The translations under genes and the position numbers were made by a program. A DNA stretch of 64,000 bases from a bacterium. Lineage in GTDB: Bacteria > UBA8248. The stretch's first letter is position 1. Every line of letters begins with the position of its first letter. The stretch lies in contig CBDBZU010000004.1 in NCBI GenBank assembly GCA_965213625.1, positions 2,656,001 through 2,720,000 of the forward strand. Reading direction: 5' to 3'. Under the pieces are notes generated by a model. The model made no database searches and had not been told where the DNA came from. It saw only the letters and a program-made list of their open reading frames with translations. Positions 1-64,000 of the stretch are shown one piece after another.

Positions 1-5
1 CCCCT

Positions 6-1097
6 ATGTCAGAAGCAACCGAAGCCCAGATTCTAGAGGCTCTGAAGAAGGTGCGAGACCCCGAAGTCGGAAAAGATCTCGTGAGCCTCAATATGATCAA
101 GGAAGTTCAGATTTGTGGAGATGCAGTCGCCTTCACATTGCAGCTCACCACCCCGGCGCATCCGCGCAAAGAAGAATTCGAACAGGAGTGCAAGTTGGCC
201 GTGGGCTCATTGAAAAACGTGAATTCGGTGAACGTGCGGGTGACGAGCCACGTCACCGCGCGGCCATCGATGGCGGGCAAGATGGACGTCGAGGGCGTGA
301 AGAACATCGTCGCCATAGCGAGCGGGAAGGGCGGCGTGGGCAAATCGACCGTGGCGGTGAACATGGCGCTGGCGCTCAGTACGGAAGGCGCGAAGGTGGG
401 TATATTGGACGCCGATATTTACGGGCCGAGCCAGCCTCTGATGCTCGGGATCCCCACTGCGCGGCCCATCGCAGAGGATGGGAACAAGATACGGCCCCTG
501 GAGGCGCATGGGCTTAAGGTCATGTCGATGGGATTTCTGGTCGATGAGGACAGCCCCGTTATCTGGCGCGGCCCCATGGTCATGCGCGCTCTCGTGCAGT
601 TTCTGAGCGAGACGATTTGGGGGGAGCTCGACTATCTTATCCTGGACCTGCCTCCCGGCACCGGCGACGCGCAACTGACCATCGTTCAGCAGGTGTCCCT
701 GGCGGGCGCCGTTATTGTCAGCACGCCTCAGGACATCGCTTTGCTCGATGCGCGCAAGGGTCTTCAGATGTTCAGAAAAACCGACGTTCCCATCCTCGGG
801 ATCATCGAAAACATGAGCTATTACCTGTGTCCCGAGTGCGGCCATCGCGAAAACATCTTCGATACGGGAGGCGGGGAGAAGGCCTCCCAGCGCTATGAAG
901 TCCCGTTTCTGGGCGCCATTCCACTCGACATCAAGGTAAGGCTGGGGGGAGACTTCGGCATGCCCGTCGTAGCGGGGGAGCCGCATCATCCTACGGCCAG
1001 GGCGTTTCGCGAGTCGGCCAGAAAAGTGGCCGAGCAGGTGGCTATAGCCAATGCATCCGGGCCCATTTCGGTGCCTGAACTCAAGATCATCGGGTAG
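6..1097 (+). CDS. apbC: Mrp/NBP35 (ApbC) Fe-S cluster carrier ATPase
   Basis: N-terminal FeS_assembly_P-like domain (VRDPEVGKDLVSL), deviant Walker A GKGGVGKST, WRGPM, DLPPGTGD, and CPEC in the C-terminal half. Confidence 0.93.
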   Translation: MSEATEAQILEALKKVRDPEVGKDLVSLNMIKEVQICGDAVAFTLQLTTPAHPRKEEFEQECKLAVGSLKNVNSVNVRVTSHVTARPSMAGKMDVEGVKNIVAIASGKGGVGKSTVAVNMALALSTEGAKVGILDADIYGPSQPLMLGIPTARPIAEDGNKIRPLEAHGLKVMSMGFLVDEDSPVIWRGPMVMRALVQFLSETIWGELDYLILDLPPGTGDAQLTIVQQVSLAGAVIVSTPQDIALLDARKGLQMFRKTDVPILGIIENMSYYLCPECGHRENIFDTGGGEKASQRYEVPFLGAIPLDIKVRLGGDFGMPVVAGEPHHPTARAFRESARKVAEQVAIANASGPISVPELKIIG

Positions 1098-1253
1098 AAG
1101 AGTTAGTAATTGGGTCGTCCCCATGCGGGAAACCTCGGTCCGCAATTCCGGCGAGGATCTGTGAATTATCTTTGAGCCCATCGGCCGCTTTGTTCTGTAA
1201 CATCGCTTTTCATCCGCGAGGCGAGCGGCCGATTTTCATCTGAGGATTTAATC

Positions 1254-2201
1254 ATGGCGAAAGTTGTGTTGGTAGATCCGCTTTATTCGACGCCTGCGTG
1301 GAACGTGGCTCCCGACTGGCTGGGCGCGGAGCACGAAATCGTAGCGCCGGCAGAATATACCCCGGAGGCCATAAATCCGCTGCTGCCTGAAGTGGAGGGC
1401 ATTCTGACGGTATTTCGGCCCGTCTCGCCCGAGATGATGGACATGGCGCCGAATCTCAAAGTGGTGGCAAAACCGGGTGCGGGCGTGGACAACATCGACG
1501 TCGATGCGGCCAACGAGCGCGGCGTCATGGTCTGCAACGTCGAGGGCGTACGTGGTCGCTCCGTGGCGGAGCACGCTTTTTTCCTGGCGCTCTATGTCGC
1601 ACGACATGCCTGGATGCAGGATCAGCAGGAAACCTGGGAGCACATGCCCGCTGTGCAACTGGGCGGCAAATCGCTCGGCATCGTGGGTCTTGGCGACATC
1701 GGCAGGAGGGCGGCGCGCATCGGCCATGGTTTCGGGATGGAGTTGCTCATCAACACGCGGACGGAAGACCCCGCCTACGTGCCCGAGGCGAAGCTTGAGT
1801 TCATGTCTTTCGATGCCCTCTTGCCGCGCGCCGATTTCCTGATTCTGTGCATGCCCCTGGCTCCGGAGATGCGGGGCATCATGAACAAGGATAATTTCCT
1901 GAAAATGAAGCCCGACGCCATTTTCATCAACGTTTCCAGGGGGCCCGCCGTCGTGAGCGACGACCTTCTGGAGGTGATGCGCGGCGGCCACCTCGCAGGC
2001 GCGGGGCTCGACGTCACCGATCCTGAGCCTCTGCCCAAGGATCATGGCCTGTGGGGGCTTGAGAACGTGATTATCAGCCCGCACCACGCTTCGCGGACGC
2101 CCGAGACGCAGGTCGCCGCCATGGAGCGCACGGCGGAGAACATGCGTCTGGCCCTGGCCGGCCAAAAACCCACGAACATCGTGAATCCAGGGGTCATCTA
2201 A
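1254..2201 (+). CDS. D-isomer specific 2-hydroxyacid dehydrogenase
   Basis: GAGVDNID, NAD-binding GLGDIG, INVSRG, GLDVTDPEP, ISPH. Confidence 0.9.
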   Translation: MAKVVLVDPLYSTPAWNVAPDWLGAEHEIVAPAEYTPEAINPLLPEVEGILTVFRPVSPEMMDMAPNLKVVAKPGAGVDNIDVDAANERGVMVCNVEGVRGRSVAEHAFFLALYVARHAWMQDQQETWEHMPAVQLGGKSLGIVGLGDIGRRAARIGHGFGMELLINTRTEDPAYVPEAKLEFMSFDALLPRADFLILCMPLAPEMRGIMNKDNFLKMKPDAIFINVSRGPAVVSDDLLEVMRGGHLAGAGLDVTDPEPLPKDHGLWGLENVIISPHHASRTPETQVAAMERTAENMRLALAGQKPTNIVNPGVI

Positions 2202-2256
2202 TCGATTTCCCCTTGCGCCGGACAGGTCGATGGGGGCTGGCCGGGTCGGAGTGTGA

Positions 2257-3114
2257 ATGCCGTTCGAACTGGTCGCCCTGAGCCCGGCTGTCTTCTTCGC
2301 CCTCTCAAGCATCATGACCAAGCGAGGGCTGGACGGCAGCACGCCCCACACGGGAAGCCTGGTCGTTCTCATCATGCAGGTTGTCTTCTTCTCCTCCTGC
2401 CTGGTGGTGGTGGATTTCTCCCGCATATCGCTCTCGGTCCATTGGCTCGCCTTTCTGGCGGCGGGGATTTCCTCGCCTGCGCTGTCCCTGATGTTCCTGT
2501 TTCGCTCGATTCAGAGAATCGGCGTCGCCTCCACGAGTCCCATCTCGAATACCCACCCGATTTTCGGGGCGTTCTGGGCCTTTCTGGTGCTCGGAGAACG
2601 CCCGCCCGCCGTCGTGTGGGCGGGAATCCTCGTCGTCGTGGCTGGTGTCTACATTATGTCGAGCGGAGGAGGACCGCTCGCCAGAGGCCGGGTACTGTTG
2701 TTGCCGTTTACCGCGGCGGCTTTTATGGGGCTCGCCCATACGTTCAGGAAAATGGGGCTGGGAGGGATGGAATCCCTTGTTTTTGGGGGGTTTCTGCAAT
2801 CCGTCTCGGCATGCGCCCTGGGCCCGCTGATCCTGAAAGTGAGCACCGGGTGGCGTCCGTTCGTATTCAACAGGTCCTCGCTCACGAATTTCATCCTGGC
2901 GGGACTTGCGATGGCCGCCGCCCAGTTGTGCCTGATGGCCGCCCTGAGCTTAGGAGAAGTATCGCGCGTCACGCCCCTGGTGGCGACGGTGCCGCTCTTC
3001 ATGCTCGTGCTGGCGCCCCTGTTACTGGGGAAGCGCGAGAAAATCACCCTGCGCATCGTCCTGGGCGTGCTCATCACGGTGGCGGGGGTGATTCTGGTGA
3101 CGGCGCTGCGCTAG
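2257..3114 (+). CDS. DMT/EamA family transporter
   Basis: About 10 hydrophobic helices in two EamA-like repeats (LVLGER, LLGKRE). Confidence 0.85.
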   Translation: MPFELVALSPAVFFALSSIMTKRGLDGSTPHTGSLVVLIMQVVFFSSCLVVVDFSRISLSVHWLAFLAAGISSPALSLMFLFRSIQRIGVASTSPISNTHPIFGAFWAFLVLGERPPAVVWAGILVVVAGVYIMSSGGGPLARGRVLLLPFTAAAFMGLAHTFRKMGLGGMESLVFGGFLQSVSACALGPLILKVSTGWRPFVFNRSSLTNFILAGLAMAAAQLCLMAALSLGEVSRVTPLVATVPLFMLVLAPLLLGKREKITLRIVLGVLITVAGVILVTALR

Positions 3115-3278
3115 CCCGCAATTCCGCGCAATTGCCGTCATGGCGGAACGCGCGGCCCATGGCAGAATTCCCCTGCGCCCGGATTCCGCGGCGTCATTTC
3201 CCAATAAAATCAATTGCCGGGTATTTACCGATAAACCCCGTGAATTTATCGATATTTATCGAATTTTTCAGATATAAA

Positions 3279-3326
3279 ACCCGACCGATGAGCGAGGGTT
3301 TGACCCGACCGATGAGCGAGGGTTTG
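3279..3326. repeat. Perfect 24-bp tandem duplication (ACCCGACCGATGAGCGAGGGTTTG x2)
   Basis: Read directly: 3279-3302 and 3303-3326 are identical. Confidence 0.9.
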
Positions 3327-3634
3327 CGGATACCGGACAATCCGATTGGCTTCCCCATCATACCCGCTCTCACTCCCGCGCCCGCCGCCGCAGATGCGGA
3401 CAAATGCGCGTCCCGGCCTCGTGGATACCGAAACCGGACACCCCACCGAATAGAAACCGCGTTACGCGCAAACCTTTCAGGATACTTCCGTCCGCTCCCC
3501 TCACGCCACGGCAAATGCGGGCTATTGCGCGTGGGCTTCGAGCGAAGAGGTCGAACTCGAGCGGGGAGGGGGTACGTCGTGACAGGCCCCCGCGTCTGTC
3601 CGAAGTCGCTACAAGAGGCGGTGCGGTCTTGTTT

Positions 3635-3660
3635 GTCACTCCGGCGAGAGCCGGAATGAC
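3635..3660. repeat. REP-like palindrome GTCACTCCGGC-GAGA-GCCGGAATGAC
   Basis: Near-perfect 11-bp stem with 4-nt loop in intergenic DNA. Confidence 0.55.
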
Positions 3661-3953
3661 GGTGTTGTGGTTCGGCCTCGACGGATGCGAAGTGGAATCG
3701 CAGGCAGTCCCGGGCATCGATTCAGACCAAGGTGGAGAAATCCGCGCGCCTCATCCCGCGTCGTCTGGGCGGCGTTGATCCCGAAGGCCATTTATGAAAC
3801 CTTGGAATCTCCCGAGGGATTCATGGAGTCCTGGTTTCAAGTCCGGCGAAGGCCGGTTGACGAGGAGAGGTAAGAGACGCCGCGATGCATGCGGCTTGAT
3901 ATCTTGATTCATTTGCCGCCGGGCGGGCGGCCCCATTTGCGAAAGGAGTGGAC

Positions 3954-4247
3954 ATGGGCGCATACGTGGTCGGACACATCACCGTCAAGGACGAAGAGGG
4001 ATTCAACAATTACGCCGAGCAGGGCCTCGCTATCGTCGCCTCCGTCGGGGGCGAGGTGGCGGCGAGCGGACAGCTCGTTAAGGTGCTCACCGGCGAGCAC
4101 GACAGGCAGATGTTCGTTCTCCTGAAATTCCCCGACCAGGAGGCGGTGGAGAAATGGTATTATTCGGACGGCTACCAGGCCCTGATTCCCGGCCGCAACG
4201 AGGCGGTGGACATCACCTTCATCTCCTACGACGAGCCGGAGGAGTAG
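3954..4247 (+). CDS. DUF1330 domain protein
   Basis: AAGGAG then ATG 3954; AYVVGHITVKD, LKFPD..A..WY.S..YQALI pattern. Confidence 0.85.
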   Translation: MGAYVVGHITVKDEEGFNNYAEQGLAIVASVGGEVAASGQLVKVLTGEHDRQMFVLLKFPDQEAVEKWYYSDGYQALIPGRNEAVDITFISYDEPEE

Positions 4248-4382
4248 GCGTTTGAGGAGGGGGGAGCGGGGAAGTACCTTCTAAAGATGATCTGCTGACA
4301 TTTACGATATTGATGCGCTAATGCCAAAGCATAGCAAGTGTTATACTACAGAATGGACTCGTGTTTTGTTCGGAGGGCGCAA

Positions 4383-5441
4383 GTGGCTGATGTAGTGAAG
4401 CAGAGTTTTCCCGGTGGTTCTCGAAAGAGAGTTAATAGAGCTGGAGAACAAGTTCGGAGAGGTGCCCCGGCATCTGAAGATCTTGAGGTAATTGAGACAT
4501 GGAGAACTGCTCACCGCCCAGTGATTAACTCATTCAACTCTCTTCTTCGGATGCTGATTAGTCGTACAGGTAAAACTGGAATCGTTGTGGCTCAAAGGCA
4601 CAAACGGGCACGTACTATCATCGATAAGCTAAAGAGATTCCCTAAAATGCAATTGAGCCGCATGGATGATGTGGCGGGGTGTCGCTTGATATTTGAAAAT
4701 ATCGAGGAACTAGAAGAATTTCGTGAGAGTATTCACAAAGCGAAATTTAATCATAAGAGAAAGAATGACAGTGACAAATACGATTATATAGAAAATCCAA
4801 AATTGAGTGGATATCGTGGAATTCATGATGTCTACGAGTACAATGTAAGATCGGCAGCCGGTCAAGCTTACAAAGGACTGTTAATTGAATTGCAGTACCG
4901 TACGTTCCCACAACACGCTTGGGCGACATGTGTAGAATTGGTCGGATTTCTTGCTGGCAACCAGCCAAAGTTTGATCGTGGTGATGAGCAATATCGTAAC
5001 ATTCTCAGGTTAGCAAGTGAGATTATTGCTCGTTCAGCGGAAAATCTTAAGTCGAGCTTGCCTGATTTAAGCAACGAAGAAGTAGTCAAGCAATTTTTGG
5101 AATTTGATAACAAGCTGAGATTTATGCACAGGTTACGTGCTCTGAACGCTGAGGAACAATCGCATTCGAACTACAAGAATTTCATTCTAATATTTGAAGA
5201 AGAGGGGGATACTCCACTTGAAATTCTGTCATTTCGATATGCAACGGATGCGTTGAAAAGATTGTTCGAGCTTGAAAGTGAGCAGTCCGGTCGGGATATC
5301 GTTTTGGTGAGGGGTGATACAGCAGAGGACATCCGTGAAGCATTCAAGAACTATTTTTCTGACGCACGCAACTTTGTTGAGTTAATCGAGAAAGGTTGCG
5401 AAGAACTCTCTGTCCAGTTTCTATGGCCAGAGTTCAAATAA
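4383..5441 (+). CDS. RelA/SpoT synthetase-domain protein (small alarmone synthetase-like) with C-terminal extension
   Basis: RHKRARTIIDKL, MDDVAGCR, GYRGIH, IELQYRT, QHAWA; no HD hydrolase domain; GGAGG before GTG 4383; AT-rich. Confidence 0.85.
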   Translation: MADVVKQSFPGGSRKRVNRAGEQVRRGAPASEDLEVIETWRTAHRPVINSFNSLLRMLISRTGKTGIVVAQRHKRARTIIDKLKRFPKMQLSRMDDVAGCRLIFENIEELEEFRESIHKAKFNHKRKNDSDKYDYIENPKLSGYRGIHDVYEYNVRSAAGQAYKGLLIELQYRTFPQHAWATCVELVGFLAGNQPKFDRGDEQYRNILRLASEIIARSAENLKSSLPDLSNEEVVKQFLEFDNKLRFMHRLRALNAEEQSHSNYKNFILIFEEEGDTPLEILSFRYATDALKRLFELESEQSGRDIVLVRGDTAEDIREAFKNYFSDARNFVELIEKGCEELSVQFLWPEFK

Positions 5442-5590
5442 CAGCTACTATTTGCATTCTGAAGTCGAGTTCATACTAATTTTCATGTACATTTGGGATA
5501 TGGCATTAACCGAAGTTTCTGGTGCTATAATACGGATCATAGTGCTATCACGGTGACCGACTTGACTTCTCTAGCGTAGAATCTGAGGAC

Positions 5591-6221
5591 ATGAAACCTC
5601 TCTATCCCGACCTGTGGCAGACCGGCCGAGGAAAAACAGTTCGGCGTCCTCACCGTTCACGCCTATCTGCTCGAACGCCCGGAAGGCAACGTCCTCTTCT
5701 ACAACCCGAGAAGTTCAGGCGATTTCGAGGAGATGAGCGAGCGGGGCGGTGTTGCGCATCACTGCCTGAGCCATTGCCACGAGGTGGACGAGTCGCTCGC
5801 AGATGCGGCCGGGCGATTCGGCTCGAAACTGTGCTGCCACGCGCTCGTCGCGCCCTACCTCCCCGAGACGGTTTCCGCAGACGTGGCTTTCGATTCTCCC
5901 CCGCGCGAGTTTCTCTCAGGCGACATCGAGGTGCTTCATACGCCGTGCCACACGAATAACAGCGTGTGCTACCGCTACCGCTCGCCCCATGGCAAGACGT
6001 ACCTCTTCACGGGCGACGCGATCTATCTGGATGGTGGAGAGTGGAAGACCATCATCGTCGCCGACGACGGAGGCGATGAGGCGGAGATGGCGAGCAGCCT
6101 CGCAACGCTCCGGGAACTGGAAATCGACGTCGTGATCTGCAGCGTCTCCGTTGGCGAGATGCGAATCGTGGAAGTCACGCCAGCGGAGTGGCGAAGGGTT
6201 ATTGACGGGTTGCTTGGGTAG
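5591..6221 (+). pseudogene. MBL-fold metallo-hydrolase with +1 frameshift near 5624
   Basis: MKPLYPDLWQT in one frame continues as AEEKQFGVLTVHAYLLERPEGNVLFYN...SHCHE...HTPCHT...FTGD in the +1 frame. Confidence 0.75.
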
Positions 6222-6267
6222 GAAATGTAAATTTATATAGGAACAATACCAAGGAGGTTGAAACACT

Positions 6268-6738
6268 GTGCAACGCAAATTCAAAGCGCTAATTAGTAAG
6301 CTTGATTCAACTTTTCAAAAACTCAAAAAAATGCCACCCGTGCATCATGGCAACTTGCCGAAAAATATGCCGCTATCAGGTGTTTATCTATTCACTGTAG
6401 GAAAAAAGCACCTTTATGTCGGGCGCTCAAGGAACATCCGAAACCGCTATGGACAGCACCATAGGCCGAGTTCGAGTCACAATAAAGCACCCTTTGCATT
6501 TCTTCTTGCACGAAAAACGACTGGACGAACCCAAGCAAGCTATGATTCAGGGGTTGGTAGTCGGGAGGCTCTAATGCAAGATGAACATTTCAAAAAGGCG
6601 TTTGACGATGCGAAAGCGCGCATAAGAAAAATGGACTTCCGCTACATAGAAGAAAAAGATCCAACCCGGCAGGCGTTGTTAGAAATATACTGCGCCGTTG
6701 TATTAAAGACGCCATATAATAATTTTATGACACATTAG
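6268..6738 (+). CDS. GIY-YIG nuclease family protein
   Basis: GVYLF...LYVGRSRNIRNRYGQH, LLEIY, terminal YN; AGGAGG RBS; AT-rich. Confidence 0.8.
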   Translation: MQRKFKALISKLDSTFQKLKKMPPVHHGNLPKNMPLSGVYLFTVGKKHLYVGRSRNIRNRYGQHHRPSSSHNKAPFAFLLARKTTGRTQASYDSGVGSREALMQDEHFKKAFDDAKARIRKMDFRYIEEKDPTRQALLEIYCAVVLKTPYNNFMTH

Positions 6739-6912
6739 TTTTGTTTAATCAAAATTTGGATAGTGAAGCGTGCTACGTCGGTCAAAACGAGGAACGTGAT
6801 AACGGACTGAAGTGATGCGTTAGCATATTAGGTTCGTGTTCAGAAGCGGCTTCCGCAAACTTAGAAACTCCGCAGTTCAGAGTGATCCCAACATGACTTC
6901 ACAAGCCAGATA

Positions 6913-7581
6913 TTAACTCAATACTATTCTAACCATCCCTACATCTGCATCCACGGCATATCGATATCGATCCCGCTGAACAATAATCCAGGCGCTGGAT
7001 TGCTGAAACGGATCAATTTGTTCTCCCGCTGCTCGCAAAAAAGCTCTGCTCCCTATTTCAGGCCATCCGGTCAAGTTCCCATATCCAAAATTCTCGAATG
7101 TAAATCTTTGTTTATCTTCCAAAACTTCTAATGGTACAATAGTAGATTGGGGTATCAGTTCGCTTTGTGGCCAAAGTTCATGTGCTATATGTCCCTTGGC
7201 GAGTTTCTGGCTCACATTATGAAACCGGGCAAGTTCTGGTAGCCATACTAAGTTGCCTTTATCCTTTGTTTTACATTTCTCGATTCGTTGTTTGAGAGTA
7301 TCTTTTCTTTCAAGGATGCGTTTTACATTAGAGCGTGTGAGATTATCGATTTTAGTGGTGCCGCAAATTACACACTCCAAGAAGCAAGCTACATATTCCT
7401 CATCCAGGGAGAATGATCGATTACAACCCTCGCAAGCAAGCACAGTAGGCAATTGAAGGGGATATGGTTCATCAAGCAAAACCTTTGAAGGAACATGGTC
7501 ACGTGTATTAGATTCGCCCTCGCAATATGCACATACGCTTCCTTTCAAGCGTTCGTCCATGGGCAAGTGGCGTGGGTCCAT
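6913..7581 (-). CDS. HNH endonuclease-like protein, possibly truncated at the C-terminus
   Basis: CAYC...TRDHVPSK...CEGCN Zn/HNH motifs; the frame continues YLACEVMLGSL after the TAA, to TGA at 6877. Confidence 0.75.
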   Translation of the reverse strand: MDPRHLPMDERLKGSVCAYCEGESNTRDHVPSKVLLDEPYPLQLPTVLACEGCNRSFSLDEEYVACFLECVICGTTKIDNLTRSNVKRILERKDTLKQRIEKCKTKDKGNLVWLPELARFHNVSQKLAKGHIAHELWPQSELIPQSTIVPLEVLEDKQRFTFENFGYGNLTGWPEIGSRAFLRAAGEQIDPFQQSSAWIIVQRDRYRYAVDADVGMVRIVLS

Positions 7582-7932
7582 GCTGTTTCCTTTGAAGTTA
7601 ATCTCTCACGCTCACGTAAGTGGTGCCAAGAAAGTTTTGTCTTCTAAAAATAGGATTCGTTTTTAACGCTAGAAACCTAATGGGGGATCTGTGTTCTTGT
7701 CAAAATCCAATCCTATGTTGTTCTGCTAGTCACCCGTCCGGTTATTAGAACTCCCATACCTCCTAAAGACATTTTTCCTGCTGCTCACGCCGTTCTGTTT
7801 TGGAACGAAATTACCCGCATTTGCCGTCACTGGTTTTTCAGGGGGACGGGGTTTGCTCTGAAGGCTGCCCGCCGCCCTCTCATCTTATTAGCGCAGAGGG
7901 CCGCCTTCTCCGGAGACCGGCGGGTCTTCCGC

Positions 7933-8775
7933 TTACCCTTTCACCGCGCCGGCTGTCATGCCGGCGATGATCTGCCGTGCCGAGAAGAAGGTGAAGATCA
8001 GCGGCGGTATGACGATCAGCGTGCCCATGGCCATGATGCGCCCCCACTCGGGGCCCGAGTCCGTCAGGAACAGGCTGGTGGCGACAGGCAGCGTGCGCGT
8101 GGTCCTGTCCGTCAGCAGCAGGGCCAGAATGAACTCGTTCCATGCGATCCGGAACACGAAGATGCCGGTCACCGCGTAACCGGCCTTCATCACCGGGAAG
8201 AGGACGCGGGTGAACACCTGCCAGGGCGTGGCCCCGTCAACGATGGCGGCTTCCTCGAGCTCGATCGGAACCTGCTTCACGAAGCCGTAGAGCAGCCATA
8301 TGGCGAAGGGCAGGTTGAGCGCCGTGTAGAAGAAGATGAGGCCGGAAAGCTGGTTCGCAATCCCCAGCACGATGGAGACCGCGAAGGCCGGTATCGCCAG
8401 CACCGCGGGCGGTATCATGCGGGCCAGGAGCGCCCCGTTTGCGATGGACTGGCGGCCGGGGAACTGCATGCGGGCCAGAGCGTAGGCCGCCATGCCGCCG
8501 GTCGTCAGCGTGATGAGGGTCGCCGAAACACCCACGATGACGGAATTCGCCAGATACCGGTCGAAGTGCGCATCGCCGATGATGTCCACGTAGTTCTGCA
8601 CGGTGGGGTAGAAGAAAAACCACACGGGATTTCCGTCGAAGATCAGCACCTCGTTTTTGAAGGAAGTGCTGATCATGATGTAGATTGGCGTCAGGCATAT
8701 GATCGACAACAGGATCAGCCCCGCGTAGTGGATGGTCATTCTCGATTTCGTCGGTTCGAAACGCATCGCCTTCAC
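7933..8775 (-). CDS. Carbohydrate ABC transporter permease (MalG-like)
   Basis: EAA loop ELEEAAIVDGA, AWNEF, 6 TM segments. Confidence 0.92.
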   Translation of the reverse strand: MKAMRFEPTKSRMTIHYAGLILLSIICLTPIYIMISTSFKNEVLIFDGNPVWFFFYPTVQNYVDIIGDAHFDRYLANSVIVGVSATLITLTTGGMAAYALARMQFPGRQSIANGALLARMIPPAVLAIPAFAVSIVLGIANQLSGLIFFYTALNLPFAIWLLYGFVKQVPIELEEAAIVDGATPWQVFTRVLFPVMKAGYAVTGIFVFRIAWNEFILALLLTDRTTRTLPVATSLFLTDSGPEWGRIMAMGTLIVIPPLIFTFFSARQIIAGMTAGAVKG

Positions 8776-8776
8776 C

Positions 8777-9688
8777 TCACACGTCGGCGCGGGTTTTCAT
8801 GGGGTTGCTGACCAGCAGGATCGCCAGGCTGAGGGCGAAGACGATCAGCAGCAAGAGTACGGAGATGGCCGCCGCATAGCCGAGTTGCTGGGCGTCGAAG
8901 GCGGTCTTGTAGACGTGCAGCGACAGCAGTTCCGTCGCCAGTCCCGGTCCGCCTTCCGTCAGGATCAGCATGACCTCCAGCCCCTTGAAGACGTCGATGA
9001 TCCGGAGCAGGAGGGCGATGATCAGGATCGACTTGATCATCGGCAGCTTCACGAGGAATATCTGCTGCCACGTATTGGCGCCGTCGATGCGCGACGCTTC
9101 GAGCACCTCCGAGGGCAGCGCCTGAAGGCCTGCGATCACGATGATGAAGACGAACGGCGTCCACTGCCAGATGTCCGTGAACACGATGGCGAAAAACGCG
9201 AGATGCGGCTCCCCCAGCCAGATCAGCGGCTCGAAGCCGGCAAGCTCCAGGTAATGGTTGATCCAGCCCGCCCGGGCGTCGTACAGGTAGCGCCATACCA
9301 ACCCGACCACCACGGGCGAGATCATGAGCGGCATGATGAAGATTGTCCGGAAGATGGACGCGCCGCGAATCGGTTTCTCCAGCAACAGGGCCAGTGCGAC
9401 CCCCAGCGTCATCTCGATGGTGATCGTGAAGAAGCCGAACTTGAACGTCACCCACATGGATTCCTGGACGTTCTCGTCGTGGAGCATGCGCAGGTAGTTG
9501 TCTGCGCCGATGAACTCCGCCGTGGACATCGGCGTGCCGATCGACCAGTCCTGCATGCTGAGCAAAAGCCCCTGGACAACCGGATAGATGAGGCCCGCGC
9601 CCATGAGCAGGACGGCGGGCGCGACGAACAGGTACCCGACGATCCACCGCCGCATGCCTGTTGCGACCGGAGGGGATGGGTCGCTCAT
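8777..9688 (-). CDS. Carbohydrate ABC transporter permease (MalF-like)
   Basis: WQWTPF, LEASRIDGA EAA loop. Confidence 0.92.
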   Translation of the reverse strand: MSDPSPPVATGMRRWIVGYLFVAPAVLLMGAGLIYPVVQGLLLSMQDWSIGTPMSTAEFIGADNYLRMLHDENVQESMWVTFKFGFFTITIEMTLGVALALLLEKPIRGASIFRTIFIMPLMISPVVVGLVWRYLYDARAGWINHYLELAGFEPLIWLGEPHLAFFAIVFTDIWQWTPFVFIIVIAGLQALPSEVLEASRIDGANTWQQIFLVKLPMIKSILIIALLLRIIDVFKGLEVMLILTEGGPGLATELLSLHVYKTAFDAQQLGYAAAISVLLLLIVFALSLAILLVSNPMKTRADV

Positions 9689-9725
9689 GGTGTACGTTCC
9701 GGGAACCGGCCGTCCGCAGGCGAAG

Positions 9726-9754
9726 CGCCTCCCCCGGCCGGGCCGGGGGAGGCG
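9726..9754. other. Perfect 14-bp inverted repeat between binding-protein and permease genes (mRNA stabiliser or attenuating hairpin)
   Basis: CGCCTCCCCCGGCC-G-GGCCGGGGGAGGCG. Confidence 0.65.
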
Positions 9755-9770
9755 GGTTCAGGGGTTTCGG

Positions 9771-11126
9771 CTACTTGGAAGATTTCGACTGCCACCGGTA
9801 GTAGCCCTCGCGTTTCATGACGGCGCGCGCCTTCTCCGCCGCTTTGTCCAGAATCGGCTTGATGGGCTTGTCGGAGGTCAGGACCTGGTGCAGCGCGATG
9901 CCGAGCACCTTGATGTTCAACTCGTTCCACTCGGGGATCAGCGGCCGCCAGTCCGGGTCGGCGCATTTGAGCTGTTCCGCAATCACCGGATATTCCGGGA
10001 ACTTCTTGGAGAACACCGGATCGGTGAGCGTGGAGATGCGGATCGGGTCACCGCCGAGCTCGACGATCCGGCGGTCGGCCTTCTTCGAGGTCAGCCACTG
10101 GATGAACAGGAACGCCGCCTCTTTGTTCTTCGAGTTGGCCGGTATGCCCATGGCGAAACCGCCCGTCTCGGAGCCGCACTGGACGTCGGTCGGATGGAGC
10201 GCGTAGCCGACCTTGCCGACGACCTTCGATTGCTTCGGGTCGCGGGCTCTTGCGGCGATCTTCAGCGAGTCGATGTACATGGCGGCGTCGCCATGCAGGA
10301 ATGCCTTGGACGCCTCACCATAGCTGTAGGACGGAATGCCGCGCGGGCCGTACTTCACCGTCTCGCGCAGGAACTCCGCGGTCTTCACGCCGGCGGGGCT
10401 GTTGAAGACGGGCTGCCACTTGTCGTCGAAGACGCGGGCGCCCATGGGCGCGGCATGGAACAGCCAGGCGGCCGTGACCTGGTGGCCGGTCTTGCCGCGC
10501 ATGGTGAGGCCGCCCATACCCGTCTTCTCCTTGATGGTCTTCGCCGCCTTGCGGACGTCGGCGTAGGTCTTCGGCACGGCGAGGCCCAGCTTCTTGAACA
10601 CGTCCTTGCGATAGGCCAGGATCGAGGTCTCGGCGCCGAACGGCAGGCCGTAGAGCGCGCCCGACTTGCCGGGCAAATAGCCCTTCTTGCCACCGACGAT
10701 GCCGCCGTTCTGGATGTAGGCGTCGGCAATGTCCTCGATGTCGTAGTTCGGGTCGACGAACGCGGGGCTGGTGAAGAACTGCGAGAGGGGCGTCAGCAGG
10801 CCCTTCGCCACGTACTCGCCCTTCCACATCACCACCCAGGCGACGACGTCGAAGTCGCCGTCTTTCTTGCTCATCTCCAGAAGCTGGCGATTCCGCATCT
10901 TGAGGTACTGGGAGTAGTCGATCTCGACCTTGATCCCCGTCTCCTTGGTGAACTCGGCGACCAGTTTCTTGGCCTTCTTGAAGTGTGAGTTCGAGGGCCA
11001 GCTGACCACCAGCGTCTTGCCCTTGTACTTCTCGTAGGGATTGGCCATCAGCGTCGTGGCGCTGAACGTCAGGGCCAGGGCCGCCGCAAATACGACCAGT
11101 CCTATGATCCGAAATTTCGATTTCAT
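9771..11126 (-). CDS. Sugar ABC transporter substrate-binding protein
   Basis: Signal peptide MKSKFRIIGLVVFAAALAL, FTKETGIKV, LYGLP, KEAAFLFIQWL; AGGAGG RBS. Confidence 0.9.
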   Translation of the reverse strand: MKSKFRIIGLVVFAAALALTFSATTLMANPYEKYKGKTLVVSWPSNSHFKKAKKLVAEFTKETGIKVEIDYSQYLKMRNRQLLEMSKKDGDFDVVAWVVMWKGEYVAKGLLTPLSQFFTSPAFVDPNYDIEDIADAYIQNGGIVGGKKGYLPGKSGALYGLPFGAETSILAYRKDVFKKLGLAVPKTYADVRKAAKTIKEKTGMGGLTMRGKTGHQVTAAWLFHAAPMGARVFDDKWQPVFNSPAGVKTAEFLRETVKYGPRGIPSYSYGEASKAFLHGDAAMYIDSLKIAARARDPKQSKVVGKVGYALHPTDVQCGSETGGFAMGIPANSKNKEAAFLFIQWLTSKKADRRIVELGGDPIRISTLTDPVFSKKFPEYPVIAEQLKCADPDWRPLIPEWNELNIKVLGIALHQVLTSDKPIKPILDKAAEKARAVMKREGYYRWQSKSSK

Positions 11127-11292
11127 GATTTCCTCCTTTCCAGGTAAGTTAATAAAGGGAATTATACACACGAATCGACAATTTTTTCCGAGTGGTCAAT
11201 TCATAAAGAATCCAGCAGCCCGATTCATCGTCCTCTCTCCAAAACCACTCCCTCGTTCTTGGGCTTTTTCTCACTCCCCTTGTTGAGGGGGT

Positions 11293-11376
11293 GTAGGTCG
11301 GACATATATGTCCGACATATATGCGACCCGGCCTTTTCTCGCCATCCGTCATGGGCCGCATATATGCGGCCCCTAC
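11293..11376. repeat. Inverted pair of GTAG-type REP-like palindromes (REPIN-like doublet)
   Basis: GTAG-GTCGGACATATATGTCCGAC on +, and GTAG-GGGCCGCATATATGCGGCCC on -, sharing the CATATATG core. Confidence 0.65.
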
Positions 11377-11418
11377 ACTTGCGCCGCAGACGGGGTTGCC
11401 CTGCTACAAAACCATCCC

Positions 11419-12546
11419 TTAAGAAAACGTCCCGGCCCGAGCGGCAGGCTTGAGCGCGAGACCGGTCTCCTTGTCGAACAGGTAGAGTCTTTCCGTTTCG
11501 AAATAGTAAGTGCCCGACTCCATTCGCCCGTGCTCCGGGCCGGCTTCCACGGAGACGGAAATCCTTTGCTCGCCGATGCGCGCGGCGAGGAACTGGTTGG
11601 AGCCGACATACTCGGCGACGTCGACCGTCAACTGCACCGGGGCCGTGGCGCCGCCCGAATACCTCGCCCCCGTCGAGGAGAAATGCTCGGGGCGCAGGCC
11701 CGCGACGACATTCCGGGAACCGGCGTTCTTCAGGCTCTCATGGAAGGCCCGGGGGATCGGCAGTTCGAAGCCGTCTCCGGAAATTACATATTCCGAGCCT
11801 TCCCCCCTGATCTCTCCGTCCAGCATGTTCATGGCCGGCGAGCCGATGAAGCCGGCGACGAACCGGTTGACCGGGTGGTTGTAGACCTCGGGCGGCGTGC
11901 CGATCTGCTGGATGACCCCCTTGTCCATGACCACGATGCGGTCGGCCATGGTCATGGCCTCTATCTGGTCGTGGGTCACGTAGATCATGGTGCGGTCGAG
12001 TTGCTTGTGCAGAAGGGCCAGCTCGGTGCGCATCTGGGCGCGGAGCTTGGCGTCGAGGTTCGAGAGGGGTTCATCGAAGAGGAAGCAATATGCGTCGCGC
12101 ACGATGGCGCGGCCCATGGCGACGCGCTGGCGCTGTCCGCCGGAAAGCTCTCGCGGCTGGCGGTGCAGCAGTTCGCTCAGGCCGAGCATTTCAGCGGCGC
12201 GCGCCACCCGCGCGGCGATCTCCGCTTTTGGAAACTTGGCGAGGCGAAGGGAGAACGACATGTTGCCCGCCACGTCCATGTGCGGATAGAGCGCGTAGGA
12301 CTGGAACACCATGGTGATGTCGCGGGCCTTGGGAGGCGCATGGGTGACGTCGTTTCCGGCGATCATGATCCGGCCCGCCGAAACCTCCTCGAGACCGGCG
12401 ATCATGCGAAGCGTCGTGGACTTCCCGCAGCCCGAGGGGCCGACCAGCACCACGAATTCGCCTTCGTCGATCTGCAGGTTCAGATCGGTGATGACGGTAA
12501 CCCGGCCGAATCTCTTCGTCACGTCGATGATTTCAACGGCCGCCAT
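11419..12546 (-). CDS. Sugar ABC transporter ATP-binding protein (MalK/UgpC-like)
   Basis: GPSGCGKS, LSGGQRQR, DEPLSNLD, VTHDQ, TOBE-like C-terminus. Confidence 0.95.
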   Translation of the reverse strand: MAAVEIIDVTKRFGRVTVITDLNLQIDEGEFVVLVGPSGCGKSTTLRMIAGLEEVSAGRIMIAGNDVTHAPPKARDITMVFQSYALYPHMDVAGNMSFSLRLAKFPKAEIAARVARAAEMLGLSELLHRQPRELSGGQRQRVAMGRAIVRDAYCFLFDEPLSNLDAKLRAQMRTELALLHKQLDRTMIYVTHDQIEAMTMADRIVVMDKGVIQQIGTPPEVYNHPVNRFVAGFIGSPAMNMLDGEIRGEGSEYVISGDGFELPIPRAFHESLKNAGSRNVVAGLRPEHFSSTGARYSGGATAPVQLTVDVAEYVGSNQFLAARIGEQRISVSVEAGPEHGRMESGTYYFETERLYLFDKETGLALKPAARAGTFS

Positions 12547-13068
12547 GATTCCCCTTTTTCGGCACAGGCGACCACCATGTCCGCATGACGGTGAATCCTC
12601 CCGTATCGCTCAACGTCGATCATCGTATAACCGGCGCCTGTGCTGACTACGAGTTTGAGGAACTTCCCTTCACTTTTATCTCTTAACTTTGCGTATACGG
12701 CAAACTGAAGCGATTTGCAATTGTCCGAAAATCGGTGGAGCCCGGCCCCGTGCATGCGGTTGGCGAACCAAATGCGGGCAGCTGCGCCCCAGGCTCTACC
12801 CTGTTTCGTTTGTCGGCGAGAGGGAAAGCCGCCCACGGATTTCTCGAGCCGCCCCTTGGATTCTTCACCCGGTGCGGGCGTGTGCCGATGGCAATCGCCT
12901 TTCCTGGAAACACCGCCCGAGCGTGACGCGCCCGGCGTATTGCGCGTCGCCCGAAACGAGACCCCCGCGGTGACTTCCGCGCCCGGCGAGATATGTCCCC
13001 GCAATGCCGGCGCGCCTGGGGAAAGTCTTGCCTCCCGCCTCGAATCGCCGGTGGCAGGCATTGATAAT

Positions 13069-13815
13069 TTACCCGCTGAATGCGCGCGAGGCGAGGTAGG
13101 CGCCCAGCGCAAGGATGGAGAGGAAGAAAATCTTTCGGAACATCTGCTCGGAGAGTTTGCTGCGAATTCGCTGCCCGATGATCATCCCCGCCATCGCCGG
13201 CGCAAGCGCCATGGTGGAAAGGGCGCCGTGCTCGAGCCGCAGCAGGTCGTTGGCCTGAAGCGAGAACGCAAGCGCCAGCGTCGATACCGTGAAGAGCATT
13301 CCCATCGCCTGGATGAGCGCGTCTCTCGAGAGGCCGAGCGCCTGTAGGTACATCACCCCCGGCACGACGAAAGAGCCCGTCATGCCCGTCAGCACCCCGT
13401 TCACGAGTCCGACCAGCGGCCCCGCCCACTTCTCGCGGCGGGCTTCGACCTCGAACCGCAGTCCGAGCAGGTTCGCGGCTGCGTACGCCGCGAGCAGCAG
13501 ACCCAGAAGCGCAGTCAGCAGCGAGAACTCGACGCGCGTCAGCGCGGACGCGCCGAGCCGCACGGTGATCGCCGCCACCAGCAGGAACAGCCAGATCCGC
13601 CGCAGCAGGTCTCGTCCGTTGCCGCCGACCATCGCCTGCCAGACGTTCGTCACGAACGAGGGCACGAGGAGCAGGGCCATCGCGTTCGTCAGGTCGAGCG
13701 CCACCGCCAGGACGGCGAGGCTGACCGTCGGGAGGCCCAGGCCGATGACTCCTTTCACCGCGCCTGCGAGCAGGAAGGTTCCGGCGATTGTGGTGATGGT
13801 GGCGGCGTCGAACAT
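13069..13815 (-). CDS. Sulfite exporter TauE/SafE family protein
   Basis: LAGAVKGVIGLG, GVLTGMTG, about 8 TM; ATG at 13815 chosen as start. Confidence 0.85.
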   Translation of the reverse strand: MFDAATITTIAGTFLLAGAVKGVIGLGLPTVSLAVLAVALDLTNAMALLLVPSFVTNVWQAMVGGNGRDLLRRIWLFLLVAAITVRLGASALTRVEFSLLTALLGLLLAAYAAANLLGLRFEVEARREKWAGPLVGLVNGVLTGMTGSFVVPGVMYLQALGLSRDALIQAMGMLFTVSTLALAFSLQANDLLRLEHGALSTMALAPAMAGMIIGQRIRSKLSEQMFRKIFFLSILALGAYLASRAFSG

Positions 13816-14129
13816 TCCGTTTTTCCCAGGGCAGCGTTCGCAGATGTACCTGCGAGGGTACATTCCCCTGCTCGGGGGATTGTGTCACCACTTCAGTATT
13901 GCACAACAGACACAGCGATTCGATGGGCCGCCATAGTCGAAACCAGCCAATCGGACCGGAGCAAGCTTATACAAAATAATCGAGTGGCTACTTTAGCTGA
14001 GAATACTGCTTTAATTCGATATTGGTCTGGACAATGCGCGTTTTGTGATTATGAGGCCGGTAGCCTACTGAATCTGAGCAAACTGCTTGTTGTCCGGGTC
14101 AGGTATCAGCCGGCAGTTTTCGAATCAAA

Positions 14130-15173
14130 TCAGTCTCTATTGATCACTGCTTCAGCGCTTTGAATCTGCTCGATGATCCACCCGAAATCAGGAATGTCTC
14201 CCAGGATCATGTCCTGCATGGCCCTGTAATCTCTTTCGATCGCCGAGCGCAGTTCCGGTTGCGGCGCCAATCGCACCGAACCGGGGGCGGCCTTATCGAA
14301 CCGTTTCCAGGCCTGCTGAAAAGCGATAAGGTTGTGTTCCCGAACCGCATCCAGAAGAACGATGTTCGTGAGAGCAGACCTTCCGGTTTCGGTCACCGTA
14401 ATCATCGCGGCATCGTAGTAATGACGCGAGATCAAGTCCTTGTCGGTCGGCAAGCGTTTTCCATTTTCGTACCCGTAGCTCAGACCATGCAGGATCAACA
14501 GCTTCTCCCAATAAGTGCGTACCGGCGCGAAGGTTCTGACGCCGCTCACATCGAACGACCATTCAGGCAGAACACTGAAAATGTACGGGCTGACGGAGCA
14601 GGTCAAGTTCGGGTTCAGAGCGGATCTTGCTCCCGCCTCGATCTTCACGCGTGGGGACACGTAGGAAACGTCGCCGCTTGGATACAGGGTGGAATACTCG
14701 ATAAAGAGCGTTTGCCGCCTTTCATCATCCTCGTCCGGCAAGACGCTGCACCCTTCCACCATCTCGTCAATAATACCCATCAGCGACGCTTTCAGATCTC
14801 CCAGAATGTAGTCGCTGCAGGCCCCCGCGAGTTGTTTGAAGAGTGAATTTCGTTTCTTTCTGGATAGGTCTCCTCTGATCGTCGGGTCTCTATCGCCTTC
14901 GAAGCCCAAGCCGTCGCGATGCACCACCAGATCGATGTCCTCGGAGAACCGCTCGATTAGACCGAAGGCTTTGGACAAGGATGTTCCGCCCTTGAAGAGC
15001 AGTTTCGGATGTCCGTCGGGCAATCCGTTGTAGAGCGCATCGAGAACGAAACAGACCCAGAAATCCTTTTCCACGTAGCCGGGCAACGTGCCGAGTCGCT
15101 TCGCCGACGCTTCGAACACATCGCGTTTGTCTTGCTCGGCCAAGGTGAAAAAGGATGCGAATGCTCCCTTCAT
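14130..15173 (-). CDS. AbiEii/AbiGii nucleotidyltransferase toxin (type IV TA)
   Basis: VEKDFWV, FKGGTSLSK, RFSEDIDL, EK, SRHYYD. Confidence 0.92.
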   Translation of the reverse strand: MKGAFASFFTLAEQDKRDVFEASAKRLGTLPGYVEKDFWVCFVLDALYNGLPDGHPKLLFKGGTSLSKAFGLIERFSEDIDLVVHRDGLGFEGDRDPTIRGDLSRKKRNSLFKQLAGACSDYILGDLKASLMGIIDEMVEGCSVLPDEDDERRQTLFIEYSTLYPSGDVSYVSPRVKIEAGARSALNPNLTCSVSPYIFSVLPEWSFDVSGVRTFAPVRTYWEKLLILHGLSYGYENGKRLPTDKDLISRHYYDAAMITVTETGRSALTNIVLLDAVREHNLIAFQQAWKRFDKAAPGSVRLAPQPELRSAIERDYRAMQDMILGDIPDFGWIIEQIQSAEAVINRD

Positions 15174-15790
15174 GAAGCGATGGGCTCATCGGTCGTAATG
15201 CTGCGTGCGAGCGGTTGCGCCCAGCCGGGCAAGTCACGACTGTTTTGTGCCAAGTTGTGTTTTACCGCGTCGGGGAGACGACGCTTCAGAATCGAGGCGA
15301 CCCGGGTGTCGGCGGCTCCAGGGCCGAGCCACCGGAGCGCCTGAAAAACCGGGGCCGCCGCCTTTCCCGCCCAGCGCATGACGCTTGGACTCGCATGCCG
15401 GAACTGGAGCGTTCGTCCGTCAATCTTGATTAAACGCGAGGCGCCATCCGTCACATAGCAAGGTCTGGCAGGAACCGCGTTGGTTAGGCCGAGCTGGTTT
15501 GCGGCCGCCATGCCATCAGGCATGACCCGGATGCCGTCTCTTCGTGCAATTGCTGCGATTGCGGAATCCAGATCGACCGGCGCGGGCTGATTCAGCACAC
15601 CGCTCATCCTCGGCTTGTCGTACAAGCCACGACCGACCCGGCGCAGTCGGCCTGCCTTGGCGAGTCGTGACAATGCTTGGTCGATGGCCTCACGGCTTCC
15701 GATATCCAGAAAATCCCTCGGCGTGCACACCCACCTTACGCCAGCGTTTTCAGATATCCTCTCTATGATCTTATCAGCCATGGAACCCAT
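15170..15790 (-). CDS. AbiEi-like antitoxin (DUF6088)
   Basis: DFLDIGSREAIDQALSRL...RRVGRGLY wHTH, AANQLGLT; ATGA overlap with the toxin; start uncertain (15790 or 15781). Confidence 0.85.
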   Translation of the reverse strand: MGSMADKIIERISENAGVRWVCTPRDFLDIGSREAIDQALSRLAKAGRLRRVGRGLYDKPRMSGVLNQPAPVDLDSAIAAIARRDGIRVMPDGMAAANQLGLTNAVPARPCYVTDGASRLIKIDGRTLQFRHASPSVMRWAGKAAAPVFQALRWLGPGAADTRVASILKRRLPDAVKHNLAQNSRDLPGWAQPLARSITTDEPIAS

Positions 15791-15812
15791 TTGAGTATTC
15801 CTCATCTTCAAA

Positions 15813-15842
15813 TGTCAGAGAATATGCTATGTATATCTGACA
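15813..15842. promoter_or_regulatory. Inverted repeat TGTCAGA-N16-TCTGACA, candidate AbiEi autoregulatory operator
   Basis: Palindrome directly upstream of the antitoxin start. Confidence 0.6.
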
Positions 15843-16144
15843 AATCAACCCTGTTGTTACAATATCGACAAGTTCGCGGCAAACCTTCCCCTATATCGCC
15901 AGCCCCTTCCTCCACAATTGCCAATCATTCTCCCCTCAGTCGACAGTCCGTCCTGAAAAATTCGGAGCAGATCATCCGAAAAAAGAGGTTGACAGAATGG
16001 GCTGTGAGCGTTTATTCAAAAGGTATGAAGGTTAGGGTTTCTTGAGGTTATCTTGCTGGCGCAACACGAGGCCATGGACGAGTTACAAATTAAGAACGTA
16101 CGTCGAACACATCATCCCCTATCGCCCAATGGGAGGATGACATC

Positions 16145-16501
16145 ATGCAGTCAACTCATGTAAAGAGCCGCTCCGCAGTTTCCGGCGCCGCCGATATCCT
16201 CCGTGACGTTTTCGGCGATATGGACTACGGGCTCCGCTTCCGCATGTGGGACGGGACTACGGTATCCGTGGGCCGCGAAGTGCTGCCCCTGGAAATCACG
16301 TTCCCCTCGCTCGATTCTTTCAAACACATACTACTGAATCCCACCGCGGATGCCTTCGCGGAGGCGTATTGCGACTCGGTCATCGATTTCGAGGGCGATC
16401 TGTTCGAGGCCATGAAGGTGGCCGACAGTTTCGAGAATATCGAATTGACCACGATGCAGAAATTCAAGTTGGCCCTTCGCATATGGAAACTCTCGGAATG
16501 A
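16145..16501 (+). CDS. Stand-alone N-terminal (lipid-binding) domain of cyclopropane fatty acid synthase
   Basis: FRMWDG...ILLNP..DAFAEAYCDSVIDFEGDL resembles the Cfa N-domain; GGAGG RBS. Confidence 0.65.
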   Translation: MQSTHVKSRSAVSGAADILRDVFGDMDYGLRFRMWDGTTVSVGREVLPLEITFPSLDSFKHILLNPTADAFAEAYCDSVIDFEGDLFEAMKVADSFENIELTTMQKFKLALRIWKLSE

Positions 16502-17610
16502 GCGTACCGGAAGTCATCGTCGTCGGAGGAGGCCCGGGCGGCAGCACGGCCGCTTGGGAGCTGGCGAAGCGCGGCCGCCGCGTTCTCGTGCTCGATGCGG
16601 CCACGTTCCCGCGCGTGAAACTCTGCGCGGGCTGGGTGACGAAGCAGGTGATGGGCGACCTCGGACTCAGGCCCGATGAATACCCCCACACCATCCAGCC
16701 GTTCCAGAGCGTGTTCGTGGGCTATGACGACAAGCTCCTGGAGACGAGGTGGAGCGAACCCGCGAGCTACGGGATCATCAGAAGCCAGTTCGACACCTGG
16801 CTCTTAAGGCGCGCGCAGGAAGAGGGCGCCGAGGTGCGCGAGGGCGTCAGGGTGCGCGGCGTGGAGAAAACTACAGGCGGAATGCGCGTGGACATAGGGA
16901 GCGAGCAAATCGAGGCTCCCGTCATCATCGGCGCGGGGGGGCATACCTGTCCCGTGGCCAGGACGTTCGGCGACGTGTCGTCAAAAGAATCCGTCGTCCT
17001 GACCCAGGAGAGCGAGACGAACGTGGGCGCCGAGAAACTCCGCGACCTTGCGCCCAACTACGGCTTGCCCGAGTTGTTCGCCGAACCCGACTTCAAGGGG
17101 TATGCCTGGTATTTCACAAAAGGGGATTTTTTGAACATCGGCGTTGGCTGCATCGGCAAGAAGCCGAGCGTCCATGAGCGTCTCGATATTCTGCTCGAAA
17201 AATTCCGCGAGACGGGCAGGCTGCCCGCCAGGATGGAACTCACGAAATTCCGGGGCCACGCCTATTCGGTCCACCGCAGGCACGTCCGGCAGCCTGCGGG
17301 CGATGGCTTCGCCCTGATCGGCGACGCCGCGGGCCTGGCGAAAGATTTCAGCGGAGAGGGCATCGGCCCCGCGGTCCATAGTGCTAAAATGGCGGCGGAG
17401 GCCGCGCACAAGTATCTGGATACGGGTGAGGGCATCGCCGAATACGGCGAGGCGCTCTATGAGAAATACGGAAGTGGCGGGGAAGGGTTGTTCGATAAAT
17501 TGATCGATCGTCTTCCGGATAAGGTTCTTTTCGGCGTGGCGAAGTTCATTTGCGGCAACGCTTGGCTCAGACGCCGGCTGGTTCTGGAAGGCGCATTCGG
17601 AATCGGTTGA
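16498..17610 (+). CDS. Geranylgeranyl reductase family FAD-dependent oxidoreductase
   Basis: VGGGPGG, FPRVKLCAG, RSQFD, GYAWYF, IGDAAG, SGEGI; ATGA overlap with the upstream gene. Confidence 0.88.
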   Translation: MSVPEVIVVGGGPGGSTAAWELAKRGRRVLVLDAATFPRVKLCAGWVTKQVMGDLGLRPDEYPHTIQPFQSVFVGYDDKLLETRWSEPASYGIIRSQFDTWLLRRAQEEGAEVREGVRVRGVEKTTGGMRVDIGSEQIEAPVIIGAGGHTCPVARTFGDVSSKESVVLTQESETNVGAEKLRDLAPNYGLPELFAEPDFKGYAWYFTKGDFLNIGVGCIGKKPSVHERLDILLEKFRETGRLPARMELTKFRGHAYSVHRRHVRQPAGDGFALIGDAAGLAKDFSGEGIGPAVHSAKMAAEAAHKYLDTGEGIAEYGEALYEKYGSGGEGLFDKLIDRLPDKVLFGVAKFICGNAWLRRRLVLEGAFGIG

Positions 17611-17629
17611 ACAAAACAGTGAGGCTGCC

Positions 17630-18547
17630 ATGGTAAAAGAGCGAACAAAAGAATTCGACGCCGAGGCGATTTCGCACCACTACGATCTCTCCAACGAGTT
17701 CTACGAGCAGTTCCTGTGCGAGAACATGCTCTATACATGCGCCTATTACCGCGAACCGGACGGCGACCTCGCCCAGGCGCAGCGCGACAAGATGGACCTC
17801 GTCTGCAGGAAGCTCAGGCTCTCGCCCGGCGAGGACTATCTCGACATCGGTTGCGGGTGGGGTTCGCTGGCGATTTGCGCGGCGAAGCACTACGGCGTGA
17901 ACGCCACCGCCGTCACCCTCTCGCGTGAGCAGGCGAAGTGGGGCCAGGAGTGGGCGCGCCGCGAGGGCATCGACGACAAGTGCGAAATCCACCACATGGA
18001 TTACCGCGATTTCCCCGAAGAGAGGACATTCGACAAGATTTCCGCCATCGGCATCATCGAGCACGTCGGCATTGCGAACTACATGAGCTACTTCACTTCG
18101 GTGAGAAAGCGCCTGCGCGACGGCGGCTTGTTCCTCAACCACGGGATCACGACGAACAAATTCTGGAAACCATCGAGCCAGAACGAATTTCTTCTGCGTA
18201 ACGTCTTCCCCAACGGCGAGATGGACAACATTTCCCACATTCAGGACATCATGGAGCTTGCGCGCTGGGAGATTCTGGACGTGGAGAGTCTGAGACTCCA
18301 CTACGCGCGCACGTGCAAGCACTGGTACGAGAAATTCGAGGAAAACGCCGAACGTATCAAGGAACTCGTCGGCGAGCGTACGTACCGGATTTACCGCATC
18401 TGGCTGGTTTGCTCATCGAACGCGTTTTTCAGCAATTCTCTGGGTCTCTATCAGGTGCTGGCGCAGAAATACGAGTTGGAATACCGCTTCGACCCGCCGA
18501 CACACCGCGAGGGTATTTATAAAGCGTTTCTAGATCAGGATGCCTGA
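17630..18547 (+). CDS. cfa: Cyclopropane-fatty-acyl-phospholipid synthase family SAM methyltransferase (catalytic domain only)
   Basis: ISHHYDLSNEFY, YTCAY, LDIGCGWG, EHVG, LNHGI, HYART. Confidence 0.9.
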   Translation: MVKERTKEFDAEAISHHYDLSNEFYEQFLCENMLYTCAYYREPDGDLAQAQRDKMDLVCRKLRLSPGEDYLDIGCGWGSLAICAAKHYGVNATAVTLSREQAKWGQEWARREGIDDKCEIHHMDYRDFPEERTFDKISAIGIIEHVGIANYMSYFTSVRKRLRDGGLFLNHGITTNKFWKPSSQNEFLLRNVFPNGEMDNISHIQDIMELARWEILDVESLRLHYARTCKHWYEKFEENAERIKELVGERTYRIYRIWLVCSSNAFFSNSLGLYQVLAQKYELEYRFDPPTHREGIYKAFLDQDA

Positions 18548-18571
18548 GCAGCGCCTTCGCATTCGCCCTGT

Positions 18572-19564
18572 ATGAATGCGCGCGCCGCTTCGCTCACCCC
18601 CCAATTCCGGCCGGCCTGGTATTGTCGGGGGCGTCACCTACAAAGCTCATGGGGATATTTTTTTAGGAAGCGCCCGCGCATCCCCTGGCGTCGCGAGCGT
18701 TGGGATACGCCCGACGGCGATTTCCTGGACATCGATTTCCTCGACGCAGACGATTCGGATGCTCCGACGCTGCTCGTCCTGCACGGCCTGGAAGGTTCTG
18801 CCGATTCCCATTACGTACGAGGTGCTGCGGCCAGGGCGCGCACGCTCGGCTGGCGGACGCTGGCGCTCAACTACCGCTCCTGCAGCGGCGAGCCGAACTT
18901 GAAGCCTAAATTCTACCATTGCGGAGAAACGGGGGATCCGGGCTTCGTGACGGGGCGGATTCTGGAGCGGTTCAGCGGGCCGCTTGTGCTGGCGGGTTTT
19001 TCTCTCGGGGGGAACGTGCTCCTCAAGTGGTTGGGAAAATGTGGCAATGGGGTATCAGCGCGCATTCGCGGGGCCGCCTGCATTTCCCCGAGCGTAAACC
19101 CCGCCGCGTGCGCGAAGGTTCTCGACTCCGTCCCGGGTTATTTCTACAGATGGCACCTGCTGAGCAGCGTGAAGGAAAAAGCGGAGCGTTTCGTGAAACT
19201 GCACCCCGGCCTCATCGACATCGAGGGGGTGCGCCGCGCGCGGACCTTTCACCATTATGACCGCCTCGTCATCGCGCCGCTTTATGGCTTCAGGGATGAG
19301 CTGGATTATTACGAACAAGCCGACGCTTCGCCTTATTTGCCTCGAATTCGAGTGAAGACGCTCATCCTCTCGGCGGAAGACGACCCCATCGTGCCGCCCC
19401 ACGTTTTCCCGCACGACCAGGTGGCGGAATCGGAGTGGCTGAGCGGCGTTTTGGTGAAAAATGGCGGACACGTGGGTTTCGTGGCTGGAGGGAACCCCCG
19501 CGCGCCGCTCTTCTGGGCCGAAGAACAAGCGTTCGAGTTTCTGGACGGTTGTCTGCGAGCGTGA
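18572..19564 (+). CDS. YheT-family alpha/beta hydrolase (esterase)
   Basis: TPDGDFLDID, HGLEG, GFSLGG nucleophile, DDP, GGHVGF. Confidence 0.88.
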   Translation: MNARAASLTPQFRPAWYCRGRHLQSSWGYFFRKRPRIPWRRERWDTPDGDFLDIDFLDADDSDAPTLLVLHGLEGSADSHYVRGAAARARTLGWRTLALNYRSCSGEPNLKPKFYHCGETGDPGFVTGRILERFSGPLVLAGFSLGGNVLLKWLGKCGNGVSARIRGAACISPSVNPAACAKVLDSVPGYFYRWHLLSSVKEKAERFVKLHPGLIDIEGVRRARTFHHYDRLVIAPLYGFRDELDYYEQADASPYLPRIRVKTLILSAEDDPIVPPHVFPHDQVAESEWLSGVLVKNGGHVGFVAGGNPRAPLFWAEEQAFEFLDGCLRA

Positions 19565-19843
19565 CGTAGAGACCCGATGCGGGGAATTGCGGTGGGGGTC
19601 AATTTCAGGAGAGGAGAACCTGTTCCCCATTGGCGCGGTTGCGGGCTTCGCACTTGGGCAGCATCGCCAACCGACGAGAGAGAAGAGAACCACTCCCCCC
19701 TTGAGGGGGAGTCGAAGAGGTGAGGGCGTAAGCCCGAAAGCGATTCGGTGGGGGGTATAACTCGGAGTGGCGATAAAACGCGATTCACCCCCCACCGATT
19801 CAGACTTCGCACAAACCGCTCGTCTTCATCGACTCCCCCTCAA

Positions 19844-21363
19844 GGGTCTGTTGAAAAACCCGGTGTTGGAAGCGGGCGTTTTGGCGGCTCACGCGGCGGC
19901 GGGGAGGCAGCCCAATCGGCGCGTGAGGGCGCCATGTGCGCGCAGCCGGCGTCTCCGGGCGGCACAGGCCGTCCACAAGGCGAATATACGCGCCGCAAAA
20001 GCGGCGGCCAGCCGCTTGAGGTTCACCGCTATCGCCGTCAGGTAGGACTGGATCCGCATGTTCGCAAGGCCCCGGCGCACCGCCCGCCCCAGTCCGTGCC
20101 GGCTCTTCGCCTCGCCGTGGTAGCCCTCCGAGCGCCAACGGTGGCGGCCATAGAGACGCTTCTCCTCCTCCCCCCAGCGCGCATGCCACCGACGCGCGCG
20201 CAACAGCGCCGGATACGCGTGCGGAATCAACACCGTCCTGCTCGTGCGCGACTTCGACAGACAATCGGGCCTGAGCGCGCAGCCCGCGCAATCCCGCGTC
20301 TTCGATACATAGGAGCGCCCCCGCTCCGTCGCCTGCCGGGGGCGCAGCGTCTTGCCTCCCGGACACTTCACCACCTCGTTGCGCGCGTCGTAGTGGAACA
20401 ACTGCAGCGGAACACGGCTCTGGCTGGGTTCCTTCTTCGCTGGTATCAGCGCTTCCACGCCCCGCCGCTCCAATTCGCCGTAAACCTTCGAGTACGCGTA
20501 CCCCGAATCCGCCGTCACCATCTCCGGCGTGCGGCCCGACAACTCGCTTACCGCCTCTATATGGGACGCCATCATCTCACGCTCGTTCCGCGTCCCCTCC
20601 GTCACCGACACGTCGAGAACAACACCCCGCTCATCGTCCACCGCCGCGTGCTGCTTGTAGCTCGGCTCGAACCCCGCCCGCGCGCTCTTGCGCGCAAGCC
20701 GCGCGTCCGGGTCCGTCCGGCTCACCGGACCCCCGCCACCGCGGCCTCCTCCCTTCTTCCCGACCTCATCATCGACGGGATTCTCCTGAATCACCTTCTC
20801 CGCGTGGTGCGCCGCCAGGCTCTCCCAGCTCACGTCCGCGCGTATCAACGAGGCGTCCACGTGCACCACTTCCCCCTTCGCCACATTCGCCTCCAGGCAA
20901 GCCTGCACCGTGCGACGGAATATCTCCTTGAACCGTGCCTCCCCCCAGCGCTGACGTATCCGCGTCAGGCTCGAATGATGCGGCAACTCCTCGTGCAGCC
21001 CGTACCCGATGAACCACCGGATCGCCAGGTGCGCACGCGCCTCGCGAAGCAGGCGACGGTCGTGAACGTAGCCCAGCAACATACCCGCCAGCATCAAGCG
21101 GAGCGCCACCTCCGGGTCGATCCCCGGACGACCGTTATCCGCGCAATAGCAATCCGCCACCTCCTCCCGTAGCCAGCTCAAATCCAGTACGTGGTCCACG
21201 CGCATCAGGACGTGATCCTCGGGGATCAGCCGTTCCAGCGAACCGGCCACGAACAAATCCATCTGCTCGCGCCTCTTGCTGCCTATCATCGAGGGAACTC
21301 CCATCTCGGGCGAGATAGTGTCATTACACCCAATCACAATGCCGGGGCTTTTTCAACAGCCCC
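19844..21363 (-). mobile_element. IS1182-family insertion sequence
   Basis: Terminal IRs GGG(T/G)CTGTTGAAAAA at both ends; CTCAA direct repeat at 19839-19843 and 21364-21368. Confidence 0.85.
19889..21289 (-). CDS. IS1182-family DDE transposase
   Basis: LIPEDH, GRPGIDP, PHHSSLTRIR (DUF772), VDAS, ADSGY, RWRSEG, RRGL. Confidence 0.9.
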   Translation of the reverse strand: MIGSKRREQMDLFVAGSLERLIPEDHVLMRVDHVLDLSWLREEVADCYCADNGRPGIDPEVALRLMLAGMLLGYVHDRRLLREARAHLAIRWFIGYGLHEELPHHSSLTRIRQRWGEARFKEIFRRTVQACLEANVAKGEVVHVDASLIRADVSWESLAAHHAEKVIQENPVDDEVGKKGGGRGGGGPVSRTDPDARLARKSARAGFEPSYKQHAAVDDERGVVLDVSVTEGTRNEREMMASHIEAVSELSGRTPEMVTADSGYAYSKVYGELERRGVEALIPAKKEPSQSRVPLQLFHYDARNEVVKCPGGKTLRPRQATERGRSYVSKTRDCAGCALRPDCLSKSRTSRTVLIPHAYPALLRARRWHARWGEEEKRLYGRHRWRSEGYHGEAKSRHGLGRAVRRGLANMRIQSYLTAIAVNLKRLAAAFAARIFALWTACAARRRRLRAHGALTRRLGCLPAAA

Positions 21364-21439
21364 CTCAAGGGGGGAGTGGTTGTTGGGGGCTCTGCAAGGG
21401 GAGAACGGTTTAGCGCGATCCGTAAGGGCTTTTTCTTGC

Positions 21440-21626
21440 CCCCCTGACAAGGGGGGGGGTAGGGGGGGTTGGTTTTCAAGGCAGGGGGAGGACGAGCGGG
21501 GCGGCTTTTTCAACAACCCCTCCTCGGGGTTGTCCCACAGTTCGCGAACCTCGGACAGGCCTCCGTGCCTGTCCGAGGTTTCCGCGTCTGTTTTGACGAA
21601 GGACAACCACGGAGGGATGTCCCTAC
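21440..21626. repeat. Cluster of GC-rich REP-like hairpins
   Basis: CCCCC-TGACAA-GGGGG, ACAACCCC..GGGGTTGT, CCTCGGACAGGC..GCCTGTCCGAGG, and a minus-strand GTAGGGACA..TGTCC. Confidence 0.55.
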
Positions 21627-21714
21627 AAAACCGTCGCGCCCCCACGAGGGCTCCCTCCCCACCGTTGCGTGAAAGGCTGTATGACGCGCGTCGACGTTGC
21701 AAAGGGGTTAGCGA

Positions 21715-22809
21715 TCAGGCGCTTCTGTCGTATTCCCTGAGCCTGAGTTTCTCGTGGCGCGCCATTGCGCAGCCGATGAGCCGATCCAGCATTTCGGGGT
21801 AGGAGACGCCCGCCGCCTGGATCATCCGGGGGTATCCGCTCAACTGCGTGAAGCCGGGCAGGGTGTTTACCTCGTTGATGTAGGTTTCCCCCGTCCGTTC
21901 GCGGTAGAAGAAATCCACGCGGGCGAGTCCCGAACAGCCGAGTGCGCTGAACGCGCCCCGCGCGTAGTGGCGGGCGTGATCGGCGAGGGATTCCTCCACC
22001 GGAGCCGGGATAATCAATTCAGCGCGGCCTTCCTCGTATTTCGCCTCGTAGTCGTACCAGCCCGTATGCGTCGTAATCTCCATGAGCGGACTGGCGAGGA
22101 ATTCTCCGAGTGAAGGGCCTTCGAGTACGGAACACTCCAGTTCGCGTCCCTGCGCGTGCTCTTCTATCAAAACCTTGCTGTCGAAGCGGAAGGCGTCTGC
22201 GACCGCGTCGTGAAGATCGTCAGGACTCTCCACCAGGTGGACGCCGACGCTGCTGCCTGAGGATGAGGGTTTGACGAACAGGGGATACCCTATTTTGGCG
22301 GCGGCTTCTTCAGAAACGGCGTCGCGGTCCGCACCCCAAGTTTCGGGAAACAGCGTGAGCGACGGCAGAACGGGCAGTCCTGCCGCGCGCAGCACCGCCT
22401 TGGCGACGGTCTTGTCCATCGTGACGGCGGAGGAAGCGCACCCCGAACCCACGAAGGGGACTTCCGCCAGTTCGAACAGTCCCTGCAGCGTGCCGTCTTC
22501 CCCGAATGTGCCGTGAATGATGGGGAAGAATACGTCGATATCGAGAGGCTCATCCCTTCCGGCGTACCTGAGCGGCCGCCCGTTCGGCGTGCCCGAGAAG
22601 AGAACCTCTTCGCCGTCATCAGGCGGCGCATCCGGGGCGGGGAGGGCGATCCAGGCGCCCGATTTCGTGATCAGGAGGGGATGGACGTCGTATTTCTCTG
22701 TGTCGAGTTCCGCCATGATGGCCCGGCCCGAGTTCCGGCTCACCTCGTGCTCGGTCGAGCGGCCGCCGAACACGACGCCGACGCTTGTCTTTTGGGACGG
22801 TGACGCCAT
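21715..22809 (-). CDS. ddl: D-alanine--D-alanine ligase
   Basis: FGGRSTEHEVS, HGTFGEDG, FVKP..GSSVG, YDYEAKY, NEVNTLPGFT. Confidence 0.95.
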   Translation of the reverse strand: MASPSQKTSVGVVFGGRSTEHEVSRNSGRAIMAELDTEKYDVHPLLITKSGAWIALPAPDAPPDDGEEVLFSGTPNGRPLRYAGRDEPLDIDVFFPIIHGTFGEDGTLQGLFELAEVPFVGSGCASSAVTMDKTVAKAVLRAAGLPVLPSLTLFPETWGADRDAVSEEAAAKIGYPLFVKPSSSGSSVGVHLVESPDDLHDAVADAFRFDSKVLIEEHAQGRELECSVLEGPSLGEFLASPLMEITTHTGWYDYEAKYEEGRAELIIPAPVEESLADHARHYARGAFSALGCSGLARVDFFYRERTGETYINEVNTLPGFTQLSGYPRMIQAAGVSYPEMLDRLIGCAMARHEKLRLREYDRSA

Positions 22810-22862
22810 TTTCGGCGAATCCTTCCTCGGTGCGTGCGAAGCGTTTCAGGTGGGCGTGGGAG

Positions 22863-23429
22863 TTAACGTATCAGTTTCGAGAGGAATTTGAAATCCTCGG
22901 TGCCCGCCACGCGGAGCAATTCGAAGAGCGCCTGCTCGGTCGTGGCGGGAATGGCGCCTGCGCGCTCCAGCGCCGATAGGCCCGTCCGCCAGTTCAGCTT
23001 CGAGCGCGAGCAGGTGGCGTCGGCCACCGCGTGGACGATGAAGCCGTTATCCAGCAGGTCGAGCGCCGTCTGGTAGCAGCACACGTGCGTCTCTGCACCC
23101 GTGAGCAGTATCTTCGTCCTGCCCGTCTCGTGCAGGCGGGGCAGGAACGTCTCCTCCGCGCAGCAGCTGAACGCGATTTTCTCGATGGGAGTAAACCCGG
23201 GTACCTTCTCCGCCACCGCTTCGACGGTGGGGCCTAGTCCCTTGGGGTATTGTTCGGTGACGAGTACCGGGAAACCGAGGCGCGTCGCCGTCTCCGCCAG
23301 CGTCAATATGCGGTCGACGACTTGGGCGCGCACGTCTTCCTGCATGACGGACATGAGCCGCTCCTGCGCGTCGACGATGAGCAGGAGGCAGTCTTCGGGA
23401 TCGAGCCTGAAAGAATCGATGTCCGGCAT
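22863..23429 (-). CDS. Isochorismatase family hydrolase
   Basis: VDAQERL, TEQYPKGLG, K.AFSC, ETHVCCYQT. Confidence 0.9.
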   Translation of the reverse strand: MPDIDSFRLDPEDCLLLIVDAQERLMSVMQEDVRAQVVDRILTLAETATRLGFPVLVTEQYPKGLGPTVEAVAEKVPGFTPIEKIAFSCCAEETFLPRLHETGRTKILLTGAETHVCCYQTALDLLDNGFIVHAVADATCSRSKLNWRTGLSALERAGAIPATTEQALFELLRVAGTEDFKFLSKLIR

Positions 23430-23585
23430 GGGCTCTCCTCGAGCGGGAAGTGAAGAAAAAGGCTATTACAGGGGTCTCACGCGGTCAAGGATTGGCCCCA
23501 AAGCCTTGATTCCCTTATGTGCGTGGGATAGCATCGCGCAGTAAATTTTTCAGGCCATCATGGAAACCAACAAAAGGGGAACAAC

Positions 23586-24575
23586 ATGCCGGATAAGGCG
23601 AAAGTCGTCCTGACCGATTACGTCTGGGAGTCCCTGGACGTGGAGAACGAAATATTGGGAGATCTGGCCGATATCGTCGCCATGCAGACGAAGACGCCAG
23701 CGGAATTTCTCGGGGAAGCCGCCGATTGCGAGGCGGTCTTGAACACCTACGCCGGCCCCATCACGAAAGAGGACATGGCGGGGATGCCGAACTGCAAGAT
23801 AATCGCGCGCTACGGCATCGGCGTGGACACGATTGACTTAGACGCCGCCACGGAGGCGGGCATCATCGTCACGAACAACCCCACCTACTGCATCGAGGAA
23901 GTCGCCGAGCACACCATGGCGCTCTTGCTTACATCGGCCCGTAAGGTGGTCTTCTACGACCGCCAGGTGCGCGCGGGCGAATGGGCGGTGCCCCCGGGCA
24001 AGCCCATGTTCCGCTTGGTGGGCGCCACGCTCGGTCTCGTGGGTTTCGGGAACATCGCCCGGATGGTGGCCGTCCGCGCCGCTTCGTTCGGTATGCGGGT
24101 GCTCTTCAGCGATCCCTTCGTGGAGGAGGGCCAGTTCGATGCGCCGGGCGAGAAGATGGAACTGCCCGAGATGTTCGCGGAGTCCGATTTCGTCTCCATC
24201 CACCCGCCGCTCATCCCCCAGACGCGCGGGATGATGAACGACGAGGTCTTTTCGCAGATGAAGAACACCGCCGTCATTATCAATTGCTCGCGCGGCCCCA
24301 TCATCGATACCGACGCCCTCGTGCGTGCGCTCGATGCAGGCGAAATCGCAGGCTGCGCGCTCGATACCACAGACCCTGAACCACTGCCCGACCCACACCC
24401 CTTAAGGGGCCGCGAGAACGTCATCATCAACCCCCACGCGGCCTGGTACAGCGAGGAGTCCATGGTGGGCTTGCAGCAGGGCGCGCCGGGCGAGGTGCGG
24501 CGCGTGCTTTCGGGCGAGTGGCCCGTGAACGTGGTCAACAGAAAGGTGAAGGACAACAACAGGGCTGGTTTGTAG
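23586..24575 (+). CDS. D-2-hydroxyacid dehydrogenase (CtBP-like subgroup)
   Basis: RYGIGVD, YCIEEVA, GFGNIA, SRG, PHAAWYS. Confidence 0.9.
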   Translation: MPDKAKVVLTDYVWESLDVENEILGDLADIVAMQTKTPAEFLGEAADCEAVLNTYAGPITKEDMAGMPNCKIIARYGIGVDTIDLDAATEAGIIVTNNPTYCIEEVAEHTMALLLTSARKVVFYDRQVRAGEWAVPPGKPMFRLVGATLGLVGFGNIARMVAVRAASFGMRVLFSDPFVEEGQFDAPGEKMELPEMFAESDFVSIHPPLIPQTRGMMNDEVFSQMKNTAVIINCSRGPIIDTDALVRALDAGEIAGCALDTTDPEPLPDPHPLRGRENVIINPHAAWYSEESMVGLQQGAPGEVRRVLSGEWPVNVVNRKVKDNNRAGL

Positions 24576-24747
24576 ATCAATCGCGATTGATGAAAGAGCG
24601 ATTGACGACACCAATGCGGAAGCGATTGCTGCTGACGAGGAATACATCTTTACTGGAATTCTGCTACTCCGGTCGTGTTCTAACAACATGTGCTGGATTG
24701 ACGAGCGAGATATCGGTGTGCACTCGGCATCAGAACCGCATCCGCTC

Positions 24748-24776
24748 TTGACATCGGTTGCTTTCGTCCGTAATAA
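24748..24776 (+). promoter_or_regulatory. Candidate sigma70 promoter of the Rieske/cyt b operon
   Basis: TTGACA-17 nt-TAATAA. Confidence 0.4.
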
Positions 24777-24977
24777 GAATCTTGTGATTGCTTAAATCCC
24801 TGTGGCTTCGGCGTCCGGCGAGGCCATGCGCCGCCCGTGGCGAAACCAAGCGAATCGGTTTCATTTTCCCTCGCTATCGGGGATAATGCATCCGCGTGTC
24901 GCTGGAAGATGGATAGCCTTGGGGATGTGCGAAGTGAATAGGTGGTTCGTGTCTCAGAACAGGAGTGTAGAGTCCGC

Positions 24978-25532
24978 ATGAACACTCGATTAAAAGCCCC
25001 TCCGGTGAAGCTGCCGGCCGATTACGAGGAAGAGGCGAAAGAGAAAAAACCGTTCATCGACCGCAGGCGGTTCATGAACTACACGGGGTGGCTCGGCGTC
25101 CTGGGCGCCATCAACATCGCGCTGCTGGGTTTCTTGCGCTTCATGTTCCCGCGCGTACTGTTCGAACCGCCCACCGAATTCAAGGCGGGGGACCCGGCGG
25201 ACTACGCCGTGGGCGTGGTGGACACCCGCTACGTGAACAGCGAGCGCGTATGGATTATCCGCGAGCAGAATGGTTTTTACGCCCTGAGCGCGATATGTAC
25301 CCATCTGGGATGCACGCCTAAATATCTAGGCTCAGAGGACAAGTTCAAGTGCCCCTGCCACGGGAGCGGATTCCGGAGATCCGGTATCAACTTCGAGGGT
25401 CCGGCGCCGAGGCCGCTCGAGAGGCTCAAGATCGGCCTGGCCGAGGATGGGCAACTGATTATCGACAGGGGCAAGCTGTTTCTCCACGAGAAAGGGCAAT
25501 GGGACGACCCGGGCGCTTTTCTCTTTACTTAA
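24978..25532 (+). CDS. Rieske 2Fe-2S subunit of Rieske/cytochrome b complex
   Basis: Twin-Arg-like DRRRFM plus TM helix, CTHLGC and CPCHGS boxes, GPAPRPL. Confidence 0.93.
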   Translation: MNTRLKAPPVKLPADYEEEAKEKKPFIDRRRFMNYTGWLGVLGAINIALLGFLRFMFPRVLFEPPTEFKAGDPADYAVGVVDTRYVNSERVWIIREQNGFYALSAICTHLGCTPKYLGSEDKFKCPCHGSGFRRSGINFEGPAPRPLERLKIGLAEDGQLIIDRGKLFLHEKGQWDDPGAFLFT

Positions 25533-25575
25533 GAGCTTATATGTTTGTTTGATGCGAGTACGTGGGGGTTTTTAG

Positions 25576-26364
25576 ATGCCGAGTTTGAAAGAACGCATGA
25601 ATCTGGACCAGGTGAAACGCAGCGTGCTCGACTCCCAGGTGTGGAGGTCGATGTTCCGCCACGGGTATGAGGACACGCCGAGAAACCGCGTTCTCATGGT
25701 GGTGGACAACCTCTGGCTGCACTTGCACCCCACGAAAATCAGGCGGCACGCCATTCGCATCCGCTTCACGTGGTGCATGGGCGGGGTGACGTTCCTGCTG
25801 TTCCTCTATCTGGTCGTTACCGGCGTGGTCTTGATGTTCTACTATCGGCCCGTGGGCGAATACGCCTACGCTGACATCAAGTATCTGGAATTCGACGCCC
25901 CCTTCGGCATGTTCATGCGCAACATGCACCGCTGGGCGGCGCATGCGATGGTCATCGCCGTGTGGCTGCACATGCTGCGCGTTTTCATGACGGGCTCCTA
26001 CAAGCCGCCGCGCGAGTTCAACTGGGTCATCGGGGTTTTGCTGTTGACGCTGACTCTTTTGCTCAGTTTCACCGGCTATCTGCTCCCCTGGGATCAGCTC
26101 GCCATCTGGGCGGTGACGGTGGGAACCAACATGGCGCGGGCGACGCCGCTTCTGGGGCACGAGGGCCCGTTCGCCGAAATGGTGGGCGTCACGCCGCGCT
26201 TCGACGCGCGCTCGGCGCTGCTGGGCGGAACCATCGTCGGACCGCCCACGCTTTTGCGTTTCTATGTGCTGCACTGCATCGTCGTTCCGTTGATAGCGGC
26301 GATTCTGATGATGGTGCACTTCTGGAGAATCCGAAAAGACGGGGGTATCTCGGGACCCTTGTAA
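25576..26364 (+). CDS. petB: Cytochrome b6-like N-terminal subunit
   Basis: MHRWAAH...WLHM and LH-(14 aa)-H heme b ligands, [13 protein letters not shown] (heme ci Cys position). Confidence 0.9.
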
Positions 26365-26396
26365 GTTTCGTGGCATAACAGGGAAGGGCGAGTACA

Positions 26397-27176
26397 TTGG
26401 CGAAGGAAGACAAGGTCGTCGGCTCTGCCGATGAGATGGCCAAAACCAGTTGGGAGCGGGTGAACGACAAGGTTCACGTGTGGCCCTACCTCACGCGCCT
26501 GGAATTCATGTGCGCGATCATCATCACCATATTCCTGGTGGTGTGGTCCATCGTGATCGACGCGCCGCTCGAAGAACCCGCGAACCCTTCCGTCACGCCG
26601 AACCCCTCGAAGGCGCCGTGGTATTTCCTGGGCCTTCAGGAGCTGCTCGTCTATTTCGACCCGTGGATGGCGGGCGTCGTGCTGCCCACCCTTATCATCG
26701 TAGGCTTGATGGCCATTCCCTTTATCGATGTGAACCCCAAGGGGAACGGTTATTACACGTTCCACGAACGCAGGTTCGCCATCTTCACCTTCCTGTTCGG
26801 ATTTCTGGTCCTGTGGGTGTGGATGGTGGTGCAGGGAACATTCCTGCGCGGGCCGGGGTGGAACTTCTTCATGCCCTGGGAGTATTGGGACCCGCACAAG
26901 GTCGTGGCGCTCACGAACGTGGATCTGCCCTACATGCTCGGCTTCAGGAGCTACTGGAGCCAGGCGGCGGCGGGCACTGTGATGATTGTGCTCTGGTACG
27001 CCACCATTCCGGCGTACTACATCTGGCGGCGCGAGCGCATGAAGAACGTAGGACTGGTGCGCTATCTCATAAAAGCGTCGCTCAACATGACGATGATGGG
27101 GATAGTGGCGAAAATGGTCCTGCGCATCGGGTTGAACGTCAAATACGTTCTCGTTACGCCCTGGTTCAATATTTAG
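26397..27176 (+). CDS. Cytochrome b subunit IV-like (PetD-like) protein
   Basis: VWP, PLEEPANP..TPNPSKAPWYFLG (PEWY-equivalent APWY), IPFID. Confidence 0.85.
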   Translation: MAKEDKVVGSADEMAKTSWERVNDKVHVWPYLTRLEFMCAIIITIFLVVWSIVIDAPLEEPANPSVTPNPSKAPWYFLGLQELLVYFDPWMAGVVLPTLIIVGLMAIPFIDVNPKGNGYYTFHERRFAIFTFLFGFLVLWVWMVVQGTFLRGPGWNFFMPWEYWDPHKVVALTNVDLPYMLGFRSYWSQAAAGTVMIVLWYATIPAYYIWRRERMKNVGLVRYLIKASLNMTMMGIVAKMVLRIGLNVKYVLVTPWFNI

Positions 27177-27196
27177 GTTTTACTTGAGCGGAGAAG

Positions 27197-27304
27197 ATGG
27201 TTCAGGATAGACAGCGAAAACATCTGTGGTGGGACGCTTGCGGCGTGAAGGTGGCCGCCCTCGCTCTGCTCGTCGTCTCGGGCGTGATTTATCTCTTGGC
27301 GTAG
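27197..27304 (+). CDS. 35-aa single-TM peptide at the end of the Rieske/cyt b operon (not in ORF track)
   Basis: GGAG RBS; MVQDRQRKHLWWDACGVKVAALALLVVSGVIYLLA; lies before the operon terminator. Confidence 0.55.
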   Translation: MVQDRQRKHLWWDACGVKVAALALLVVSGVIYLLA

Positions 27305-27352
27305 GAGATTTAAGGACACGAAACGTTAAAGCTTATTGACTCTGAGATTATG

Positions 27353-27385
27353 AAACCGCTTCCCGGACAGGGAGGCGGTTTTTTT
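27353..27385 (+). terminator. Intrinsic terminator
   Basis: AAACCGCTTCCC/GGGAGGCGG stem followed by T7. Confidence 0.8.
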
Positions 27386-27416
27386 ATCTTCGCGGGTCGT
27401 GCCCTGCCGTCATCGT

Positions 27417-27437
27417 AATGATTGCATTGCAATCATT
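27417..27437. promoter_or_regulatory. Perfect palindrome AATGATTGCA-T-TGCAATCATT, candidate FitAB/VapBC operator
   Basis: 10-bp perfect inverted repeat about 40 nt upstream of the antitoxin start. Confidence 0.7.
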
Positions 27438-27474
27438 TTGTAGTGTAGAATGTAATCCTAAGGAGGGTATGAAT

Positions 27475-27717
27475 ATGGCGAGCATCACGATTCGCAACCT
27501 CGACGACGACGTGAAAACCCGTCTCCGCGTGCGTGCGGCGGAGAACGGCCGTTCGATGGAAGAGGAAGCGCGGCAGATCCTGCGCGAGGCTGTCGGGGGC
27601 AAGCCCGGTTCGCAAAACCTCGCAAGCCTTATCCGCGCCCGGTTCGAGCCCTTGGGTGGTGTGGATCTGGAGTTGCCGCCGCGTGAGCCTGCTCGTGAAC
27701 CGCCCCGGTTCGATTGA
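27475..27717 (+). CDS. FitA-like ribbon-helix-helix antitoxin
   Basis: MASITIRNLDDDVKTRLRVRAAENGRSMEEEARQIL; AGGAGG RBS. Confidence 0.92.
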   Translation: MASITIRNLDDDVKTRLRVRAAENGRSMEEEARQILREAVGGKPGSQNLASLIRARFEPLGGVDLELPPREPAREPPRFD

Positions 27718-27727
27718 GGCGGCAGGT

Positions 27728-28150
27728 ATGATCTTGCTGGACACGAACGTCGTTACCGAACTGATGCGTTCCTCACCCGAGCCAGCCGTAGAAGCATGGA
27801 TTGCGGGACATCCCGTGGAGGAGCTGTTCTTCTCGGCGGTCGGTGAAGCAGAACTGCGCTGCTGTGTTGCCGTCATGCCGATGGATCGACGTCGTGACAG
27901 GCTGGCTTCTGAAATCGAAGGCATGCTTCGCGAGGAATTCGAAGGCCGCGTGTTGCCGTTCGACGGCGCCGCAGCGCGCGCTTATGCGGAAGTCGCTTCA
28001 GTGTGTCGCGCCGCAGGGCGTCCTGTCCCGCTGGCCGATTGTCAGATTGCGGCTATCGCACGCTCAAGAGAGATGGCGGTGGCGACGAGTAATGTCCGGG
28101 ACTTCGAAGATATGGGGATTGACGTCATCGATCCGTGGTCGGGCGCGTAA
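27728..28150 (+). CDS. vapC: VapC/FitB PIN-domain toxin
   Basis: MILLDTNVVTE, ADCQIAAIA, ATSNVRDF, IDPW. Confidence 0.92.
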   Translation: MILLDTNVVTELMRSSPEPAVEAWIAGHPVEELFFSAVGEAELRCCVAVMPMDRRRDRLASEIEGMLREEFEGRVLPFDGAAARAYAEVASVCRAAGRPVPLADCQIAAIARSREMAVATSNVRDFEDMGIDVIDPWSGA

Positions 28151-28173
28151 GGGACTTTCTCTAAGCCATCGCC

Positions 28174-28686
28174 TCACTCCGCACCAGGCCAGGCCATGTC
28201 GTGTGCATGGAGTATCTCGCGGAGCTTCGCGACGTTGATGAGCTCCATCGGTGCGCCTTCGGAGTATTTCTGCACCTCTTCGGTGAAGTATCCCGTCGAT
28301 ACCAGGATTCCCTTCAGGGCCCTTTCGGCGCGCACTGTGTCGGAAAGGCCGATGACCCGTATCGAGTTCACAAAGTCGCCCTCCGGCACGAGTATGCCGT
28401 GGATGATGTAGTCGCCCCCGAGGATGGGCGCCGGGTTGTGCGCGAGGATGTCGATTTCCTCCTCGTTGACCCAGTGAACCTCCACGATGCGCATGTTCAT
28501 GCCTTCTAGCAGTTCGATGAGCATGCGCTCGAACACCTGGGGAGACATCTGGCGCAGGGATTCGATTTCCGAGTCGTTTCTGGTCTGCTCGGCATCCGCT
28601 TCGAGCGCGATGTTCGAGGTCGTTCTCTTGACGAACAAAATGGTAATAAATCCCAGGATGAGCGCAACGAAGATGAGTTCTAGCAT
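28174..28686 (-). CDS. Membrane-anchored Mrr-like restriction endonuclease fold protein
   Basis: N-terminal TM; MSPQVFERMLIELL, EIDILA, KGILVSTGYFT, MELIN. Confidence 0.7.
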   Translation of the reverse strand: MLELIFVALILGFITILFVKRTTSNIALEADAEQTRNDSEIESLRQMSPQVFERMLIELLEGMNMRIVEVHWVNEEEIDILAHNPAPILGGDYIIHGILVPEGDFVNSIRVIGLSDTVRAERALKGILVSTGYFTEEVQKYSEGAPMELINVAKLREILHAHDMAWPGAE

Positions 28687-28800
28687 TTCGGCTTCCAGGA
28701 AATAAGTGAGAGGATAGGCGCGGCGCCGGAAACGATCATCGAGAATTCAGGATCATACGCGGGAGGATTGACGCGAGACAGAGAGTGGAACTCAAGGCGC

Positions 28801-28968
28801 TTATCGGATCATCTCGTCGTATACGTCGTCTTTTTTCCCTTTTTTGATGAGTTTGTCGTGTCTGAGGCCCTGAGCGATGGCCAGCCAGACGAAAAACGCC
28901 ACCAGGGGAATCATGAACGCGATGGGGATGTTGTCGGGCTTTGTCAGAATGAGCAGGAAATTTTCCAT
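28801..28968 (-). CDS. 55-aa membrane peptide with KPDNIPI motif (not in ORF track)
   Basis: AAAGGA RBS; MENFLLILTKPDNIPIAFMIPLVAFFVWLAIAQGLRHDKLIKKGKKDDVYDEMIR. Confidence 0.75.
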   Translation of the reverse strand: MENFLLILTKPDNIPIAFMIPLVAFFVWLAIAQGLRHDKLIKKGKKDDVYDEMIR

Positions 28969-29207
28969 CTCGAATCCTTTGCAGTCGAATAGTCGATTAA
29001 AACAGCGTTGCTATTCTGACGCAAATCCGGCCCGAGGGCAAGAGATTCAGGAGTTTGGCTCCCCCATTTGAGGCTGGCCTTTACGAGATGCCTTGACAAC
29101 CGGCGTGCGGAATGGATATATCTTTGGTATCGATAGTAAGTCGCCGGTTTGTAATGTTCATCCGGCGGGTCGCCCTTTTTGAATAGAGTTTACTGAGAGG
29201 CGCGGTT

Positions 29208-29687
29208 ATGCCCCATTTCATTTTTGACGCTTGCATCGGGTGTTCGGTATGCGAACCCGTCTGCCCCACGAAGGCCATTACGGGCGATCCGCGTGAAATA
29301 TACAAAATTGACCCCACGCTCTGTATCGACTGCGGCGTGTGCGGCAAGTATTGCCCGGCTTTCGCCATTCAGGACGATACGGGCGACATCATCAAGAACA
29401 TCAAGCACAAGGAAATGCCCAAAGCGTTCGTGCTGGAGGAGAACTGCACGGGCTGCATCTGGTGCGTGGACGTCTGCCCGTTTGACTGCATCCGCATGGC
29501 GCCCTCCTCTGTGGAGCGCGACCACAGCGCGGTGGCCGTGGTGGATCAGTCCACCTGCGTCGGCTGCCGTCTGTGCGAGGAGATTTGCAACAAGGGGGCG
29601 ATCATCGTGCCCAAGCACGACGACGAGTCCGAATACATGACGCCGTTCATGCACGAGTTCGTCACCTCGCCGCTGCGCGCATACTAA
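29208..29687 (+). CDS. Polyferredoxin with four 4Fe-4S motifs
   Basis: CIGCSVCEPVCP, CIDCGVCGKYCP, CTGCIWCVDVCP, CVGCRLCEEIC. Confidence 0.92.
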   Translation: MPHFIFDACIGCSVCEPVCPTKAITGDPREIYKIDPTLCIDCGVCGKYCPAFAIQDDTGDIIKNIKHKEMPKAFVLEENCTGCIWCVDVCPFDCIRMAPSSVERDHSAVAVVDQSTCVGCRLCEEICNKGAIIVPKHDDESEYMTPFMHEFVTSPLRAY

Positions 29688-29707
29688 GACGAGACATTCC
29701 ATATGTT

Positions 29708-29738
29708 GACTCCCCCGGAATCGGGGGAGTCTTTTTTT
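29708..29738 (+). terminator. Intrinsic terminator
   Basis: GACTCCCCCG-GAAT-CGGGGGAGTC followed by T7. Confidence 0.85.
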
Positions 29739-29870
29739 GTGCGAACTCCTTGACGCTATATCGGCGCTCAGGTAGCGTTTCCTTTGCAGGAGGCCCTATA
29801 TTCATTCCAAGGGTCTGATTTTGCTCTTTTTCGTCTTCAGGCCGAGCAAGTCGAAAGAGGAGGAAATTCG

Positions 29871-32108
29871 TTGCCTCCAGTTTTGACGTCACGCCCACCC
29901 GCCCGGATCATGGACATCGTCGATCTGGTCGAGGAATACTCGCCCGATTGCTCGGATCTGCTCACCAAAGCCTACATCTTCACGGCGAAGGTCCATAAGG
30001 GACAATCCCGCATTTCCGGTGAACCCTACATATCCCACCCGTTGGAAGTGGCCCGGCTTCTGGCGGAGTTGCGCCAGGACCCCGAGACCGTATGCGCGGG
30101 GCTTCTCCACGACACCGTGGAGGACACCGCCACGACGCTCAGGGAAGTTGACGAGCATTTCGGACATGACGTCGCCGAACTCGTGGACGGCGTCACGAAG
30201 CTCGCCAAAATCGACGTGTCGAACACACAGGTTCGTCAGGCGGAAAGCTACCGTAAGATGCTGATCGCCATGGCGAAGGACATTCGCGTCATCATCATCA
30301 AACTCGCAGACAGGCTCCACAACGCGCTGACCCTCCAGCATCTCCCCCAGAAAAGCCGGGAGCGTATTGCGCGGGAGACGGCGGAAATATACGCCCCGCT
30401 CGCCAACCGCATCGGCATCGGATGGCTCAAAGGGGCGCTCGAGGACGTGGCGTTCAAGCACTTGCATCCCAAGGAATTCCTGGAAATCGACGAGATGCTC
30501 CGCGACGGTCTCGAAGATCGCGAATCGTATATGGAGCTCATAATCGAGCAGGTGAAGGAGAGCCTGGAACTGGAAGGCGTCGGCGGCGCCGCGTCCGCCA
30601 GGTTCAAGCTCCACTCCAGCATCTATGAAAAAATGCAGACGCAAAACCTCGATTTCCATCAGGTGTACGACATTTGCGGCGTGAGGATCATCGTGGATTC
30701 CATGAAGGATTGTTACGCCGTATTGGGCGTCTTGCATTCGAAATGGACGCCCATCCCCGGACGCTTCAAGGATTACATCGCTCTTCCCAAGGCGAATCTG
30801 TACCAGTCTCTCCACACCACAGTCGTGGGGCCGGAAGGGCAGCGGGTGGAGTTCCAGATTCGCACCAATGAGATGCACCGTGTGGCGGAAGAGGGCATCG
30901 CCGCGCACTGGAAGTACAAGGAGGGTGATGAGGCCGATGACGACGGAATGGCCGACAAGTTCGAGTGGATCAGGAGAATCGTGGAGAGCCTGAACGAAGA
31001 GTCCGATCCCAGGAACCTGGTCGATTCCGTCAAGGTCAATCTGTTTCAGGATGAGGTGTTCGTCTTCACGCCCAGGGGCGAGGTGAAGAGCCTTCCGCGC
31101 GGGGCGACGCCGGTGGATTTCGCTTTCTCTATCCACACGGAGGTGGGCAGCCACTGCGTGGGCGCGAAGGTCAACGGAAAAATCACGCCGCTGAGTTCAC
31201 AGCTCGAGAATGGCGACATCGTCGAGATCATCACGAACCCGCACCGCAGGCCAAGTGCGGACTGGCTCAAGTTCGTCGTCACCGCCCGGGCGAAGCAGAA
31301 AATCAGAAACTGGATTAGACAGGAGCAGAAGGAACGCTCCCTCACGCTCGGCCAGGAGCTGCTCGAACACGAACTGGAGCGGTTCATAGAGAAGAAAGAA
31401 GTCGCCTCCTACAAGAAGCCCGCGGAATTGAAGGAGATGGCGCGATTCTTCGGGGTTCAGACCTATCAGGACGTGCTGGTATCGGTTGGATTCGGGCGCG
31501 TGTCCGCACGGCAGGTGGCGCACAAGCTGTTGCCGGAAAAACTCGTGAACGAGAGAGAGAAACGGGAGAAATCCCGTCTCAGGCGGCTTGTGAGTCGCGT
31601 GAGCCGCCACAAGAACAAAGCGGGCATCCTCGTGAAGGGCCAGGACGACGTCCTGATTCGTTACGGAAAATGCTGCCAGCCGATTCCGGGCGACGAAATT
31701 GTGGGTTTCATCACGCGCGGGCGCGGCGTGACGGTGCACAACGAGAGTTGTCCCAACATCAGGTCGCTGATGGACGAACAGGAGCGTCTGGTGGAGGTTT
31801 CCTGGGGCGAGGTCGACAAGGATCAGATGCATCTGGTGACGCTTGTCGTCGAAGCGCGCGACAGGCCGGGCGTGTTGGCAAACCTGAGCGCCGCCATCGC
31901 AAGTTGCGAGGCGAATATCTCCCGCGTGGCGGCCGAAGCCGCACAGGACAAGGCGGCGATTCGCCTGGACGTGCAAGTGCACGACCTCACCCAATTGAAC
32001 GACGTCGTCAAGAAGGTTCGTGAGGAGAAATTCATCCTCTCCGTCAACCGAATTGCGCCCGAGGTGGCCCCGGTCAAGGGGAAGGTGCCGCAGATTCCCA
32101 CGGAGTAG
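29871..32108 (+). CDS. rel: Bifunctional (p)ppGpp synthetase/hydrolase Rel
   Basis: HD domain LHDTVED, KLADRLHN, RFKD, YQSLHT, EFQIRT, TGS, CC and ACT domains; GAGGAGG before TTG 29871. Confidence 0.95.
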   Translation: MPPVLTSRPPARIMDIVDLVEEYSPDCSDLLTKAYIFTAKVHKGQSRISGEPYISHPLEVARLLAELRQDPETVCAGLLHDTVEDTATTLREVDEHFGHDVAELVDGVTKLAKIDVSNTQVRQAESYRKMLIAMAKDIRVIIIKLADRLHNALTLQHLPQKSRERIARETAEIYAPLANRIGIGWLKGALEDVAFKHLHPKEFLEIDEMLRDGLEDRESYMELIIEQVKESLELEGVGGAASARFKLHSSIYEKMQTQNLDFHQVYDICGVRIIVDSMKDCYAVLGVLHSKWTPIPGRFKDYIALPKANLYQSLHTTVVGPEGQRVEFQIRTNEMHRVAEEGIAAHWKYKEGDEADDDGMADKFEWIRRIVESLNEESDPRNLVDSVKVNLFQDEVFVFTPRGEVKSLPRGATPVDFAFSIHTEVGSHCVGAKVNGKITPLSSQLENGDIVEIITNPHRRPSADWLKFVVTARAKQKIRNWIRQEQKERSLTLGQELLEHELERFIEKKEVASYKKPAELKEMARFFGVQTYQDVLVSVGFGRVSARQVAHKLLPEKLVNEREKREKSRLRRLVSRVSRHKNKAGILVKGQDDVLIRYGKCCQPIPGDEIVGFITRGRGVTVHNESCPNIRSLMDEQERLVEVSWGEVDKDQMHLVTLVVEARDRPGVLANLSAAIASCEANISRVAAEAAQDKAAIRLDVQVHDLTQLNDVVKKVREEKFILSVNRIAPEVAPVKGKVPQIPTE

Positions 32109-32215
32109 GACTCTTTCTCGCAGCTTCGGCCCAATGCGTACACCCCGGATGCTTCATCGATAACTCGATTTGTACTGAAAATATCCCGCCCGTCTCATGA
32201 ATCGATTCTAAACCA

Positions 32216-32905
32216 ATGGCCGACTTGCTCCATCATCCCTGGGAGATTGCGCCTGCCGAAGCCGTCCGGCTTCAAAAAGCGCTTCAAGAGCGTCTGGTGC
32301 TGCGGCCGCTGTCGGCCCCGCCGAAAACGATAGCGGGCGCGGACATTTCATCCGAATGGCGTGGGCATTCCGGAGTGGGCGGCATGGTCGTATTCTCCTG
32401 GCCGGATATGCAGCTCATCGACGAATCATTCCATAGCGGTGAATTAAAATTCCCTTATGTTCCGGGGCTGCTCTCTTTTCGGGAAGGATATTTGCTCGAA
32501 AAAGCTTATACGGGCTTGAGGGAAAAACCGGACCTCATCATCTTCGACGGGCAGGGAACGGCCCATCCCAGGGGGTTCGGCATTGCCTCGCATTTGGGAT
32601 TGCGCCTGGGTCTGCCTGCCATCGGATGCGCCAAAAGCCGCCTGTTCGGCGATGCCGCCGAGCCGCCCGGGGAGGAGAAGGGCGATTGGCGGTACCTGCA
32701 TTCACCGGGTGGGCGGGAGATAGGCGCGGTCCTCAGGACGAGGAGGGGAGTCAAGCCCGTGTACGTTTCTCCCGGCCACCTTATCGACATCGAAGATTCG
32801 GTCCACTGGGTGCTCGCTGCCACCTCGAGGTTCCGCCTCCCCGAGGTGATACGCGCGGCCCACAGACGCGTGAACGAGGAGCGGAAGATGCGGAAAAGAG
32901 CATAA
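32216..32905 (+). CDS. nfi: Endonuclease V
   Basis: GADIS, FPYVPGLLSFRE, DGQGTAHPR, GCAKS, YVSPGH. Confidence 0.95.
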   Translation: MADLLHHPWEIAPAEAVRLQKALQERLVLRPLSAPPKTIAGADISSEWRGHSGVGGMVVFSWPDMQLIDESFHSGELKFPYVPGLLSFREGYLLEKAYTGLREKPDLIIFDGQGTAHPRGFGIASHLGLRLGLPAIGCAKSRLFGDAAEPPGEEKGDWRYLHSPGGREIGAVLRTRRGVKPVYVSPGHLIDIEDSVHWVLAATSRFRLPEVIRAAHRRVNEERKMRKRA

Positions 32906-32933
32906 AAAAAGCGCCCCGTTCGAGGCGCTTTTT
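32906..32933. terminator. Bidirectional intrinsic terminator between convergent genes
   Basis: AAAAAGCGCC...GGCGCTTTTT. Confidence 0.75.
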
Positions 32934-32950
32934 GTGTGTGAAGTTGAAGT

Positions 32951-35899
32951 CTAGCCAGGCGATGCGTCACTCGTGGTTTGTTTGTCCTGCGCCTCTTTAT
33001 CGGGTTTATCCGTTTGGGGTGCCTCGTTCTTCGCACTCGATTCGGCAGGCTTTGTAAATTTCTTCTCAATCATCAGGTAATCGCGCATCGCACGGATTTG
33101 CCGGTACGCGTCACCCCCGAGGAGTTCTTCGTCGATGGGCTCGCCGTGGCTCTCTACCGTCGCTTTGCCGATGGTTTTTCCGAGGTCGGTGGGCGAGGAA
33201 ATGGTCATTTTTTTCTCATCGATGCCCGTCACCTTGACAAGATGGGTAGCGCCTCCGACCCGCAGGGTGGCGAATTGCTCTTCCGGCAATTCGACTTCCT
33301 TGGTGGCTTCGAGCTCGTAGATGAACAGGTCGTCTTCCTTTTCTCCCTGGACGCCCTTGACGATTTCGGCCACCGAGCCCGCACCCTCGAAGAAGTTCGG
33401 CATCTTGGTTCCGGGCTGGATTCTGCCCGGATATATCAGCCAGTCAACAATCCAGTCGGGCCGTAGGCGATTCTTGGCGAACGAGAGGTTCGGTGCCGTC
33501 GGGGGTTCCTGCCCCGGCGGGGGCGGCCATGCGCCATGACAGGCCAAGCATTCGGCCATCTCGAAGAGTTGCTTTCCGGCCTTGTAGTTTTCCGTGCTCA
33601 CGCTGGTGGCGTCGAAATGGATGTAAGGGTTCAGTTTCGAGTCCAGAGCGGCGAAGTAGTCCACGAGGGCCGCTGCGTCCTCGCCGGGCATCTGGAAGCT
33701 GGGCATCCGCACCTTAAGCCACGGCCTCAGCGTCACGACGTTGCGCAGGAAGCCGAAGAACCAATCGGGCTGTACTTTTCTGCCTTCGCCGTTAAGCAGG
33801 GGAGGGCCGTTCGTCTTATCCTCATAGCGCCTGAGCAGGTCGCCGCCCCAGTTTTCGATGACGTGGCAGCCGTTGCAGTTGTATTTCTCGATCATCCGGC
33901 GGCCGTTTTCGATACGCCGGGCGCGCGTGTCGAGCACCTGGTGGACACTGTGCGGCGCGCCGTGCGGCGTCATGGAGCGCAGCAGGGTGCGTATGGAGGA
34001 GACCTCCGCGTCCGAGAATTCGAAGTTCGGCATGAGCAGCGTCTCGCGCTCTGTCTGGTAGAGCTGCGGGTTTTTCAGCTTGCCGAACGTCCAGGATTCC
34101 CATGTATGGGGCATGTCCACCACGTTGCCGAACGATAGCTCGAACGGCTTTTTGGCGGCGAAGCGAGTCAAGTCCGGCCCGATCTTGGAGAGCTTCTCCG
34201 TGCCGGGTATGACGTGGCAGCCGAAACATCCTCGCGTCGCCACGAGTTTCTTGCCGCGCTCAAAGGAGGCCTCATCGCCGAGTTTCCGGGGCTTGGGCCG
34301 TTTCGAGGCGGGTGTGAGGCTGACGAGGTAAGTGGTTACTGCACTCGCCTCCTCATCCGTGAGGCGCAGGCTCGGCATCTTGGTGTCGTGCCAGTATGAC
34401 TTGGGGTTCTTGAGCCACCGGAACAGCCAGTCAGGCTGGACCTTGGCGCCGATGTTCTGGAGCGCCGGTGCGAAATCGCGGTTCCTGTAGACGATTGGCC
34501 TGCCGTTCACGCCCTCGAGCGGGGGGCCGAGTTCCAGGTCTTTTTCGTTGCGGATGTGGCAACTCAGGCATCCGACTTCTTCGAAGGTGGATTTTCCTTT
34601 TGCAATCATCGCTGCGTCATCAAGGGCGGGGAATTTAGCCGATTCCACCTTGCGCGGGCCCTGCCGCCAGACGTAAGTGGCGATGTCCAGCGCTTCCTGG
34701 TCCGTCAGGCTGAAATAGGGCATGCGGGTACGCGGGTTGTAGTCTTTCGGCCTCTTGACCCAGGAGACGAGCCAGGAGGGTGATACTTTCTCCTGGATTC
34801 TCGAGAGGTCGGGCCCCACCTTGCGCAGGCCTTCCGTGCCCGGGAGGGTGTGGCAGCCGTTGCAGCCCAGTTCCCGGGTGAGTGAGATCCCGCGCGAGAT
34901 TTTAGGCGCCTCGGGGATATTGAAAATCTCGGTGTGGCAGCTTCTACACTTGGTCTGCGTTTCGCTGCCGTGGAGAAGGGGGTCTTCCCAGAATTGCACA
35001 TGGCCGTGGGCCGTGTTGAGGCTGGTGACGGCCGACCCTTGTCCTCCGTGGCAAAGCGTGCAGCCGACCTTGTTGAATTCGTGCGTCGATAGATAAAGGC
35101 GTCTGTTGGGGTGAGTGCGGAACGGCTGGGGCGCATTCTCGAAGCCCGCCCGGTTGATCCCTAAATGACACGTCTGGCACCGTTCCACCTTCATCACCGG
35201 TTCGTTGAAGTTGTTTCGTTCGTATTCGCGTAGGACGAGCTGGTTGATCTCGTAGGGGCGGGCGGCGATGCCTTGCAGCCGCCGCTCCTGGAAGGAAATG
35301 TCGCCCGCTACTTTTCGTCTCGTCGCCTGGAGCGTTTTCAGCTCATTTTCCTTGGCTTCGATTTTCGCCTTAATCGCGTCTCTCGCTGCTTCGGCCTTTG
35401 CCGCGACGGGCGTTATCTCATCGAGCAGGGCCTTGGCCTCGTCGACTTCCTTTTGCTCGGCTTCTTTATCGTGTCCTTGCCGAATGGCTTCCTGGAGATA
35501 GAAGTAGGACTGATCGTAAAGCGCTTTTCTGAAACCCAGTTCCTGCACTTTCTCGAAAGCGTCCAACTCGCTCTTCGTGAGTTCTTCCTTGAGTTGTTTG
35601 AGTTCCTCGTCACCCGCAAGATTTTGTTGTTGCTCGGTGATTTTCTTGTCGAGCTCGGAGACCGCGGAACCCGTTGTTTTTTTGAGTTTGGCGAGTTCTT
35701 TCTCTACCTGTGTTTTTTCATAGGCGTTGAACTGTTTCTGGTATTGTTTCCAGGGTCTGCGCGTGAACGCCTCGTCCCAGACGGTCCAGAACGTCACGGC
35801 GACCATGACGAGTCCCAGGATGAAAAACGTGATAGGACTGGTCTTCTCTTCCGGAGGTTTGAAATCTCGACCTTGCATCTTGAAAAAACGCTCCCCCAC
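32951..35899 (-). CDS. Membrane-anchored octaheme cytochrome c with coiled-coil stalk
   Basis: N-terminal TM, long coiled coil, eight CxxCH (CQTCH, CTLCH, CRSCH, CNGCH, CLSCH, CFGCH, CNGCH, CLACH), repeated GPDL...MP class I domains. Confidence 0.9.
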   Translation of the reverse strand: MGERFFKMQGRDFKPPEEKTSPITFFILGLVMVAVTFWTVWDEAFTRRPWKQYQKQFNAYEKTQVEKELAKLKKTTGSAVSELDKKITEQQQNLAGDEELKQLKEELTKSELDAFEKVQELGFRKALYDQSYFYLQEAIRQGHDKEAEQKEVDEAKALLDEITPVAAKAEAARDAIKAKIEAKENELKTLQATRRKVAGDISFQERRLQGIAARPYEINQLVLREYERNNFNEPVMKVERCQTCHLGINRAGFENAPQPFRTHPNRRLYLSTHEFNKVGCTLCHGGQGSAVTSLNTAHGHVQFWEDPLLHGSETQTKCRSCHTEIFNIPEAPKISRGISLTRELGCNGCHTLPGTEGLRKVGPDLSRIQEKVSPSWLVSWVKRPKDYNPRTRMPYFSLTDQEALDIATYVWRQGPRKVESAKFPALDDAAMIAKGKSTFEEVGCLSCHIRNEKDLELGPPLEGVNGRPIVYRNRDFAPALQNIGAKVQPDWLFRWLKNPKSYWHDTKMPSLRLTDEEASAVTTYLVSLTPASKRPKPRKLGDEASFERGKKLVATRGCFGCHVIPGTEKLSKIGPDLTRFAAKKPFELSFGNVVDMPHTWESWTFGKLKNPQLYQTERETLLMPNFEFSDAEVSSIRTLLRSMTPHGAPHSVHQVLDTRARRIENGRRMIEKYNCNGCHVIENWGGDLLRRYEDKTNGPPLLNGEGRKVQPDWFFGFLRNVVTLRPWLKVRMPSFQMPGEDAAALVDYFAALDSKLNPYIHFDATSVSTENYKAGKQLFEMAECLACHGAWPPPPGQEPPTAPNLSFAKNRLRPDWIVDWLIYPGRIQPGTKMPNFFEGAGSVAEIVKGVQGEKEDDLFIYELEATKEVELPEEQFATLRVGGATHLVKVTGIDEKKMTISSPTDLGKTIGKATVESHGEPIDEELLGGDAYRQIRAMRDYLMIEKKFTKPAESSAKNEAPQTDKPDKEAQDKQTTSDASPG

Positions 35900-36099
35900 C
35901 GGCGTTCTGAGCGGAAATGCCGGGTTTCTAGGCTAAAATCCGGCTGATTATAGGTATGAGCAGGACGGGCGTCAACCGTGTAGCGGGTAGTTTTGACTTA
36001 GCGCAATTACGCCTGAATACGGGGAATATATGCTGAAAACACAAGGTGGTTCAGGGAGATGACTGCGGGCGTGTATATTCCGCGTCGTCTCGCCTCGAG

Positions 36100-39000
36100 C
36101 TATTCATTTTGACTTCTGATGATGCCGGCGAGCTGGCCGATGATGGCGATAGAGATGGTGGGGTGCTCGTGGATCAGTTCGAGAAGAGGTTCTTTCTCGA
36201 TGCCCAGCAGTGAGGTGTCCTTGCTCGCGCGCGCGCCTGCGCTTCTGCCCTCATCGCCGAAGAGCGCGATTTCACCGAACGAGGCCGTGCGGTCGAGGGT
36301 GGCGAGGATCTTCGGCTCCCCGTTCTCCTGGTTGAGAATGATTTCAATTTCCCCGTCCACGATAACGTAGAGGTAATCGCAAGGGTCACCCTGTTCGAAA
36401 AGAACTGTTCCCGACTCTATCTGGATTTCCCTGGAAATGTTGCTCAGTATTTTCAGTTCATCCGCGCTCATCGTTTCGAACATGTTGACGCCTTTTAGAA
36501 ACAGGGCTTTTTCGATTGTCGAGAGCATGAATGTCTCCTGTCCGGATTGAATGTCGCCCTCTGCACCGCGATTGCTACGTTCGCGGCGCACCTGGATGCG
36601 CACCAGTTGATTCTCGTCATTCTCCATGGTTCTCAATAACGACTCAGCATCGTCATCATCTTTCCCGATTATTCTCAATGCGGCAACCGCGGCCTCTCGG
36701 ACGTAGGGGTCGCCCTCTGACGCATGCGCCTTGAATTGCTTGCACCACTCGGGTGTCGTTCCATCCGCTACGCTTTCAAGATGTTTCCCCGCCGCATCGA
36801 CGGCGATGGCCTGAAGCCAGGCGTTCCCCGAAGCCATATATGTCGTCAGCACCTTGTCAATCGATTCTTCAGGCATGTCCCATATTTTCCTGCCTTCGGA
36901 AACTTTATCGGCCGTCGATCTGCCCAGCAGCAGAGGTTCTAAAGCCAGAATCATGAGTCTCGTGTTGCCTGCCGAAGAGAAGTTCGAGAGCGTCTCGATG
37001 GCGATCGCCCTCGATGAGGAGCCGCCCCGGGCGAGAGATTCCGACACGGTGTCCACCGTTTTTTCATCCCCTATTACACCCAACAACTCGAGCAGGACGA
37101 GCTGTCTTTCCTCGACGACGTCTTCGAGCGCTTTTCTCAACATCGTGAAGGCGGATGCGTTTTCCCGGCGTTCGATAACGTGAAGGTGGTTGATGACGTC
37201 ATACACCTCCTTCAGGTGCTCCACGGCGAACCCGGAGAGGGAGTCCACGATTTCCTGAGCGCCCATCTCGCGGGAGCCGTTATTTCCGCTTCTGAACAAT
37301 AGCGGGGCGAGAAACGAAAACATCCCGGAGCCTTCGAGAGACAGGGTTCCTTTTCGCTTCATGTTCTTAAGCGATTCGACGGCCTCTCCTCTCACCAGGG
37401 AATCGACGTCCGAAAGAGCGGCCAGAACGAGGTCGAAGTTTTCACGCGAGCTCTTGTTGCCCAGTTGCCGGACGCCTCTGCGCCTGATGGCCGCACTCTC
37501 ATCCGAGGTGGTCACCCGAAGGACTTCCTCCATGCTCTCCTCGTCGACCCCCTGGTTCGCGGCCAGAACTTCTATCGCCTCCAAAGCGGCTTCACGGACT
37601 TTCTCCTCCTCCTGGTAGAGATAGGGAATCAAGCGTTTAATGAAGCGCGGGTTCTGAAGTTCCCCCATGCACCGCAGGGCGCAGATTCTGGCCGCTGCGT
37701 CTTCTTCGTTCAGCATCCGGTGCAGCGTTTGCAGGCCGTTGGCGAGCCAGAACAGATCGTCGGAGCGGACGAGAAGCTCGACGGCGCGCGCCCTGACTTC
37801 GGGTGAGTCGTCTTCCAGGTTTTCATGCACGAACTCTGCCGTCTCATCGGTCAGCCCGATGCTTTCCGCCGCATCCATGGCGGCGCACTGAAGGACGGAC
37901 TCACCGCAGGTGAGGTGTTGTTTCAGCAAAGGTCGCATTTGCTCGCCCTCTTCGGCTCCTGGAGCCTTGGCGAGAATTTTGAGCAACTCGGCCGCCGCGT
38001 GTCCTTCTCGTCGGGGAATTTCTTCGAGAATGATTTGAAAAGTTTCGCTTCTGCCGCTTTCCGCCATCATCTGCGCGGTGAAGACGCAGAGCTCGTCATC
38101 GCCCTCGCGAATATTTTTCCTGAGTGTCGCCATGCTCTCATCGTCAACCGGGCCGTATCCCTCTTGGGCGTAGCGGAACAGCCCCAGGTTTCTCTCCTCG
38201 AGCATCCGGCGCAGTGCGGCGCTGTATTCATGGCGTACGAAAAACCCTGTGGCCAGATAAGCGAAGGCGATGAACAAGGAGATGAGCGCCACCCAGCCTG
38301 CGCTCAAGGGGAATAGGGCGAGGCCGGTGGGTTTGATGATGAGCAGGGCGACGCCGCTGACGATACTTGCCACTGCCACCACCTGGCCTGCGACGAACGC
38401 GCCCACGCGCGCGCGGATAGAGGGGGAGACGGCATTATAGAGCAGGGCGTTTATGGCGTTTCGAATCGACTCCTGGAGGTTCTTGTTGTTGAAGCGCAGG
38501 AAGACGGCGGAATAAAACCCGGGCGAAATCGCCATGCCCGCGAGACCGATGATGGTCGTAAGCGGATAGAGGAGGTTCGCCGTTCCCAGTCCGAGCCGCT
38601 TGATGATGCGCGGGGTGATGAACGTCTGGACGAGCAGCGAGAAGGCGCTACCGATGGCGGTGAAATACCCGAGGAACGAGGCGAGCTGCGCGCGGTCGGG
38701 AAAAGCCTCGCGGAAGACGAGGCTGTACTGGAAATCCTGGAAACTCCTGAGAATCACCACGATGAAACTGAATAGCGCGAACGCGCAGACGTACCGGTTC
38801 GTCCGCATAAGCGCGAGGTTGCCGCCTTTTGAGGCCGTTTTCTTCGTCGTTTTGCGTTTTTTTGGGCCTGCATCTTCGATCAGGTGGTCCTTGAGCCGCC
38901 ATTCGGCGTATTGGACCACCCCGATACTGACGACGATGGCGCCGATCCACACATAGAGCAGGTTCGAGACGCTCCCCAGTACGGGGATGAGCAGCGGAAT

Positions 39001-39501
39001 GGCCAGACCGCCCAGTATGCCGCCATAGCGGCCCCCTGTCAGGATGATCGGAACCAGCCGCTTGGATTGCAAGACGTCCAAGTACTGGCCGTACAGAGCG
39101 CGGAAATTGTTCGGCAGCATGTTCGTGAACATGACGAACAGCGTGTGGAGAAGCGGGAAAGCGATGGGCATCGCATAGGCGCGGAAATCCGCGAATATGA
39201 GTAGCTTGATACCGAAAACGAGCGCGATGAAAAAAATCAAGACGGTCTTGAACATCGCCGGAATCGAGAGTTTTTCGGTCAGTGATGAGTAGAAAGTGCT
39301 GATGAAGATGATCATCAGGGCGTTGAATATGTACATATAGGGGAGAAAACCCGGGCCGACTTCCGAGAGGAACAACGCTTCGGATACGGTGAGCCCGATG
39401 GAGAACTGGATCCCGATCAGGAAGTAGAAGAAAAAGAACACGGAGAAGACGAGCAACTCCTCTTCCTGGATGTTGAACGCTTTTTTGAGGAGTTTCGCCA
39501 T
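36100..39501 (-). CDS. NTT/MFS-like membrane domain + HEAT repeats + C-terminal cNMP-binding domain fusion
   Basis: About 12 TM (ALFLSEVG..LPYMY, QSKRLVPII), HEAT repeats (EDDSPEVRARA, DVDSLVRGEA, DPYVREAA), cNMP-binding LFEQGD..FGEIAL..RSA. Confidence 0.85.
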   Translation of the reverse strand: MAKLLKKAFNIQEEELLVFSVFFFFYFLIGIQFSIGLTVSEALFLSEVGPGFLPYMYIFNALMIIFISTFYSSLTEKLSIPAMFKTVLIFFIALVFGIKLLIFADFRAYAMPIAFPLLHTLFVMFTNMLPNNFRALYGQYLDVLQSKRLVPIILTGGRYGGILGGLAIPLLIPVLGSVSNLLYVWIGAIVVSIGVVQYAEWRLKDHLIEDAGPKKRKTTKKTASKGGNLALMRTNRYVCAFALFSFIVVILRSFQDFQYSLVFREAFPDRAQLASFLGYFTAIGSAFSLLVQTFITPRIIKRLGLGTANLLYPLTTIIGLAGMAISPGFYSAVFLRFNNKNLQESIRNAINALLYNAVSPSIRARVGAFVAGQVVAVASIVSGVALLIIKPTGLALFPLSAGWVALISLFIAFAYLATGFFVRHEYSAALRRMLEERNLGLFRYAQEGYGPVDDESMATLRKNIREGDDELCVFTAQMMAESGRSETFQIILEEIPRREGHAAAELLKILAKAPGAEEGEQMRPLLKQHLTCGESVLQCAAMDAAESIGLTDETAEFVHENLEDDSPEVRARAVELLVRSDDLFWLANGLQTLHRMLNEEDAAARICALRCMGELQNPRFIKRLIPYLYQEEEKVREAALEAIEVLAANQGVDEESMEEVLRVTTSDESAAIRRRGVRQLGNKSSRENFDLVLAALSDVDSLVRGEAVESLKNMKRKGTLSLEGSGMFSFLAPLLFRSGNNGSREMGAQEIVDSLSGFAVEHLKEVYDVINHLHVIERRENASAFTMLRKALEDVVEERQLVLLELLGVIGDEKTVDTVSESLARGGSSSRAIAIETLSNFSSAGNTRLMILALEPLLLGRSTADKVSEGRKIWDMPEESIDKVLTTYMASGNAWLQAIAVDAAGKHLESVADGTTPEWCKQFKAHASEGDPYVREAAVAALRIIGKDDDDAESLLRTMENDENQLVRIQVRRERSNRGAEGDIQSGQETFMLSTIEKALFLKGVNMFETMSADELKILSNISREIQIESGTVLFEQGDPCDYLYVIVDGEIEIILNQENGEPKILATLDRTASFGEIALFGDEGRSAGARASKDTSLLGIEKEPLLELIHEHPTISIAIIGQLAGIIRSQNE

Positions 39502-39599
39502 ATCGGTCACTTCTAGAGCGCAGGAGGAGGAGCCTTCGCGCGAGTCTTGCCCCGTGAGATGCCTGTAGTGATGACAAACGCGACCCGGCTGATTCTAGC

Positions 39600-41231
39600 T
39601 TAGAGTTTTTGAGATTTCCATGAGTAGAACGACAAGGCGTCCTCCGCCCACTGCGTGCAGTTCCGGCTGAATCTTTCCCAGCGGCTGTTGGCGCATTGGG
39701 CGCGGACGGGGTCTGCGTTGCCCTCGGCGATCAGGCCATTCATCGGCGAGAGGTCGAACTCGGCGCGAACCGGCACCCTGGCGCGCTCCTCGGGCTCGAG
39801 GAGAGTCAAAAAGCGCTCGAAAGCATCAAAGGCGCCGCAAAGCTTCTCGCACAACCGCTCCGCACCTCCCGCATACGCGACCAGGGACGGCGCCAACGGC
39901 GCATAGCGGTTCAGTTCCATGCCTCCTTCCGTGCGGTTCGTGATGCTGTCCACACCGACGACCCCGATGGATTCGTCCGAAAATTCCACAGGGAAGAGCC
40001 TGGCGTAAATCGTTTCTACAACCATTCCCTCACGGCTGAGCCTGAGATGCACGCGAACGCTGAAGAGACCGAAATCGATCCAGCTGCATATGAGTGGCTT
40101 GTAGCGTGCGTCGAATACCTGCTCATAGTTCTCGATGGCGCTCGCCAGGAGGCGAATCGAATCATCCCTGGAGCGGGAAGATTCACGCAGTTCGGATTCG
40201 AGTCTGGGCGCGCAGTTTCTGAGCATTTCCCCCAAAACATCAGGCGAAGCGCCGCCTCTCACCTTTTGGGTCTTGATGTAGGCTTTCGTGGTTGCCGGGC
40301 TGGCCTGGAAGCGATGTACGAGCCAGTCCATCGCTCGGAGGTGATCGGGGTTTTCCGCGTCAAGAGACAAGGGCAGGGGGGTCGCATTGTCCGTCGCGAC
40401 GCCGAGTCTGCTCAGGTCCGGAAGCCCGAACCCGTTGGGGTAGGCGTCCAGCCGGAAACATCCGCGTCCTCCGCCCCCTTCCTGCGGTTTGACGAAGAAA
40501 GTCCGCGCCCCCCATTTCTGCGACAAGGCGGAGGCGGAATCCAGAATGGCGGCGGCTGTGTCCGCAGGCCTTCCTCCGTTTAGTTCCACCACTTCATAGC
40601 CGGCCGTTAGGCGATGCCCGTCCGCTCCGGAAGATTGGGTGTCCTCTCCGTTTCCATTCAGGAGTTCATAGGTGGTTTTCTTGTTGGAAAGCGGCCCGCC
40701 GGGAGCGGTGATAGAGCCCGGCGCCACGACGATTCCCCGCTCCTCCAGAACCCTGGCGAGGGTAGCGTCGTAGAGGCTTCTCTGGGCGGTCTGGCTGATG
40801 ACGAGCAGTTCTTTCGGCGCCTTTGCGGCGCGCGCCAACAGTTCCTCCCGTCTGTTCAGGACCCTGACGGGGATGGACAAACCGAGTTGCTTCAAGTGTG
40901 CCCGCATCACCCGGGCCGTTTCCATGGTGAGGGGCAGTCGGCTCGGGGAGCCGTCCAGCAAAAGGATTTCTCCCGGACGCCGAAATGGTGGAGCGTCTTC
41001 CAGGATGCGCAAGTTTTCGAATCGGGGTTCACGCGACGCCCATCGGTTGAGGCTATCGATCAGGGTTTCGTTCAGATCGCCGTCAGACGAATCGAACTCC
41101 TGGCTCACGCGGTACAGATCCCAGGCGCCGCCGCTTGCATCGGGCGTGAGATTGTAGAGGGAAGGTTCCCGCGCGAGCAGGGGATGGCTTGGTGTTTTTT
41201 GCGAGGTCAAGGTTTCGCTCTTTATGTCCAA
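39600..41231 (-). CDS. Uncharacterised ATP-grasp-like protein
   Basis: NKKTTYELL, FFVKPQEGGGGRG loop, EFDL...AEGN (ExN-like) motif; long inserts. Confidence 0.6.
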   Translation of the reverse strand: MDIKSETLTSQKTPSHPLLAREPSLYNLTPDASGGAWDLYRVSQEFDSSDGDLNETLIDSLNRWASREPRFENLRILEDAPPFRRPGEILLLDGSPSRLPLTMETARVMRAHLKQLGLSIPVRVLNRREELLARAAKAPKELLVISQTAQRSLYDATLARVLEERGIVVAPGSITAPGGPLSNKKTTYELLNGNGEDTQSSGADGHRLTAGYEVVELNGGRPADTAAAILDSASALSQKWGARTFFVKPQEGGGGRGCFRLDAYPNGFGLPDLSRLGVATDNATPLPLSLDAENPDHLRAMDWLVHRFQASPATTKAYIKTQKVRGGASPDVLGEMLRNCAPRLESELRESSRSRDDSIRLLASAIENYEQVFDARYKPLICSWIDFGLFSVRVHLRLSREGMVVETIYARLFPVEFSDESIGVVGVDSITNRTEGGMELNRYAPLAPSLVAYAGGAERLCEKLCGAFDAFERFLTLLEPEERARVPVRAEFDLSPMNGLIAEGNADPVRAQCANSRWERFSRNCTQWAEDALSFYSWKSQKL

Positions 41232-42397
41232 AATACCGATTTGCGCTGGCGCATGAAATGTTTCATCACCCAGTCCGCAATGGCGCCGCCAACCGCGTTG
41301 TCCGTTGCGAGGGAGGAGGGGTTCGGGGCCATGCAGCTAAGAGCGCGTATCCCCGTCATGCGGTATGCCTCCTCGCGTACATGCGCTTCGTTGGCGAGCC
41401 GACCGGAAATGAGCATGTTTTCCTCATCCACCTCCAGGTGGCTTCGTATCCAATGAACGATGAGCGTTGATTCGAGCGTATCACATGCGCAGATAATCAG
41501 ACCTCTTCGCGCAAGCCAGTCTTTGACCCAGGGGTCACTCGCTACGTGTAGACTAGCGTCGGAAGATGGAGAGTCCGCCAATTCCGCGATGACGATTTCC
41601 GCCTTCGCGCTGGCGTGGCGAAGCAGGTTCTGGGCGCATCGTCTGACGCTGTGCATTGAGACGCCACACGTGGAAGCGAGCCCCGCGTCGACGAAATCCC
41701 ACCCAAGTCTCGCGGAATCGAAAAATCCGAGCGGTCTGCCGTAGTTCACCTGCATGAGATCCCGCATGCGTCCCGTTCCGGTCAATTTCACGTATGACAC
41801 GTGGATGCCCGAGGAGTGGAGGGCGGAGGCGAGCGAGGACGCGCAGGTCGTTTTACCCACGTCCATCTCGGAGCCGGTCACCAGTATGATGGGAGCGCAG
41901 GGAATTCCTTCTTCATCCACGTGGCACCGGGTATCGGGGATGACGGGAAGATCGGAAAGCCGGGCGGGTTCGCCTCGCAGCGCGACGCCCCCTTTCACCT
42001 CTATTTTCACGCACGGCGTTTCTGGGTTAGTGCGGACCCCGCAGACGCCGCCGACGTTCAACAGGTCGAGTACGACTCCGGGCTCTGCGGGCGAGTCCGG
42101 TTCGCGCCCCGAAACGCTGCGATTCGCATAGCGCGCACCGATCGTAACGACCATGTTCATTTTTTCCCGCAACTTTATTTCACTCGTCTTCCAGGCGTCT
42201 TCCGTTCCCTGGAGGATTTCGATAGTTTCCAGGCGATTGATGGGCGCATTCTCGGGCGCGGCGACGATTTCACCCAGCGCGATTCCATTTGCGTGGACGG
42301 GCCTGGGGTCAGGCGAGAAATCCGTCTCAAATGAATACGGGCTTTCCTGCGAGAGGAACAATCCTCGGGCGGTGGATGCGAAAAAATCTGTTTTCAA
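41222..42397 (-). CDS. DUF1611-like P-loop protein
   Basis: GARYA, LLNVGGVCG, VTGSEMDVGKTT, KLTGTG..RD, DFVDAGLAST, ELAD. Confidence 0.65.
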   Translation of the reverse strand: MKTDFFASTARGLFLSQESPYSFETDFSPDPRPVHANGIALGEIVAAPENAPINRLETIEILQGTEDAWKTSEIKLREKMNMVVTIGARYANRSVSGREPDSPAEPGVVLDLLNVGGVCGVRTNPETPCVKIEVKGGVALRGEPARLSDLPVIPDTRCHVDEEGIPCAPIILVTGSEMDVGKTTCASSLASALHSSGIHVSYVKLTGTGRMRDLMQVNYGRPLGFFDSARLGWDFVDAGLASTCGVSMHSVRRCAQNLLRHASAKAEIVIAELADSPSSDASLHVASDPWVKDWLARRGLIICACDTLESTLIVHWIRSHLEVDEENMLISGRLANEAHVREEAYRMTGIRALSCMAPNPSSLATDNAVGGAIADWVMKHFMRQRKSVFWT

Positions 42398-42410
42398 TTT
42401 TCACCTTGTC

Positions 42411-43874
42411 CTAAGCAGGAGAAAGAGCGAGCCGGCGCGTGAAAGTATCTATCATTTCCCGGGCGGCAGGGGATATCTGCTTTTCTCCCCCTTCATAGAT
42501 GGATGAAACGCCCTCGAGCTTACAGAACGCTCCCCTCGGTTCTACTATGGTTCCTTTCGCCGGAGGAGAGCAAGTGACGAGAACCTCATTGTGGCCTTGA
42601 ACGTCACTTAGTCGATAACCCCGCCGGATGAATTCAGGCATTCCATTTTGGATGATATAGATGCCGGGAGCGAGTGAATGGCCGATTTTCATTCGTGAAG
42701 CGCTCGTGTTTCGAATCAAGAGCTGGAAGCCTGATAAATCCGGTCGGCTGAGTTCGGCGAGCAAATCCCGGTGTGCGTCGAGAGCGTCGCCAGACTCCAG
42801 GAATTCGGCCAGATGCCAGAAGGTGGTAGTGGGAGCGCTGCTCTGGATTTCTTCGAGTTCGGTCATCAGTTGCGTGGTTCCCAGCACGCGCGGGTTGAGT
42901 TCGAGGGTATAGGGTTCGTCCTCATGGACGATAAAATCGACGCCGTAAATTCCCCGGTAGCCCGCCCCGGCTATCCACTCGCCGATTTTCAGGGTGAATG
43001 CCTCTATTTTCCGGCGGCTTTCCTCGGATACCAGCCGATACGCCGAATAGTCGCTGCCGGCGTAATCGAAGCGGTGCATGGAACATCCGGGGATTCCCGT
43101 GAACATCACCGAAGGGTGGGACATCCAGGGTTTTCCGTCATAAATCAACCCAGCCGTGCCGACGGCGGGACCGCTAAGGAACGTGCTCGCGATCACAGGC
43201 GCATCGGGCCCGAGTTTTTGGGTGAGTTCGTCACGTTTACGGGAAAGCGCCTCGGCTGAGTCGATGAAGTGCGTCTGATTGCCCGAGGAGCCGATTTTTT
43301 CCGAAATAATCATAACGGGTCCGAATTGTTCAAGCTGTTTGGACCCGAGTTCGCCCAGAGCCACCACGTCGCCCGGTGGGACGCTGAACCCCGCTTCGAT
43401 TGCCTGGCGACGGAAAGATACCTTGTCGTCGAATCTCGTCTTGATTTCCACCGGATTCGCCAGGATGCGTAGCCTCCCATCCGCTTCTTTGGCGAGTTTC
43501 CCCAGAAATTCCGTGGAGCGGTAGGGGATGACGTACCGTGGAGCTTCCCCTTGTGAGAGAAATTCCCGAATTTGCGAACCCAACGCTCCCTCGTACGCTT
43601 CAACGAGCGATGAGTGCGTCCACACGATGCGCTTGTTTTGCCCGCGCTCCACGGCGAAATAGCGCAGACGCCTGTCCCATTCAGGCCCGTCGAGTCCGTA
43701 GTCGCAGGCGATGAGGAAATCGAGGGGAACGATGTTCTCCATGGTGATCGAATCGACCGCGCGCAGTCCTTGGAAGCCGAACGTCGATCCGTCCGGAACG
43801 GCAGAGGTTAATACTTCATTGAAATAATTTTTATTATAGGAGGGCAAGGAGAGAATTCCTTCACCTAGAATCAT
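42411..43874 (-). CDS. ATP-grasp ligase
   Basis: DDKVSFRR, GSSGNQT, GYRGIYGVDFIV, ELNPR. Confidence 0.8.
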   Translation of the reverse strand: MILGEGILSLPSYNKNYFNEVLTSAVPDGSTFGFQGLRAVDSITMENIVPLDFLIACDYGLDGPEWDRRLRYFAVERGQNKRIVWTHSSLVEAYEGALGSQIREFLSQGEAPRYVIPYRSTEFLGKLAKEADGRLRILANPVEIKTRFDDKVSFRRQAIEAGFSVPPGDVVALGELGSKQLEQFGPVMIISEKIGSSGNQTHFIDSAEALSRKRDELTQKLGPDAPVIASTFLSGPAVGTAGLIYDGKPWMSHPSVMFTGIPGCSMHRFDYAGSDYSAYRLVSEESRRKIEAFTLKIGEWIAGAGYRGIYGVDFIVHEDEPYTLELNPRVLGTTQLMTELEEIQSSAPTTTFWHLAEFLESGDALDAHRDLLAELSRPDLSGFQLLIRNTSASRMKIGHSLAPGIYIIQNGMPEFIRRGYRLSDVQGHNEVLVTCSPPAKGTIVEPRGAFCKLEGVSSIYEGGEKQISPAAREMIDTFTRRLALSPA

Positions 43875-44065
43875 TACAAATGTCCAAGCGGCTCGGAAAT
43901 CAAAAACACGCGATTTTAATTCGATAGCCTCACGGATATCAACATAATTCGACGTTTCGGCAAACTATTATTTCCCTCAGTGCACTTCTGCAACTCACCG
44001 TGCGCTATGCTAGGATACGGAGCGTCTCGACCCCTATTACCGCCATCAGGCGCGGGAACTGGTGA

Positions 44066-44998
44066 ATGTCCGAAGATAGAATTATTTCTGAATCGGCTAT
44101 TGATTCGGATGAAAACCCCATGATGTCGGACTCGGAACTCAGGTGGGAGAAATTCCGCCGGAGCATGATGCGCGCCAAACCGGCGATGCTCGGTGGCGTT
44201 TTTCTCATTTTGCTGGTTGTCTTTTCTCTTTCGGCTCCTCTCATCGCGCCGCAAAACCCGAGTAAGGTGGACGTGAACCTGCGTCTGAAGCCTCCCGTTT
44301 GGGTGGAGGGAGGAAGCGCGAGCTATATGCTGGGTACCGACGCGCTGGGCCGGGATATTCTGAGCCGGCTCATTTATGGGGGCCGCGTCTCCATTCTGGT
44401 GGGCTTGAGTTCGGTGGTGATTTCGGGGGTAATCGGCATCGTTCTCGGTCTTGTTTCGGGCTTTTTCGGCGGTAAAATTGACGATCTCATCAGCGGGTTT
44501 TCCGAAATTCAACTGGCGTTTCCCTTTATTTTGCTGGCGATCACGATCATGGCGGTCATCGGGCCGGGTCTGCTCAACATCATTATCGTACTGGGGATCA
44601 GTCGGTGGGTGGCGTATGGCCGCGTGGTCAGGGGCCAGGTCATCTCGATAAGGGAGCGCGAATTTGTGGAGGCCACCCGCGCCCTGGGCTATCCCCTGTA
44701 CCGCATATTGTTCATGCAGATTTTGCCGAACACCCTCTCGCCTTTGATCGTCATCGCCACCTTCGCCGTGGCGGGGAACATAATTTCCGAATCCTCGCTA
44801 AGTTTTCTGGGACTCGGCGTTCCGCCTTCGGTCGTCACCTGGGGCGGTATGTTGTCCGAAGGGCGCGAATATCTGCGCGGCGCATGGTGGATGGCGACTT
44901 TTCCGGGCCTTGCCATCATGGCGACGGTTTTGAGCATCAACCTCATCGGCGACTGGCTGCGGGATTACATGGACCCCCGCCTCGGCGATGATATGTAG
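44066..44998 (+). CDS. Peptide/nickel ABC transporter permease (DppC-like)
   Basis: LGTDALGRD, EFVEATRALG, ESSLSFLGLG, GDWLRD..DP. Confidence 0.93.
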   Translation: MSEDRIISESAIDSDENPMMSDSELRWEKFRRSMMRAKPAMLGGVFLILLVVFSLSAPLIAPQNPSKVDVNLRLKPPVWVEGGSASYMLGTDALGRDILSRLIYGGRVSILVGLSSVVISGVIGIVLGLVSGFFGGKIDDLISGFSEIQLAFPFILLAITIMAVIGPGLLNIIIVLGISRWVAYGRVVRGQVISIREREFVEATRALGYPLYRILFMQILPNTLSPLIVIATFAVAGNIISESSLSFLGLGVPPSVVTWGGMLSEGREYLRGAWWMATFPGLAIMATVLSINLIGDWLRDYMDPRLGDDM

Positions 44999-45028
44999 GC
45001 GTTTTGCTTTTTTGAAGGAAATTTACGC

Positions 45029-46576
45029 ATGAAAAGGGCCTTGTTGTGTGGATTTTGCCTGCTGCTCGTGGCGCTCTCCGCCTGCGGCCGCGAAGCGAAA
45101 AAAGGGCCTTTCACGGTTATCCTCTCGGTGGAGGCCAATACGCTCGACCCTCATTTCGCCACCGCCACCATCGAGTGGAGCATCTTGATGAACATGTTCG
45201 ACCCGCTCATCGAGCGGCGTGGCGATATGACGCTGGGGCCTGCGCTGGCCGAGCGTTGGGAGGTGGATGATACAAAGAAGGTCTGGACGTTTCATCTGCG
45301 CAAGGGTGTGAAGTTTCATAACGGTGAGCCGTTCGATGCAGAATCCGTGCGTTACACCTTCGAGCGGATGCGGGATAAGAAGCTGAAGCCGCGAACCACG
45401 GTGTACAGGCGGATTTTCCTCGACAGGGTGGAGAAAGTGGATTCCCACACCGTGAAGATTCACACGAAGCGTCCGGTCGCCACCCTGCCGGTTTGGATGG
45501 TGAACGCTTTCATGCTGCCGCCGAAGTATTATTCGTCGACTCCGCCCAAGGAATTGTTGAAAAAACCTGTGGGAACGGGGCCTTATAAGCTGGTGAAATG
45601 GATCAAGGACGACCGCATCGAGATGGTGGCCAACAAGGGTTGGTGGCGGGGTGAGCCTGCGATAAAAAAGGTGTTCTGGAGGCCGGTGGCCGAGGCATCG
45701 GCCCGCATTGCGGAACTAGAGACGGGCGGGGCCGATATCATCATGAACATCTCGCCCGATCAGTCGAAAACCATTCTGGCGAGAGGAGAGGGCCTCCAGC
45801 TCAAGGGGACTCGGGGAGGCCGCAGGATTTATCTGGGGATTCGCACGGATCACGGGGTGCTGGGCGATGTGCGCATCCGCCGGGCGCTGAATCATGCGAT
45901 TGATTTCGAGGCCATCGCAAAAAACGTTTTTCTGGGCCATGGCTCACGCATGAAGAGCGTCGTGAACCCCCCGAACGCCGCCCCGGGCATGAAGGCGTAC
46001 GCCTATGATCCCCATAAAGCGAAAGCGCTCCTCGCCGAGGCCGGCCTGAAGGACACGGATGGGGACGGCGTGCTGGAAATGAATGGAAAACCATTTGAGA
46101 TAAAACTTGAAGTGCCTGCATCCAGGTATTTGAAAGGAAAAGAGATATCTGAATTTTTGGCTGCATATTTCCGCGCCGTGGGCGTCCACGTGGAGGTGAT
46201 TCCGCTGGAGTGGTCCGTTTTCCTCGCAAGAAGAAGAAAAAAGACGCTGGCGCCTTTGTATTTTCACGGGTTCAGTTCCGCCTTCAACGAAGAGCTCGAC
46301 CTGGGCGTGTTGAGACCCAACCTTTTCGCAAACCTCACCGCCTGGCGGAACCGGGAGTTTATCCAAAATTACAAAAGATTGGGCCAGACGTTCGATCCCG
46401 CTGAGCGCAGGCGGATCAGCTACCGGATGCAGCGCATTGTTCGCGCGGAAAGCCCTTGGGTGTTTTTGTGGAACCAGTATGATTTTTTCGGGTTAAGCGC
46501 GAGAACGCAGTGGACGCCGAGGCCGGATGAGAGAATCTACCTGCCCACGATTCGGTTGAAAGAAGCGAAACCATAA
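45029..46576 (+). CDS. Peptide ABC transporter substrate-binding lipoprotein (family 5)
   Basis: Lipobox LSAC, LRKGVKFHNG, PVGTGPY, RIRRALNHAID. Confidence 0.93.
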   Translation: MKRALLCGFCLLLVALSACGREAKKGPFTVILSVEANTLDPHFATATIEWSILMNMFDPLIERRGDMTLGPALAERWEVDDTKKVWTFHLRKGVKFHNGEPFDAESVRYTFERMRDKKLKPRTTVYRRIFLDRVEKVDSHTVKIHTKRPVATLPVWMVNAFMLPPKYYSSTPPKELLKKPVGTGPYKLVKWIKDDRIEMVANKGWWRGEPAIKKVFWRPVAEASARIAELETGGADIIMNISPDQSKTILARGEGLQLKGTRGGRRIYLGIRTDHGVLGDVRIRRALNHAIDFEAIAKNVFLGHGSRMKSVVNPPNAAPGMKAYAYDPHKAKALLAEAGLKDTDGDGVLEMNGKPFEIKLEVPASRYLKGKEISEFLAAYFRAVGVHVEVIPLEWSVFLARRRKKTLAPLYFHGFSSAFNEELDLGVLRPNLFANLTAWRNREFIQNYKRLGQTFDPAERRRISYRMQRIVRAESPWVFLWNQYDFFGLSARTQWTPRPDERIYLPTIRLKEAKP

Positions 46577-46577
46577 A

Positions 46578-47495
46578 ATGGGTGCTTATCTATTCAGACG
46601 TTTTCTCCGGGCCATCGTGGTCGTGGCCGGCGTGAGTTTCATCTCGTTCGCCGTATTGTTCCTGTCTGGCGACCCGACCGACACCATGGTGGGCGAGGAC
46701 TGGACGGTTGAGGAGGTCCAGAAACTCCGCGAGGACATGGGATTGGACAAGCCCTGGTTCGTGCAATACGGACGATACGTGGGCAGGGCAGTGCAGGGAG
46801 ATTTTGGAGAAAGCCTGCGATACCGCCAGCCCGCGTTCGAGCTCATCATGGAGCGTCTGCCCGCGACTCTCGAACTCGCCCTCGTGGCGCTGGTTCTCTC
46901 GATTATCCTGGCGTTTCCGCTAGGTGTCGTAAGCGCGACGCAGCGTGGCTCTCCATATGACCACGGGGGGATGCTTTTCGCGCTCCTGGGGCAATCTATG
47001 CCGGTTTTCTGGCTTGGCTTGATGCTGATCCTCATCTTCGGGGTGAGTTTGAGATGGCTGCCCGTCAGCGGTAGAAGCGGCTTGGAACATCTCGTACTGC
47101 CCGCCATCGCGCTCTCTACTTACTCGATCGCGAGAAACACGCGGGTAGTCCGAAGCTCCATGCTGGAAGTGCTCCGGCATGAATACGTGAAGACCGCCCG
47201 CGCGAAGGGGCTCTCCGAGTGGATCGTTATCAACCTGCACGTGCTCAGAAACTCCATGATCCCGGTCATCACGATAATCGGCCTGGAATTCGGGCATCTG
47301 CTGGGGGGTGCGGTAATCGTCGAGACGATTTTCTCCTGGCCGGGCGTGGGGAGGCTTCTCATTCAGGCCGTCTACGCCAAGGATTTCCCCCTGGTTCAGG
47401 CTTCGGTGACCATAACCGCCCTGATTTTCGTGTCTTTGAATCTCATTGTTGATCTGATGTATTCCGTCCTCGATCCCAGGGTGAGACTCCATTGA
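46578..47495 (+). CDS. Peptide ABC transporter permease (DppB-like)
   Basis: GDFGES, PVFWLG, YVKTARAKG, ETIFSWPG, DPR. Confidence 0.93.
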   Translation: MGAYLFRRFLRAIVVVAGVSFISFAVLFLSGDPTDTMVGEDWTVEEVQKLREDMGLDKPWFVQYGRYVGRAVQGDFGESLRYRQPAFELIMERLPATLELALVALVLSIILAFPLGVVSATQRGSPYDHGGMLFALLGQSMPVFWLGLMLILIFGVSLRWLPVSGRSGLEHLVLPAIALSTYSIARNTRVVRSSMLEVLRHEYVKTARAKGLSEWIVINLHVLRNSMIPVITIIGLEFGHLLGGAVIVETIFSWPGVGRLLIQAVYAKDFPLVQASVTITALIFVSLNLIVDLMYSVLDPRVRLH

Positions 47496-48430
47496 GCCGA
47501 ACCGCGTATTTCTGGACGCCCGAATCGCTCCTGCACGACAATGGCCGTCATGTGGAAAACGTCGAGCGCGCCAGACGCTTGACGTCCGAGAGGGTTCTCC
47601 CGCAAGTCCCATTGCTCATACACATGGAGAGAAAGCACCATGACGCTAGTGAGTGGGTTTTGCGGGTGCATGAGGAAGAACACCACCACTTTGTGCGCGA
47701 GGCGTGTGCGAGCGGCAGGTGCATTCTGGATGGCGGAGATACGCAGGCCGGTCCGGGAAGTTATGAGGCTGCGCTCGCTTCTGTGGATGCGGCCTTGAGC
47801 GCTGCGGACGCCGTCGTCTCCAGGGAGGTCGACAACGCCTTTTGCGCCGCCAGGCCGCCGGGCCACCATGCCTTGCCGTTTCAGTCGATGGGGTTTTGCC
47901 TGTTCGCCACAGCCTCAATACTGGTGCGGTATCTGCAGGAACAACATGGCCTCCAGAAAGTCGCCGTGGTGGATTGGGACGTTCATCATGGTAACGGAAC
48001 CCAGCATATCTTCTGGAGCGACCCGGACGTGTTATTCGTCTCCCTGCACCAGCATCCCCATTATCCCGGCACGGGGCTGGCTGGCGAAATCGGGGAAGGG
48101 GCGGGCGAGGGCAAGACGCTCAACATTCCCGTCGCGGCGGGAACCTCTGAGGAAGCGTATCTGGCGAAATTTGAGGAAAGCGTCATCCCCGCCATAGAGG
48201 CGCACGGCCCGGAAGCGATAGTCGTATCGGCGGGTTTCGACGCGCATCGAGACGACCCGCTCGGGGGGCTGATGATCACGGAAGCCGGTTTCGCCCAACT
48301 GACCCGGTGGGTGAAGGCGCTTGCGGAGGACCTCTGCGCGGGACGCCTCGTCTGCCTTCTCGAGGGCGGGTACAATCTCGACGCCCTCGAACGCTCCGTC
48401 GCCGCACACTTACGAGAACTCTCGGCATAA
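47492..48430 (+). CDS. Histone deacetylase family amidohydrolase
   Basis: RPPGHHA, GFC, DWDVHHGNGTQ, SAGFDAH..DP, LEGGY; TTGA overlap with the permease. Confidence 0.93.
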   Translation: MSRTAYFWTPESLLHDNGRHVENVERARRLTSERVLPQVPLLIHMERKHHDASEWVLRVHEEEHHHFVREACASGRCILDGGDTQAGPGSYEAALASVDAALSAADAVVSREVDNAFCAARPPGHHALPFQSMGFCLFATASILVRYLQEQHGLQKVAVVDWDVHHGNGTQHIFWSDPDVLFVSLHQHPHYPGTGLAGEIGEGAGEGKTLNIPVAAGTSEEAYLAKFEESVIPAIEAHGPEAIVVSAGFDAHRDDPLGGLMITEAGFAQLTRWVKALAEDLCAGRLVCLLEGGYNLDALERSVAAHLRELSA

Positions 48431-48470
48431 AGGATTTGTATGTTGGCGTGATGAATATTACGAAATAATT

Positions 48471-48486
48471 AGTTGACTGACTAACT
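48471..48486. promoter_or_regulatory. Imperfect palindrome AGTTGACTGACTAACT, candidate TetR operator
   Basis: In the AT-rich region upstream of the TetR gene. Confidence 0.4.
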
Positions 48487-48554
48487 TAAATATTTTATAT
48501 TTTTCTTGTTTGTTGTTTCTCACGAAGCGAATTTTCCATTTCCGGAGGCTGGTG

Positions 48555-49184
48555 ATGGTGGAAACAGCAATGGCGACGCCCAAAGGCCCCAAGGCCTCCG
48601 CGACGAAACAAAAAATCATAGAATCGGCCGCGCGGCTCATCTATCACAGAGGGTTTCACGCAACTTCGCTCGATATGGTGGCGCAATCCGCCCGGGTCAA
48701 CCGGGGGAGTCTGTATTATTTTTTTCGCTCCAAGAAGAACCTGGCGCTCGCCGTAATCGATCACTACGAATCGCTTCTTCATCAAAACTACCTCTCCTCC
48801 TCATTTGATATAGAGGCGAGGGGACGTCAGAAAATAAGACGTTTGGCGGAAGCCTACGCCCGCATGCCGATTCAGGATTCGCCGTGCTGCGGATGCCCGA
48901 TCGGAAATCTCTCTATCGAACTCAGCGCACTGGACGAAGAGATGCGCAAACGGCTGAAACAGGTGTGGGATGGGGTTTTTGCGAACATCGCTCGCGTATT
49001 GGCTCAAGCGCAAATAGAAGGGGATCTCCCAGGGGATGCCGACCCCCTCGTATACGCGCGTTCTTTTTTCTCACAAATTCAGGGCGCGCATATTATTGCG
49101 AGATGTTCACAGGATGAGCCGTCTTTACGTGAGGATTGCGAGCGTGCTTTTATGAGCCTGCCTTGGGTCCGGAAAGGGGAGTAG
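48555..49184 (+). CDS. TetR/AcrR family regulator (NemR-like C-terminal domain)
   Basis: RGFHATS..VNRGSLYYFFRSK HTH; CCGCPIGN; GGAGG RBS. Confidence 0.9.
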   Translation: MVETAMATPKGPKASATKQKIIESAARLIYHRGFHATSLDMVAQSARVNRGSLYYFFRSKKNLALAVIDHYESLLHQNYLSSSFDIEARGRQKIRRLAEAYARMPIQDSPCCGCPIGNLSIELSALDEEMRKRLKQVWDGVFANIARVLAQAQIEGDLPGDADPLVYARSFFSQIQGAHIIARCSQDEPSLREDCERAFMSLPWVRKGE

Positions 49185-49186
49185 AA

Positions 49187-50335
49187 ATGAACGGGGGAGG
49201 TCACGAATTCAGAGGCGGAAGCCCCGTGCATTCCCGCAGATGGCGATGGGTTATCTGGTGCGTTTTCTTGCTGGGCGCCGGCCTCGCATGGCTGTTTGCA
49301 GAGCGTTATTTTGGTGGTGTGCATGATCCGAACGCCGTACCCCGCGTCGTCACACCGCGCGGCGACCTCGCCGCCGAGGAAAAATCCAACATAGAGCTTT
49401 TCCGTCTCTCCTCTCCGTCTGTCGTCTACATCACGAGGCTGGCGATGAGGCGCGACAGGTTCAGTCTCAACATGTTCGAGATTCCCCAGGGCACGGGCTC
49501 GGGTTTCGTCTGGAACCATCAGGGGCACATCATCACGAATTTTCACGTCGTCCAGGGAACGAGTTCCTTGCGCGTCACCCTGGCGGATCATTCCGAGTGG
49601 GACGCGCGCGTGGTGGGAGTATCGCCCGATCAGGATTTGGCGGTGTTGTTCATCAATGCGCCGAGAACCCGCTTGAAGCCGATCGCCATCGGCCAGTCCG
49701 ATAATCTGCAGGTGGGTCAGAGGGTGTTCGCCATAGGCAATCCCTTCGGGTTGGATCAGACGCTCACTACGGGGATCATCAGCGCGCTGGGGCGCGAGAT
49801 AGACGGCGTATCGGGCCGGAAGATCAGCGGCGTCATCCAGACCGACGCCGCTATAAATCCGGGCAATTCCGGGGGGCCTCTTCTGGACAGCGCCGGGCGG
49901 CTGATAGGTGTCAATACGGCCATTTTCAGTCCTTCCGGTTCCAACGCGGGTATTGGCTTTGCGGTTCCCGTGGATACCGTGAACAGGGTGGCGCCTCAAC
50001 TGATTCGCCACGGACGCGTCATCAGGCCGGGTCTCGGCATCCACGTGGCCGACAGGGGAACGGCGGAGCGCCTGGGAATACGAGGGGTGTTGATCCTTCG
50101 CGTGCAGAAAGGCAGCGCAGCTGAAACCGTAGGGTTGCGCGGCACGGGCAGAGGCCAGCGAGGCCGGCTCGTGCTGGGGGACGTAATCGTTGGCGTGGGA
50201 GGGAAATCCGTTGCCTCGCTCGATGAGTTGTTGGACGTGCTCGATGAACACAAGGTGGGCGACGTCGTGGAAGTCCACCTGATGCGCGACGGGAACAGGA
50301 TGAGCGTGAGCGTAAAACTTCAGGCCCTGAGCTAG
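49187..50335 (+). CDS. HtrA/DegP-like serine protease with one PDZ domain
   Basis: N-terminal TM, GSGF, TNFHV, DLAV, INPGNSGGP, C-terminal PDZ. Confidence 0.93.
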   Translation: MNGGGHEFRGGSPVHSRRWRWVIWCVFLLGAGLAWLFAERYFGGVHDPNAVPRVVTPRGDLAAEEKSNIELFRLSSPSVVYITRLAMRRDRFSLNMFEIPQGTGSGFVWNHQGHIITNFHVVQGTSSLRVTLADHSEWDARVVGVSPDQDLAVLFINAPRTRLKPIAIGQSDNLQVGQRVFAIGNPFGLDQTLTTGIISALGREIDGVSGRKISGVIQTDAAINPGNSGGPLLDSAGRLIGVNTAIFSPSGSNAGIGFAVPVDTVNRVAPQLIRHGRVIRPGLGIHVADRGTAERLGIRGVLILRVQKGSAAETVGLRGTGRGQRGRLVLGDVIVGVGGKSVASLDELLDVLDEHKVGDVVEVHLMRDGNRMSVSVKLQALS

Positions 50336-50344
50336 GGGTGTGCT

Positions 50345-52756
50345 ATGTCCATAAATTCAATCCCTGAAATGCTGGAAATTCCGGTCGAAGGCATGTCGTG
50401 CGCGGCGTGTTCCGCGAGGCTGGAAAAACGACTCGGTGCGCTCGACGGCGTTTTGCGCGCGAATGTGAACCTGGCGCTTGCGCGCGCGCAGGTGGAGTTC
50501 GTCCCCGCCTTGGTGACGCCTGCCGACATCACCAAAAGGGTGGAAAAAACCGGGTTCCGCGTTCCGCATTCTCACGTCGAGTTCACGATAGAAGGAATAG
50601 AGGCGGCGGCGGACGCCGCAGGCTTAAAGGAGCAATTGAGTGGCTTGGAGGGTGTCGTATCCGCCGGGGTGGACCTCTCGACGGGCCATGGTCGTGTCGA
50701 GTTCCAGCCCGCCCTCGTTCGCGCGGATGAGATTGTTGATTATGTGGCCAAGGCGGGGTATTCGACCCTTCCCGTGGTGGTAAAAGAGCAGGATGCGGAC
50801 AAAATAAAGAGGGAGCGCGAGTTCAGAAAAAGTGTGCGTCTGCTTGTGCTCTCAGTAGTTTTGTCCGCACCGCTACTCATACAGATGGCGGGTATGTTTC
50901 CGGGCGCTGGGAGCTGGGAATTGCCCAGGTGGTGGCAGTTTGCGCTCGCCACACCCGTGCAGTTCATCGTGGGCTGGCGGTTTTACCGGGGCGCGTATCA
51001 TTCGCTCATGGGCGGTGGAGCGAACATGGACGTTCTCGTTGCCCTGGGAACGAGTGCGGCCTGGCTGCACAGCAGCGTGGTGACCCTTTGGGGTTTGAGC
51101 GGGCATCACGTGTATTTCGAAGCGTCCGCGATCCTGATTACGCTCATCGTGCTCGGAAAAGTGCTCGAGGAGCGCGCCATGGGCAGAACCTCAGAAGCCA
51201 TAAAGAAACTCATGGGTCTTCAGGCGAAAACGGCGTGCGTGCTCCGTGACGGGGAGGAGCGCGAGGTTCCCGTGGATGAGGTTCGCGTGGACGACGTCGT
51301 GTTTGTGCGGCCCGGCGAAAAATACCCCGTAGACGGGATTATTTTGGAGGGCGCCACTTCCGTCGATGAATCCATGCTGACTGGCGAGAGCGTTCCCGTC
51401 GCAAAAGGGGAGGGGGACGCCGTCACAGGGGCCACGCTTAACATCGACGGGGCGGTGAAGTTCCGTGTCACCAAGGTGGGCAAGGAAACGGTGCTGGCCC
51501 AGATAATCCGCATGGTGGAGCAGGCGCAGGGCTCCAAGGCGCCGATTCAACGCACCGCGGACAGGGTTTCGGGCATTTTCGTACCCATCGTGCTGGGGAT
51601 CGCCCTCGTCACATACATTCTCTGGGACGCTGTGGGGCCCTTTACGCCCGCGCTGATAAACGCCGTCGCCGTTTTGGTCATCGCCTGCCCATGCGCCTTA
51701 GGATTAGCCACGCCAACGGCCATCATGGTGGGTACGGGAAAAGGGGCCGAGGCGGGCATTCTCATCAAGGGTGGCGAGTCCCTGGAAACGGCGCACAAGC
51801 TCGACGCTGTCATATTGGACAAAACGGGCACGCTGACCAGGGGAACGCCCGTTGTGACCGATATTTTGCCGCTAGATGGAATTACCGAAGAGGAATTGCT
51901 CAGGCTCGCGGCGAGTGCGGAACGCGGCTCGGAGCATCCTTTGGGTAAATCGATAGTGGATGAAGCAGGCGCGCGCGGCATGGAACTGCTTGAGATGCGT
52001 GATTTTCGCGCCTTCCCGGGGCATGGGCTGGAAGCGATAGTTGGCGGACGTAATATCTGCCTTGGTAACGAGAAGTTCATGGCCGAGCGTGGCGCGGATG
52101 CGCTTGGGTCTGCAGATGAGATACGAATTCTCGAATCGCAGGGGAAAACCGCAATCCTCGTCGCTGATGAGGGGGGTCTGCTTGGCGTTATAGGCGTCGC
52201 CGATACCCTGAGGGAACACTCGGCCGAAGCGGTTGCCGCTCTCCAGGGCATGGGGGTCGAGGTCTACATGATGACGGGTGACAACGAGCGCACCGCGCAA
52301 GCCATGGCGGAGCAGGCGGGTATTTCTCACGTGATGGCGGAGGTAATGCCGGATGAGAAGGCGGCCATGGTGCAAAGGCTCAAGCGAGAGGATAAAAAGG
52401 TAGGCATGGTGGGCGACGGCATCAACGACGCTCCGGCTTTGGCCGCAGCGGACGTGGGATTCGCCATCGGCACGGGCACGGACATCGCGATGGAGGCATC
52501 GGACATCACGCTGATGCAGGGCGATCTGTTGGGCGTCGTGGCGGGGGTTCATCTCTCGAAGACCGTGATGCGGAAAATCCGCCAGAACCTTTTCTGGGCG
52601 TTTTTCTACAACATTCTCGGCATCCCCCTGGCGGCGCTTGGATTTTTAAGCCCCATCGTCGCGGGGGCGGCCATGGCATTCAGTTCCGTATCCGTCGTGT
52701 CGAACACTTTATTGCTGCGAAACTGGAAGCCCGCTCGTTCGAAGAGTGTGGGCTAG
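50345..52756 (+). CDS. copA: Copper-translocating P1B-type ATPase
   Basis: [33 protein letters not shown] and MxxSS. Confidence 0.93.
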
Positions 52757-52813
52757 GTTCCCGAATGTGGGTTTGCGTGTCTGACGGCTCGGGTTTACTT
52801 GGAGAGATTTGAT

Positions 52814-53020
52814 ATGGAAAATGTGGAAATCAACGTGGGTGGAATGAGTTGTGGGATGTGCCAATCTGCAGTTCAGGAGGCGCTGAGCGGAGTGGAGGGC
52901 GTGGCCGAGGCCTCTGTCGATCTGGAAGGAGGCAAAGCGGCGGTGGTTTTCGATGAGGGGACGACGAACATCGACGCCCTGCGCGCCGCCGTTGAAGATG
53001 CAGGATTTGATGTAGGATAA
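52814..53020 (+). CDS. copZ: Copper chaperone (HMA domain)
   Basis: GMSCGMC, AVEDAGF. Confidence 0.9.
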   Translation: MENVEINVGGMSCGMCQSAVQEALSGVEGVAEASVDLEGGKAAVVFDEGTTNIDALRAAVEDAGFDVG

Positions 53021-53129
53021 ATTGCTATATAACAGATAGTTATATCTTACATATTAAGTAAGTTCTCACTTCCTCTTGGCTCGCTCATGCTCCGTCTCAT
53101 CCACTCCCTGGATGAAACTTCTAAGCTTT

Positions 53130-53756
53130 TTATCTCGGTTGTCCGTCCTCGAAACTTCTTTCCAGAAATTCGCCGAGCGTGCACTGCCAAAAGCCGTTCA
53201 AGCGGCCGATGGGCTCGAGTTTCTTCATGTCGATGTATTTGCCCGTCATGACCTCCGGATTGACGTGGAAATAGACGACTTCTCCAATCAGGAGCGGGTG
53301 TTTGTTCGGTCCCAGTTCGAATACATTGTGTGTTTTGCACTCGAAGTGAATGGGCGCGTCCTTGATGCGGGGGGCCTTCACCTTCTTTGCGGGCACCGGT
53401 TCGAGACCGGTGGCGTCGAATTCGCTCTCTTCCGCTGGGATGCCGTTCGCCGTGTCCACCATTTGCTCCCAGTGGCGGTGGGTGACGACGTTGAAGCAGA
53501 ATTCCCCGGTTTCCTCCGCGTTGATGAGGGTGTGTTTTTTGGTCCCGTCGGGGTTTCTCGCCACAGTGAGCGAGATCATCGGCGGCGCCACGCAGACACA
53601 GGTGAAGAAGCTGAAGGGCGCGATGTTGTATATCCCGTCCTTACTGATGGACGACGCCCAGCCGATGGGGCGGGGGACGATGGAGCCCGTGAGCAGGCGG
53701 TAAATCTCACGCCTCTCGATCTCGTTGGGGTCGAATTCCAGGTAATCACTCATCAA
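53130..53756 (-). CDS. Flavin reductase-like family protein
   Basis: VPRPIGW, NIAPFSFF, FEC, GEV, PIGRL. Confidence 0.88.
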   Translation of the reverse strand: MMSDYLEFDPNEIERREIYRLLTGSIVPRPIGWASSISKDGIYNIAPFSFFTCVCVAPPMISLTVARNPDGTKKHTLINAEETGEFCFNVVTHRHWEQMVDTANGIPAEESEFDATGLEPVPAKKVKAPRIKDAPIHFECKTHNVFELGPNKHPLLIGEVVYFHVNPEVMTGKYIDMKKLEPIGRLNGFWQCTLGEFLERSFEDGQPR

Positions 53757-53800
53757 AAACCCTCAAGATGGCTGCAAATTTGTAATAATTATCTATCCAT

Positions 53801-54568
53801 CTACGACATGTAGCGTCCCGCGTTTACGGAGATGGTCTGGCCCGTGAGGTAGGCGGATTCAGGAGAGGCCAGCATGAGTACCCAGCCCACCATGTCGTCG
53901 ACTACGGCGATGCGGCCCAAGAGGGTCCCCTTGCCGATCATCTCACGCTGCTCTTTTGAGCGCACCGCGATGACGCGCTCGGTCTCCGTGGTTCCTGGCG
54001 CAATGGCGTTTACGCGCACGTTGTATTGCCCCAATTCGTAGGCGAGCACGCGGGTCAAAGCATGAACACCCGCCTTGGCCGCCGCATAAGGCGGAGAGGA
54101 GGGCTGGAGCGTGGTGATTCCCGACATGGAGCCCAAGTTGATCACGCAGCCGCTGTTTTGTTTTTCGAAAACGGGGGTCAGATGTTTCGAGGTCAGGAAG
54201 ACGCTTTTGAGGTTTCTGTCCACCACGGCGTCCCACTCGTCTTCCGACGTATCGCCCGTGGATAGCTGCTGATGAAACCCACCGGCGGAGTTGACGAAAA
54301 TGTCGATGCTGCCGGCTTCGCTCACGATGCGCTCAATCATCTGTTTGACGGCCACTGAATCCGTGAGGTCGCAGTCGATGAAGGTGGCGTCCCCCCCATT
54401 CTCGCGGATGCCGGCGGCGGCCGCCTCCCCGAGATCGACGTCGATGTCGATTAGATACGCCTTGGCACCCGCTTCGGCGAATTTCTCCGCCGACCCTTTG
54501 CCGATGCCGCGCGATGCACCTGTAACGACGGCGACCTGTCCGGAAAAATCAAAATTCGTCTTGCCCAT
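53801..54568 (-). CDS. SDR family oxidoreductase
   Basis: TGASRGIG, NSAG, YAAAK, VNAIAPG. Confidence 0.93.
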   Translation of the reverse strand: MGKTNFDFSGQVAVVTGASRGIGKGSAEKFAEAGAKAYLIDIDVDLGEAAAAGIRENGGDATFIDCDLTDSVAVKQMIERIVSEAGSIDIFVNSAGGFHQQLSTGDTSEDEWDAVVDRNLKSVFLTSKHLTPVFEKQNSGCVINLGSMSGITTLQPSSPPYAAAKAGVHALTRVLAYELGQYNVRVNAIAPGTTETERVIAVRSKEQREMIGKGTLLGRIAVVDDMVGWVLMLASPESAYLTGQTISVNAGRYMS

Positions 54569-54597
54569 GGAACATTCTCCTTAGGGATAATGGGTTT

Positions 54598-55407
54598 TCA
54601 GGTCTGTAGAAATTTCAACACGCGTTCGTTGAATACGTTTGGTTGTTCCCATTGGGCCATGTGTCCGGCGTCGGGAATGACCCCTAGTTCTGCATGGGGG
54701 GCGGCATTTTGGCAAGCGCTCCGGCGTACTTCGGGCGTGGGGTAGGCGATGACGTCGGCGTCTCCCCACAGCATCAGCAACGGCATGGAACACGCCGGAA
54801 GCAAATCGGGTAAATAGGGTTCGCGGTTCATGGCGTAGATGTTCATCCTCGAATTTTTGAGGTTTGTCCAGGCTTGGGAGAGATATGACTCATCCGCGCA
54901 TTCAGGTTTTTTGAACATCAGCGCTTTTTGGTTGTGAACGAACACCGCGTACTTCTCCTCAGGACTCATCTCCCTGGTGGCGCGGCGCTCATCGCCAAGT
55001 TTGACGTCGCCCGTTATCCCCAAGCCCCCTGGTCCCAGCAGAACGAGTTTTTTGAATCTCGAGGCGTTTTCCTGACAATACGTTACACTCATCGTCGCCC
55101 CGAAGGAAAAAGTCACGAACAGGCACTTCTCGATCCCTAGCCCATCGAGCAGACGCCCGATGCCCTCCGTGACGGAGGTTGCCGTGTGTGGTTTGGGCGG
55201 CCGGTAGCTTTCACCGAAAGCGGGGAGATCGATCGCCAATGTCCGGTAGTGCTCGGCGAAGAAAGCCTGGTTCTTGAGCCAGTGGTTCGCCGCCCCGAAG
55301 CCGCCATGTACGAGGAGGAGAGGTTCTTTGTCGGCAGGCCCTGCTTCAGTGTAGGCGAGCGGGCCGTCCGTAGTTTGCAGTGTTTTGGATATGAGCCGGG
55401 CCAACAA
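54598..55407 (-). CDS. Alpha/beta hydrolase
   Basis: VHGG, DLPAFGES, FSFG nucleophile elbow, WGDAD, AGH. Confidence 0.85.
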   Translation of the reverse strand: MLARLISKTLQTTDGPLAYTEAGPADKEPLLLVHGGFGAANHWLKNQAFFAEHYRTLAIDLPAFGESYRPPKPHTATSVTEGIGRLLDGLGIEKCLFVTFSFGATMSVTYCQENASRFKKLVLLGPGGLGITGDVKLGDERRATREMSPEEKYAVFVHNQKALMFKKPECADESYLSQAWTNLKNSRMNIYAMNREPYLPDLLPACSMPLLMLWGDADVIAYPTPEVRRSACQNAAPHAELGVIPDAGHMAQWEQPNVFNERVLKFLQT

Positions 55408-55575
55408 AAAGCATCCTCTGTAAGTTACGATTTGTTGGAGGCTATCACCTTTTGGGCGAAGCTGTGTAGCTGGTTCTGAGTTTACGTCCGCATGATTTAG
55501 TTTGCTCCGTATCCATGATATGGAAATTTAGTCGTTTACTATTGATACGTCGAATTTTTGGGGAGATGTGGACCG

Positions 55576-56214
55576 ATGAGCGATACCGATAGAGCGCCCG
55601 CCTGGGTGTATACGGTTCCCGTGGAGGAGGCGACGGGAATCGTCAAGCAAACCTATGACGCCAATCTCAAGGCGCTCGGATATATCGCCAATATCTCGCG
55701 CCCCTTTGGAAACCGGCCTGAGATTATGCGCGCGCACCGTCAGCTATACATGACCCTGATGCAGACGGAGGAGAATCTTACGAAAGCCGAGCGCGAGCTC
55801 ATCGCCACGTCGGTATCGAAGGAAAACGATTGTTTCTACTGAACGACCAGTCACGGGGAGTTTCTCCAACTGGCGTTGAACGATGATGATCGTGCAATGG
55901 CGCTTAAGAACGACCCCGAAAGTGCAGACCTCACGGTTCGTGAGCGGACGATGCTCGCCTTTGCTCGCAAGCTCACGAAATCACCTGCCGAAATGCGAAA
56001 ATCTGACGTGGAAAAACTGAGAGAGGCGGGGCTCGATGACGCCGCCATCGTCGAGTTGGCCTCTGTTACGGCATATTTCAATTTCATCAATCGCGTGGCG
56101 CTGGGTCTCGGCGTTCGACTGGATGAGGCGCTCGAGGAGGCGGCGGAGCCTCACGATTTCGCGAAAGAGGAATCGCGGCTCTCAGGCGCTTTGTGTTCTA
56201 GCGAGCGCCTTTGA
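55576..56214 (+). CDS. AhpD/CMD-like peroxidase-related protein, probable selenoprotein (C-F-Y-U)
   Basis: Two ORF-track ORFs in one frame separated by a single TGA (55840-55842) at the second position of CxxC: ERELIATSVSKENDCFY*TTSHG; C-terminal AYFNFINR; hairpin right after the TGA. Confidence 0.8.
55842..55877 (+). promoter_or_regulatory. Candidate bacterial SECIS-like stem-loop
   Basis: AACG/CGTT, CCAG/CTGG and GGAG-TTT-CTCC nested pairings immediately 3' of the UGA. Confidence 0.5.
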
Positions 56215-56359
56215 TGAGTTCGATGAACGTGTCGATAATGCCGTTGTCATAGAGTGTCCACGCCGTAACAACGACGACGAGCACGAGAACGCTCAGGAGC
56301 AGATATTCGAGCAGGCCGTGTTTGGCTGTGGCGGGTTTTCGGGTGGGTCTTTTCGCCAT
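56198..56359 (-). CDS. Small single-TM protein, weakly Flp-pilin-like
   Basis: Basic leader MAKRPTRKPATAK then HGLLEYLLLSVLVLVVVVTAW. Confidence 0.45.
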   Translation of the reverse strand: MAKRPTRKPATAKHGLLEYLLLSVLVLVVVVTAWTLYDNGIIDTFIELIKGAR

Positions 56360-56546
56360 GAGTTGATTTCTCGGCGTCTGCATGGAATACGGGACGAGTT
56401 TGTAGCTGAATTATAGACGCTATTCCCTGCCGGCGAAAGCCGAAATGAACGCGAGGAAAGTCTGATAGACATGGGGTGGGACATCCGTTTATGGTATACC
56501 CATCACGAGCCGTCTCATATTCGCATCGCGGGGTTTTATATCTCAT

Positions 56547-57125
56547 ATGGAATCTGCCAAACATAATTTCGGCGAAGTCGGAAAAATCGTGACGGAAGCG
56601 ATTGGGGTTGCAGGAAAGAGGATTTTTCGCATTCTGATCGATTGTCCGACAAAGGCGGCCGCCACGCTCTGGCTGGAGAAAGAACAGGTCTATGGCCTTT
56701 CTATGGCGATGAAAAAGATGGTGGAGGCGAAAGGGCAGGGTGAACGCTCGGACGAGGAGCCGGATTTTCCCGATATCGCCGAGGCCGGTTCCACCCCGGT
56801 GAGTTCTGAGGGGTTGCTCGAGTTCAAGGTGAGCCGCCTGGGGCTGGCGTATGGACCGGGGAAAAGCCGTGTCACGGTGTTTTTCTACGATGAGCGAGAT
56901 GAAACTGCCTCGGAGGGTGAGCCTTCAGAAGAAGAGGATTACGAAGAAGAGGCCGTCGGCCCCGCCGCTCTGCAGGTGAGCCTCGAACACGAACTGTTGG
57001 ATGATTTCATCAACCAAAGCCTGGAAGAATGCTCCTCTGGACGTGGGACGGATGCGCTTTCCCGTCACGCCATGGTGGCCACTGGCAAGGTCGACCCCAA
57101 TACGAACGGGCATTTTCGTCATTAA
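56547..57125 (+). CDS. DUF3090 family protein
   Basis: AIGVAGKRIFR, LWLEKEQ, EFKVSRLGLAY, terminal NGH. Confidence 0.7.
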   Translation: MESAKHNFGEVGKIVTEAIGVAGKRIFRILIDCPTKAAATLWLEKEQVYGLSMAMKKMVEAKGQGERSDEEPDFPDIAEAGSTPVSSEGLLEFKVSRLGLAYGPGKSRVTVFFYDERDETASEGEPSEEEDYEEEAVGPAALQVSLEHELLDDFINQSLEECSSGRGTDALSRHAMVATGKVDPNTNGHFRH

Positions 57126-57160
57126 AAAACCGCCCCAAACTTACGCGACAGGGAAATCCC

Positions 57161-57946
57161 GTGGCCCGGAAATCCTCTCCTCCTGAAGCCCAGGAAACGG
57201 TGGATGCGCCCGAAGCGCAAGCGTACCGTTTCGAACCGGCGGAAATCGAAAATCTTTTACTTAACTCGGAAATCCTGGGCGGCGAGCTGGTGCCGCAAGG
57301 CTCGAACTATACGTTCGCCGTGAAGATGGGTGCGGAGGACTTTCAGTTCTGGGGAATTTACAAGCCCGCGAGCGGGGAGCGGCCCCTTTGGGATTTTCCT
57401 TATGGGACGCTTCATTTCCGGGAAAGGTGCTCTTTCTTGGTGAGCCATCATCTGGGATGGCATCTGGTTCCGCCGACTGTAATCCGCGAAGGCCCGCACG
57501 GCGAGGGTTCCATGCAGTTATGCGTGCCCTATGACGGGAAGTCGAACTATTTCACGCTTCGGGCGGAGGAGCGCCCGGAACTGGTTCTGCTTGCTGCGTT
57601 CGATATTATGGTGAACAACACGGATCGCAAGGGAGGCCATTGCTTCAAATCCGAAGACGGCCGCGTCTGGGGAATCGATCACGGCCTCACGTTTCATGCC
57701 GAGCCCAAACTGCGCACCGTTATTTGGGACTATGCGGGAGTTTCCCTGCCCGAGGCGCAGGTGAACGACGTCAAAAGGCTGGAAGCCAGCCTGCGTGATG
57801 ACGACAGTCCTTTAAGGCTTGAGATGGACGAGCTTTTAGAGCCCGAAGAGGTAGAAATTTTTCTGGATAGGGTGATTCGATTCAGAAAGAACCCTTGCCT
57901 GCCGACGCCGGAAGAATACAGAAGTCGGCACTGGCATGTCGATTAA
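57161..57946 (+). CDS. SCO1664 family protein (PI3/4-kinase-like fold)
   Basis: SNYTF, YKPASGERPLWDFP, GPHGEGS, NNTDRKGGH, IDHGLTFH, KLRTVIW. Confidence 0.88.
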   Translation: MARKSSPPEAQETVDAPEAQAYRFEPAEIENLLLNSEILGGELVPQGSNYTFAVKMGAEDFQFWGIYKPASGERPLWDFPYGTLHFRERCSFLVSHHLGWHLVPPTVIREGPHGEGSMQLCVPYDGKSNYFTLRAEERPELVLLAAFDIMVNNTDRKGGHCFKSEDGRVWGIDHGLTFHAEPKLRTVIWDYAGVSLPEAQVNDVKRLEASLRDDDSPLRLEMDELLEPEEVEIFLDRVIRFRKNPCLPTPEEYRSRHWHVD

Positions 57947-57988
57947 TTCAGAAAACGCCCAGTAAAATCGTGAAACACTGAGGGACAG

Positions 57989-59308
57989 GTGATGAGCGGT
58001 AAATTAAGCCTGACGGGGAATTGGCCGTCAATTTATCTTTTCACTCTCATCCTCTGCGCGGGCCTAGTCGGGTGTCAAGAGATTATACGCGTGCGCAGAA
58101 TACCGCCGCGCGATGTAATGAACGAAAAGCGATGGTACGTTCACGACAACCCCGATCATCCTCAATCGAAGGTATATCTGGCGGAACTCGATGAGTTCGA
58201 TTTTGAAAGGGCGACCCGAAAGCATACGGCCCACGCGTATAAGGAGTATCTGGAATATCATTATACTGGTAAATACTTCCGCCGGGCGCGCTATTGGTGG
58301 GAGCGGCTTCATTATCGGGAAGTTCTCGAATCGAAAGAGCCCGGCGCCCTCGAAAAGTACCTGAAGGGTTTTCCCGAAGGCTGGTTCGAAAAGTCAACAG
58401 ACGTAGACATCCAAAAGAGTGAATACGCAGCCCTGAAGGAAAAAGACGATATTGCGTCCTACAGGGCGTTCATTAATAAATATAAAAAGGCGCGGAGCGA
58501 GTGGACCGAAGCGGCGACCCAGCGCCTCGAACGACTCCTGCTTGATGCGGCGAAAGCCTCGGACGATGTTCTCGATCTGGAAAGATACGTCTTCGACAAT
58601 CCTCTGAGCTTATATCTTCCTGAGGCGAAGGACGCTTTGCGCGCGGCGAGATTCGAGGGAGCAATGCGATCCAAGAAAGAGGCGGACTGGAAGGCCTTCA
58701 TCCGTAGATTCAAAGGTTCGGAAGAGGCTGCTCTTATGCAGCAGCACATGGAGGCGCGGGCGCTGGAAGGGGCCGAGCGTTCGGGCCGCGTCGCAGCGCT
58801 CGAACAATTTCTTGAGCGCTATCCCAATTCGGTTCACAAGGAGCAAATCCTCTCCTCCATCAACACGATGGCGCAGGAGAGAAATCGCCAAGTCCACCGG
58901 TGGGTGCGCGTGGAGAACGCCGAAGTCGAGGTGTACAAGAAACCAAAGTGTAAATCCTGCAGGCCCTATCTGCGCGCTCACGGCACGCTGCTCAACACGG
59001 ATCCTGATTTTTCCTTCGACGTGGGGCTACAGGTCGAACTCATCCGGAACGGAGAAAAATGCTGCCGGACAAGGCACTGGCTCAGAGATTTGAGACCCGG
59101 GGAGAGTCGTCCGTTTTCATTCCCCATACGCGGAGAATCACCCAAAAGGGGTAGTCCCGCTCCATTGTATGAACTCGAAGTGATATCCGGCTCCGCGTAT
59201 CGGAACCCGAAGGAGGAGCGAATCATGGAAATCGAAGGTTTGGGTGGGAGAGGCAAGGGACCCCAAAGCGATCGATTCGCGCCTGTCAGAGTTCCTGATT
59301 TGAAATAG
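57989..59308 (+). CDS. Hypothetical lipoprotein with six helical repeats and a Cys-containing C-terminal domain
   Basis: Lipobox LVGC; repeats of type (A/S/D)xxx(Y/F)(L/I)xx(Y/F)Pxx; CKSC and CC near the C-terminus. Confidence 0.7.
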   Translation: MMSGKLSLTGNWPSIYLFTLILCAGLVGCQEIIRVRRIPPRDVMNEKRWYVHDNPDHPQSKVYLAELDEFDFERATRKHTAHAYKEYLEYHYTGKYFRRARYWWERLHYREVLESKEPGALEKYLKGFPEGWFEKSTDVDIQKSEYAALKEKDDIASYRAFINKYKKARSEWTEAATQRLERLLLDAAKASDDVLDLERYVFDNPLSLYLPEAKDALRAARFEGAMRSKKEADWKAFIRRFKGSEEAALMQQHMEARALEGAERSGRVAALEQFLERYPNSVHKEQILSSINTMAQERNRQVHRWVRVENAEVEVYKKPKCKSCRPYLRAHGTLLNTDPDFSFDVGLQVELIRNGEKCCRTRHWLRDLRPGESRPFSFPIRGESPKRGSPAPLYELEVISGSAYRNPKEERIMEIEGLGGRGKGPQSDRFAPVRVPDLK

Positions 59309-59384
59309 AAATCTTTATATATCTAATTGTTACAAGATTAAATTGAAGTAAAATAGAGGATAATGCCTCTATTCTCAGAGGTTG

Positions 59385-60287
59385 CTAACGGTTCATGCGA
59401 CCGGGCCTGCGCCGGTTCACTTTCTTGATGTGTTTTGCGATGTATTGAACGAGGGCGGGGTTTCCGATAAGCAAGGATTGCCGCCACTTGCGGGCGGCGT
59501 CCAGGTCTTTCGGTGTGTTCTCCCCGGAGAAGAAGCAATCCAGCTCCCGCCATTGGTTCGTGCGGTCACGCCGGGCGAGTGTCATGCCCCCAGCCTCTTT
59601 CACAAGAATCGCGCCCGCCGCCACGTCCCAGATGCTGGGAACGCCGAAGAGCGTATAGTGCAGGCCTCCGCGCGCCACGAGGGCCTGCTCGTAGCACATC
59701 GATCCGGTGGCGCGTACCTCGCCCAGGTTCTTTTTGAGCGGCCCCGTCGGGCGGAATTGCGTCCAGTAGGAGCCGGGCAGGGCGGCGATGCGCTTTCCGG
59801 TGGGTTTGTCCTCTTCCGCCACTTCGATCCGGTGCTCGTTGCGGAACGCTCCGCCGCCCTCAAATGCATGGTAGATGGTGCCTTTGTCCTCGGGCGTGAA
59901 AATGGCGCCCGCAATTGAGCGCCCGCGCTTCAAGACCCCCACGGAACAACCCCAGACGTGCAATCCGTTCAGGAAATTTTTCGTACCGTCGAGCGGATCC
60001 AGAACCCACAAATATTCGGGCACTTCTCGCGCACCCTGTTTTTTTGCCTCTTCCTCGTCTTTGGGTTTTTCCTCGCCCAGTACGCCATGCGCCGGAAATT
60101 TTTTGTTTATCGCTTTCGTGAGAAACTCCTGGCTTGCGCGGTCGGCTTCGCTCACCGGGTCGGTTTCGGCCTTGTTCTTATAGTCCACCGCCACCTGCTT
60201 GCCGAAAAGCCCCATCAGGATTTCTCCCGCCTCGCGGGCGATTTGAGAGGCAGACTCGGCCAGGGCCTGAGAAGTAGGGTCGCTCAT
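59385..60287 (-). CDS. Inositol monophosphatase family protein
   Basis: EAD, GEE, WVLDPLDGT.NF, WDVAAG. Confidence 0.92.
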   Translation of the reverse strand: MSDPTSQALAESASQIAREAGEILMGLFGKQVAVDYKNKAETDPVSEADRASQEFLTKAINKKFPAHGVLGEEKPKDEEEAKKQGAREVPEYLWVLDPLDGTKNFLNGLHVWGCSVGVLKRGRSIAGAIFTPEDKGTIYHAFEGGGAFRNEHRIEVAEEDKPTGKRIAALPGSYWTQFRPTGPLKKNLGEVRATGSMCYEQALVARGGLHYTLFGVPSIWDVAAGAILVKEAGGMTLARRDRTNQWRELDCFFSGENTPKDLDAARKWRQSLLIGNPALVQYIAKHIKKVNRRRPGRMNR

Positions 60288-61333
60288 TATTCACGCTCCA
60301 GCGGGGGGAGGTCGAGCCTTCGGGCGATTTCATCGAGTTCGTCGAGCCGCTCGGCCGATAGCTCGAACCCGTCGCGTCGGCGCTTCGTCTCGCTTTGATG
60401 TTCGATTTCGCCCGGAATGAAAATCGTCTCCACGCCCGCCGCCTTGGGCGTTGCCTTGATGATGGAAATAAAGGCGTTGGCGGCGGCCTGGAATTGCGAC
60501 AATGGCAGCAGCGCTTCGACGTTGACGGCGGCGAAAATGCTCGTGACGCGGCTTTTCCCATGAAACTCGTTGATGCCCACGATCTCGTGGCTGTGGCCGC
60601 CTCCCGCGAGGGAGCCCAAGATGGCGTCGATGGCGATGGAAAGTCCACTCCCCTTATAGCCCGCAATCGGAGAGAGAAGTGAGCTTTCGAGGACTTGGTG
60701 GGGGTCGGTAGTGGGTCTTCCCTCTTTGTCCAGCCCCCAGCCCTCGGGGATGAGTTCACCCGCGCGCGCCGCCTCGATAATGTAGCCTCGCGCCACGACG
60801 GAAAGCGCCATGTCCAGCACCATGGGCGGGTCGCTTGGCAGAGCGACCGAGATGGGATTATTGCCGATCTTTGGTTCTTTTCCTCCCGCAGGGGGCAAAA
60901 CGCGCAGCGTGTTCGTCGTCACGAGGCCCACCATGCCCGCTTCGGGAGCCATGGCAGCGTACGTGGCTGCGGCGCCGAAATGGTTGCTCTCCTTGAGCAG
61001 TACGACGCCCACGTTGTGGGTTTGGGCGCGGGCGATGGCTTCTTCCATCGCGCGTTTGGAAACCACCTGACCCATGCCGTTGTCACCGTCTGCTAGCGCC
61101 AGGGCGCCTGCGTCTTTGACGACTTTGAAATTCGGAGTCGGATTCGCCAGGTTGACCTCCAGGCGTCTGGCGTAGTGCGGCATGCGGATTACGCCGTGGC
61201 TGGTGACGTCGCGCAACTCGGCCGTCACAAGCGTCTCCGCAGTCCATGCCGCATCATCCACCGGCATACCGAGCTTGGTGAAGACCCGGTTCAGGAAGAC
61301 TTGAAGCTTTTCGCCAGTCGTGTGTCCGCTCAT
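60287..61333 (-). CDS. Ldh_2 (malate/L-lactate/sulfolactate dehydrogenase) family oxidoreductase
   Basis: SHG, SNHFG, GNNP, LDMA, GYKGSGL, IPGE. Confidence 0.9.
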   Translation of the reverse strand: MSGHTTGEKLQVFLNRVFTKLGMPVDDAAWTAETLVTAELRDVTSHGVIRMPHYARRLEVNLANPTPNFKVVKDAGALALADGDNGMGQVVSKRAMEEAIARAQTHNVGVVLLKESNHFGAAATYAAMAPEAGMVGLVTTNTLRVLPPAGGKEPKIGNNPISVALPSDPPMVLDMALSVVARGYIIEAARAGELIPEGWGLDKEGRPTTDPHQVLESSLLSPIAGYKGSGLSIAIDAILGSLAGGGHSHEIVGINEFHGKSRVTSIFAAVNVEALLPLSQFQAAANAFISIIKATPKAAGVETIFIPGEIEHQSETKRRRDGFELSAERLDELDEIARRLDLPPLERE

Positions 61334-61906
61334 TCAACCCTCACGCGTGAACAGATAGGCCATTCCGTGCCGGACGTGTTCGCCCGCGTCTACCTCGCTC
61401 AGAAAATCTGCCCGCGAAACCGACCAGCGGTTCACCTCGCTCAATTCCCGTACGTCCCAGCCGGGCGTACCCCAAAGCGCATCGCTCCCTGCGTAGCCCG
61501 GTCCCTGCTGCACCACCGCCAGATACCAGTGGATGCTCCTCGTGTCCAATATTTGTTTCTCGGCGCCCGAATCAAACGGCAGCCAGCAGGAGAACACGAA
61601 ATCAGGCGTATGGGCGAGGAGCGCATCCCGCGCGTCCAGGGTTTCGACTCTATCGCTTCCGGCCGGGTCGGTCAGTTTCAGGTTCACGCCACGCGCCTGC
61701 AGCGCTTTTCCTATCGTGGCGTCGCCGGCCCCCACTTCCAGAGGCGATTCGGGAGCGAGGGCTAAAATTTCCTTTGTCAGCGCATCCAGCCATTCGACCA
61801 CGGGTAGCTGAAAGAGGTTTTCCCTCTCACAAAATGCGAGCCAGCCGTCCTTTCGTTCCACTTCTGCAAGCTTTGCGATCGCCTCGGCGTAGGGGAGTGG
61901 ATTCAT
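61334..61906 (-). CDS. Hypothetical SAM-methyltransferase-like protein
   Basis: LEVGAGDA motif I; short Rossmann-like size. Confidence 0.55.
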   Translation of the reverse strand: MNPLPYAEAIAKLAEVERKDGWLAFCERENLFQLPVVEWLDALTKEILALAPESPLEVGAGDATIGKALQARGVNLKLTDPAGSDRVETLDARDALLAHTPDFVFSCWLPFDSGAEKQILDTRSIHWYLAVVQQGPGYAGSDALWGTPGWDVRELSEVNRWSVSRADFLSEVDAGEHVRHGMAYLFTREG

Positions 61907-62028
61907 CTCTTAAACCCCGGGCGAGGAGAATTTTCGCCACTCTCTGGAAGGAGGTAAATCGCCTCTGTGAGAGAATTCACCCGCAACGTCTCTCCGAAAG
62001 TATCCTCTTGGGGCCTGCTATGAATCTC

Positions 62029-63237
62029 CTAGACGCTGGGCCCAATCCTGTTGATGGCGAAGGCGTTGTCCTCATGCAGGATTTCGGCCTTCGTCATTTT
62101 TCCGCTCGCGACGTCTATTACTTCGTCATAGACGCGCCGTCCGGCCACCTCAATGGGCGCGCCCTCGAAGATGTCCGTCACGTCCACATCCGTGGTGTCG
62201 GCCTGAAGCCTCGCTGAAAGTGGATTGCCGGTGATGCGGATGGTACTCATCAGAGGGTGGTTGATTGTATGGCCGCCGCCCGTGGAGAAGATGAGCACCT
62301 GCGAGCCGCCCGCTGCGATGCCGGTAATAGATTCTCCCCCGTGGCCCGGGGTGTCCATCACGTGGAGTCCGCTTCTGCGGTTCGCGCGTTTCGCCCACGG
62401 GATCACGTCCACGATGGGGGCCGAACCCGCCTTCTGGATGGCGCCCAGGGATTTTTCTTCAATCGTAGTCAGGCCGCCCTCCATGTTATCGCCCGTGGGC
62501 TGGCTGCCCCTCAGGTCGACGCCGCAGGCGAGGATGCGCTCTTCCATTTCCTCCACCATCCTCCAGATGCGCTTGCCCAGGGCAGGCCTTACGCATTTGT
62601 CGGCCAGAACGCCCTCGCCGCCCATCATCTCCGTGGTTTCGGCCAAAAGCGCGCGGCCGCCCTGCTTGACGACCTGGTCCGTCACCCAGCCGGTGGCCTT
62701 ATTATGCGAGAGCCCCGACGTGGTGTCCGACGTTCCGCAGTTGAGACCCAGCAGGAGTTTGCTCAAGGAAACTTCCTGGCGGCGTTCGTTCGTGAGTTCC
62801 CTGAGCATCTCCATGCCGATGCGCGTGGCCTTGGCGGTGGCGTCTATTGCGCCGCCGTCTTCGCGGATGTTGATCGCCTCCACCCGTTTTCCCGTTTTGG
62901 CGATTTCATGGGCGATTTCGTCCGCCGTGCAGCCTTCCTCGCGGTGATGATCGATGACGATGACGGCGCCCGCATTGGCGTTTTGTCCATGTCCGACCAA
63001 GGTCTCGAACGTGCGCTGGATGTCAGGGCCGATCTGGCAGCGTCCCAGCGGATGGGTGAGGGCGACGCTATGCCTTAAGGTCCTCGCCACGCGCTCGCAA
63101 GTAGGGTTCGCGTAAAGTGTGCCGCTCAGTAAAAGGAGATAGTTTCTCGCCCCAACGTCTCCGTTTTCCCTGGGATATCCCCACCAGGTATTTCTCAGGC
63201 GTTTCGATTTTGCGCCGCTTCCGTTTCTTCTGGCCAT
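62029..63237 (-). CDS. UxaA/GarD family lyase large subunit (SuyB-like)
   Basis: GYPRENGDVGARN, CGTSD..SG, ETTE, GGLTTIEEKSLG, MDTPG, FSTG. Confidence 0.85.
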   Translation of the reverse strand: MARRNGSGAKSKRLRNTWWGYPRENGDVGARNYLLLLSGTLYANPTCERVARTLRHSVALTHPLGRCQIGPDIQRTFETLVGHGQNANAGAVIVIDHHREEGCTADEIAHEIAKTGKRVEAINIREDGGAIDATAKATRIGMEMLRELTNERRQEVSLSKLLLGLNCGTSDTTSGLSHNKATGWVTDQVVKQGGRALLAETTEMMGGEGVLADKCVRPALGKRIWRMVEEMEERILACGVDLRGSQPTGDNMEGGLTTIEEKSLGAIQKAGSAPIVDVIPWAKRANRRSGLHVMDTPGHGGESITGIAAGGSQVLIFSTGGGHTINHPLMSTIRITGNPLSARLQADTTDVDVTDIFEGAPIEVAGRRVYDEVIDVASGKMTKAEILHEDNAFAINRIGPSV

Positions 63238-63252
63238 CGTGAACCTCCTTAT

Positions 63253-63546
63253 CTACGCGAGGTCGCCGCGGCCGCGGGCGCTCTCTATGTTATGTACGTG
63301 AATGTAGTCGCCTACTTTGATATCCTTGCTCGCCACGCCGATGGACAGGCCGTATTTCATACAGTGCTCGCCCTTTTTCAGCGGCTTGATGCAGATTTTA
63401 TGGATGTAGGGAATCGCTTGGTTGGCCTTGAGCGTCTTGCCCATCTTTCCATTAAGCATGAGGCGGACGGAGCTTCCCTTCGCCACTTTTTCAAGACAGG
63501 TGGCGACGTTGTCTCCCTCTTCGATGATCATTGCAGTTACCGGCAT
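63253..63546 (-). CDS. SAF-domain small subunit of UxaA family lyase (SuyA-like)
   Basis: DNVAT, IPYIHK, KYGLSIG, HVHNIES. Confidence 0.88.
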   Translation of the reverse strand: MPVTAMIIEEGDNVATCLEKVAKGSSVRLMLNGKMGKTLKANQAIPYIHKICIKPLKKGEHCMKYGLSIGVASKDIKVGDYIHVHNIESARGRGDLA

Positions 63547-63687
63547 GTCTTCTCCTCAAAAATTCAGGGCGCGAATAATCCTCGCACCCAGTCATGTGAT
63601 GGATTTGTAAGGAACGTCCAATCAACGAGCCATAAACCTAGCGCATGGGGGCCAACACTTCAACAATGGCGGGGGTTTTCATCACGC

Positions 63688-64000
63688 TCAGCCCCCGGAC
63701 AAGTGGGCCACGCCGACATCTTCCGCTATCCGGTCCATATCCTGCGCGAGCGCTTCTTTGATTATGATGCCCTCAGACAATGCGGCACGGTATCTACGGT
63801 GAGCTCCTTCGCCGGGGATGCGGATTTCATCGAAGCCGGGCGCCAGCCCCGACGCCTTGATGCGCGTCACGGCCTCATCCACCGACGCCTTGTAATCGCC
63901 GCCCAGGCATCTCTCCGGGTCAATCGCCATAGCGAACATGGGAAGGCCGAAGGGCTTGTCCGTTTCCAGCCAGTCGGGCTGATCGGCGTCAAAACCGTTG
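63688..64000 (-). CDS. Ldh_2 family oxidoreductase, C-terminal part (runs off window end)
   Basis: AIDP...GFDEIRIPGE; frame open to the window edge. Confidence 0.7.
   Translation of the reverse strand, partial: NGFDADQPDWLETDKPFGLPMFAMAIDPERCLGGDYKASVDEAVTRIKASGLAPGFDEIRIPGEGAHRRYRAALSEGIIIKEALAQDMDRIAEDVGVAHLSGG

Follow-up and report, generated by a model that had tools for sequence, protein, structure and literature searches.

What might be made by an enzyme resembling cyclopropane fatty acid synthase (Cfa) when its two domains are encoded by separate genes, one on each side of a gene of the geranylgeranyl reductase (GGR) family? This arrangement lies in a 64,000-nt stretch of bacterial DNA (the window), where an initial annotation had taken it for a possible new pathway to methyl-branched lipids.

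Organization of the locus

Four tightly packed open reading frames (ORFs) lie on the plus strand (Table 1): the N-domain gene comes first, followed by those for the reductase, the catalytic domain and the YheT-like hydrolase, with intergenic distances of −4, 19 and 24 nt. Our analysis placed all of them, with the family matches expected, where the initial annotation had put them. The ATG of the reductase gene sits within GAATGAGC, and the ATGA forms the 4-nt overlap with the N-domain stop codon that had likewise been described; a GGAGG is found upstream of the N-domain ATG. None of the five antisense ORFs of the region had a Pfam match, no Rfam family was found within 13000–23000, and a promoter and terminator scan returned sites that were no commoner than in shuffled sequence. 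Co-transcription of the reductase and catalytic genes is weakly hinted at by a contig (95–99% identical) that covers the reductase stop and the catalytic start (17381–17758) and comes from an RNA library that may contain DNA; run X1 contributed two short contigs only, and run X6 gave zero cover.

Table 1. Features of the locus and of its flanks, numbered from the first letter of the window.
Feature	Position	Strand	Remarks
Cfa/TmpB N-terminal (lipid-binding) domain gene, free-standing	16145..16501	+	118 aa, DUF7884
TmpA-like flavoprotein, geranylgeranyl reductase family	16498..17610	+	370 aa, TIGR02032
TmpB/Cfa-like SAM-dependent catalytic domain without N-domain	17630..18547	+	305 aa, Pfam CMAS
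YheT-like alpha/beta hydrolase	18572..19564	+	330 aa, lineage-specific fourth gene
Insertion sequence, outside the system	19688..21381	-	DDE transposase 19889–21337; DUF772, DDE_Tnp_1_6, DDE_Tnp_1 (Pfam)
AbiEii/AbiEi toxin–antitoxin pair, upstream, outside the system	14130..15811	-	AbiEii E 2.6e-33; DUF6088 + AbiEi_4 (Pfam)

The insertion sequence (IS) is bounded by perfect 22-nt inverted repeats (19688–19709 and 21360–21381) and two genomes from the same genus do not have it between the YheT-like gene and ddl. The AbiE pair is found in one genome of that genus (G014) and not in another (G023).

Conservation of a three-gene core

The N-domain, reductase and catalytic genes form a core that is present in 29 of 30 own-family loci, the thirtieth being cut by a contig end. 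In all 12 of the closest loci with other phylum-level labels (Tectomicrobia, Binatia, Rokubacteria and Methylomirabilota), they are three separate ORFs in the same order. Because it recurs at this frequency within and outside the family, the arrangement is far beyond chance; a survey of gene order had been proposed at the outset, and it found that the order is not unique to this genome. Among 41 own-family genomes, the reductase and the catalytic domain were each detected in 40 and the N-domain in 39, and one genome that is 97% complete lacks all three, as do all 10 genomes examined from other families of the phylum. The three core genes are jointly present or absent, and across phyla no flanking gene besides them is conserved.

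All three genes are under purifying selection (dN/dS: catalytic domain, 0.094; reductase, 0.120; N-domain, 0.276 over 22 sequences), the small N-domain gene included. These data bear on the idea that a cfa gene was destroyed by insertion of the reductase gene and that the two halves are decaying remnants, for which the IS element and the toxin–antitoxin pair flanking the cluster in this genome might be cited. We find this hardly credible: intact ORFs are conserved in loci with several phylum-level labels, each of the three genes has a dN/dS far under 1, the split loci make up one old clade, and relatives do not have the IS. The conservation data contradict a decayed cfa remnant, and both halves are intact, as originally claimed.

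The YheT-like gene has a narrower distribution. Of the 30 own-family loci, 23 have it downstream of the core; among the foreign split loci it follows the core in L009 (Tectomicrobia) and is missing from the other 11. Its product is nearest to PRK10985/YheT (E 7.9e-62; 209.4 bits, below the equivalog cut-off of 267) and matches the alpha/beta hydrolase fold (Abhydrolase_1, E 4.4e-11); no solved relative was found at E 1e-5. We found no cultured organism that combines the split form with a known lipid profile, and when the Methylomirabilota locus served as the query, none of the 120 matches listed bore the name of Methylomirabilis oxyfera.

The methylase is split at the interdomain linker

The catalytic protein spans positions 4–273 of the 273 positions of Pfam CMAS (PF02353, E 3.1e-87) and positions 97–393 of 393 in the NCBIfam model CfaB. 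The N-domain protein matches positions 5–82 of the latter, as well as Pfam DUF7884, the Cfa N-domain (E 6.4e-7; 29.9 bits, cut-off 27). [quoted passage not shown] Seven fused homologs gave BLASTP matches to both halves; projected onto them, the end of the N-domain and the start of the catalytic domain overlap by 3–11 residues, which puts the break in the interdomain linker, with no part lost. The genome has a single strong CMAS gene and a single DUF7884 gene, both at this locus. Of 42 fused Cfa-like ORFs adjoining GGR genes, 29 were matched at their N-termini by a profile built from 13 free N-domains.

The catalytic domain is 36% identical to residues 119–369 of E. coli Cfa, and its C37, E144, H171, I173 and Y225 align with C139, E239, H266, I268 and Y317, of which we take C139 and I268 to count among the bicarbonate-ligand positions. 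E239, H266 and Y317 are the bicarbonate ligands named for the E. coli enzyme (PMC11387697); E144, H171 and Y225 thus bear out the proposal that these positions are retained. Since the ligands are also conserved in the methylene-forming BfaB (alignment footnote in the supplement of PMC7791843), keeping them does not reveal the product. The protein falls short of both NCBIfam Cfa equivalog cut-offs (PRK11705, 251.6 bits with a cut-off of 400; CfaB, 317.8 bits with a cut-off of 650) and is 38% identical to the catalytic part of a TmpB-like protein from Thiohalomonas.

In the catalytic tree, a quick one with a single outgroup sequence, all split-type domains form one clade (SH-aLRT 99). This clade is sister to 31 fused genes of the type 'Cfa then reductase', including the Thiohalomonas locus, with a support of 100 for the joint branch. 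As identity hardly separates the TmpB-like enzyme from E. coli Cfa (38% against 36%), it is only from the tree position that we infer the product of the methylase.

A reductase clade linked to Cfa-like genes

The flavoprotein scores above the cut-off of the geranylgeranyl reductase family model TIGR02032 (166.7 bits, cut-off 158.8) and below that of the Pfam GGR catalytic domain PF22578 (GGR_cat; 19.9 bits, cut-off 27). Its best solved relative is 3oz2 (E 1.2e-14), and the alignment pairs the FAD motif VVGGGPGGS, C43 and GYAWYFTKG with matching segments of that structure; we take the FAD GxGxxG, the conserved Cys and the aromatic Y.W.F.K segment to be the named motifs of archaeal GGR. Family matches were of the GGR/FAD_binding_3 type only (Pfam and listed NCBIfam matches), and the BfaA-type flavoprotein family was absent from its 13 Pfam matches and from the 25 listed of 68 NCBIfam matches. 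In the source databases, homologs are labelled 'menaquinone-9 beta-reductase' or 'geranylgeranyl reductase family protein'.

The protein shares 41% identity with the Thiohalomonas MAG reductase whose gene adjoins a fused Cfa-like gene. In the reductase tree, likewise a quick one, a single clade (SH-aLRT 99) takes in every Cfa-linked reductase, that of the window included, and the split loci are a single subclade within it. A Cfa-like neighbour gene accompanies 60 of the 66 reductases of this clade and 0 of 21 outgroup GGRs. The logic of the initial proposal, a Cfa-like methylase working with a methylene reductase of the GGR family rather than with BfaA, fits these counts.

Relation to the published tmp operon

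This pairing was described in 2021. The tmpBA operon reported by Blitzblau et al, 2021 (PMC7791843) consists of a Cfa-like SAM-dependent methylase, TmpB, and a GGR-like putative reductase, TmpA. According to that report, TmpB yielded 10-methylene palmitate in E. coli for four of the five operons tested, the Thiohalospira and Marinobacter enzymes converting 70% and 45% of palmitoleate, respectively. TmpA, which is similar to archaeal geranylgeranyl reductases, is described there as inactive in E. coli and yeast, and the organisms with tmpBA in its Table S2 make saturated 10Me16 acids. At our locus a Cfa-like methylase gene also adjoins a GGR-like flavoprotein gene, in a layout of three ORFs (N-domain, reductase, catalytic domain) instead of a full-length tmpB followed by tmpA. 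Contrary to the initial suggestion, the pathway is thus not new; our literature search found no published description of the split form. The locus is a new gene layout of an already published candidate pathway, and the pairing itself is not new.

The Thiohalospira and Marinobacter TmpB and TmpA sequences (supplement 3 of PMC7791843) resemble the sister fused clade and share the motifs of the window, a comparison made by eye and with a few short motifs rather than by computational placement. In the trees, MAG sequences from Thiohalomonas and Desulfobacteraceae stand in for the tested proteins. None of the matches listed in a search from the Thiohalomonas TmpB-like protein was named for Thiohalospira or Marinobacter, and four short motifs found no protein of either genus among 557 stored proteins.

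One alternative is an ordinary cyclopropane fatty acid synthase that happens to be split, beside a GGR-family protein whose task has nothing to do with the product of the synthase, for instance the saturation of a quinone or polyprenyl chain. The full CMAS domain and the bicarbonate ligands are kept, the identity to E. coli Cfa is nearly the same as that to the TmpB-like enzyme, and the reductase passes a general family model and has homologs with the labels given above. Against this stand the neighbour counts in the reductase tree, the joint gain and loss of three translationally coupled genes, the persistence of the ligands in BfaB, and a sister clade that, by eye, holds an enzyme type reported to make a methylene group, not a cyclopropane (PMC7791843). 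Taken together, we consider this alternative unlikely.

It is also quite unlikely, in our view, that the flavin-dependent step after methylation is not a reduction but, for example, an isomerization or desaturation, giving methyl-branched unsaturated or further modified fatty acids. The failure of TmpA to reduce in either host (PMC7791843) would agree with this, as would the report of both 10MeC16:0 and 10MeC16:1D7 in Methylomirabilis (PMC6581649) and the varied chemistry of the flavoprotein fold, whose PDB and NCBIfam matches include halogenases and hydroxylases. Yet the characterized proteins closest to the reductase in sequence are C=C reductases (3oz2 and 3atq, with TIGR02032 above cut-off), the Cys and Y.W.F.KG segments of GGR align, and the acids of the Table S2 organisms are saturated (PMC7791843).

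Partners of the free N-domain

A further question is which protein the free N-domain serves. Its conserved segment FAEAY..ID aligns with residues 34–68 of E. coli Cfa, a range that includes the interface segment Leu57–Trp68 (PMC11387697). The N-domain gene either overlaps the reductase start or stands no more than 28 nt from it in 12 of 12 foreign split loci, and this junction is likewise tight in the own genus; the reductase–catalytic junction is equally tight. When distance matrices of the three proteins from 39 loci were compared by the mirror-tree approach, every correlation lay between 0.91 and 0.95; partial correlations were 0.43 for N-domain and catalytic domain and 0.26 for N-domain and reductase, which is weak evidence because these data permit no valid significance test. 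Among the 150 best representative matches, two looked like natural N-domain–reductase fusions and were discarded as artefacts, with frameshift-like or deleted stretches.

The close apposition of the N-domain gene and the reductase start might mean that the N-domain is now a membrane or lipid subunit of the reductase and that the catalytic domain works alone, like the mycobacterial CmaA enzymes, which have no N-domain; in the CFAS family, about 10% of the enzymes are small, and the N-domain is missing from the majority of those (PMC11387697). We regard this as very unlikely, given the equally tight second junction, the match of the conserved segment to the region of E. coli Cfa in contact with the catalytic domain (PMC11387697), the higher, if weak, partial correlation with the catalytic domain, and the flawed appearance of the two apparent fusions.

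The N-domain might instead be a lipid-extracting subunit that can detach, serving first the methylase and then the reductase and passing on the same acyl chain. We hold this to be rather improbable. If it were true, the split would have become fixed because one small protein can serve two enzymes, and the mid-chain methyl-branched fatty acids of abundant uncultured lineages (Rokubacteria, Binatia, Tectomicrobia and Nitrospinota-labelled bacteria) would have their genetic source in the split clade.

Proposed function

The reading we favour, which appears probable from sequence, is that the locus is an operon of the tmpBA type for mid-chain methylation of unsaturated membrane fatty acids, with the methylase gene split. 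The 118-aa N-domain and the 305-aa catalytic protein would assemble non-covalently into a TmpB-like SAM-dependent enzyme. Such assembly in trans is not to be taken for granted, because E. coli Cfa loses much of its activity when artificially split into separate domains (PMC11387697). The enzyme would presumably act on cis-monounsaturated phospholipid acyl chains and leave an exomethylene group, whose C=C bond the TmpA-like flavoprotein might then reduce to a methyl branch, for example in 10-methyl-16:0. This second step is unproven anywhere, since by the account of PMC7791843 reductase activity was never shown for any TmpA. The YheT-like hydrolase would be a lineage-specific addition to the operon.

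Mid-chain methyl-branched acids serve as bacteria-specific lipid markers (PMC8826442), and 10MeC16:0 is regarded as typical of Methylomirabilis (PMC6581649). A conserved candidate pathway in genomes labelled Rokubacteria, Binatia, Tectomicrobia, Methylomirabilota and Nitrospinota would lengthen the list of possible producers. The split clade also supplies many new TmpA-like proteins as candidates for the missing reductase step of the tmp pathway. Moreover, a split in the linker cripples E. coli Cfa (PMC11387697), yet here it is kept under selection across lineages, which makes the split clade a ready system for studying the function of the lipid-binding domain.

Comparison with known systems

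The system most similar to the locus is tmpBA, known from Desulfobacter, Desulfobacula, Marinobacter hydrocarbonoclasticus and Thiohalospira halophila (PMC7791843), in which a methylase is likewise paired with a GGR-like flavoprotein. The reductase of the window belongs to the Cfa-linked clade, and the catalytic domain encoded next to it has as its sister group the fused clade in which, by eye, the Thiohalospira/Marinobacter type falls. The difference lies in tmpB, which is one full-length gene upstream of tmpA there and two genes flanking the tmpA-like gene here; in addition, this lineage carries the YheT-like hydrolase, and the hosts are uncultured lineages.

With BfaA/BfaB (TmsA/TmsB) of actinomycetes, the proposed pathway shares a two-step scheme, in which a Cfa-like methylase gives a 10-methylene intermediate and a flavoprotein reduces it (Machida et al, 2017, PMC5660069; Blitzblau et al, 2021); BfaA belongs to another flavoprotein family, described as having no meaningful homology to TmpA (PMC7791843). 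E. coli Cfa (PDB 6bqc) resembles the split enzyme in its catalytic domain, with the bicarbonate ligands and the 341–361 helix region kept, and in its homologous N-domain, but it is a single chain with a flexible linker and has a cyclopropane product. Finally, archaeal digeranylgeranylglycerophospholipid reductase/GGR (3oz2, 3atq) belongs to the same fold family by sequence, and its FAD motif, the Cys close to the flavin and the Y.W.F.KG segment align with those of the flavoprotein; the similarity reaches only E 1e-14, and the context in the window is a fatty-acid methylase, not isoprenoid lipid synthesis.

A Cfa-type methylase gene split around a reductase gene

The operon in the window arranges the genes of a known candidate pathway in a split architecture that is real, conserved and previously undescribed. 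Its four genes are separated by -4, 19 and 24 nt, the ATG start of the reductase gene overlapping the stop of the N-domain gene at …GAATGAGC…. The layout proposed in the initial annotation (a free Cfa N-domain, an ATGA-overlapping reductase, a catalytic gene lacking its N-domain and a YheT esterase) was confirmed in all details. On the NCBIfam model CfaB, which has 393 positions, the 118-aa ORF matched positions 5-82 and the 305-aa ORF positions 97-393. Alignment to E. coli Cfa, whose bicarbonate ligands are named in PMC11387697, showed that the bicarbonate-binding residues are conserved in the catalytic domain, as had been claimed.

Genes and mobile elements of the cluster region (window coordinates)
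Feature	Position	Strand	Evidence or location
Cfa-type N-domain, 118 aa	16145-16501	+	Pfam DUF7884, E 6.4e-7, above cut-off
Geranylgeranyl-reductase-family protein, 370 aa	16498-17610	+	TIGR02032, 166.7 bits (cut-off 158.8)
Cfa catalytic domain, 305 aa	17630-18547	+	Whole Pfam CMAS, E 3.1e-87
Alpha/beta hydrolase, 330 aa	18572-19564	+	Nearest YheT/PRK10985, below its cut-off
IS element with DDE transposase	19688-21381		Between hydrolase gene and ddl; perfect 22-nt terminal inverted repeats at 19688-19709 and 21360-21381
AbiEii toxin and AbiEi/DUF6088 antitoxin pair	14130-15811	-	Directly upstream of operon

None of the five antisense ORFs of the region had a family match, and an Rfam search of window positions 13000-23000 returned zero families. 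The genome (4.15 Mb, 4 contigs) carries a single strong CMAS gene and a single DUF7884 gene, both from this cluster. An RNA-library contig (95-99% identical) spans the reductase-catalytic junction, a weak hint that the cluster is co-transcribed.

Cluster and mobile elements differ in age. The IS element is not found between the hydrolase gene and ddl in two same-genus genomes, the AbiE pair is present in one of these (~80% identity) and not in the other, and a Nitrospinaceae locus has the same ddl, isochorismatase and 2-hydroxyacid dehydrogenase genes downstream. It follows that the cluster belongs to the old chromosomal content, with the IS element and AbiE pair as recent neighbours.

Outside the window, the same genome contains three sterol-methyltransferase-like genes (contig 4, 1351941-1360987; loci L002-L004), a set uncommon in a bacterium. 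They match Pfam Sterol_MT_C (E 1e-15 to 3e-23) and class I methyltransferase domains, and a Rieske/KshA_C-like oxygenase gene adjoins one of them.

Conservation of the split arrangement

Scanning a reductase profile against one genome per species yielded 80 loci. An arrangement unique to this genome had been set as the refutation of the initial annotation; instead, N-domain, reductase and catalytic domain followed in this order as three separate ORFs in each of the 12 loci with a reductase sharing at least 46% identity with that of the window, although a contig end truncates the catalytic gene in one of them (L014), and in 29 of the 30 loci fetched from the organism's own family, the remaining one being truncated. 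The 12 loci are labelled Tectomicrobia, Nitrospinaceae, Binatia (3), Rokubacteria (3), Methylomirabilota, 'Proteobacteria', 'delta proteobacterium' and 'Nitrosocosmicus' MAG. The last contig (L018), assigned to the archaeon Candidatus Nitrosocosmicus, clusters with Rokubacteria loci in both trees described below and is probably a mis-binned bacterial contig. In the Tectomicrobia locus (L009:4473-7058), the reductase frame has no stop until 7058 and overlaps the catalytic gene in a different frame; a 363-aa protein is nevertheless listed for this MAG, and the long frame may reflect misassembly or an open frame in high-GC sequence.

We sampled 51 genomes of the own phylum, 41 from the family of the window's organism and 10 from other families. 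Within the family, 40 of 41 genomes carried the reductase, 40 the catalytic domain and 39 the N-domain. The full set is missing from one 97%-complete genome, and the additional N-domain absence concerns a 67%-complete genome whose contig begins within the reductase gene. None of the three genes was found in the 10 genomes of other families. A YheT-like gene lies downstream in 23 of the 30 loci; in four loci from genomes of the window's genus (L120, from genome G014, and L095-L097) 260-500 extra bases separate it from the catalytic gene, compared with 24 in the window. Median pairwise dN/dS within the family was 0.276 for the N-domain (22 sequences), 0.120 for the reductase and 0.094 for the catalytic domain. 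Taken together, these data point to the split being a design, not a wreck.

Position of the split and spread of free N-domains

In the remaining loci the reductase adjoins a full-length Cfa-like gene. It follows that gene in 36 loci, which is the order published for tmpB and tmpA, and precedes it in 4 Kofleriaceae-type loci. A profile built from 13 free N-domains matched the N-termini of 29 of 42 full-length Cfa-like ORFs (E 4e-4 to 2e-13). In the seven fused ORFs in which single-sequence BLASTP found both parts, the projected N-domain end and catalytic start overlap by 3-11 residues; therefore, the break falls in the interdomain linker and no part is missing. Conservation in the N-domain peaks at FAEAY..ID.EGD; this segment aligns weakly (hhalign probability 20%, E 0.0011) with residues 34-68 of E. 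coli Cfa, a stretch that includes Leu57-Trp68, which touches the catalytic domain (PMC11387697). According to the same study, producing the two domains of E. coli Cfa as separate proteins costs much of its activity, and ~10% of family members are small, mostly without an N-domain; separate N-domain genes are not mentioned there.

Searching 1.84 billion representative proteins with the N-domain profile gave 1757 matches with E <=0.001, of which 35 of the best 50 and 62 of the best 150 are at most 135 aa long. By BLASTP, these best 150 comprised 109 with the N-domain alone, 39 with additional catalytic sequence and 2 with reductase sequence, the latter looking like sequencing artefacts rather than true fusions. 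At NCBI the N-domain cluster of the window goes under 'hypothetical protein', with Nitrospinae/Nitrospinota bacterium as organism labels; the neighbouring proteins are annotated as 'NAD(P)/FAD-dependent oxidoreductase' and as 'class I SAM-dependent methyltransferase'. Among the matches listed in searches from the Methylomirabilota locus and the Thiohalomonas TmpB-like protein, none came from a named, cultured organism with the split form. In a literature search the split form was nowhere described, and nothing was found under DUF7884, PF25371 or 'split cyclopropane'.

Phylogeny of the reductase and catalytic domain

Trees were quick IQ-TREE runs (LG+G4, SH-aLRT support only) that omitted 22 of the 30 own-family loci, which were near-copies, and 2 loci whose matches were short. 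All Cfa-linked reductases grouped in one 66-row clade (support 99), separate from 21 GGR relatives without a Cfa neighbour; 60 of the 66 rows adjoin a Cfa-like gene, or 61 counting L014, and another locus (L022) is likewise cut by a contig end. Split loci formed one subclade of the reductase tree (99). In the catalytic-domain tree, rooted with E. coli Cfa as sole outgroup, the 20 split rows were one clade (99), sister to 31 fused rows including the Thiohalomonas locus (joint branch support 100), and a Desulfobacteraceae/Kofleriaceae/Chloroflexota group lay nearer the root. The split form thus has a single origin in these trees, though a fused library protein with N-domain and catalytic domain (P0236, 405 aa) nests within the split clade beside a Binatia locus, which leaves room for a re-fusion or for splitting on more than one occasion.

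Downstream of its reductase, the Thiohalomonas locus carries another Cfa-like gene (L042:6274-7533), which clusters beside E. coli Cfa and apart from the TmpB-like copy. A 'Cfa, reductase, Cfa' layout therefore exists, and loss of parts could yield the split layout.

Relation to tmpBA operons

The initial annotation had proposed a possible new methyl-branched lipid pathway; the candidate pathway has already been published. Blitzblau et al. (2021) found the tmp operon among 10-methyl-palmitate producers, and the Cfa-like TmpB of 4 of 5 operons gave 10-methylene palmitate in E. coli (Thiohalospira 70%, Marinobacter 45%, D. postgatei 31.5%, Desulfobacula 11.8%; PMC7791843). The idea of a GGR-type flavoprotein in BfaA's place, still unproven, thus also comes from that work (PMC7791843).

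In the proposed mechanism, the N-domain and catalytic protein may join in trans into a TmpB-like enzyme, which would methylate a phospholipid acyl chain at a cis double bond, leaving an exomethylene group; the TmpA-like flavoprotein would then reduce this to a methyl branch. The free N-domain may, as the initial annotation suggested, be a shared lipid-presenting subunit. The hydrolase would be a lineage-specific extra. The data establish the anatomy, the homology, the selection, the co-inheritance of the genes and a single origin, and from these the assembly, substrate and product are inferred.

The window's catalytic domain shares 36% identity with E. coli Cfa and 38% with its Thiohalomonas counterpart, and the reductases of the two loci share 41%. 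Compared by eye, the printed TmpB of Thiohalospira strongly resembles the Thiohalomonas protein, and that of Desulfobacula resembles the Desulfobacteraceae one; if this placement holds, tested methylene-formers lie on both sides of the split clade. In tmpBA, a full-length tmpB precedes tmpA, whereas in the window the methylase is encoded as two genes around the tmpA-like gene.

Follow-up and report, generated by a model that had tools for sequence, protein, structure and literature searches.

The minus strand of the 64-kb stretch of DNA analyzed here (the window) carries a tight operon in which a P-loop gene lies between two amide-ligase-type genes, as a preliminary description of this DNA had proposed and as the coordinates and junctions bear out (Table 1). 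The conserved unit of the locus is the pair of ligase genes: of 43 loci compared, which come from Nitrospinota, Omnitrophota, Elusimicrobiota and other groups and include 23 outside Nitrospinota, all 43 have a ligase 1 homolog directly upstream of a co-oriented homolog of ligase 2 (X543), an adjacency far above chance. We put at about even the chance that the pair acts as a ligase module that uses ATP in two steps to build a small peptide or amino-acid conjugate and whose hydrolase and transporter partners differ from lineage to lineage. Most of the remaining genes that had been grouped with the pair are probably mere neighbors.

Organization of the Locus

All open reading frame coordinates and junctions given earlier were confirmed on the sequence. 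Ligase 1 is separated by 13 nt from the 391-aa gene, whose TTG start is preceded by an AAGGTG Shine-Dalgarno-like box; the 391-aa gene shares 10 nt with the 543-aa gene, and a spacer of 89 nt lies ahead of the 1136-aa gene. The minus-strand and plus-strand genes diverge from a 191-nt spacer that has conserved blocks on both sides. When the window was aligned with 18 Nitrospinota loci, the TTGATA and TA[AG]AAT boxes of the ligase-operon promoter-like site were found to be largely kept. The promoter-like box of the NTT-HEAT-cNBD gene straddles the X543 stop codon, and its TAGAAT element, just 3' of that stop, is kept in most of 19 aligned Nitrospinota loci. The spacer between X543 and this gene measures 65-89 nt in 18 of 19 Nitrospinota loci, and no terminator-like site was found in it. 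Neither a riboswitch nor another known RNA element that might give a clue to a ligand was found.

Table 1. Genes and promoter-like sites of the locus, with positions in the window
Feature	Position	Strand	Evidence
Ligase 1 (ATP-grasp, 487 aa), first gene of operon	42411-43874	-	ORF and Pfam ATP-grasp_3
P-loop protein (391 aa), between the two ligases	41222-42397	-	ORF and sub-threshold P-loop matches
Ligase 2, X543 (543 aa)	39600-41231	-	ORF and homolog models
NTT-HEAT-cNBD fusion transporter (1136 aa)	36100-39510	-	HEAT_2, cNMP_binding, relatives with PF03219
Permease C gene (dppC)	44066-44998	+	OppC_N and BPD_transp_1
Binding-protein gene (dppA)	45029-46576	+	SBP_bac_5
Permease B gene (dppB)	46578-47495	+	BPD_transp_1_N and BPD_transp_1
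Class II HDAC-fold amidohydrolase (312 aa)	47492-48430	+	Hist_deacetyl
Promoter-like site, ligase operon (TTGATA-18-TAAAAT)	43913..43942	-	10/12 consensus matches
Promoter-like box before NTT-HEAT-cNBD gene (TGGAAA-17-TAGAAT)	39592..39620	-	9/12 consensus matches

The Two Ligases

Loci L021-L043 each contain exactly one ligase 1 and one ligase 2. In 18 of the 23 non-Nitrospinota loci the longest-ORF start of ligase 2 lies within 70 nt of the ligase 1 stop or overlaps it, and in 6 non-Nitrospinota loci the overlap is 4 nt. The pairwise distances of the two ligases are correlated (Pearson 0.94 over 22 non-Nitrospinota loci, reached by 0 of 1000 permutations), as would be expected for any two co-inherited genes. 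The earlier remark that no named pathway has this composition agrees with our literature search, in which no published description of the ligase pair or of its pairing with MATCAP (see below) was found.

Ligase 1 scores 30.2 bits with Pfam ATP-grasp_3, whose cutoff is 23.2, and this bears out its identification as an ATP-grasp protein. Among NCBIfam models, PRK06524 (4e-17) and BesA (3.7e-5) score below their own cutoffs and MfnD (0.004) is also sub-threshold, so that the likeness to BesA and MfnD, both amino-acid/amine ligases, stays below threshold. Searches with the family profile (A3) brought up CPS, pyruvate carboxylase and BC chains (E values of 3.6e-9 and weaker) as well as the BesA chain 8yi6 (4.2e-5), and residues E325, N327 and R329 are conserved in the family. 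Its sequence places ligase 1 in the biotin-carboxylase/L-amino-acid-ligase-like branch of ATP-grasp proteins. Distant "biotin carboxylase" relatives (23-27% identity, with 53-67% of the length aligned) were looked at in 2 plasmid regions; in both they adjoin a C45 peptidase within an amino-acid/amine cluster, and one of these regions continues with a Dpp-type ABC importer.

X543 itself has no match among the sequence models of Pfam, NCBIfam or PDB; Pfam matched none of 16 family members (16/16 negative), PDB profile searches with the family matched nothing, and the family appears from these searches to be described by no database model. Its homologs amount to 38 cluster representatives among 1.84 billion at E ≤ 1e-3, with K248, a Gly-rich stretch (FFVKPxEGGGGxGGFR) and E503-G-N505-A-D507...R510 conserved, and alignment to ligase 1 by hhalign gave a probability of at most 33%, in the N-domain only. 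Stored ESM Atlas models of two homologs that are 32% identical to X543 (P0130 and P0132; moderate confidence, pLDDT 0.65-0.68) stand in for the window protein, and their structural neighbors are all ATP-grasp proteins: Ddl (TM 0.78 by target, 286 residues), RimK/GSH-S (TM 0.78-0.79) and YheC/D (TM 0.51-0.53 by query). A single clan is common to all of the 10 best family-bearing feature hits, and some neighbor clusters have a minor TTL share (14-54% of members); the TTL Pfam domain itself is matched by neither ligase of the window. X543 is very probably a divergent ATP-grasp protein with a RimK/YheCD/Ddl-like shape and large insertions. The fold, the lack of which had been named as grounds for rejecting the earlier proposal, is present in these homolog models, and the description of X543 as very divergent and ATP-grasp-like is upheld indirectly by them rather than by any sequence model.

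Neighboring Genes in the Window

The 391-aa protein gave matches to AAA_26 (7.9e-4), bioD (5.7e-5) and DUF1611_C (4.2e-3; 17 bits, cutoff 25, residues 168-211), all below cutoff and only within residues 168-212. With the family profile (A4) the BioD match reaches 9.3e-7 and spans residues 168-226, and of 18 family members 17 match DUF1611_C, 12 AAA_26 and 10 CbiA at E ≤ 0.01. Within the GSxMDVGKT stretch G175, G181 and K182 are invariant. The protein can be divided into an N-terminal domain of ~165 aa, which received no family assignment, and a BioD/CobQ/DUF1611-type domain (~168-391), the detectable likeness to BioD and DUF1611 being confined to the P-loop stretch. The label "DUF1611-like" thus holds for the resemblance of that stretch to DUF1611_C, but the match lies below cutoff, and the analogy drawn with DgcN is weak because the DUF1611 family threshold is missed. 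The source names given for the 59 homologs are all Nitrospinae, Nitrospinota or Tectomicrobia, and no homolog was found among the 2128 ORFs of loci L021-L048; as judged from these searches, the gene is an insert restricted to Nitrospinota and Tectomicrobia.

The 1136-aa protein directly matches HEAT_2 (2.5e-26) and cNMP_binding (1.3e-20). Its NTT part matches only MFS_1 (E 0.0033), with no TLC match at E ≤ 10, and the NTT assignment comes from relatives of the N-terminal 470 aa that contain PF03219 and bear the name Npt1/Npt2 family nucleotide transporter; on this combined evidence the proposed NTT-HEAT-cNMP fusion stands. The true start is likely the conserved ATG at 39501. This fusion architecture is widespread and has been described independently (PMC5381601). 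The gene is a downstream neighbor of the ligases and at most a candidate member of their unit.

On the plus strand, 44066..47495 encodes a permease C, a binding protein and a permease B, in that order. The binding protein matches SBP_bac_5 (7.6e-86) and CntA (3e-40), none of the best NCBIfam matches of the importer reaches its cutoff (Opp4C 297 bits; NikA 180 bits, the best for the binding protein; the nickel permease model Opp2B 345 bits, cutoff 350), and oligopeptide models score about the same as nickel models. Neither an ABC_tran domain nor an ABC ATPase gene was found in the whole window. These matches identify a Dpp/Opp/Nik-type (PepT-family) ABC importer without ATPase genes, probably a separate uptake module divergent from the ligases. 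The HDAC-fold protein (Hist_deacetyl, 3.5e-90) has as its nearest solved chains HDAC6 domains, a 315-aa Burkholderia protein (5ji5, 6.3e-64) and bacterial HDAH proteins. Its gene is translationally coupled to dppB by a TTGA overlap and belongs with the importer; in each of the 3 plasmid regions examined, HDAC homologs lie within ABC-importer operons without such ligases.

Partners of the Ligase Pair in Other Phyla

The expectation that these genes would co-occur in other genomes held for the ligase pair but failed for the P-loop, NTT-HEAT-cNMP, Dpp and HDAC genes, which were found in 0 of the 23 loci outside Nitrospinota. Instead, 15 of 19 assessable loci have a gene for a MATCAP-family metallocarboxypeptidase directly upstream of the pair, and in 9 of 23 a CstA gene lies directly downstream. 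Across 16 aligned MATCAP proteins, H-E-x-x-x-H and the EGLA Glu do not vary. MATCAP was not found in the window or in the flanks (up to 10 kb per side) of loci L001-L020, and the Nitrospinota version of the module may therefore work differently. Omnitrophota-type loci can have two further genes in this strand block, ahead of MATCAP and the ligases: an SPL-like radical SAM gene, present in 9 loci, and a nitroreductase-family gene, present in 6; neither was found in Elusimicrobiota-type or Nitrospinota loci. Of the nitroreductase-family proteins, the one from L036 was tested and proved SagB-like (140 bits, cutoff 78). In L030 and L036, tRNA genes upstream of the SPL-like gene and just past CstA bracket the whole set of SPL-like, SagB-like, MATCAP, ligase 1, ligase 2 and CstA genes. 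In 3 of 4 plasmid regions examined, a GshB-like ATP-grasp gene comes after a different MATCAP-family gene.

Interpretation of the Locus

Gene order, conservation of the pair, fold class and partner statistics form the observed part of the case, and several functions could be fitted to them. RimK adds amino acids to ribosomal protein S6 and TTL/TTLL to tubulin, YheC/D is spore-coat associated, and the only characterized MATCAP removes the C-terminal tyrosine of a protein. The closest structural classes of ligase 2 (RimK, YheC/D, a minor TTL share) and that MATCAP act on proteins, which speaks for a reading in which the pair would add amino acids to a C-terminus or acidic side chain of a specific protein or peptide, with MATCAP as the eraser (in Nitrospinota encoded elsewhere or replaced). 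We regard such tagging as unlikely, if worth keeping in view. The intact MATCAP motifs and upstream position, the RimK, YheC/D and Ddl clusters with their TTL share, and an ArfB-like RF-1 domain ORF between MATCAP and ligase 1 in L037 fit it, as does the precedent of RimK working with a dedicated protease, RimB (PMC11957791). However, no conserved candidate target gene lies beside the pair, the small ORFs downstream not being conserved, and transporters (CstA, and ABC importers near the pair in Elusimicrobiota-type loci) would be odd partners. Ligase 1, moreover, resembles free-substrate ligases (BesA, MfnD, biotin-carboxylase-like), and the missing TTL Pfam match speaks against tagging as well.

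Gamma-glutamylation routes with a removable handle include the Puu pathway and BesA. That an amino acid such as glutamate is ligated to an amine or amino acid to serve as its protecting or carrier group, the conjugate modified and the handle removed by a hydrolase, which in Nitrospinota could be the HDAC-fold enzyme, would suit the BesA and MfnD matches, the SPL-like and nitroreductase-family genes, and the decarboxylase, agmatinase, aldehyde dehydrogenase, D-amino-acid dehydrogenase and C45 hydrolase genes beside distant ligase 1 relatives. It is nonetheless improbable: one handle needs fewer than two ligases, the modifying enzymes are not kept across phyla, and the plasmid relatives are just remotely similar. 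We are similarly doubtful of the original proposal in its full form, in which all nine genes work together to make, import and recycle an N-acylated peptide or conjugate, with cyclic nucleotides in control. Nitrospinota loci do keep all the genes wherever the contig reaches, down to 53% identity (L019), the conserved divergent spacer joins the ligase operon to dppC, and a pattern of hydrolase, ligases and transporter recurs elsewhere with other parts. But the nine genes co-occur only in Nitrospinota, and this is uninformative because all of the ~21 kb fetched there, from RelA to CopA, is syntenic and takes in the unrelated RelA, EndoV, cytochrome c, TetR, HtrA and CopA genes. Against the proposal also stand the absence of the outer genes from all 23 loci in other phyla, the promoter-like box and wide, independent occurrence of the NTT fusion, and the HDAC-importer operons that stand alone in the 3 plasmid regions. 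Least probable, and by our estimate very much so, is a nickel/cobalt metallophore or a glutathione-like redox peptide handled by a Nik/Cnt-like ABC system. The NikA, Opp2B and CntA scores, NikR directly upstream of MATCAP (L021, L043), LarC nearby in L023 and CobA/BtuR following the pair (L021, L027, L043) would point to metal, and DUF2092 proteins with a thioredoxin-type domain after the pair (AhpC/TSA in L027 and L037, ResA-like in L021) and the plasmid GshB-MATCAP pairings to redox. Yet NikR occurs in 2 of 23 loci, which share gene order and are probably one lineage, the importer scores are below cutoff with oligopeptide models scoring similarly, and genes of metal-chelate chemistry (opine or nicotianamine synthases) are missing.

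What we infer for the two-step ligase module, from its catalysis and order of action to its product and the roles of the neighbors, is as follows. In the ATP-grasp mechanism a carboxylate is phosphorylated by ATP and then passed to an amine. Each ligase would carry out such a reaction, and the two in sequence would form two successive amide bonds, so that the product would be a short peptide or an amine conjugated to an amino acid. The MATCAP zinc carboxypeptidase of Omnitrophota, Elusimicrobiota and others, often accompanied by CstA, would act on the C-terminal residue to trim or recycle it. Ligases with a hydrolase and a transporter recur in Omnitrophota loci (MATCAP and CstA), and the plasmid regions of distant relatives offer a C45 peptidase, with a Dpp-type ABC importer in one of two; since the parts are non-orthologous to those of the window, the general logic of ligases, hydrolase and peptide-type transporter is plausible for the window by analogy. 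In Nitrospinota and Tectomicrobia the P-loop enzyme may provide a third nucleotide-dependent step (amidation, ring closure or acyl transfer), and the NTT-HEAT-cNBD protein, DppCAB and the HDAC-fold enzyme could, by the same analogy, fill the transporter and hydrolase roles.

Gene organization and transcription signals

The reading frames assigned to the locus in the preliminary description all proved exact in their coordinates, and they are listed in the table together with the other features of the region. A Pfam scan of the window found an ATP-grasp_3 domain in the 487-aa protein and HEAT_2 and cNMP_binding domains in the 1136-aa protein, and on the plus strand SBP_bac_5, two BPD_transp_1 permeases and Hist_deacetyl. 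The named best protein matches of the window genes were to Nitrospinae/Nitrospinota MAGs, which places the window in this phylum.

Features of the ligase locus and of the surrounding window
Feature	Position	Strand	Remarks
Ligase 1 gene, 487 aa	42411-43874	-	ORF
P-loop protein gene, 391 aa	41222-42397	-	ORF, 13 nt after ligase 1 gene
X543 (ligase 2) gene, 543 aa	39600-41231	-	ORF, 10-nt overlap with 391-aa gene
NTT-HEAT-cNBD gene, 1136 aa	36100-39510	-	ORF, 89-nt spacer after X543 gene
DppC-like permease, family-5 binding protein and DppB-like permease genes	44066-47495	+	Across a 191-nt spacer
HDAC-fold gene, 312 aa	47492-48430	+	Follows DppB-like permease gene
Promoter-like site ahead of ligase operon	43942-43913		TTGATA-18-TAAAAT, 10/12 consensus matches
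Start region of NTT-HEAT-cNBD gene	39501-39510		ATG 9 nt inside annotated GTG start
Multihaem c-type cytochrome gene, 982 aa	32951-35899		Just downstream of the locus
Promoter-like site of cytochrome gene	35975-35947		11/12 matches
Region of lower G+C	4001-8000		G+C 0.47-0.49
Small RelA/SpoT-synthetase-domain gene	4338-5441		Within 4001-8000
Mobile and defence-type genes	14130-15811, 19889-21337, 27533-28686		Scattered
D-Ala-D-Ala ligase gene	21715-22809		Adjoins DDE transposase

The TTG start of the 391-aa gene is preceded at 5 nt by an AAGGTG box, and the HDAC-fold gene begins with a TTG lying on the permease stop codon (a TTGA overlap). In an alignment of the window with 18 Nitrospinota loci, the two boxes of the promoter-like site ahead of the ligase operon are largely kept, and the dppC side of the divergent spacer contains the conserved block ATCCTAGCATAGCG. 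The stop codon of X543 falls within another promoter-like box, TGGAAA-17-TAGAAT, which is kept in most Nitrospinota loci. Given these promoter-like sites, and since no terminator-like sites were found in the intergenic gaps of the locus, the three enzyme genes are very likely expressed as a single transcript; the NTT-HEAT-cNBD gene may be served by read-through from this operon as well as by a promoter of its own. The ATG inside the annotated GTG start of the latter gene is kept in all aligned Nitrospinota loci, where the preceding bases vary, and the annotated start is probably wrong. No Rfam, riboswitch or leader RNA match was obtained in window positions 35500-49500 at E <= 1, and an RNA-element search of 8 loci returned tRNAs only.

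The neighbouring cytochrome, which has repeated SoxX-like, class I and cbb3-type haem domains, carries the strongest promoter-like site of the region, so its gene is probably a separate transcription unit. Farther away, positions 4001-8000 differ in G+C content from the rest of the window (about 0.55-0.65), contain several ORFs without a family in addition to the RelA/SpoT-type gene, and may be an acquired island. The scattered mobile and defence-type genes comprise an AbiEii/DUF6088 pair, a DDE transposase (DUF772) and adjacent PIN-domain and Mrr-like nuclease genes.

An ATP-grasp ligase and a probable second one

Ligase 1 matches PF02655 (ATP-grasp_3) over residues 150-333 with 30.2 bits against a cutoff of 23.2, and a search with its family profile gave CPS, pyruvate carboxylase and BC chains, with E values of 3.6e-9 and weaker. 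Across 21 sequences E325 is nearly invariant, and N327, P328, R329, K151 and S196-S197-G198 are invariant; we take these residues to include the ligands of ATP and Mg, as in the motifs of the superfamily. With a domain model above its cutoff and the conserved Lys and E-x-N, ligase 1 is assigned by sequence to the ATP-grasp superfamily. The BesA-, MfnD- and BacD-type ligases, which join free amino acids or amines, are likewise ATP-grasp enzymes, and BesA and MfnD are among the matches of ligase 1, although these are sub-threshold (22.7 bits against a cutoff of 750 for BesA). Ligase 1 differs from this type by some 150 extra C-terminal residues, and the characterised pathways contain one such ligase, whereas a pair is present here. 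More distant relatives on plasmids, annotated as 'biotin carboxylase' and PRK06524-like, are 23-27% identical. A C45 family peptidase gene directly follows the 'biotin carboxylase' gene in both of two plasmid regions (L048:6659-9132 and L049:6635-9112; Rhizobium and 'Roseateles'), and both regions are amino-acid/amine catabolic clusters, one with an Orn/Lys/Arg decarboxylase, a Dpp-type ABC importer and an amidase, the other with an agmatinase, dehydrogenases and a racemase.

The second ligase, X543, gave no match in Pfam, NCBIfam or PDB. None of 16 family members matched an ATP-grasp Pfam model at E <= 10, two family profiles (A1 and A5) found nothing in PDB, and relatives at E <= 1e-3 numbered 38 among 1.84 billion cluster representatives. 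Comparison with ligase 1 by hhalign yielded a probability of 14-33%, in the N-domain only, and there was no significant match to 66 biotin-carboxylase-like and 3 GshB-like proteins by hhalign, or by hmmsearch; the GshB control is without power, as the bona fide ATP-grasp family of ligase 1 (profile A3) also scored just 3%. In a 9-sequence alignment K248 is invariant within FFVKPxEGGGGxGGFR, as are E503-G-N505-A-D507 and R510. These motifs follow the canonical ATP-grasp order, with a Lys and Gly-rich loop and a later E-x-N near the C terminus, and in the non-significant hhalign runs the Gly-rich loop falls on KPxxGSGG of GshB. The K248 loop and E503/N505 are presumably the functional residues of an ATP-grasp enzyme.

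The ESM Atlas models of P0130 and P0132, homologues that share 32% identity with X543, have pTM of 0.76 and 0.73 and pLDDT of 0.68 and 0.65. The structural neighbours listed for them are all ATP-grasp clusters, apart from their own cluster and two unnamed clusters of ~485 aa, and their ten best family-bearing feature matches all belong to one clan. A homologue model aligned with Ddl at a TM of 0.78 by target (286 residues across query positions 74-518), and the TM values were 0.78-0.79 for RimK/GSH-S and 0.51-0.53 by query for YheC/YheD. The ATP-grasp fold proposed for X543 in the preliminary description is thus not recovered by sequence-model matches and is favoured by the motif order and by the models, which lend it strong indirect support through homologues at 32% identity. 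Carriage of X543 on a mobile element was rejected after no match was obtained among 72,556 plasmids.

Conservation of the ligase pair

The 9-sequence alignment of X543 was scanned against one genome per species, which returned 43 loci: 20 from Nitrospinota at 53-87% identity and 23 at 31-36% identity, the latter bearing the depositors' MAG labels Omnitrophota, Elusimicrobia/Elusimicrobiota, Planctomycetia, KSB1, Deltaproteobacteria, 'archaeon' or unclassified. A ligase 1 homologue lies upstream of the X543 homologue on the same strand in every one of the 43 loci. Outside Nitrospinota, where 2128 ORFs were covered, each locus has exactly one of each ligase and the two genes abut, with gaps of -191 to 217 nt when the second gene is taken as its longest ORF, and with a 4-nt overlap in 6 of the 23. 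The pairwise distances of the two ligases are correlated (Pearson 0.94 for 22 non-Nitrospinota loci, a value reached in 0 of 1000 permutations), which shows co-inheritance, not interaction.

Homologues of the P-loop protein, the NTT-HEAT-cNBD protein, DppCAB and the HDAC-fold protein were found in none of the 23 loci from other phyla. Within Nitrospinota, the loci with enough flank (~21 kb fetched) are syntenic all the way from CopA to RelA, and co-occurrence there consequently carries no specific information. The preliminary description had treated all of these genes as one system; the association holds for the ligase pair and fails for the other genes once Nitrospinota is left, synteny within one phylum having overstated the size of the 'system'.

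Partners of the pair outside Nitrospinota

Pfam was run on 217 ORFs neighbouring the ligase pair. Directly upstream of the pair, 15 loci have a MATCAP-family gene (PF08014, E 1e-42 to 1e-50); it is missing in four (L023, L029, L039 and L041) and not assessable in another four, where contigs end (L025, L028, L031 and L040). These neighbours match the NCBI 'QEGLA motif protein' model under its cutoff, and in an alignment of 16 sequences neither the H-E-x-x-x-H motif nor the EGLA Glu varies. In one locus (L032:7174-8265) the MATCAP gene is in two ORFs, reflecting a frameshift/pseudogene or an assembly error. MATCAP-like sequence is lacking from the window, where the best tblastn E was 1.1, and from the 20 Nitrospinota loci at E <= 1e-3; the pair in the window accordingly has no MATCAP gene upstream and differs in this from the MATCAP and two-ligase cassette of Omnitrophota and Elusimicrobiota.

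CstA lies directly downstream of the pair in 9 of the 23 loci. Omnitrophota-type loci have an SPL-like radical SAM gene upstream in nine cases and a nitroreductase-family gene in six; the one tested (L036) is SagB-like, with 140 bits against a cutoff of 78. Two loci (L030:4993-13473 and L036:5124-13278) hold a block of six same-strand genes encoding the SPL-like radical SAM protein, the SagB-like dehydrogenase, MATCAP, ligase 1, ligase 2 and CstA; tRNA genes bracket the block, ahead of the SPL-like gene on one side and immediately behind CstA on the other. Elusimicrobiota-type loci differ in having CobA/BtuR in three cases and a ~710-aa DUF2092 protein in five, the latter with an AhpC/TSA domain (L027, L037) or a ResA-like one (L021) where such a domain was detected.

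NikR is encoded directly upstream of MATCAP in two Elusimicrobiota-type loci (L021:7018-7434 and L043:1-417), a LarC nickel-insertion gene lies beside the pair in another locus (L023:253-1509), and the window permease encoded at 46578-47495 falls just short of a nickel permease model (345 bits, cutoff 350). NikR, LarC and the permease score hint at a link with nickel, from few and probably related loci. A locus labelled Deltaproteobacteria has a 146-aa ORF with an ArfB-like RF-1 domain between MATCAP and ligase 1 (L037:2199-2639).

Downstream of X543 no conserved small ORF was found, the Zn-ribbon ORF of L026 being a lone case, and a LysW- or RiPP-like carrier or precursor peptide in this position was rejected on that ground. 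An anti-phage defence system was rejected on the PADLOC result: the two ligases, the P-loop protein, the HDAC-fold protein and one MATCAP neighbour gave no match, and only the cNMP and HEAT domains matched, to generic domains of defence proteins.

Neighbouring genes in Nitrospinota

The P-loop protein had been labelled DUF1611-like, after a family whose member DgcN has acetyltransferase activity. Its matches to AAA_26, DUF1611_C and bioD span only the P-loop residues 168-212 and all lie under the curated cutoffs; DUF1611_C, with a cutoff of 25 bits, gave 17 and aligned at profile positions 12-55 of 201 only, and TIGR00347 (bioD), with a cutoff of 83.3 bits, gave 23.3 over 40 residues. The DUF1611 N-terminal domain gave no match at E <= 10. 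Among 18 family members, weak matches were obtained to DUF1611_C in 17 (best 1.5e-4), to AAA_26 in 12 and to CbiA in 10, and a precomputed PF07755 label is carried by one of the 59 listed relatives, of which all named ones come from Nitrospinae, Nitrospinota or Tectomicrobia. The family profile (A4) matched BioD chains at 9.3e-7, over residues 168-226 only. The GSxMDVGKT P-loop and the next K-x-T-G stretch align with BioD, but only ~60 residues match, and the gene, unlike those of BioD and DgcN, has no biotin or dgcA context. Identity with the dethiobiotin synthetase BioD was rejected on the score under the equivalog cutoff and on an extra N-terminal domain of ~165 aa, BioD being a single domain of about 225 aa. 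Because the matches are sub-cutoff and confined to the P-loop, and the profile matches BioD, we classify it as a predicted BioD/CobQ/DUF1611-type P-loop protein and not a demonstrable DUF1611 member. The earlier label therefore survives for the P-loop stretch and lapses for family membership, to which neither the gathering score nor the N-terminal domain extends. PMC12363236 describes a pathway of D-Glu racemisation in which dgcN is the key gene.

The fusion of NTT, HEAT and cyclic-nucleotide-binding parts described earlier for the 1136-aa protein was borne out. HEAT_2 and cNMP_binding matched directly; the Pfam TLC model did not match, and the N-terminal part gave MFS_1 only, weakly. PF03219 is present in relatives of residues 1-470, P0269 (43% identity, 7e-113) among them; these relatives, flavobacterial ones included, also have HEAT_2 and often cNMP_binding, and are named as Npt1/Npt2 nucleotide transporters. 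On sequence grounds the protein is an NTT-HEAT-cNBD fusion, its NTT part being assigned by transitive homology. Such fusions are described as monophyletic, predominantly bacterial and functionally uncharacterised (Major et al. 2017, PMC5381601); their domain order is identical to that of the window protein, and Nitrospinota has 0 occurrences in the text of that paper. Unlike the published fusions, the window protein has an NTT part too divergent for the Pfam TLC model.

The plus-strand genes encode a Dpp/Opp/Nik (PepT-family) importer with a binding protein and both permeases, and none of them matched an NCBIfam equivalog at its cutoff. A scan of 52 ORFs over the 64-kb window detected no ABC_tran domain; the importer set is incomplete in the window, and its ATPases may be encoded elsewhere. 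The HDAC-fold protein matches Hist_deacetyl at 3.5e-90 over residues 20-309 (profile positions 1-297 of 298), the solved chains closest to it belong to HDAC6 catalytic domains and to bacterial HDAH proteins, and it is a predicted class II HDAC-fold amidohydrolase. Class II HDAC homologues (~40% identical) lie inside ABC-importer operons in all three plasmid regions examined (L050-L052; Shinella, Roseovarius and Pseudorhizobium), with no ligase there. HDAC and importer thus also stand alone as a module in these regions, which suggests a general 'import and deacylate' function.

Relation to known systems

Tubulin is tyrosinated by TTL, an ATP-grasp enzyme, and detyrosinated by MATCAP. The bacterial cassette resembles this cycle in pairing a MATCAP protein with intact HExxxH...E with ATP-grasp ligases, and would share its logic, in which a C-terminal residue is added and removed. 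Unlike in the tubulin cycle, the ligase and MATCAP partners are encoded in a single bacterial operon; both window ligases fall outside the TTL family by Pfam, and the window itself lacks a MATCAP gene.

The RimK/RimB system likewise joins a RimK-shaped ATP-grasp ligase to a peptidase gene dedicated to it, and stepwise ATP-dependent addition of amino acids is shared with the proposal made here; RimK/GSH-S_ATP clusters are among the structural neighbours of the X543 homologues. However, neither window ligase has a RimK Pfam match, two distinct ligases replace one, and the peptidase is a MATCAP-type zinc enzyme whereas RimB is described as a retropepsin. In the available text of PMC11957791, RimK works with its partner protease RimB in the glutamylation of ribosomal protein S6.

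A cassette on Rhizobiaceae plasmids is also similar in that a MATCAP/QEGLA gene adjoins an ATP-grasp ligase gene. A GshB-type ATP-grasp gene follows a long MATCAP/QEGLA gene in three of four plasmid regions (L045:4463-8207, L046:3266-6207, L047:2448-6210, L044:5122-7113), the MATCAP/QEGLA regions coming from Rhizobiaceae and 'Roseateles' plasmids and Vibrio. An N-formylglutamate amidohydrolase (FGase; an N-acyl-amino-acid amidohydrolase) precedes MATCAP in two regions and is fused to it in Vibrio. In contrast to the pair described here, this cassette has a single GshB-type ligase (GSH-S_ATP 1.4e-48), its MATCAP has an N-terminal extension of 260-320 aa, and homologues of X543 and ligase 1 are lacking; FGase/QEGLA/GshB seems to form a separate, uncharacterised cassette. 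On the Roseateles plasmid the 'biotin carboxylase' gene lies ~260 kb from the QEGLA cassette, and a link between the two was rejected. The combination of ligase, hydrolase and transporter is a recurring pattern.

Proposed function and alternatives

ATP-grasp enzymes convert a carboxylate to an acyl phosphate, which is coupled to an amine. Because two different ligases occur in strict tandem, we read them as performing two successive couplings, with a short peptide or an amino-acid conjugate as the expected product. By its matches to BesA, MfnD and biotin-carboxylase-like enzymes, all sub-threshold, ligase 1 is similar to free-substrate ligases, and ligase 2, judged from the models of its homologues, would have a shape like that of RimK, YheC/D and Ddl. 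MATCAP would act on the C-terminal residue, trimming or recycling it. Transport of the product or its precursors would fall to CstA, a peptide/pyruvate transporter, or to a different transporter. In Nitrospinota the P-loop enzyme would add or replace a step, and by analogy the HDAC-fold hydrolase and the Dpp-type importer could take the hydrolase and transporter roles. That the pair forms a two-step module making a short peptide or amino-acid conjugate has, in our judgement, about an even chance of being correct.

The main rival, that the ligases tag a protein C terminus and MATCAP acts as the eraser, is consistent with the structural class of ligase 2 in the homologue models and with the action of MATCAP in eukaryotes, but the transporters beside the pair and the lack of a conserved target gene speak against it, and we consider it unlikely. 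Quite improbable in our view is its broadest form, in which MATCAP and the two ligases would be a bacterial system for writing and erasing C-terminal amino-acid tags on proteins, the prokaryotic counterpart and possibly the evolutionary source of tubulin tyrosination/detyrosination, with, in Nitrospinota, the P-loop enzyme taking the place of the eraser and a cyclic-nucleotide-sensing transporter joined to the module. Lesser alternatives to the two-step module are a pathway using a transient 'handle', a metal-binding or redox peptide, and the full nine-gene system of the preliminary description.

A literature search found no paper joining DUF1704/MATCAP/QEGLA with ATP-grasp operons or describing the ligase pair, with an earlier mention possible in the 2009 survey of Iyer et al., reportedly the one most likely to mention ATP-grasp/MATCAP-type cassettes. 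ATP-grasp ligase operons with partner hydrolases are known, and the present finding is a variant of these; ATP-grasp ligases with partner peptidases are a known route to small peptides or to protein tagging. What is unusual is that the X543 family has no database model and so few cluster representatives (38 among 1.84 billion), that the pair has been kept together across several deep-branching, mostly uncultured phyla, and that its usual partner is a bacterial protein related to MATCAP, the tubulin detyrosinase. Identification of the product would explain three families that are so far uncharacterised (X543, the PRK06524-like ligases and bacterial MATCAP/QEGLA proteins) and may reveal a new small peptide, with a redox, osmotic, metal-binding or signalling role, in marine nitrite oxidisers and Omnitrophota.
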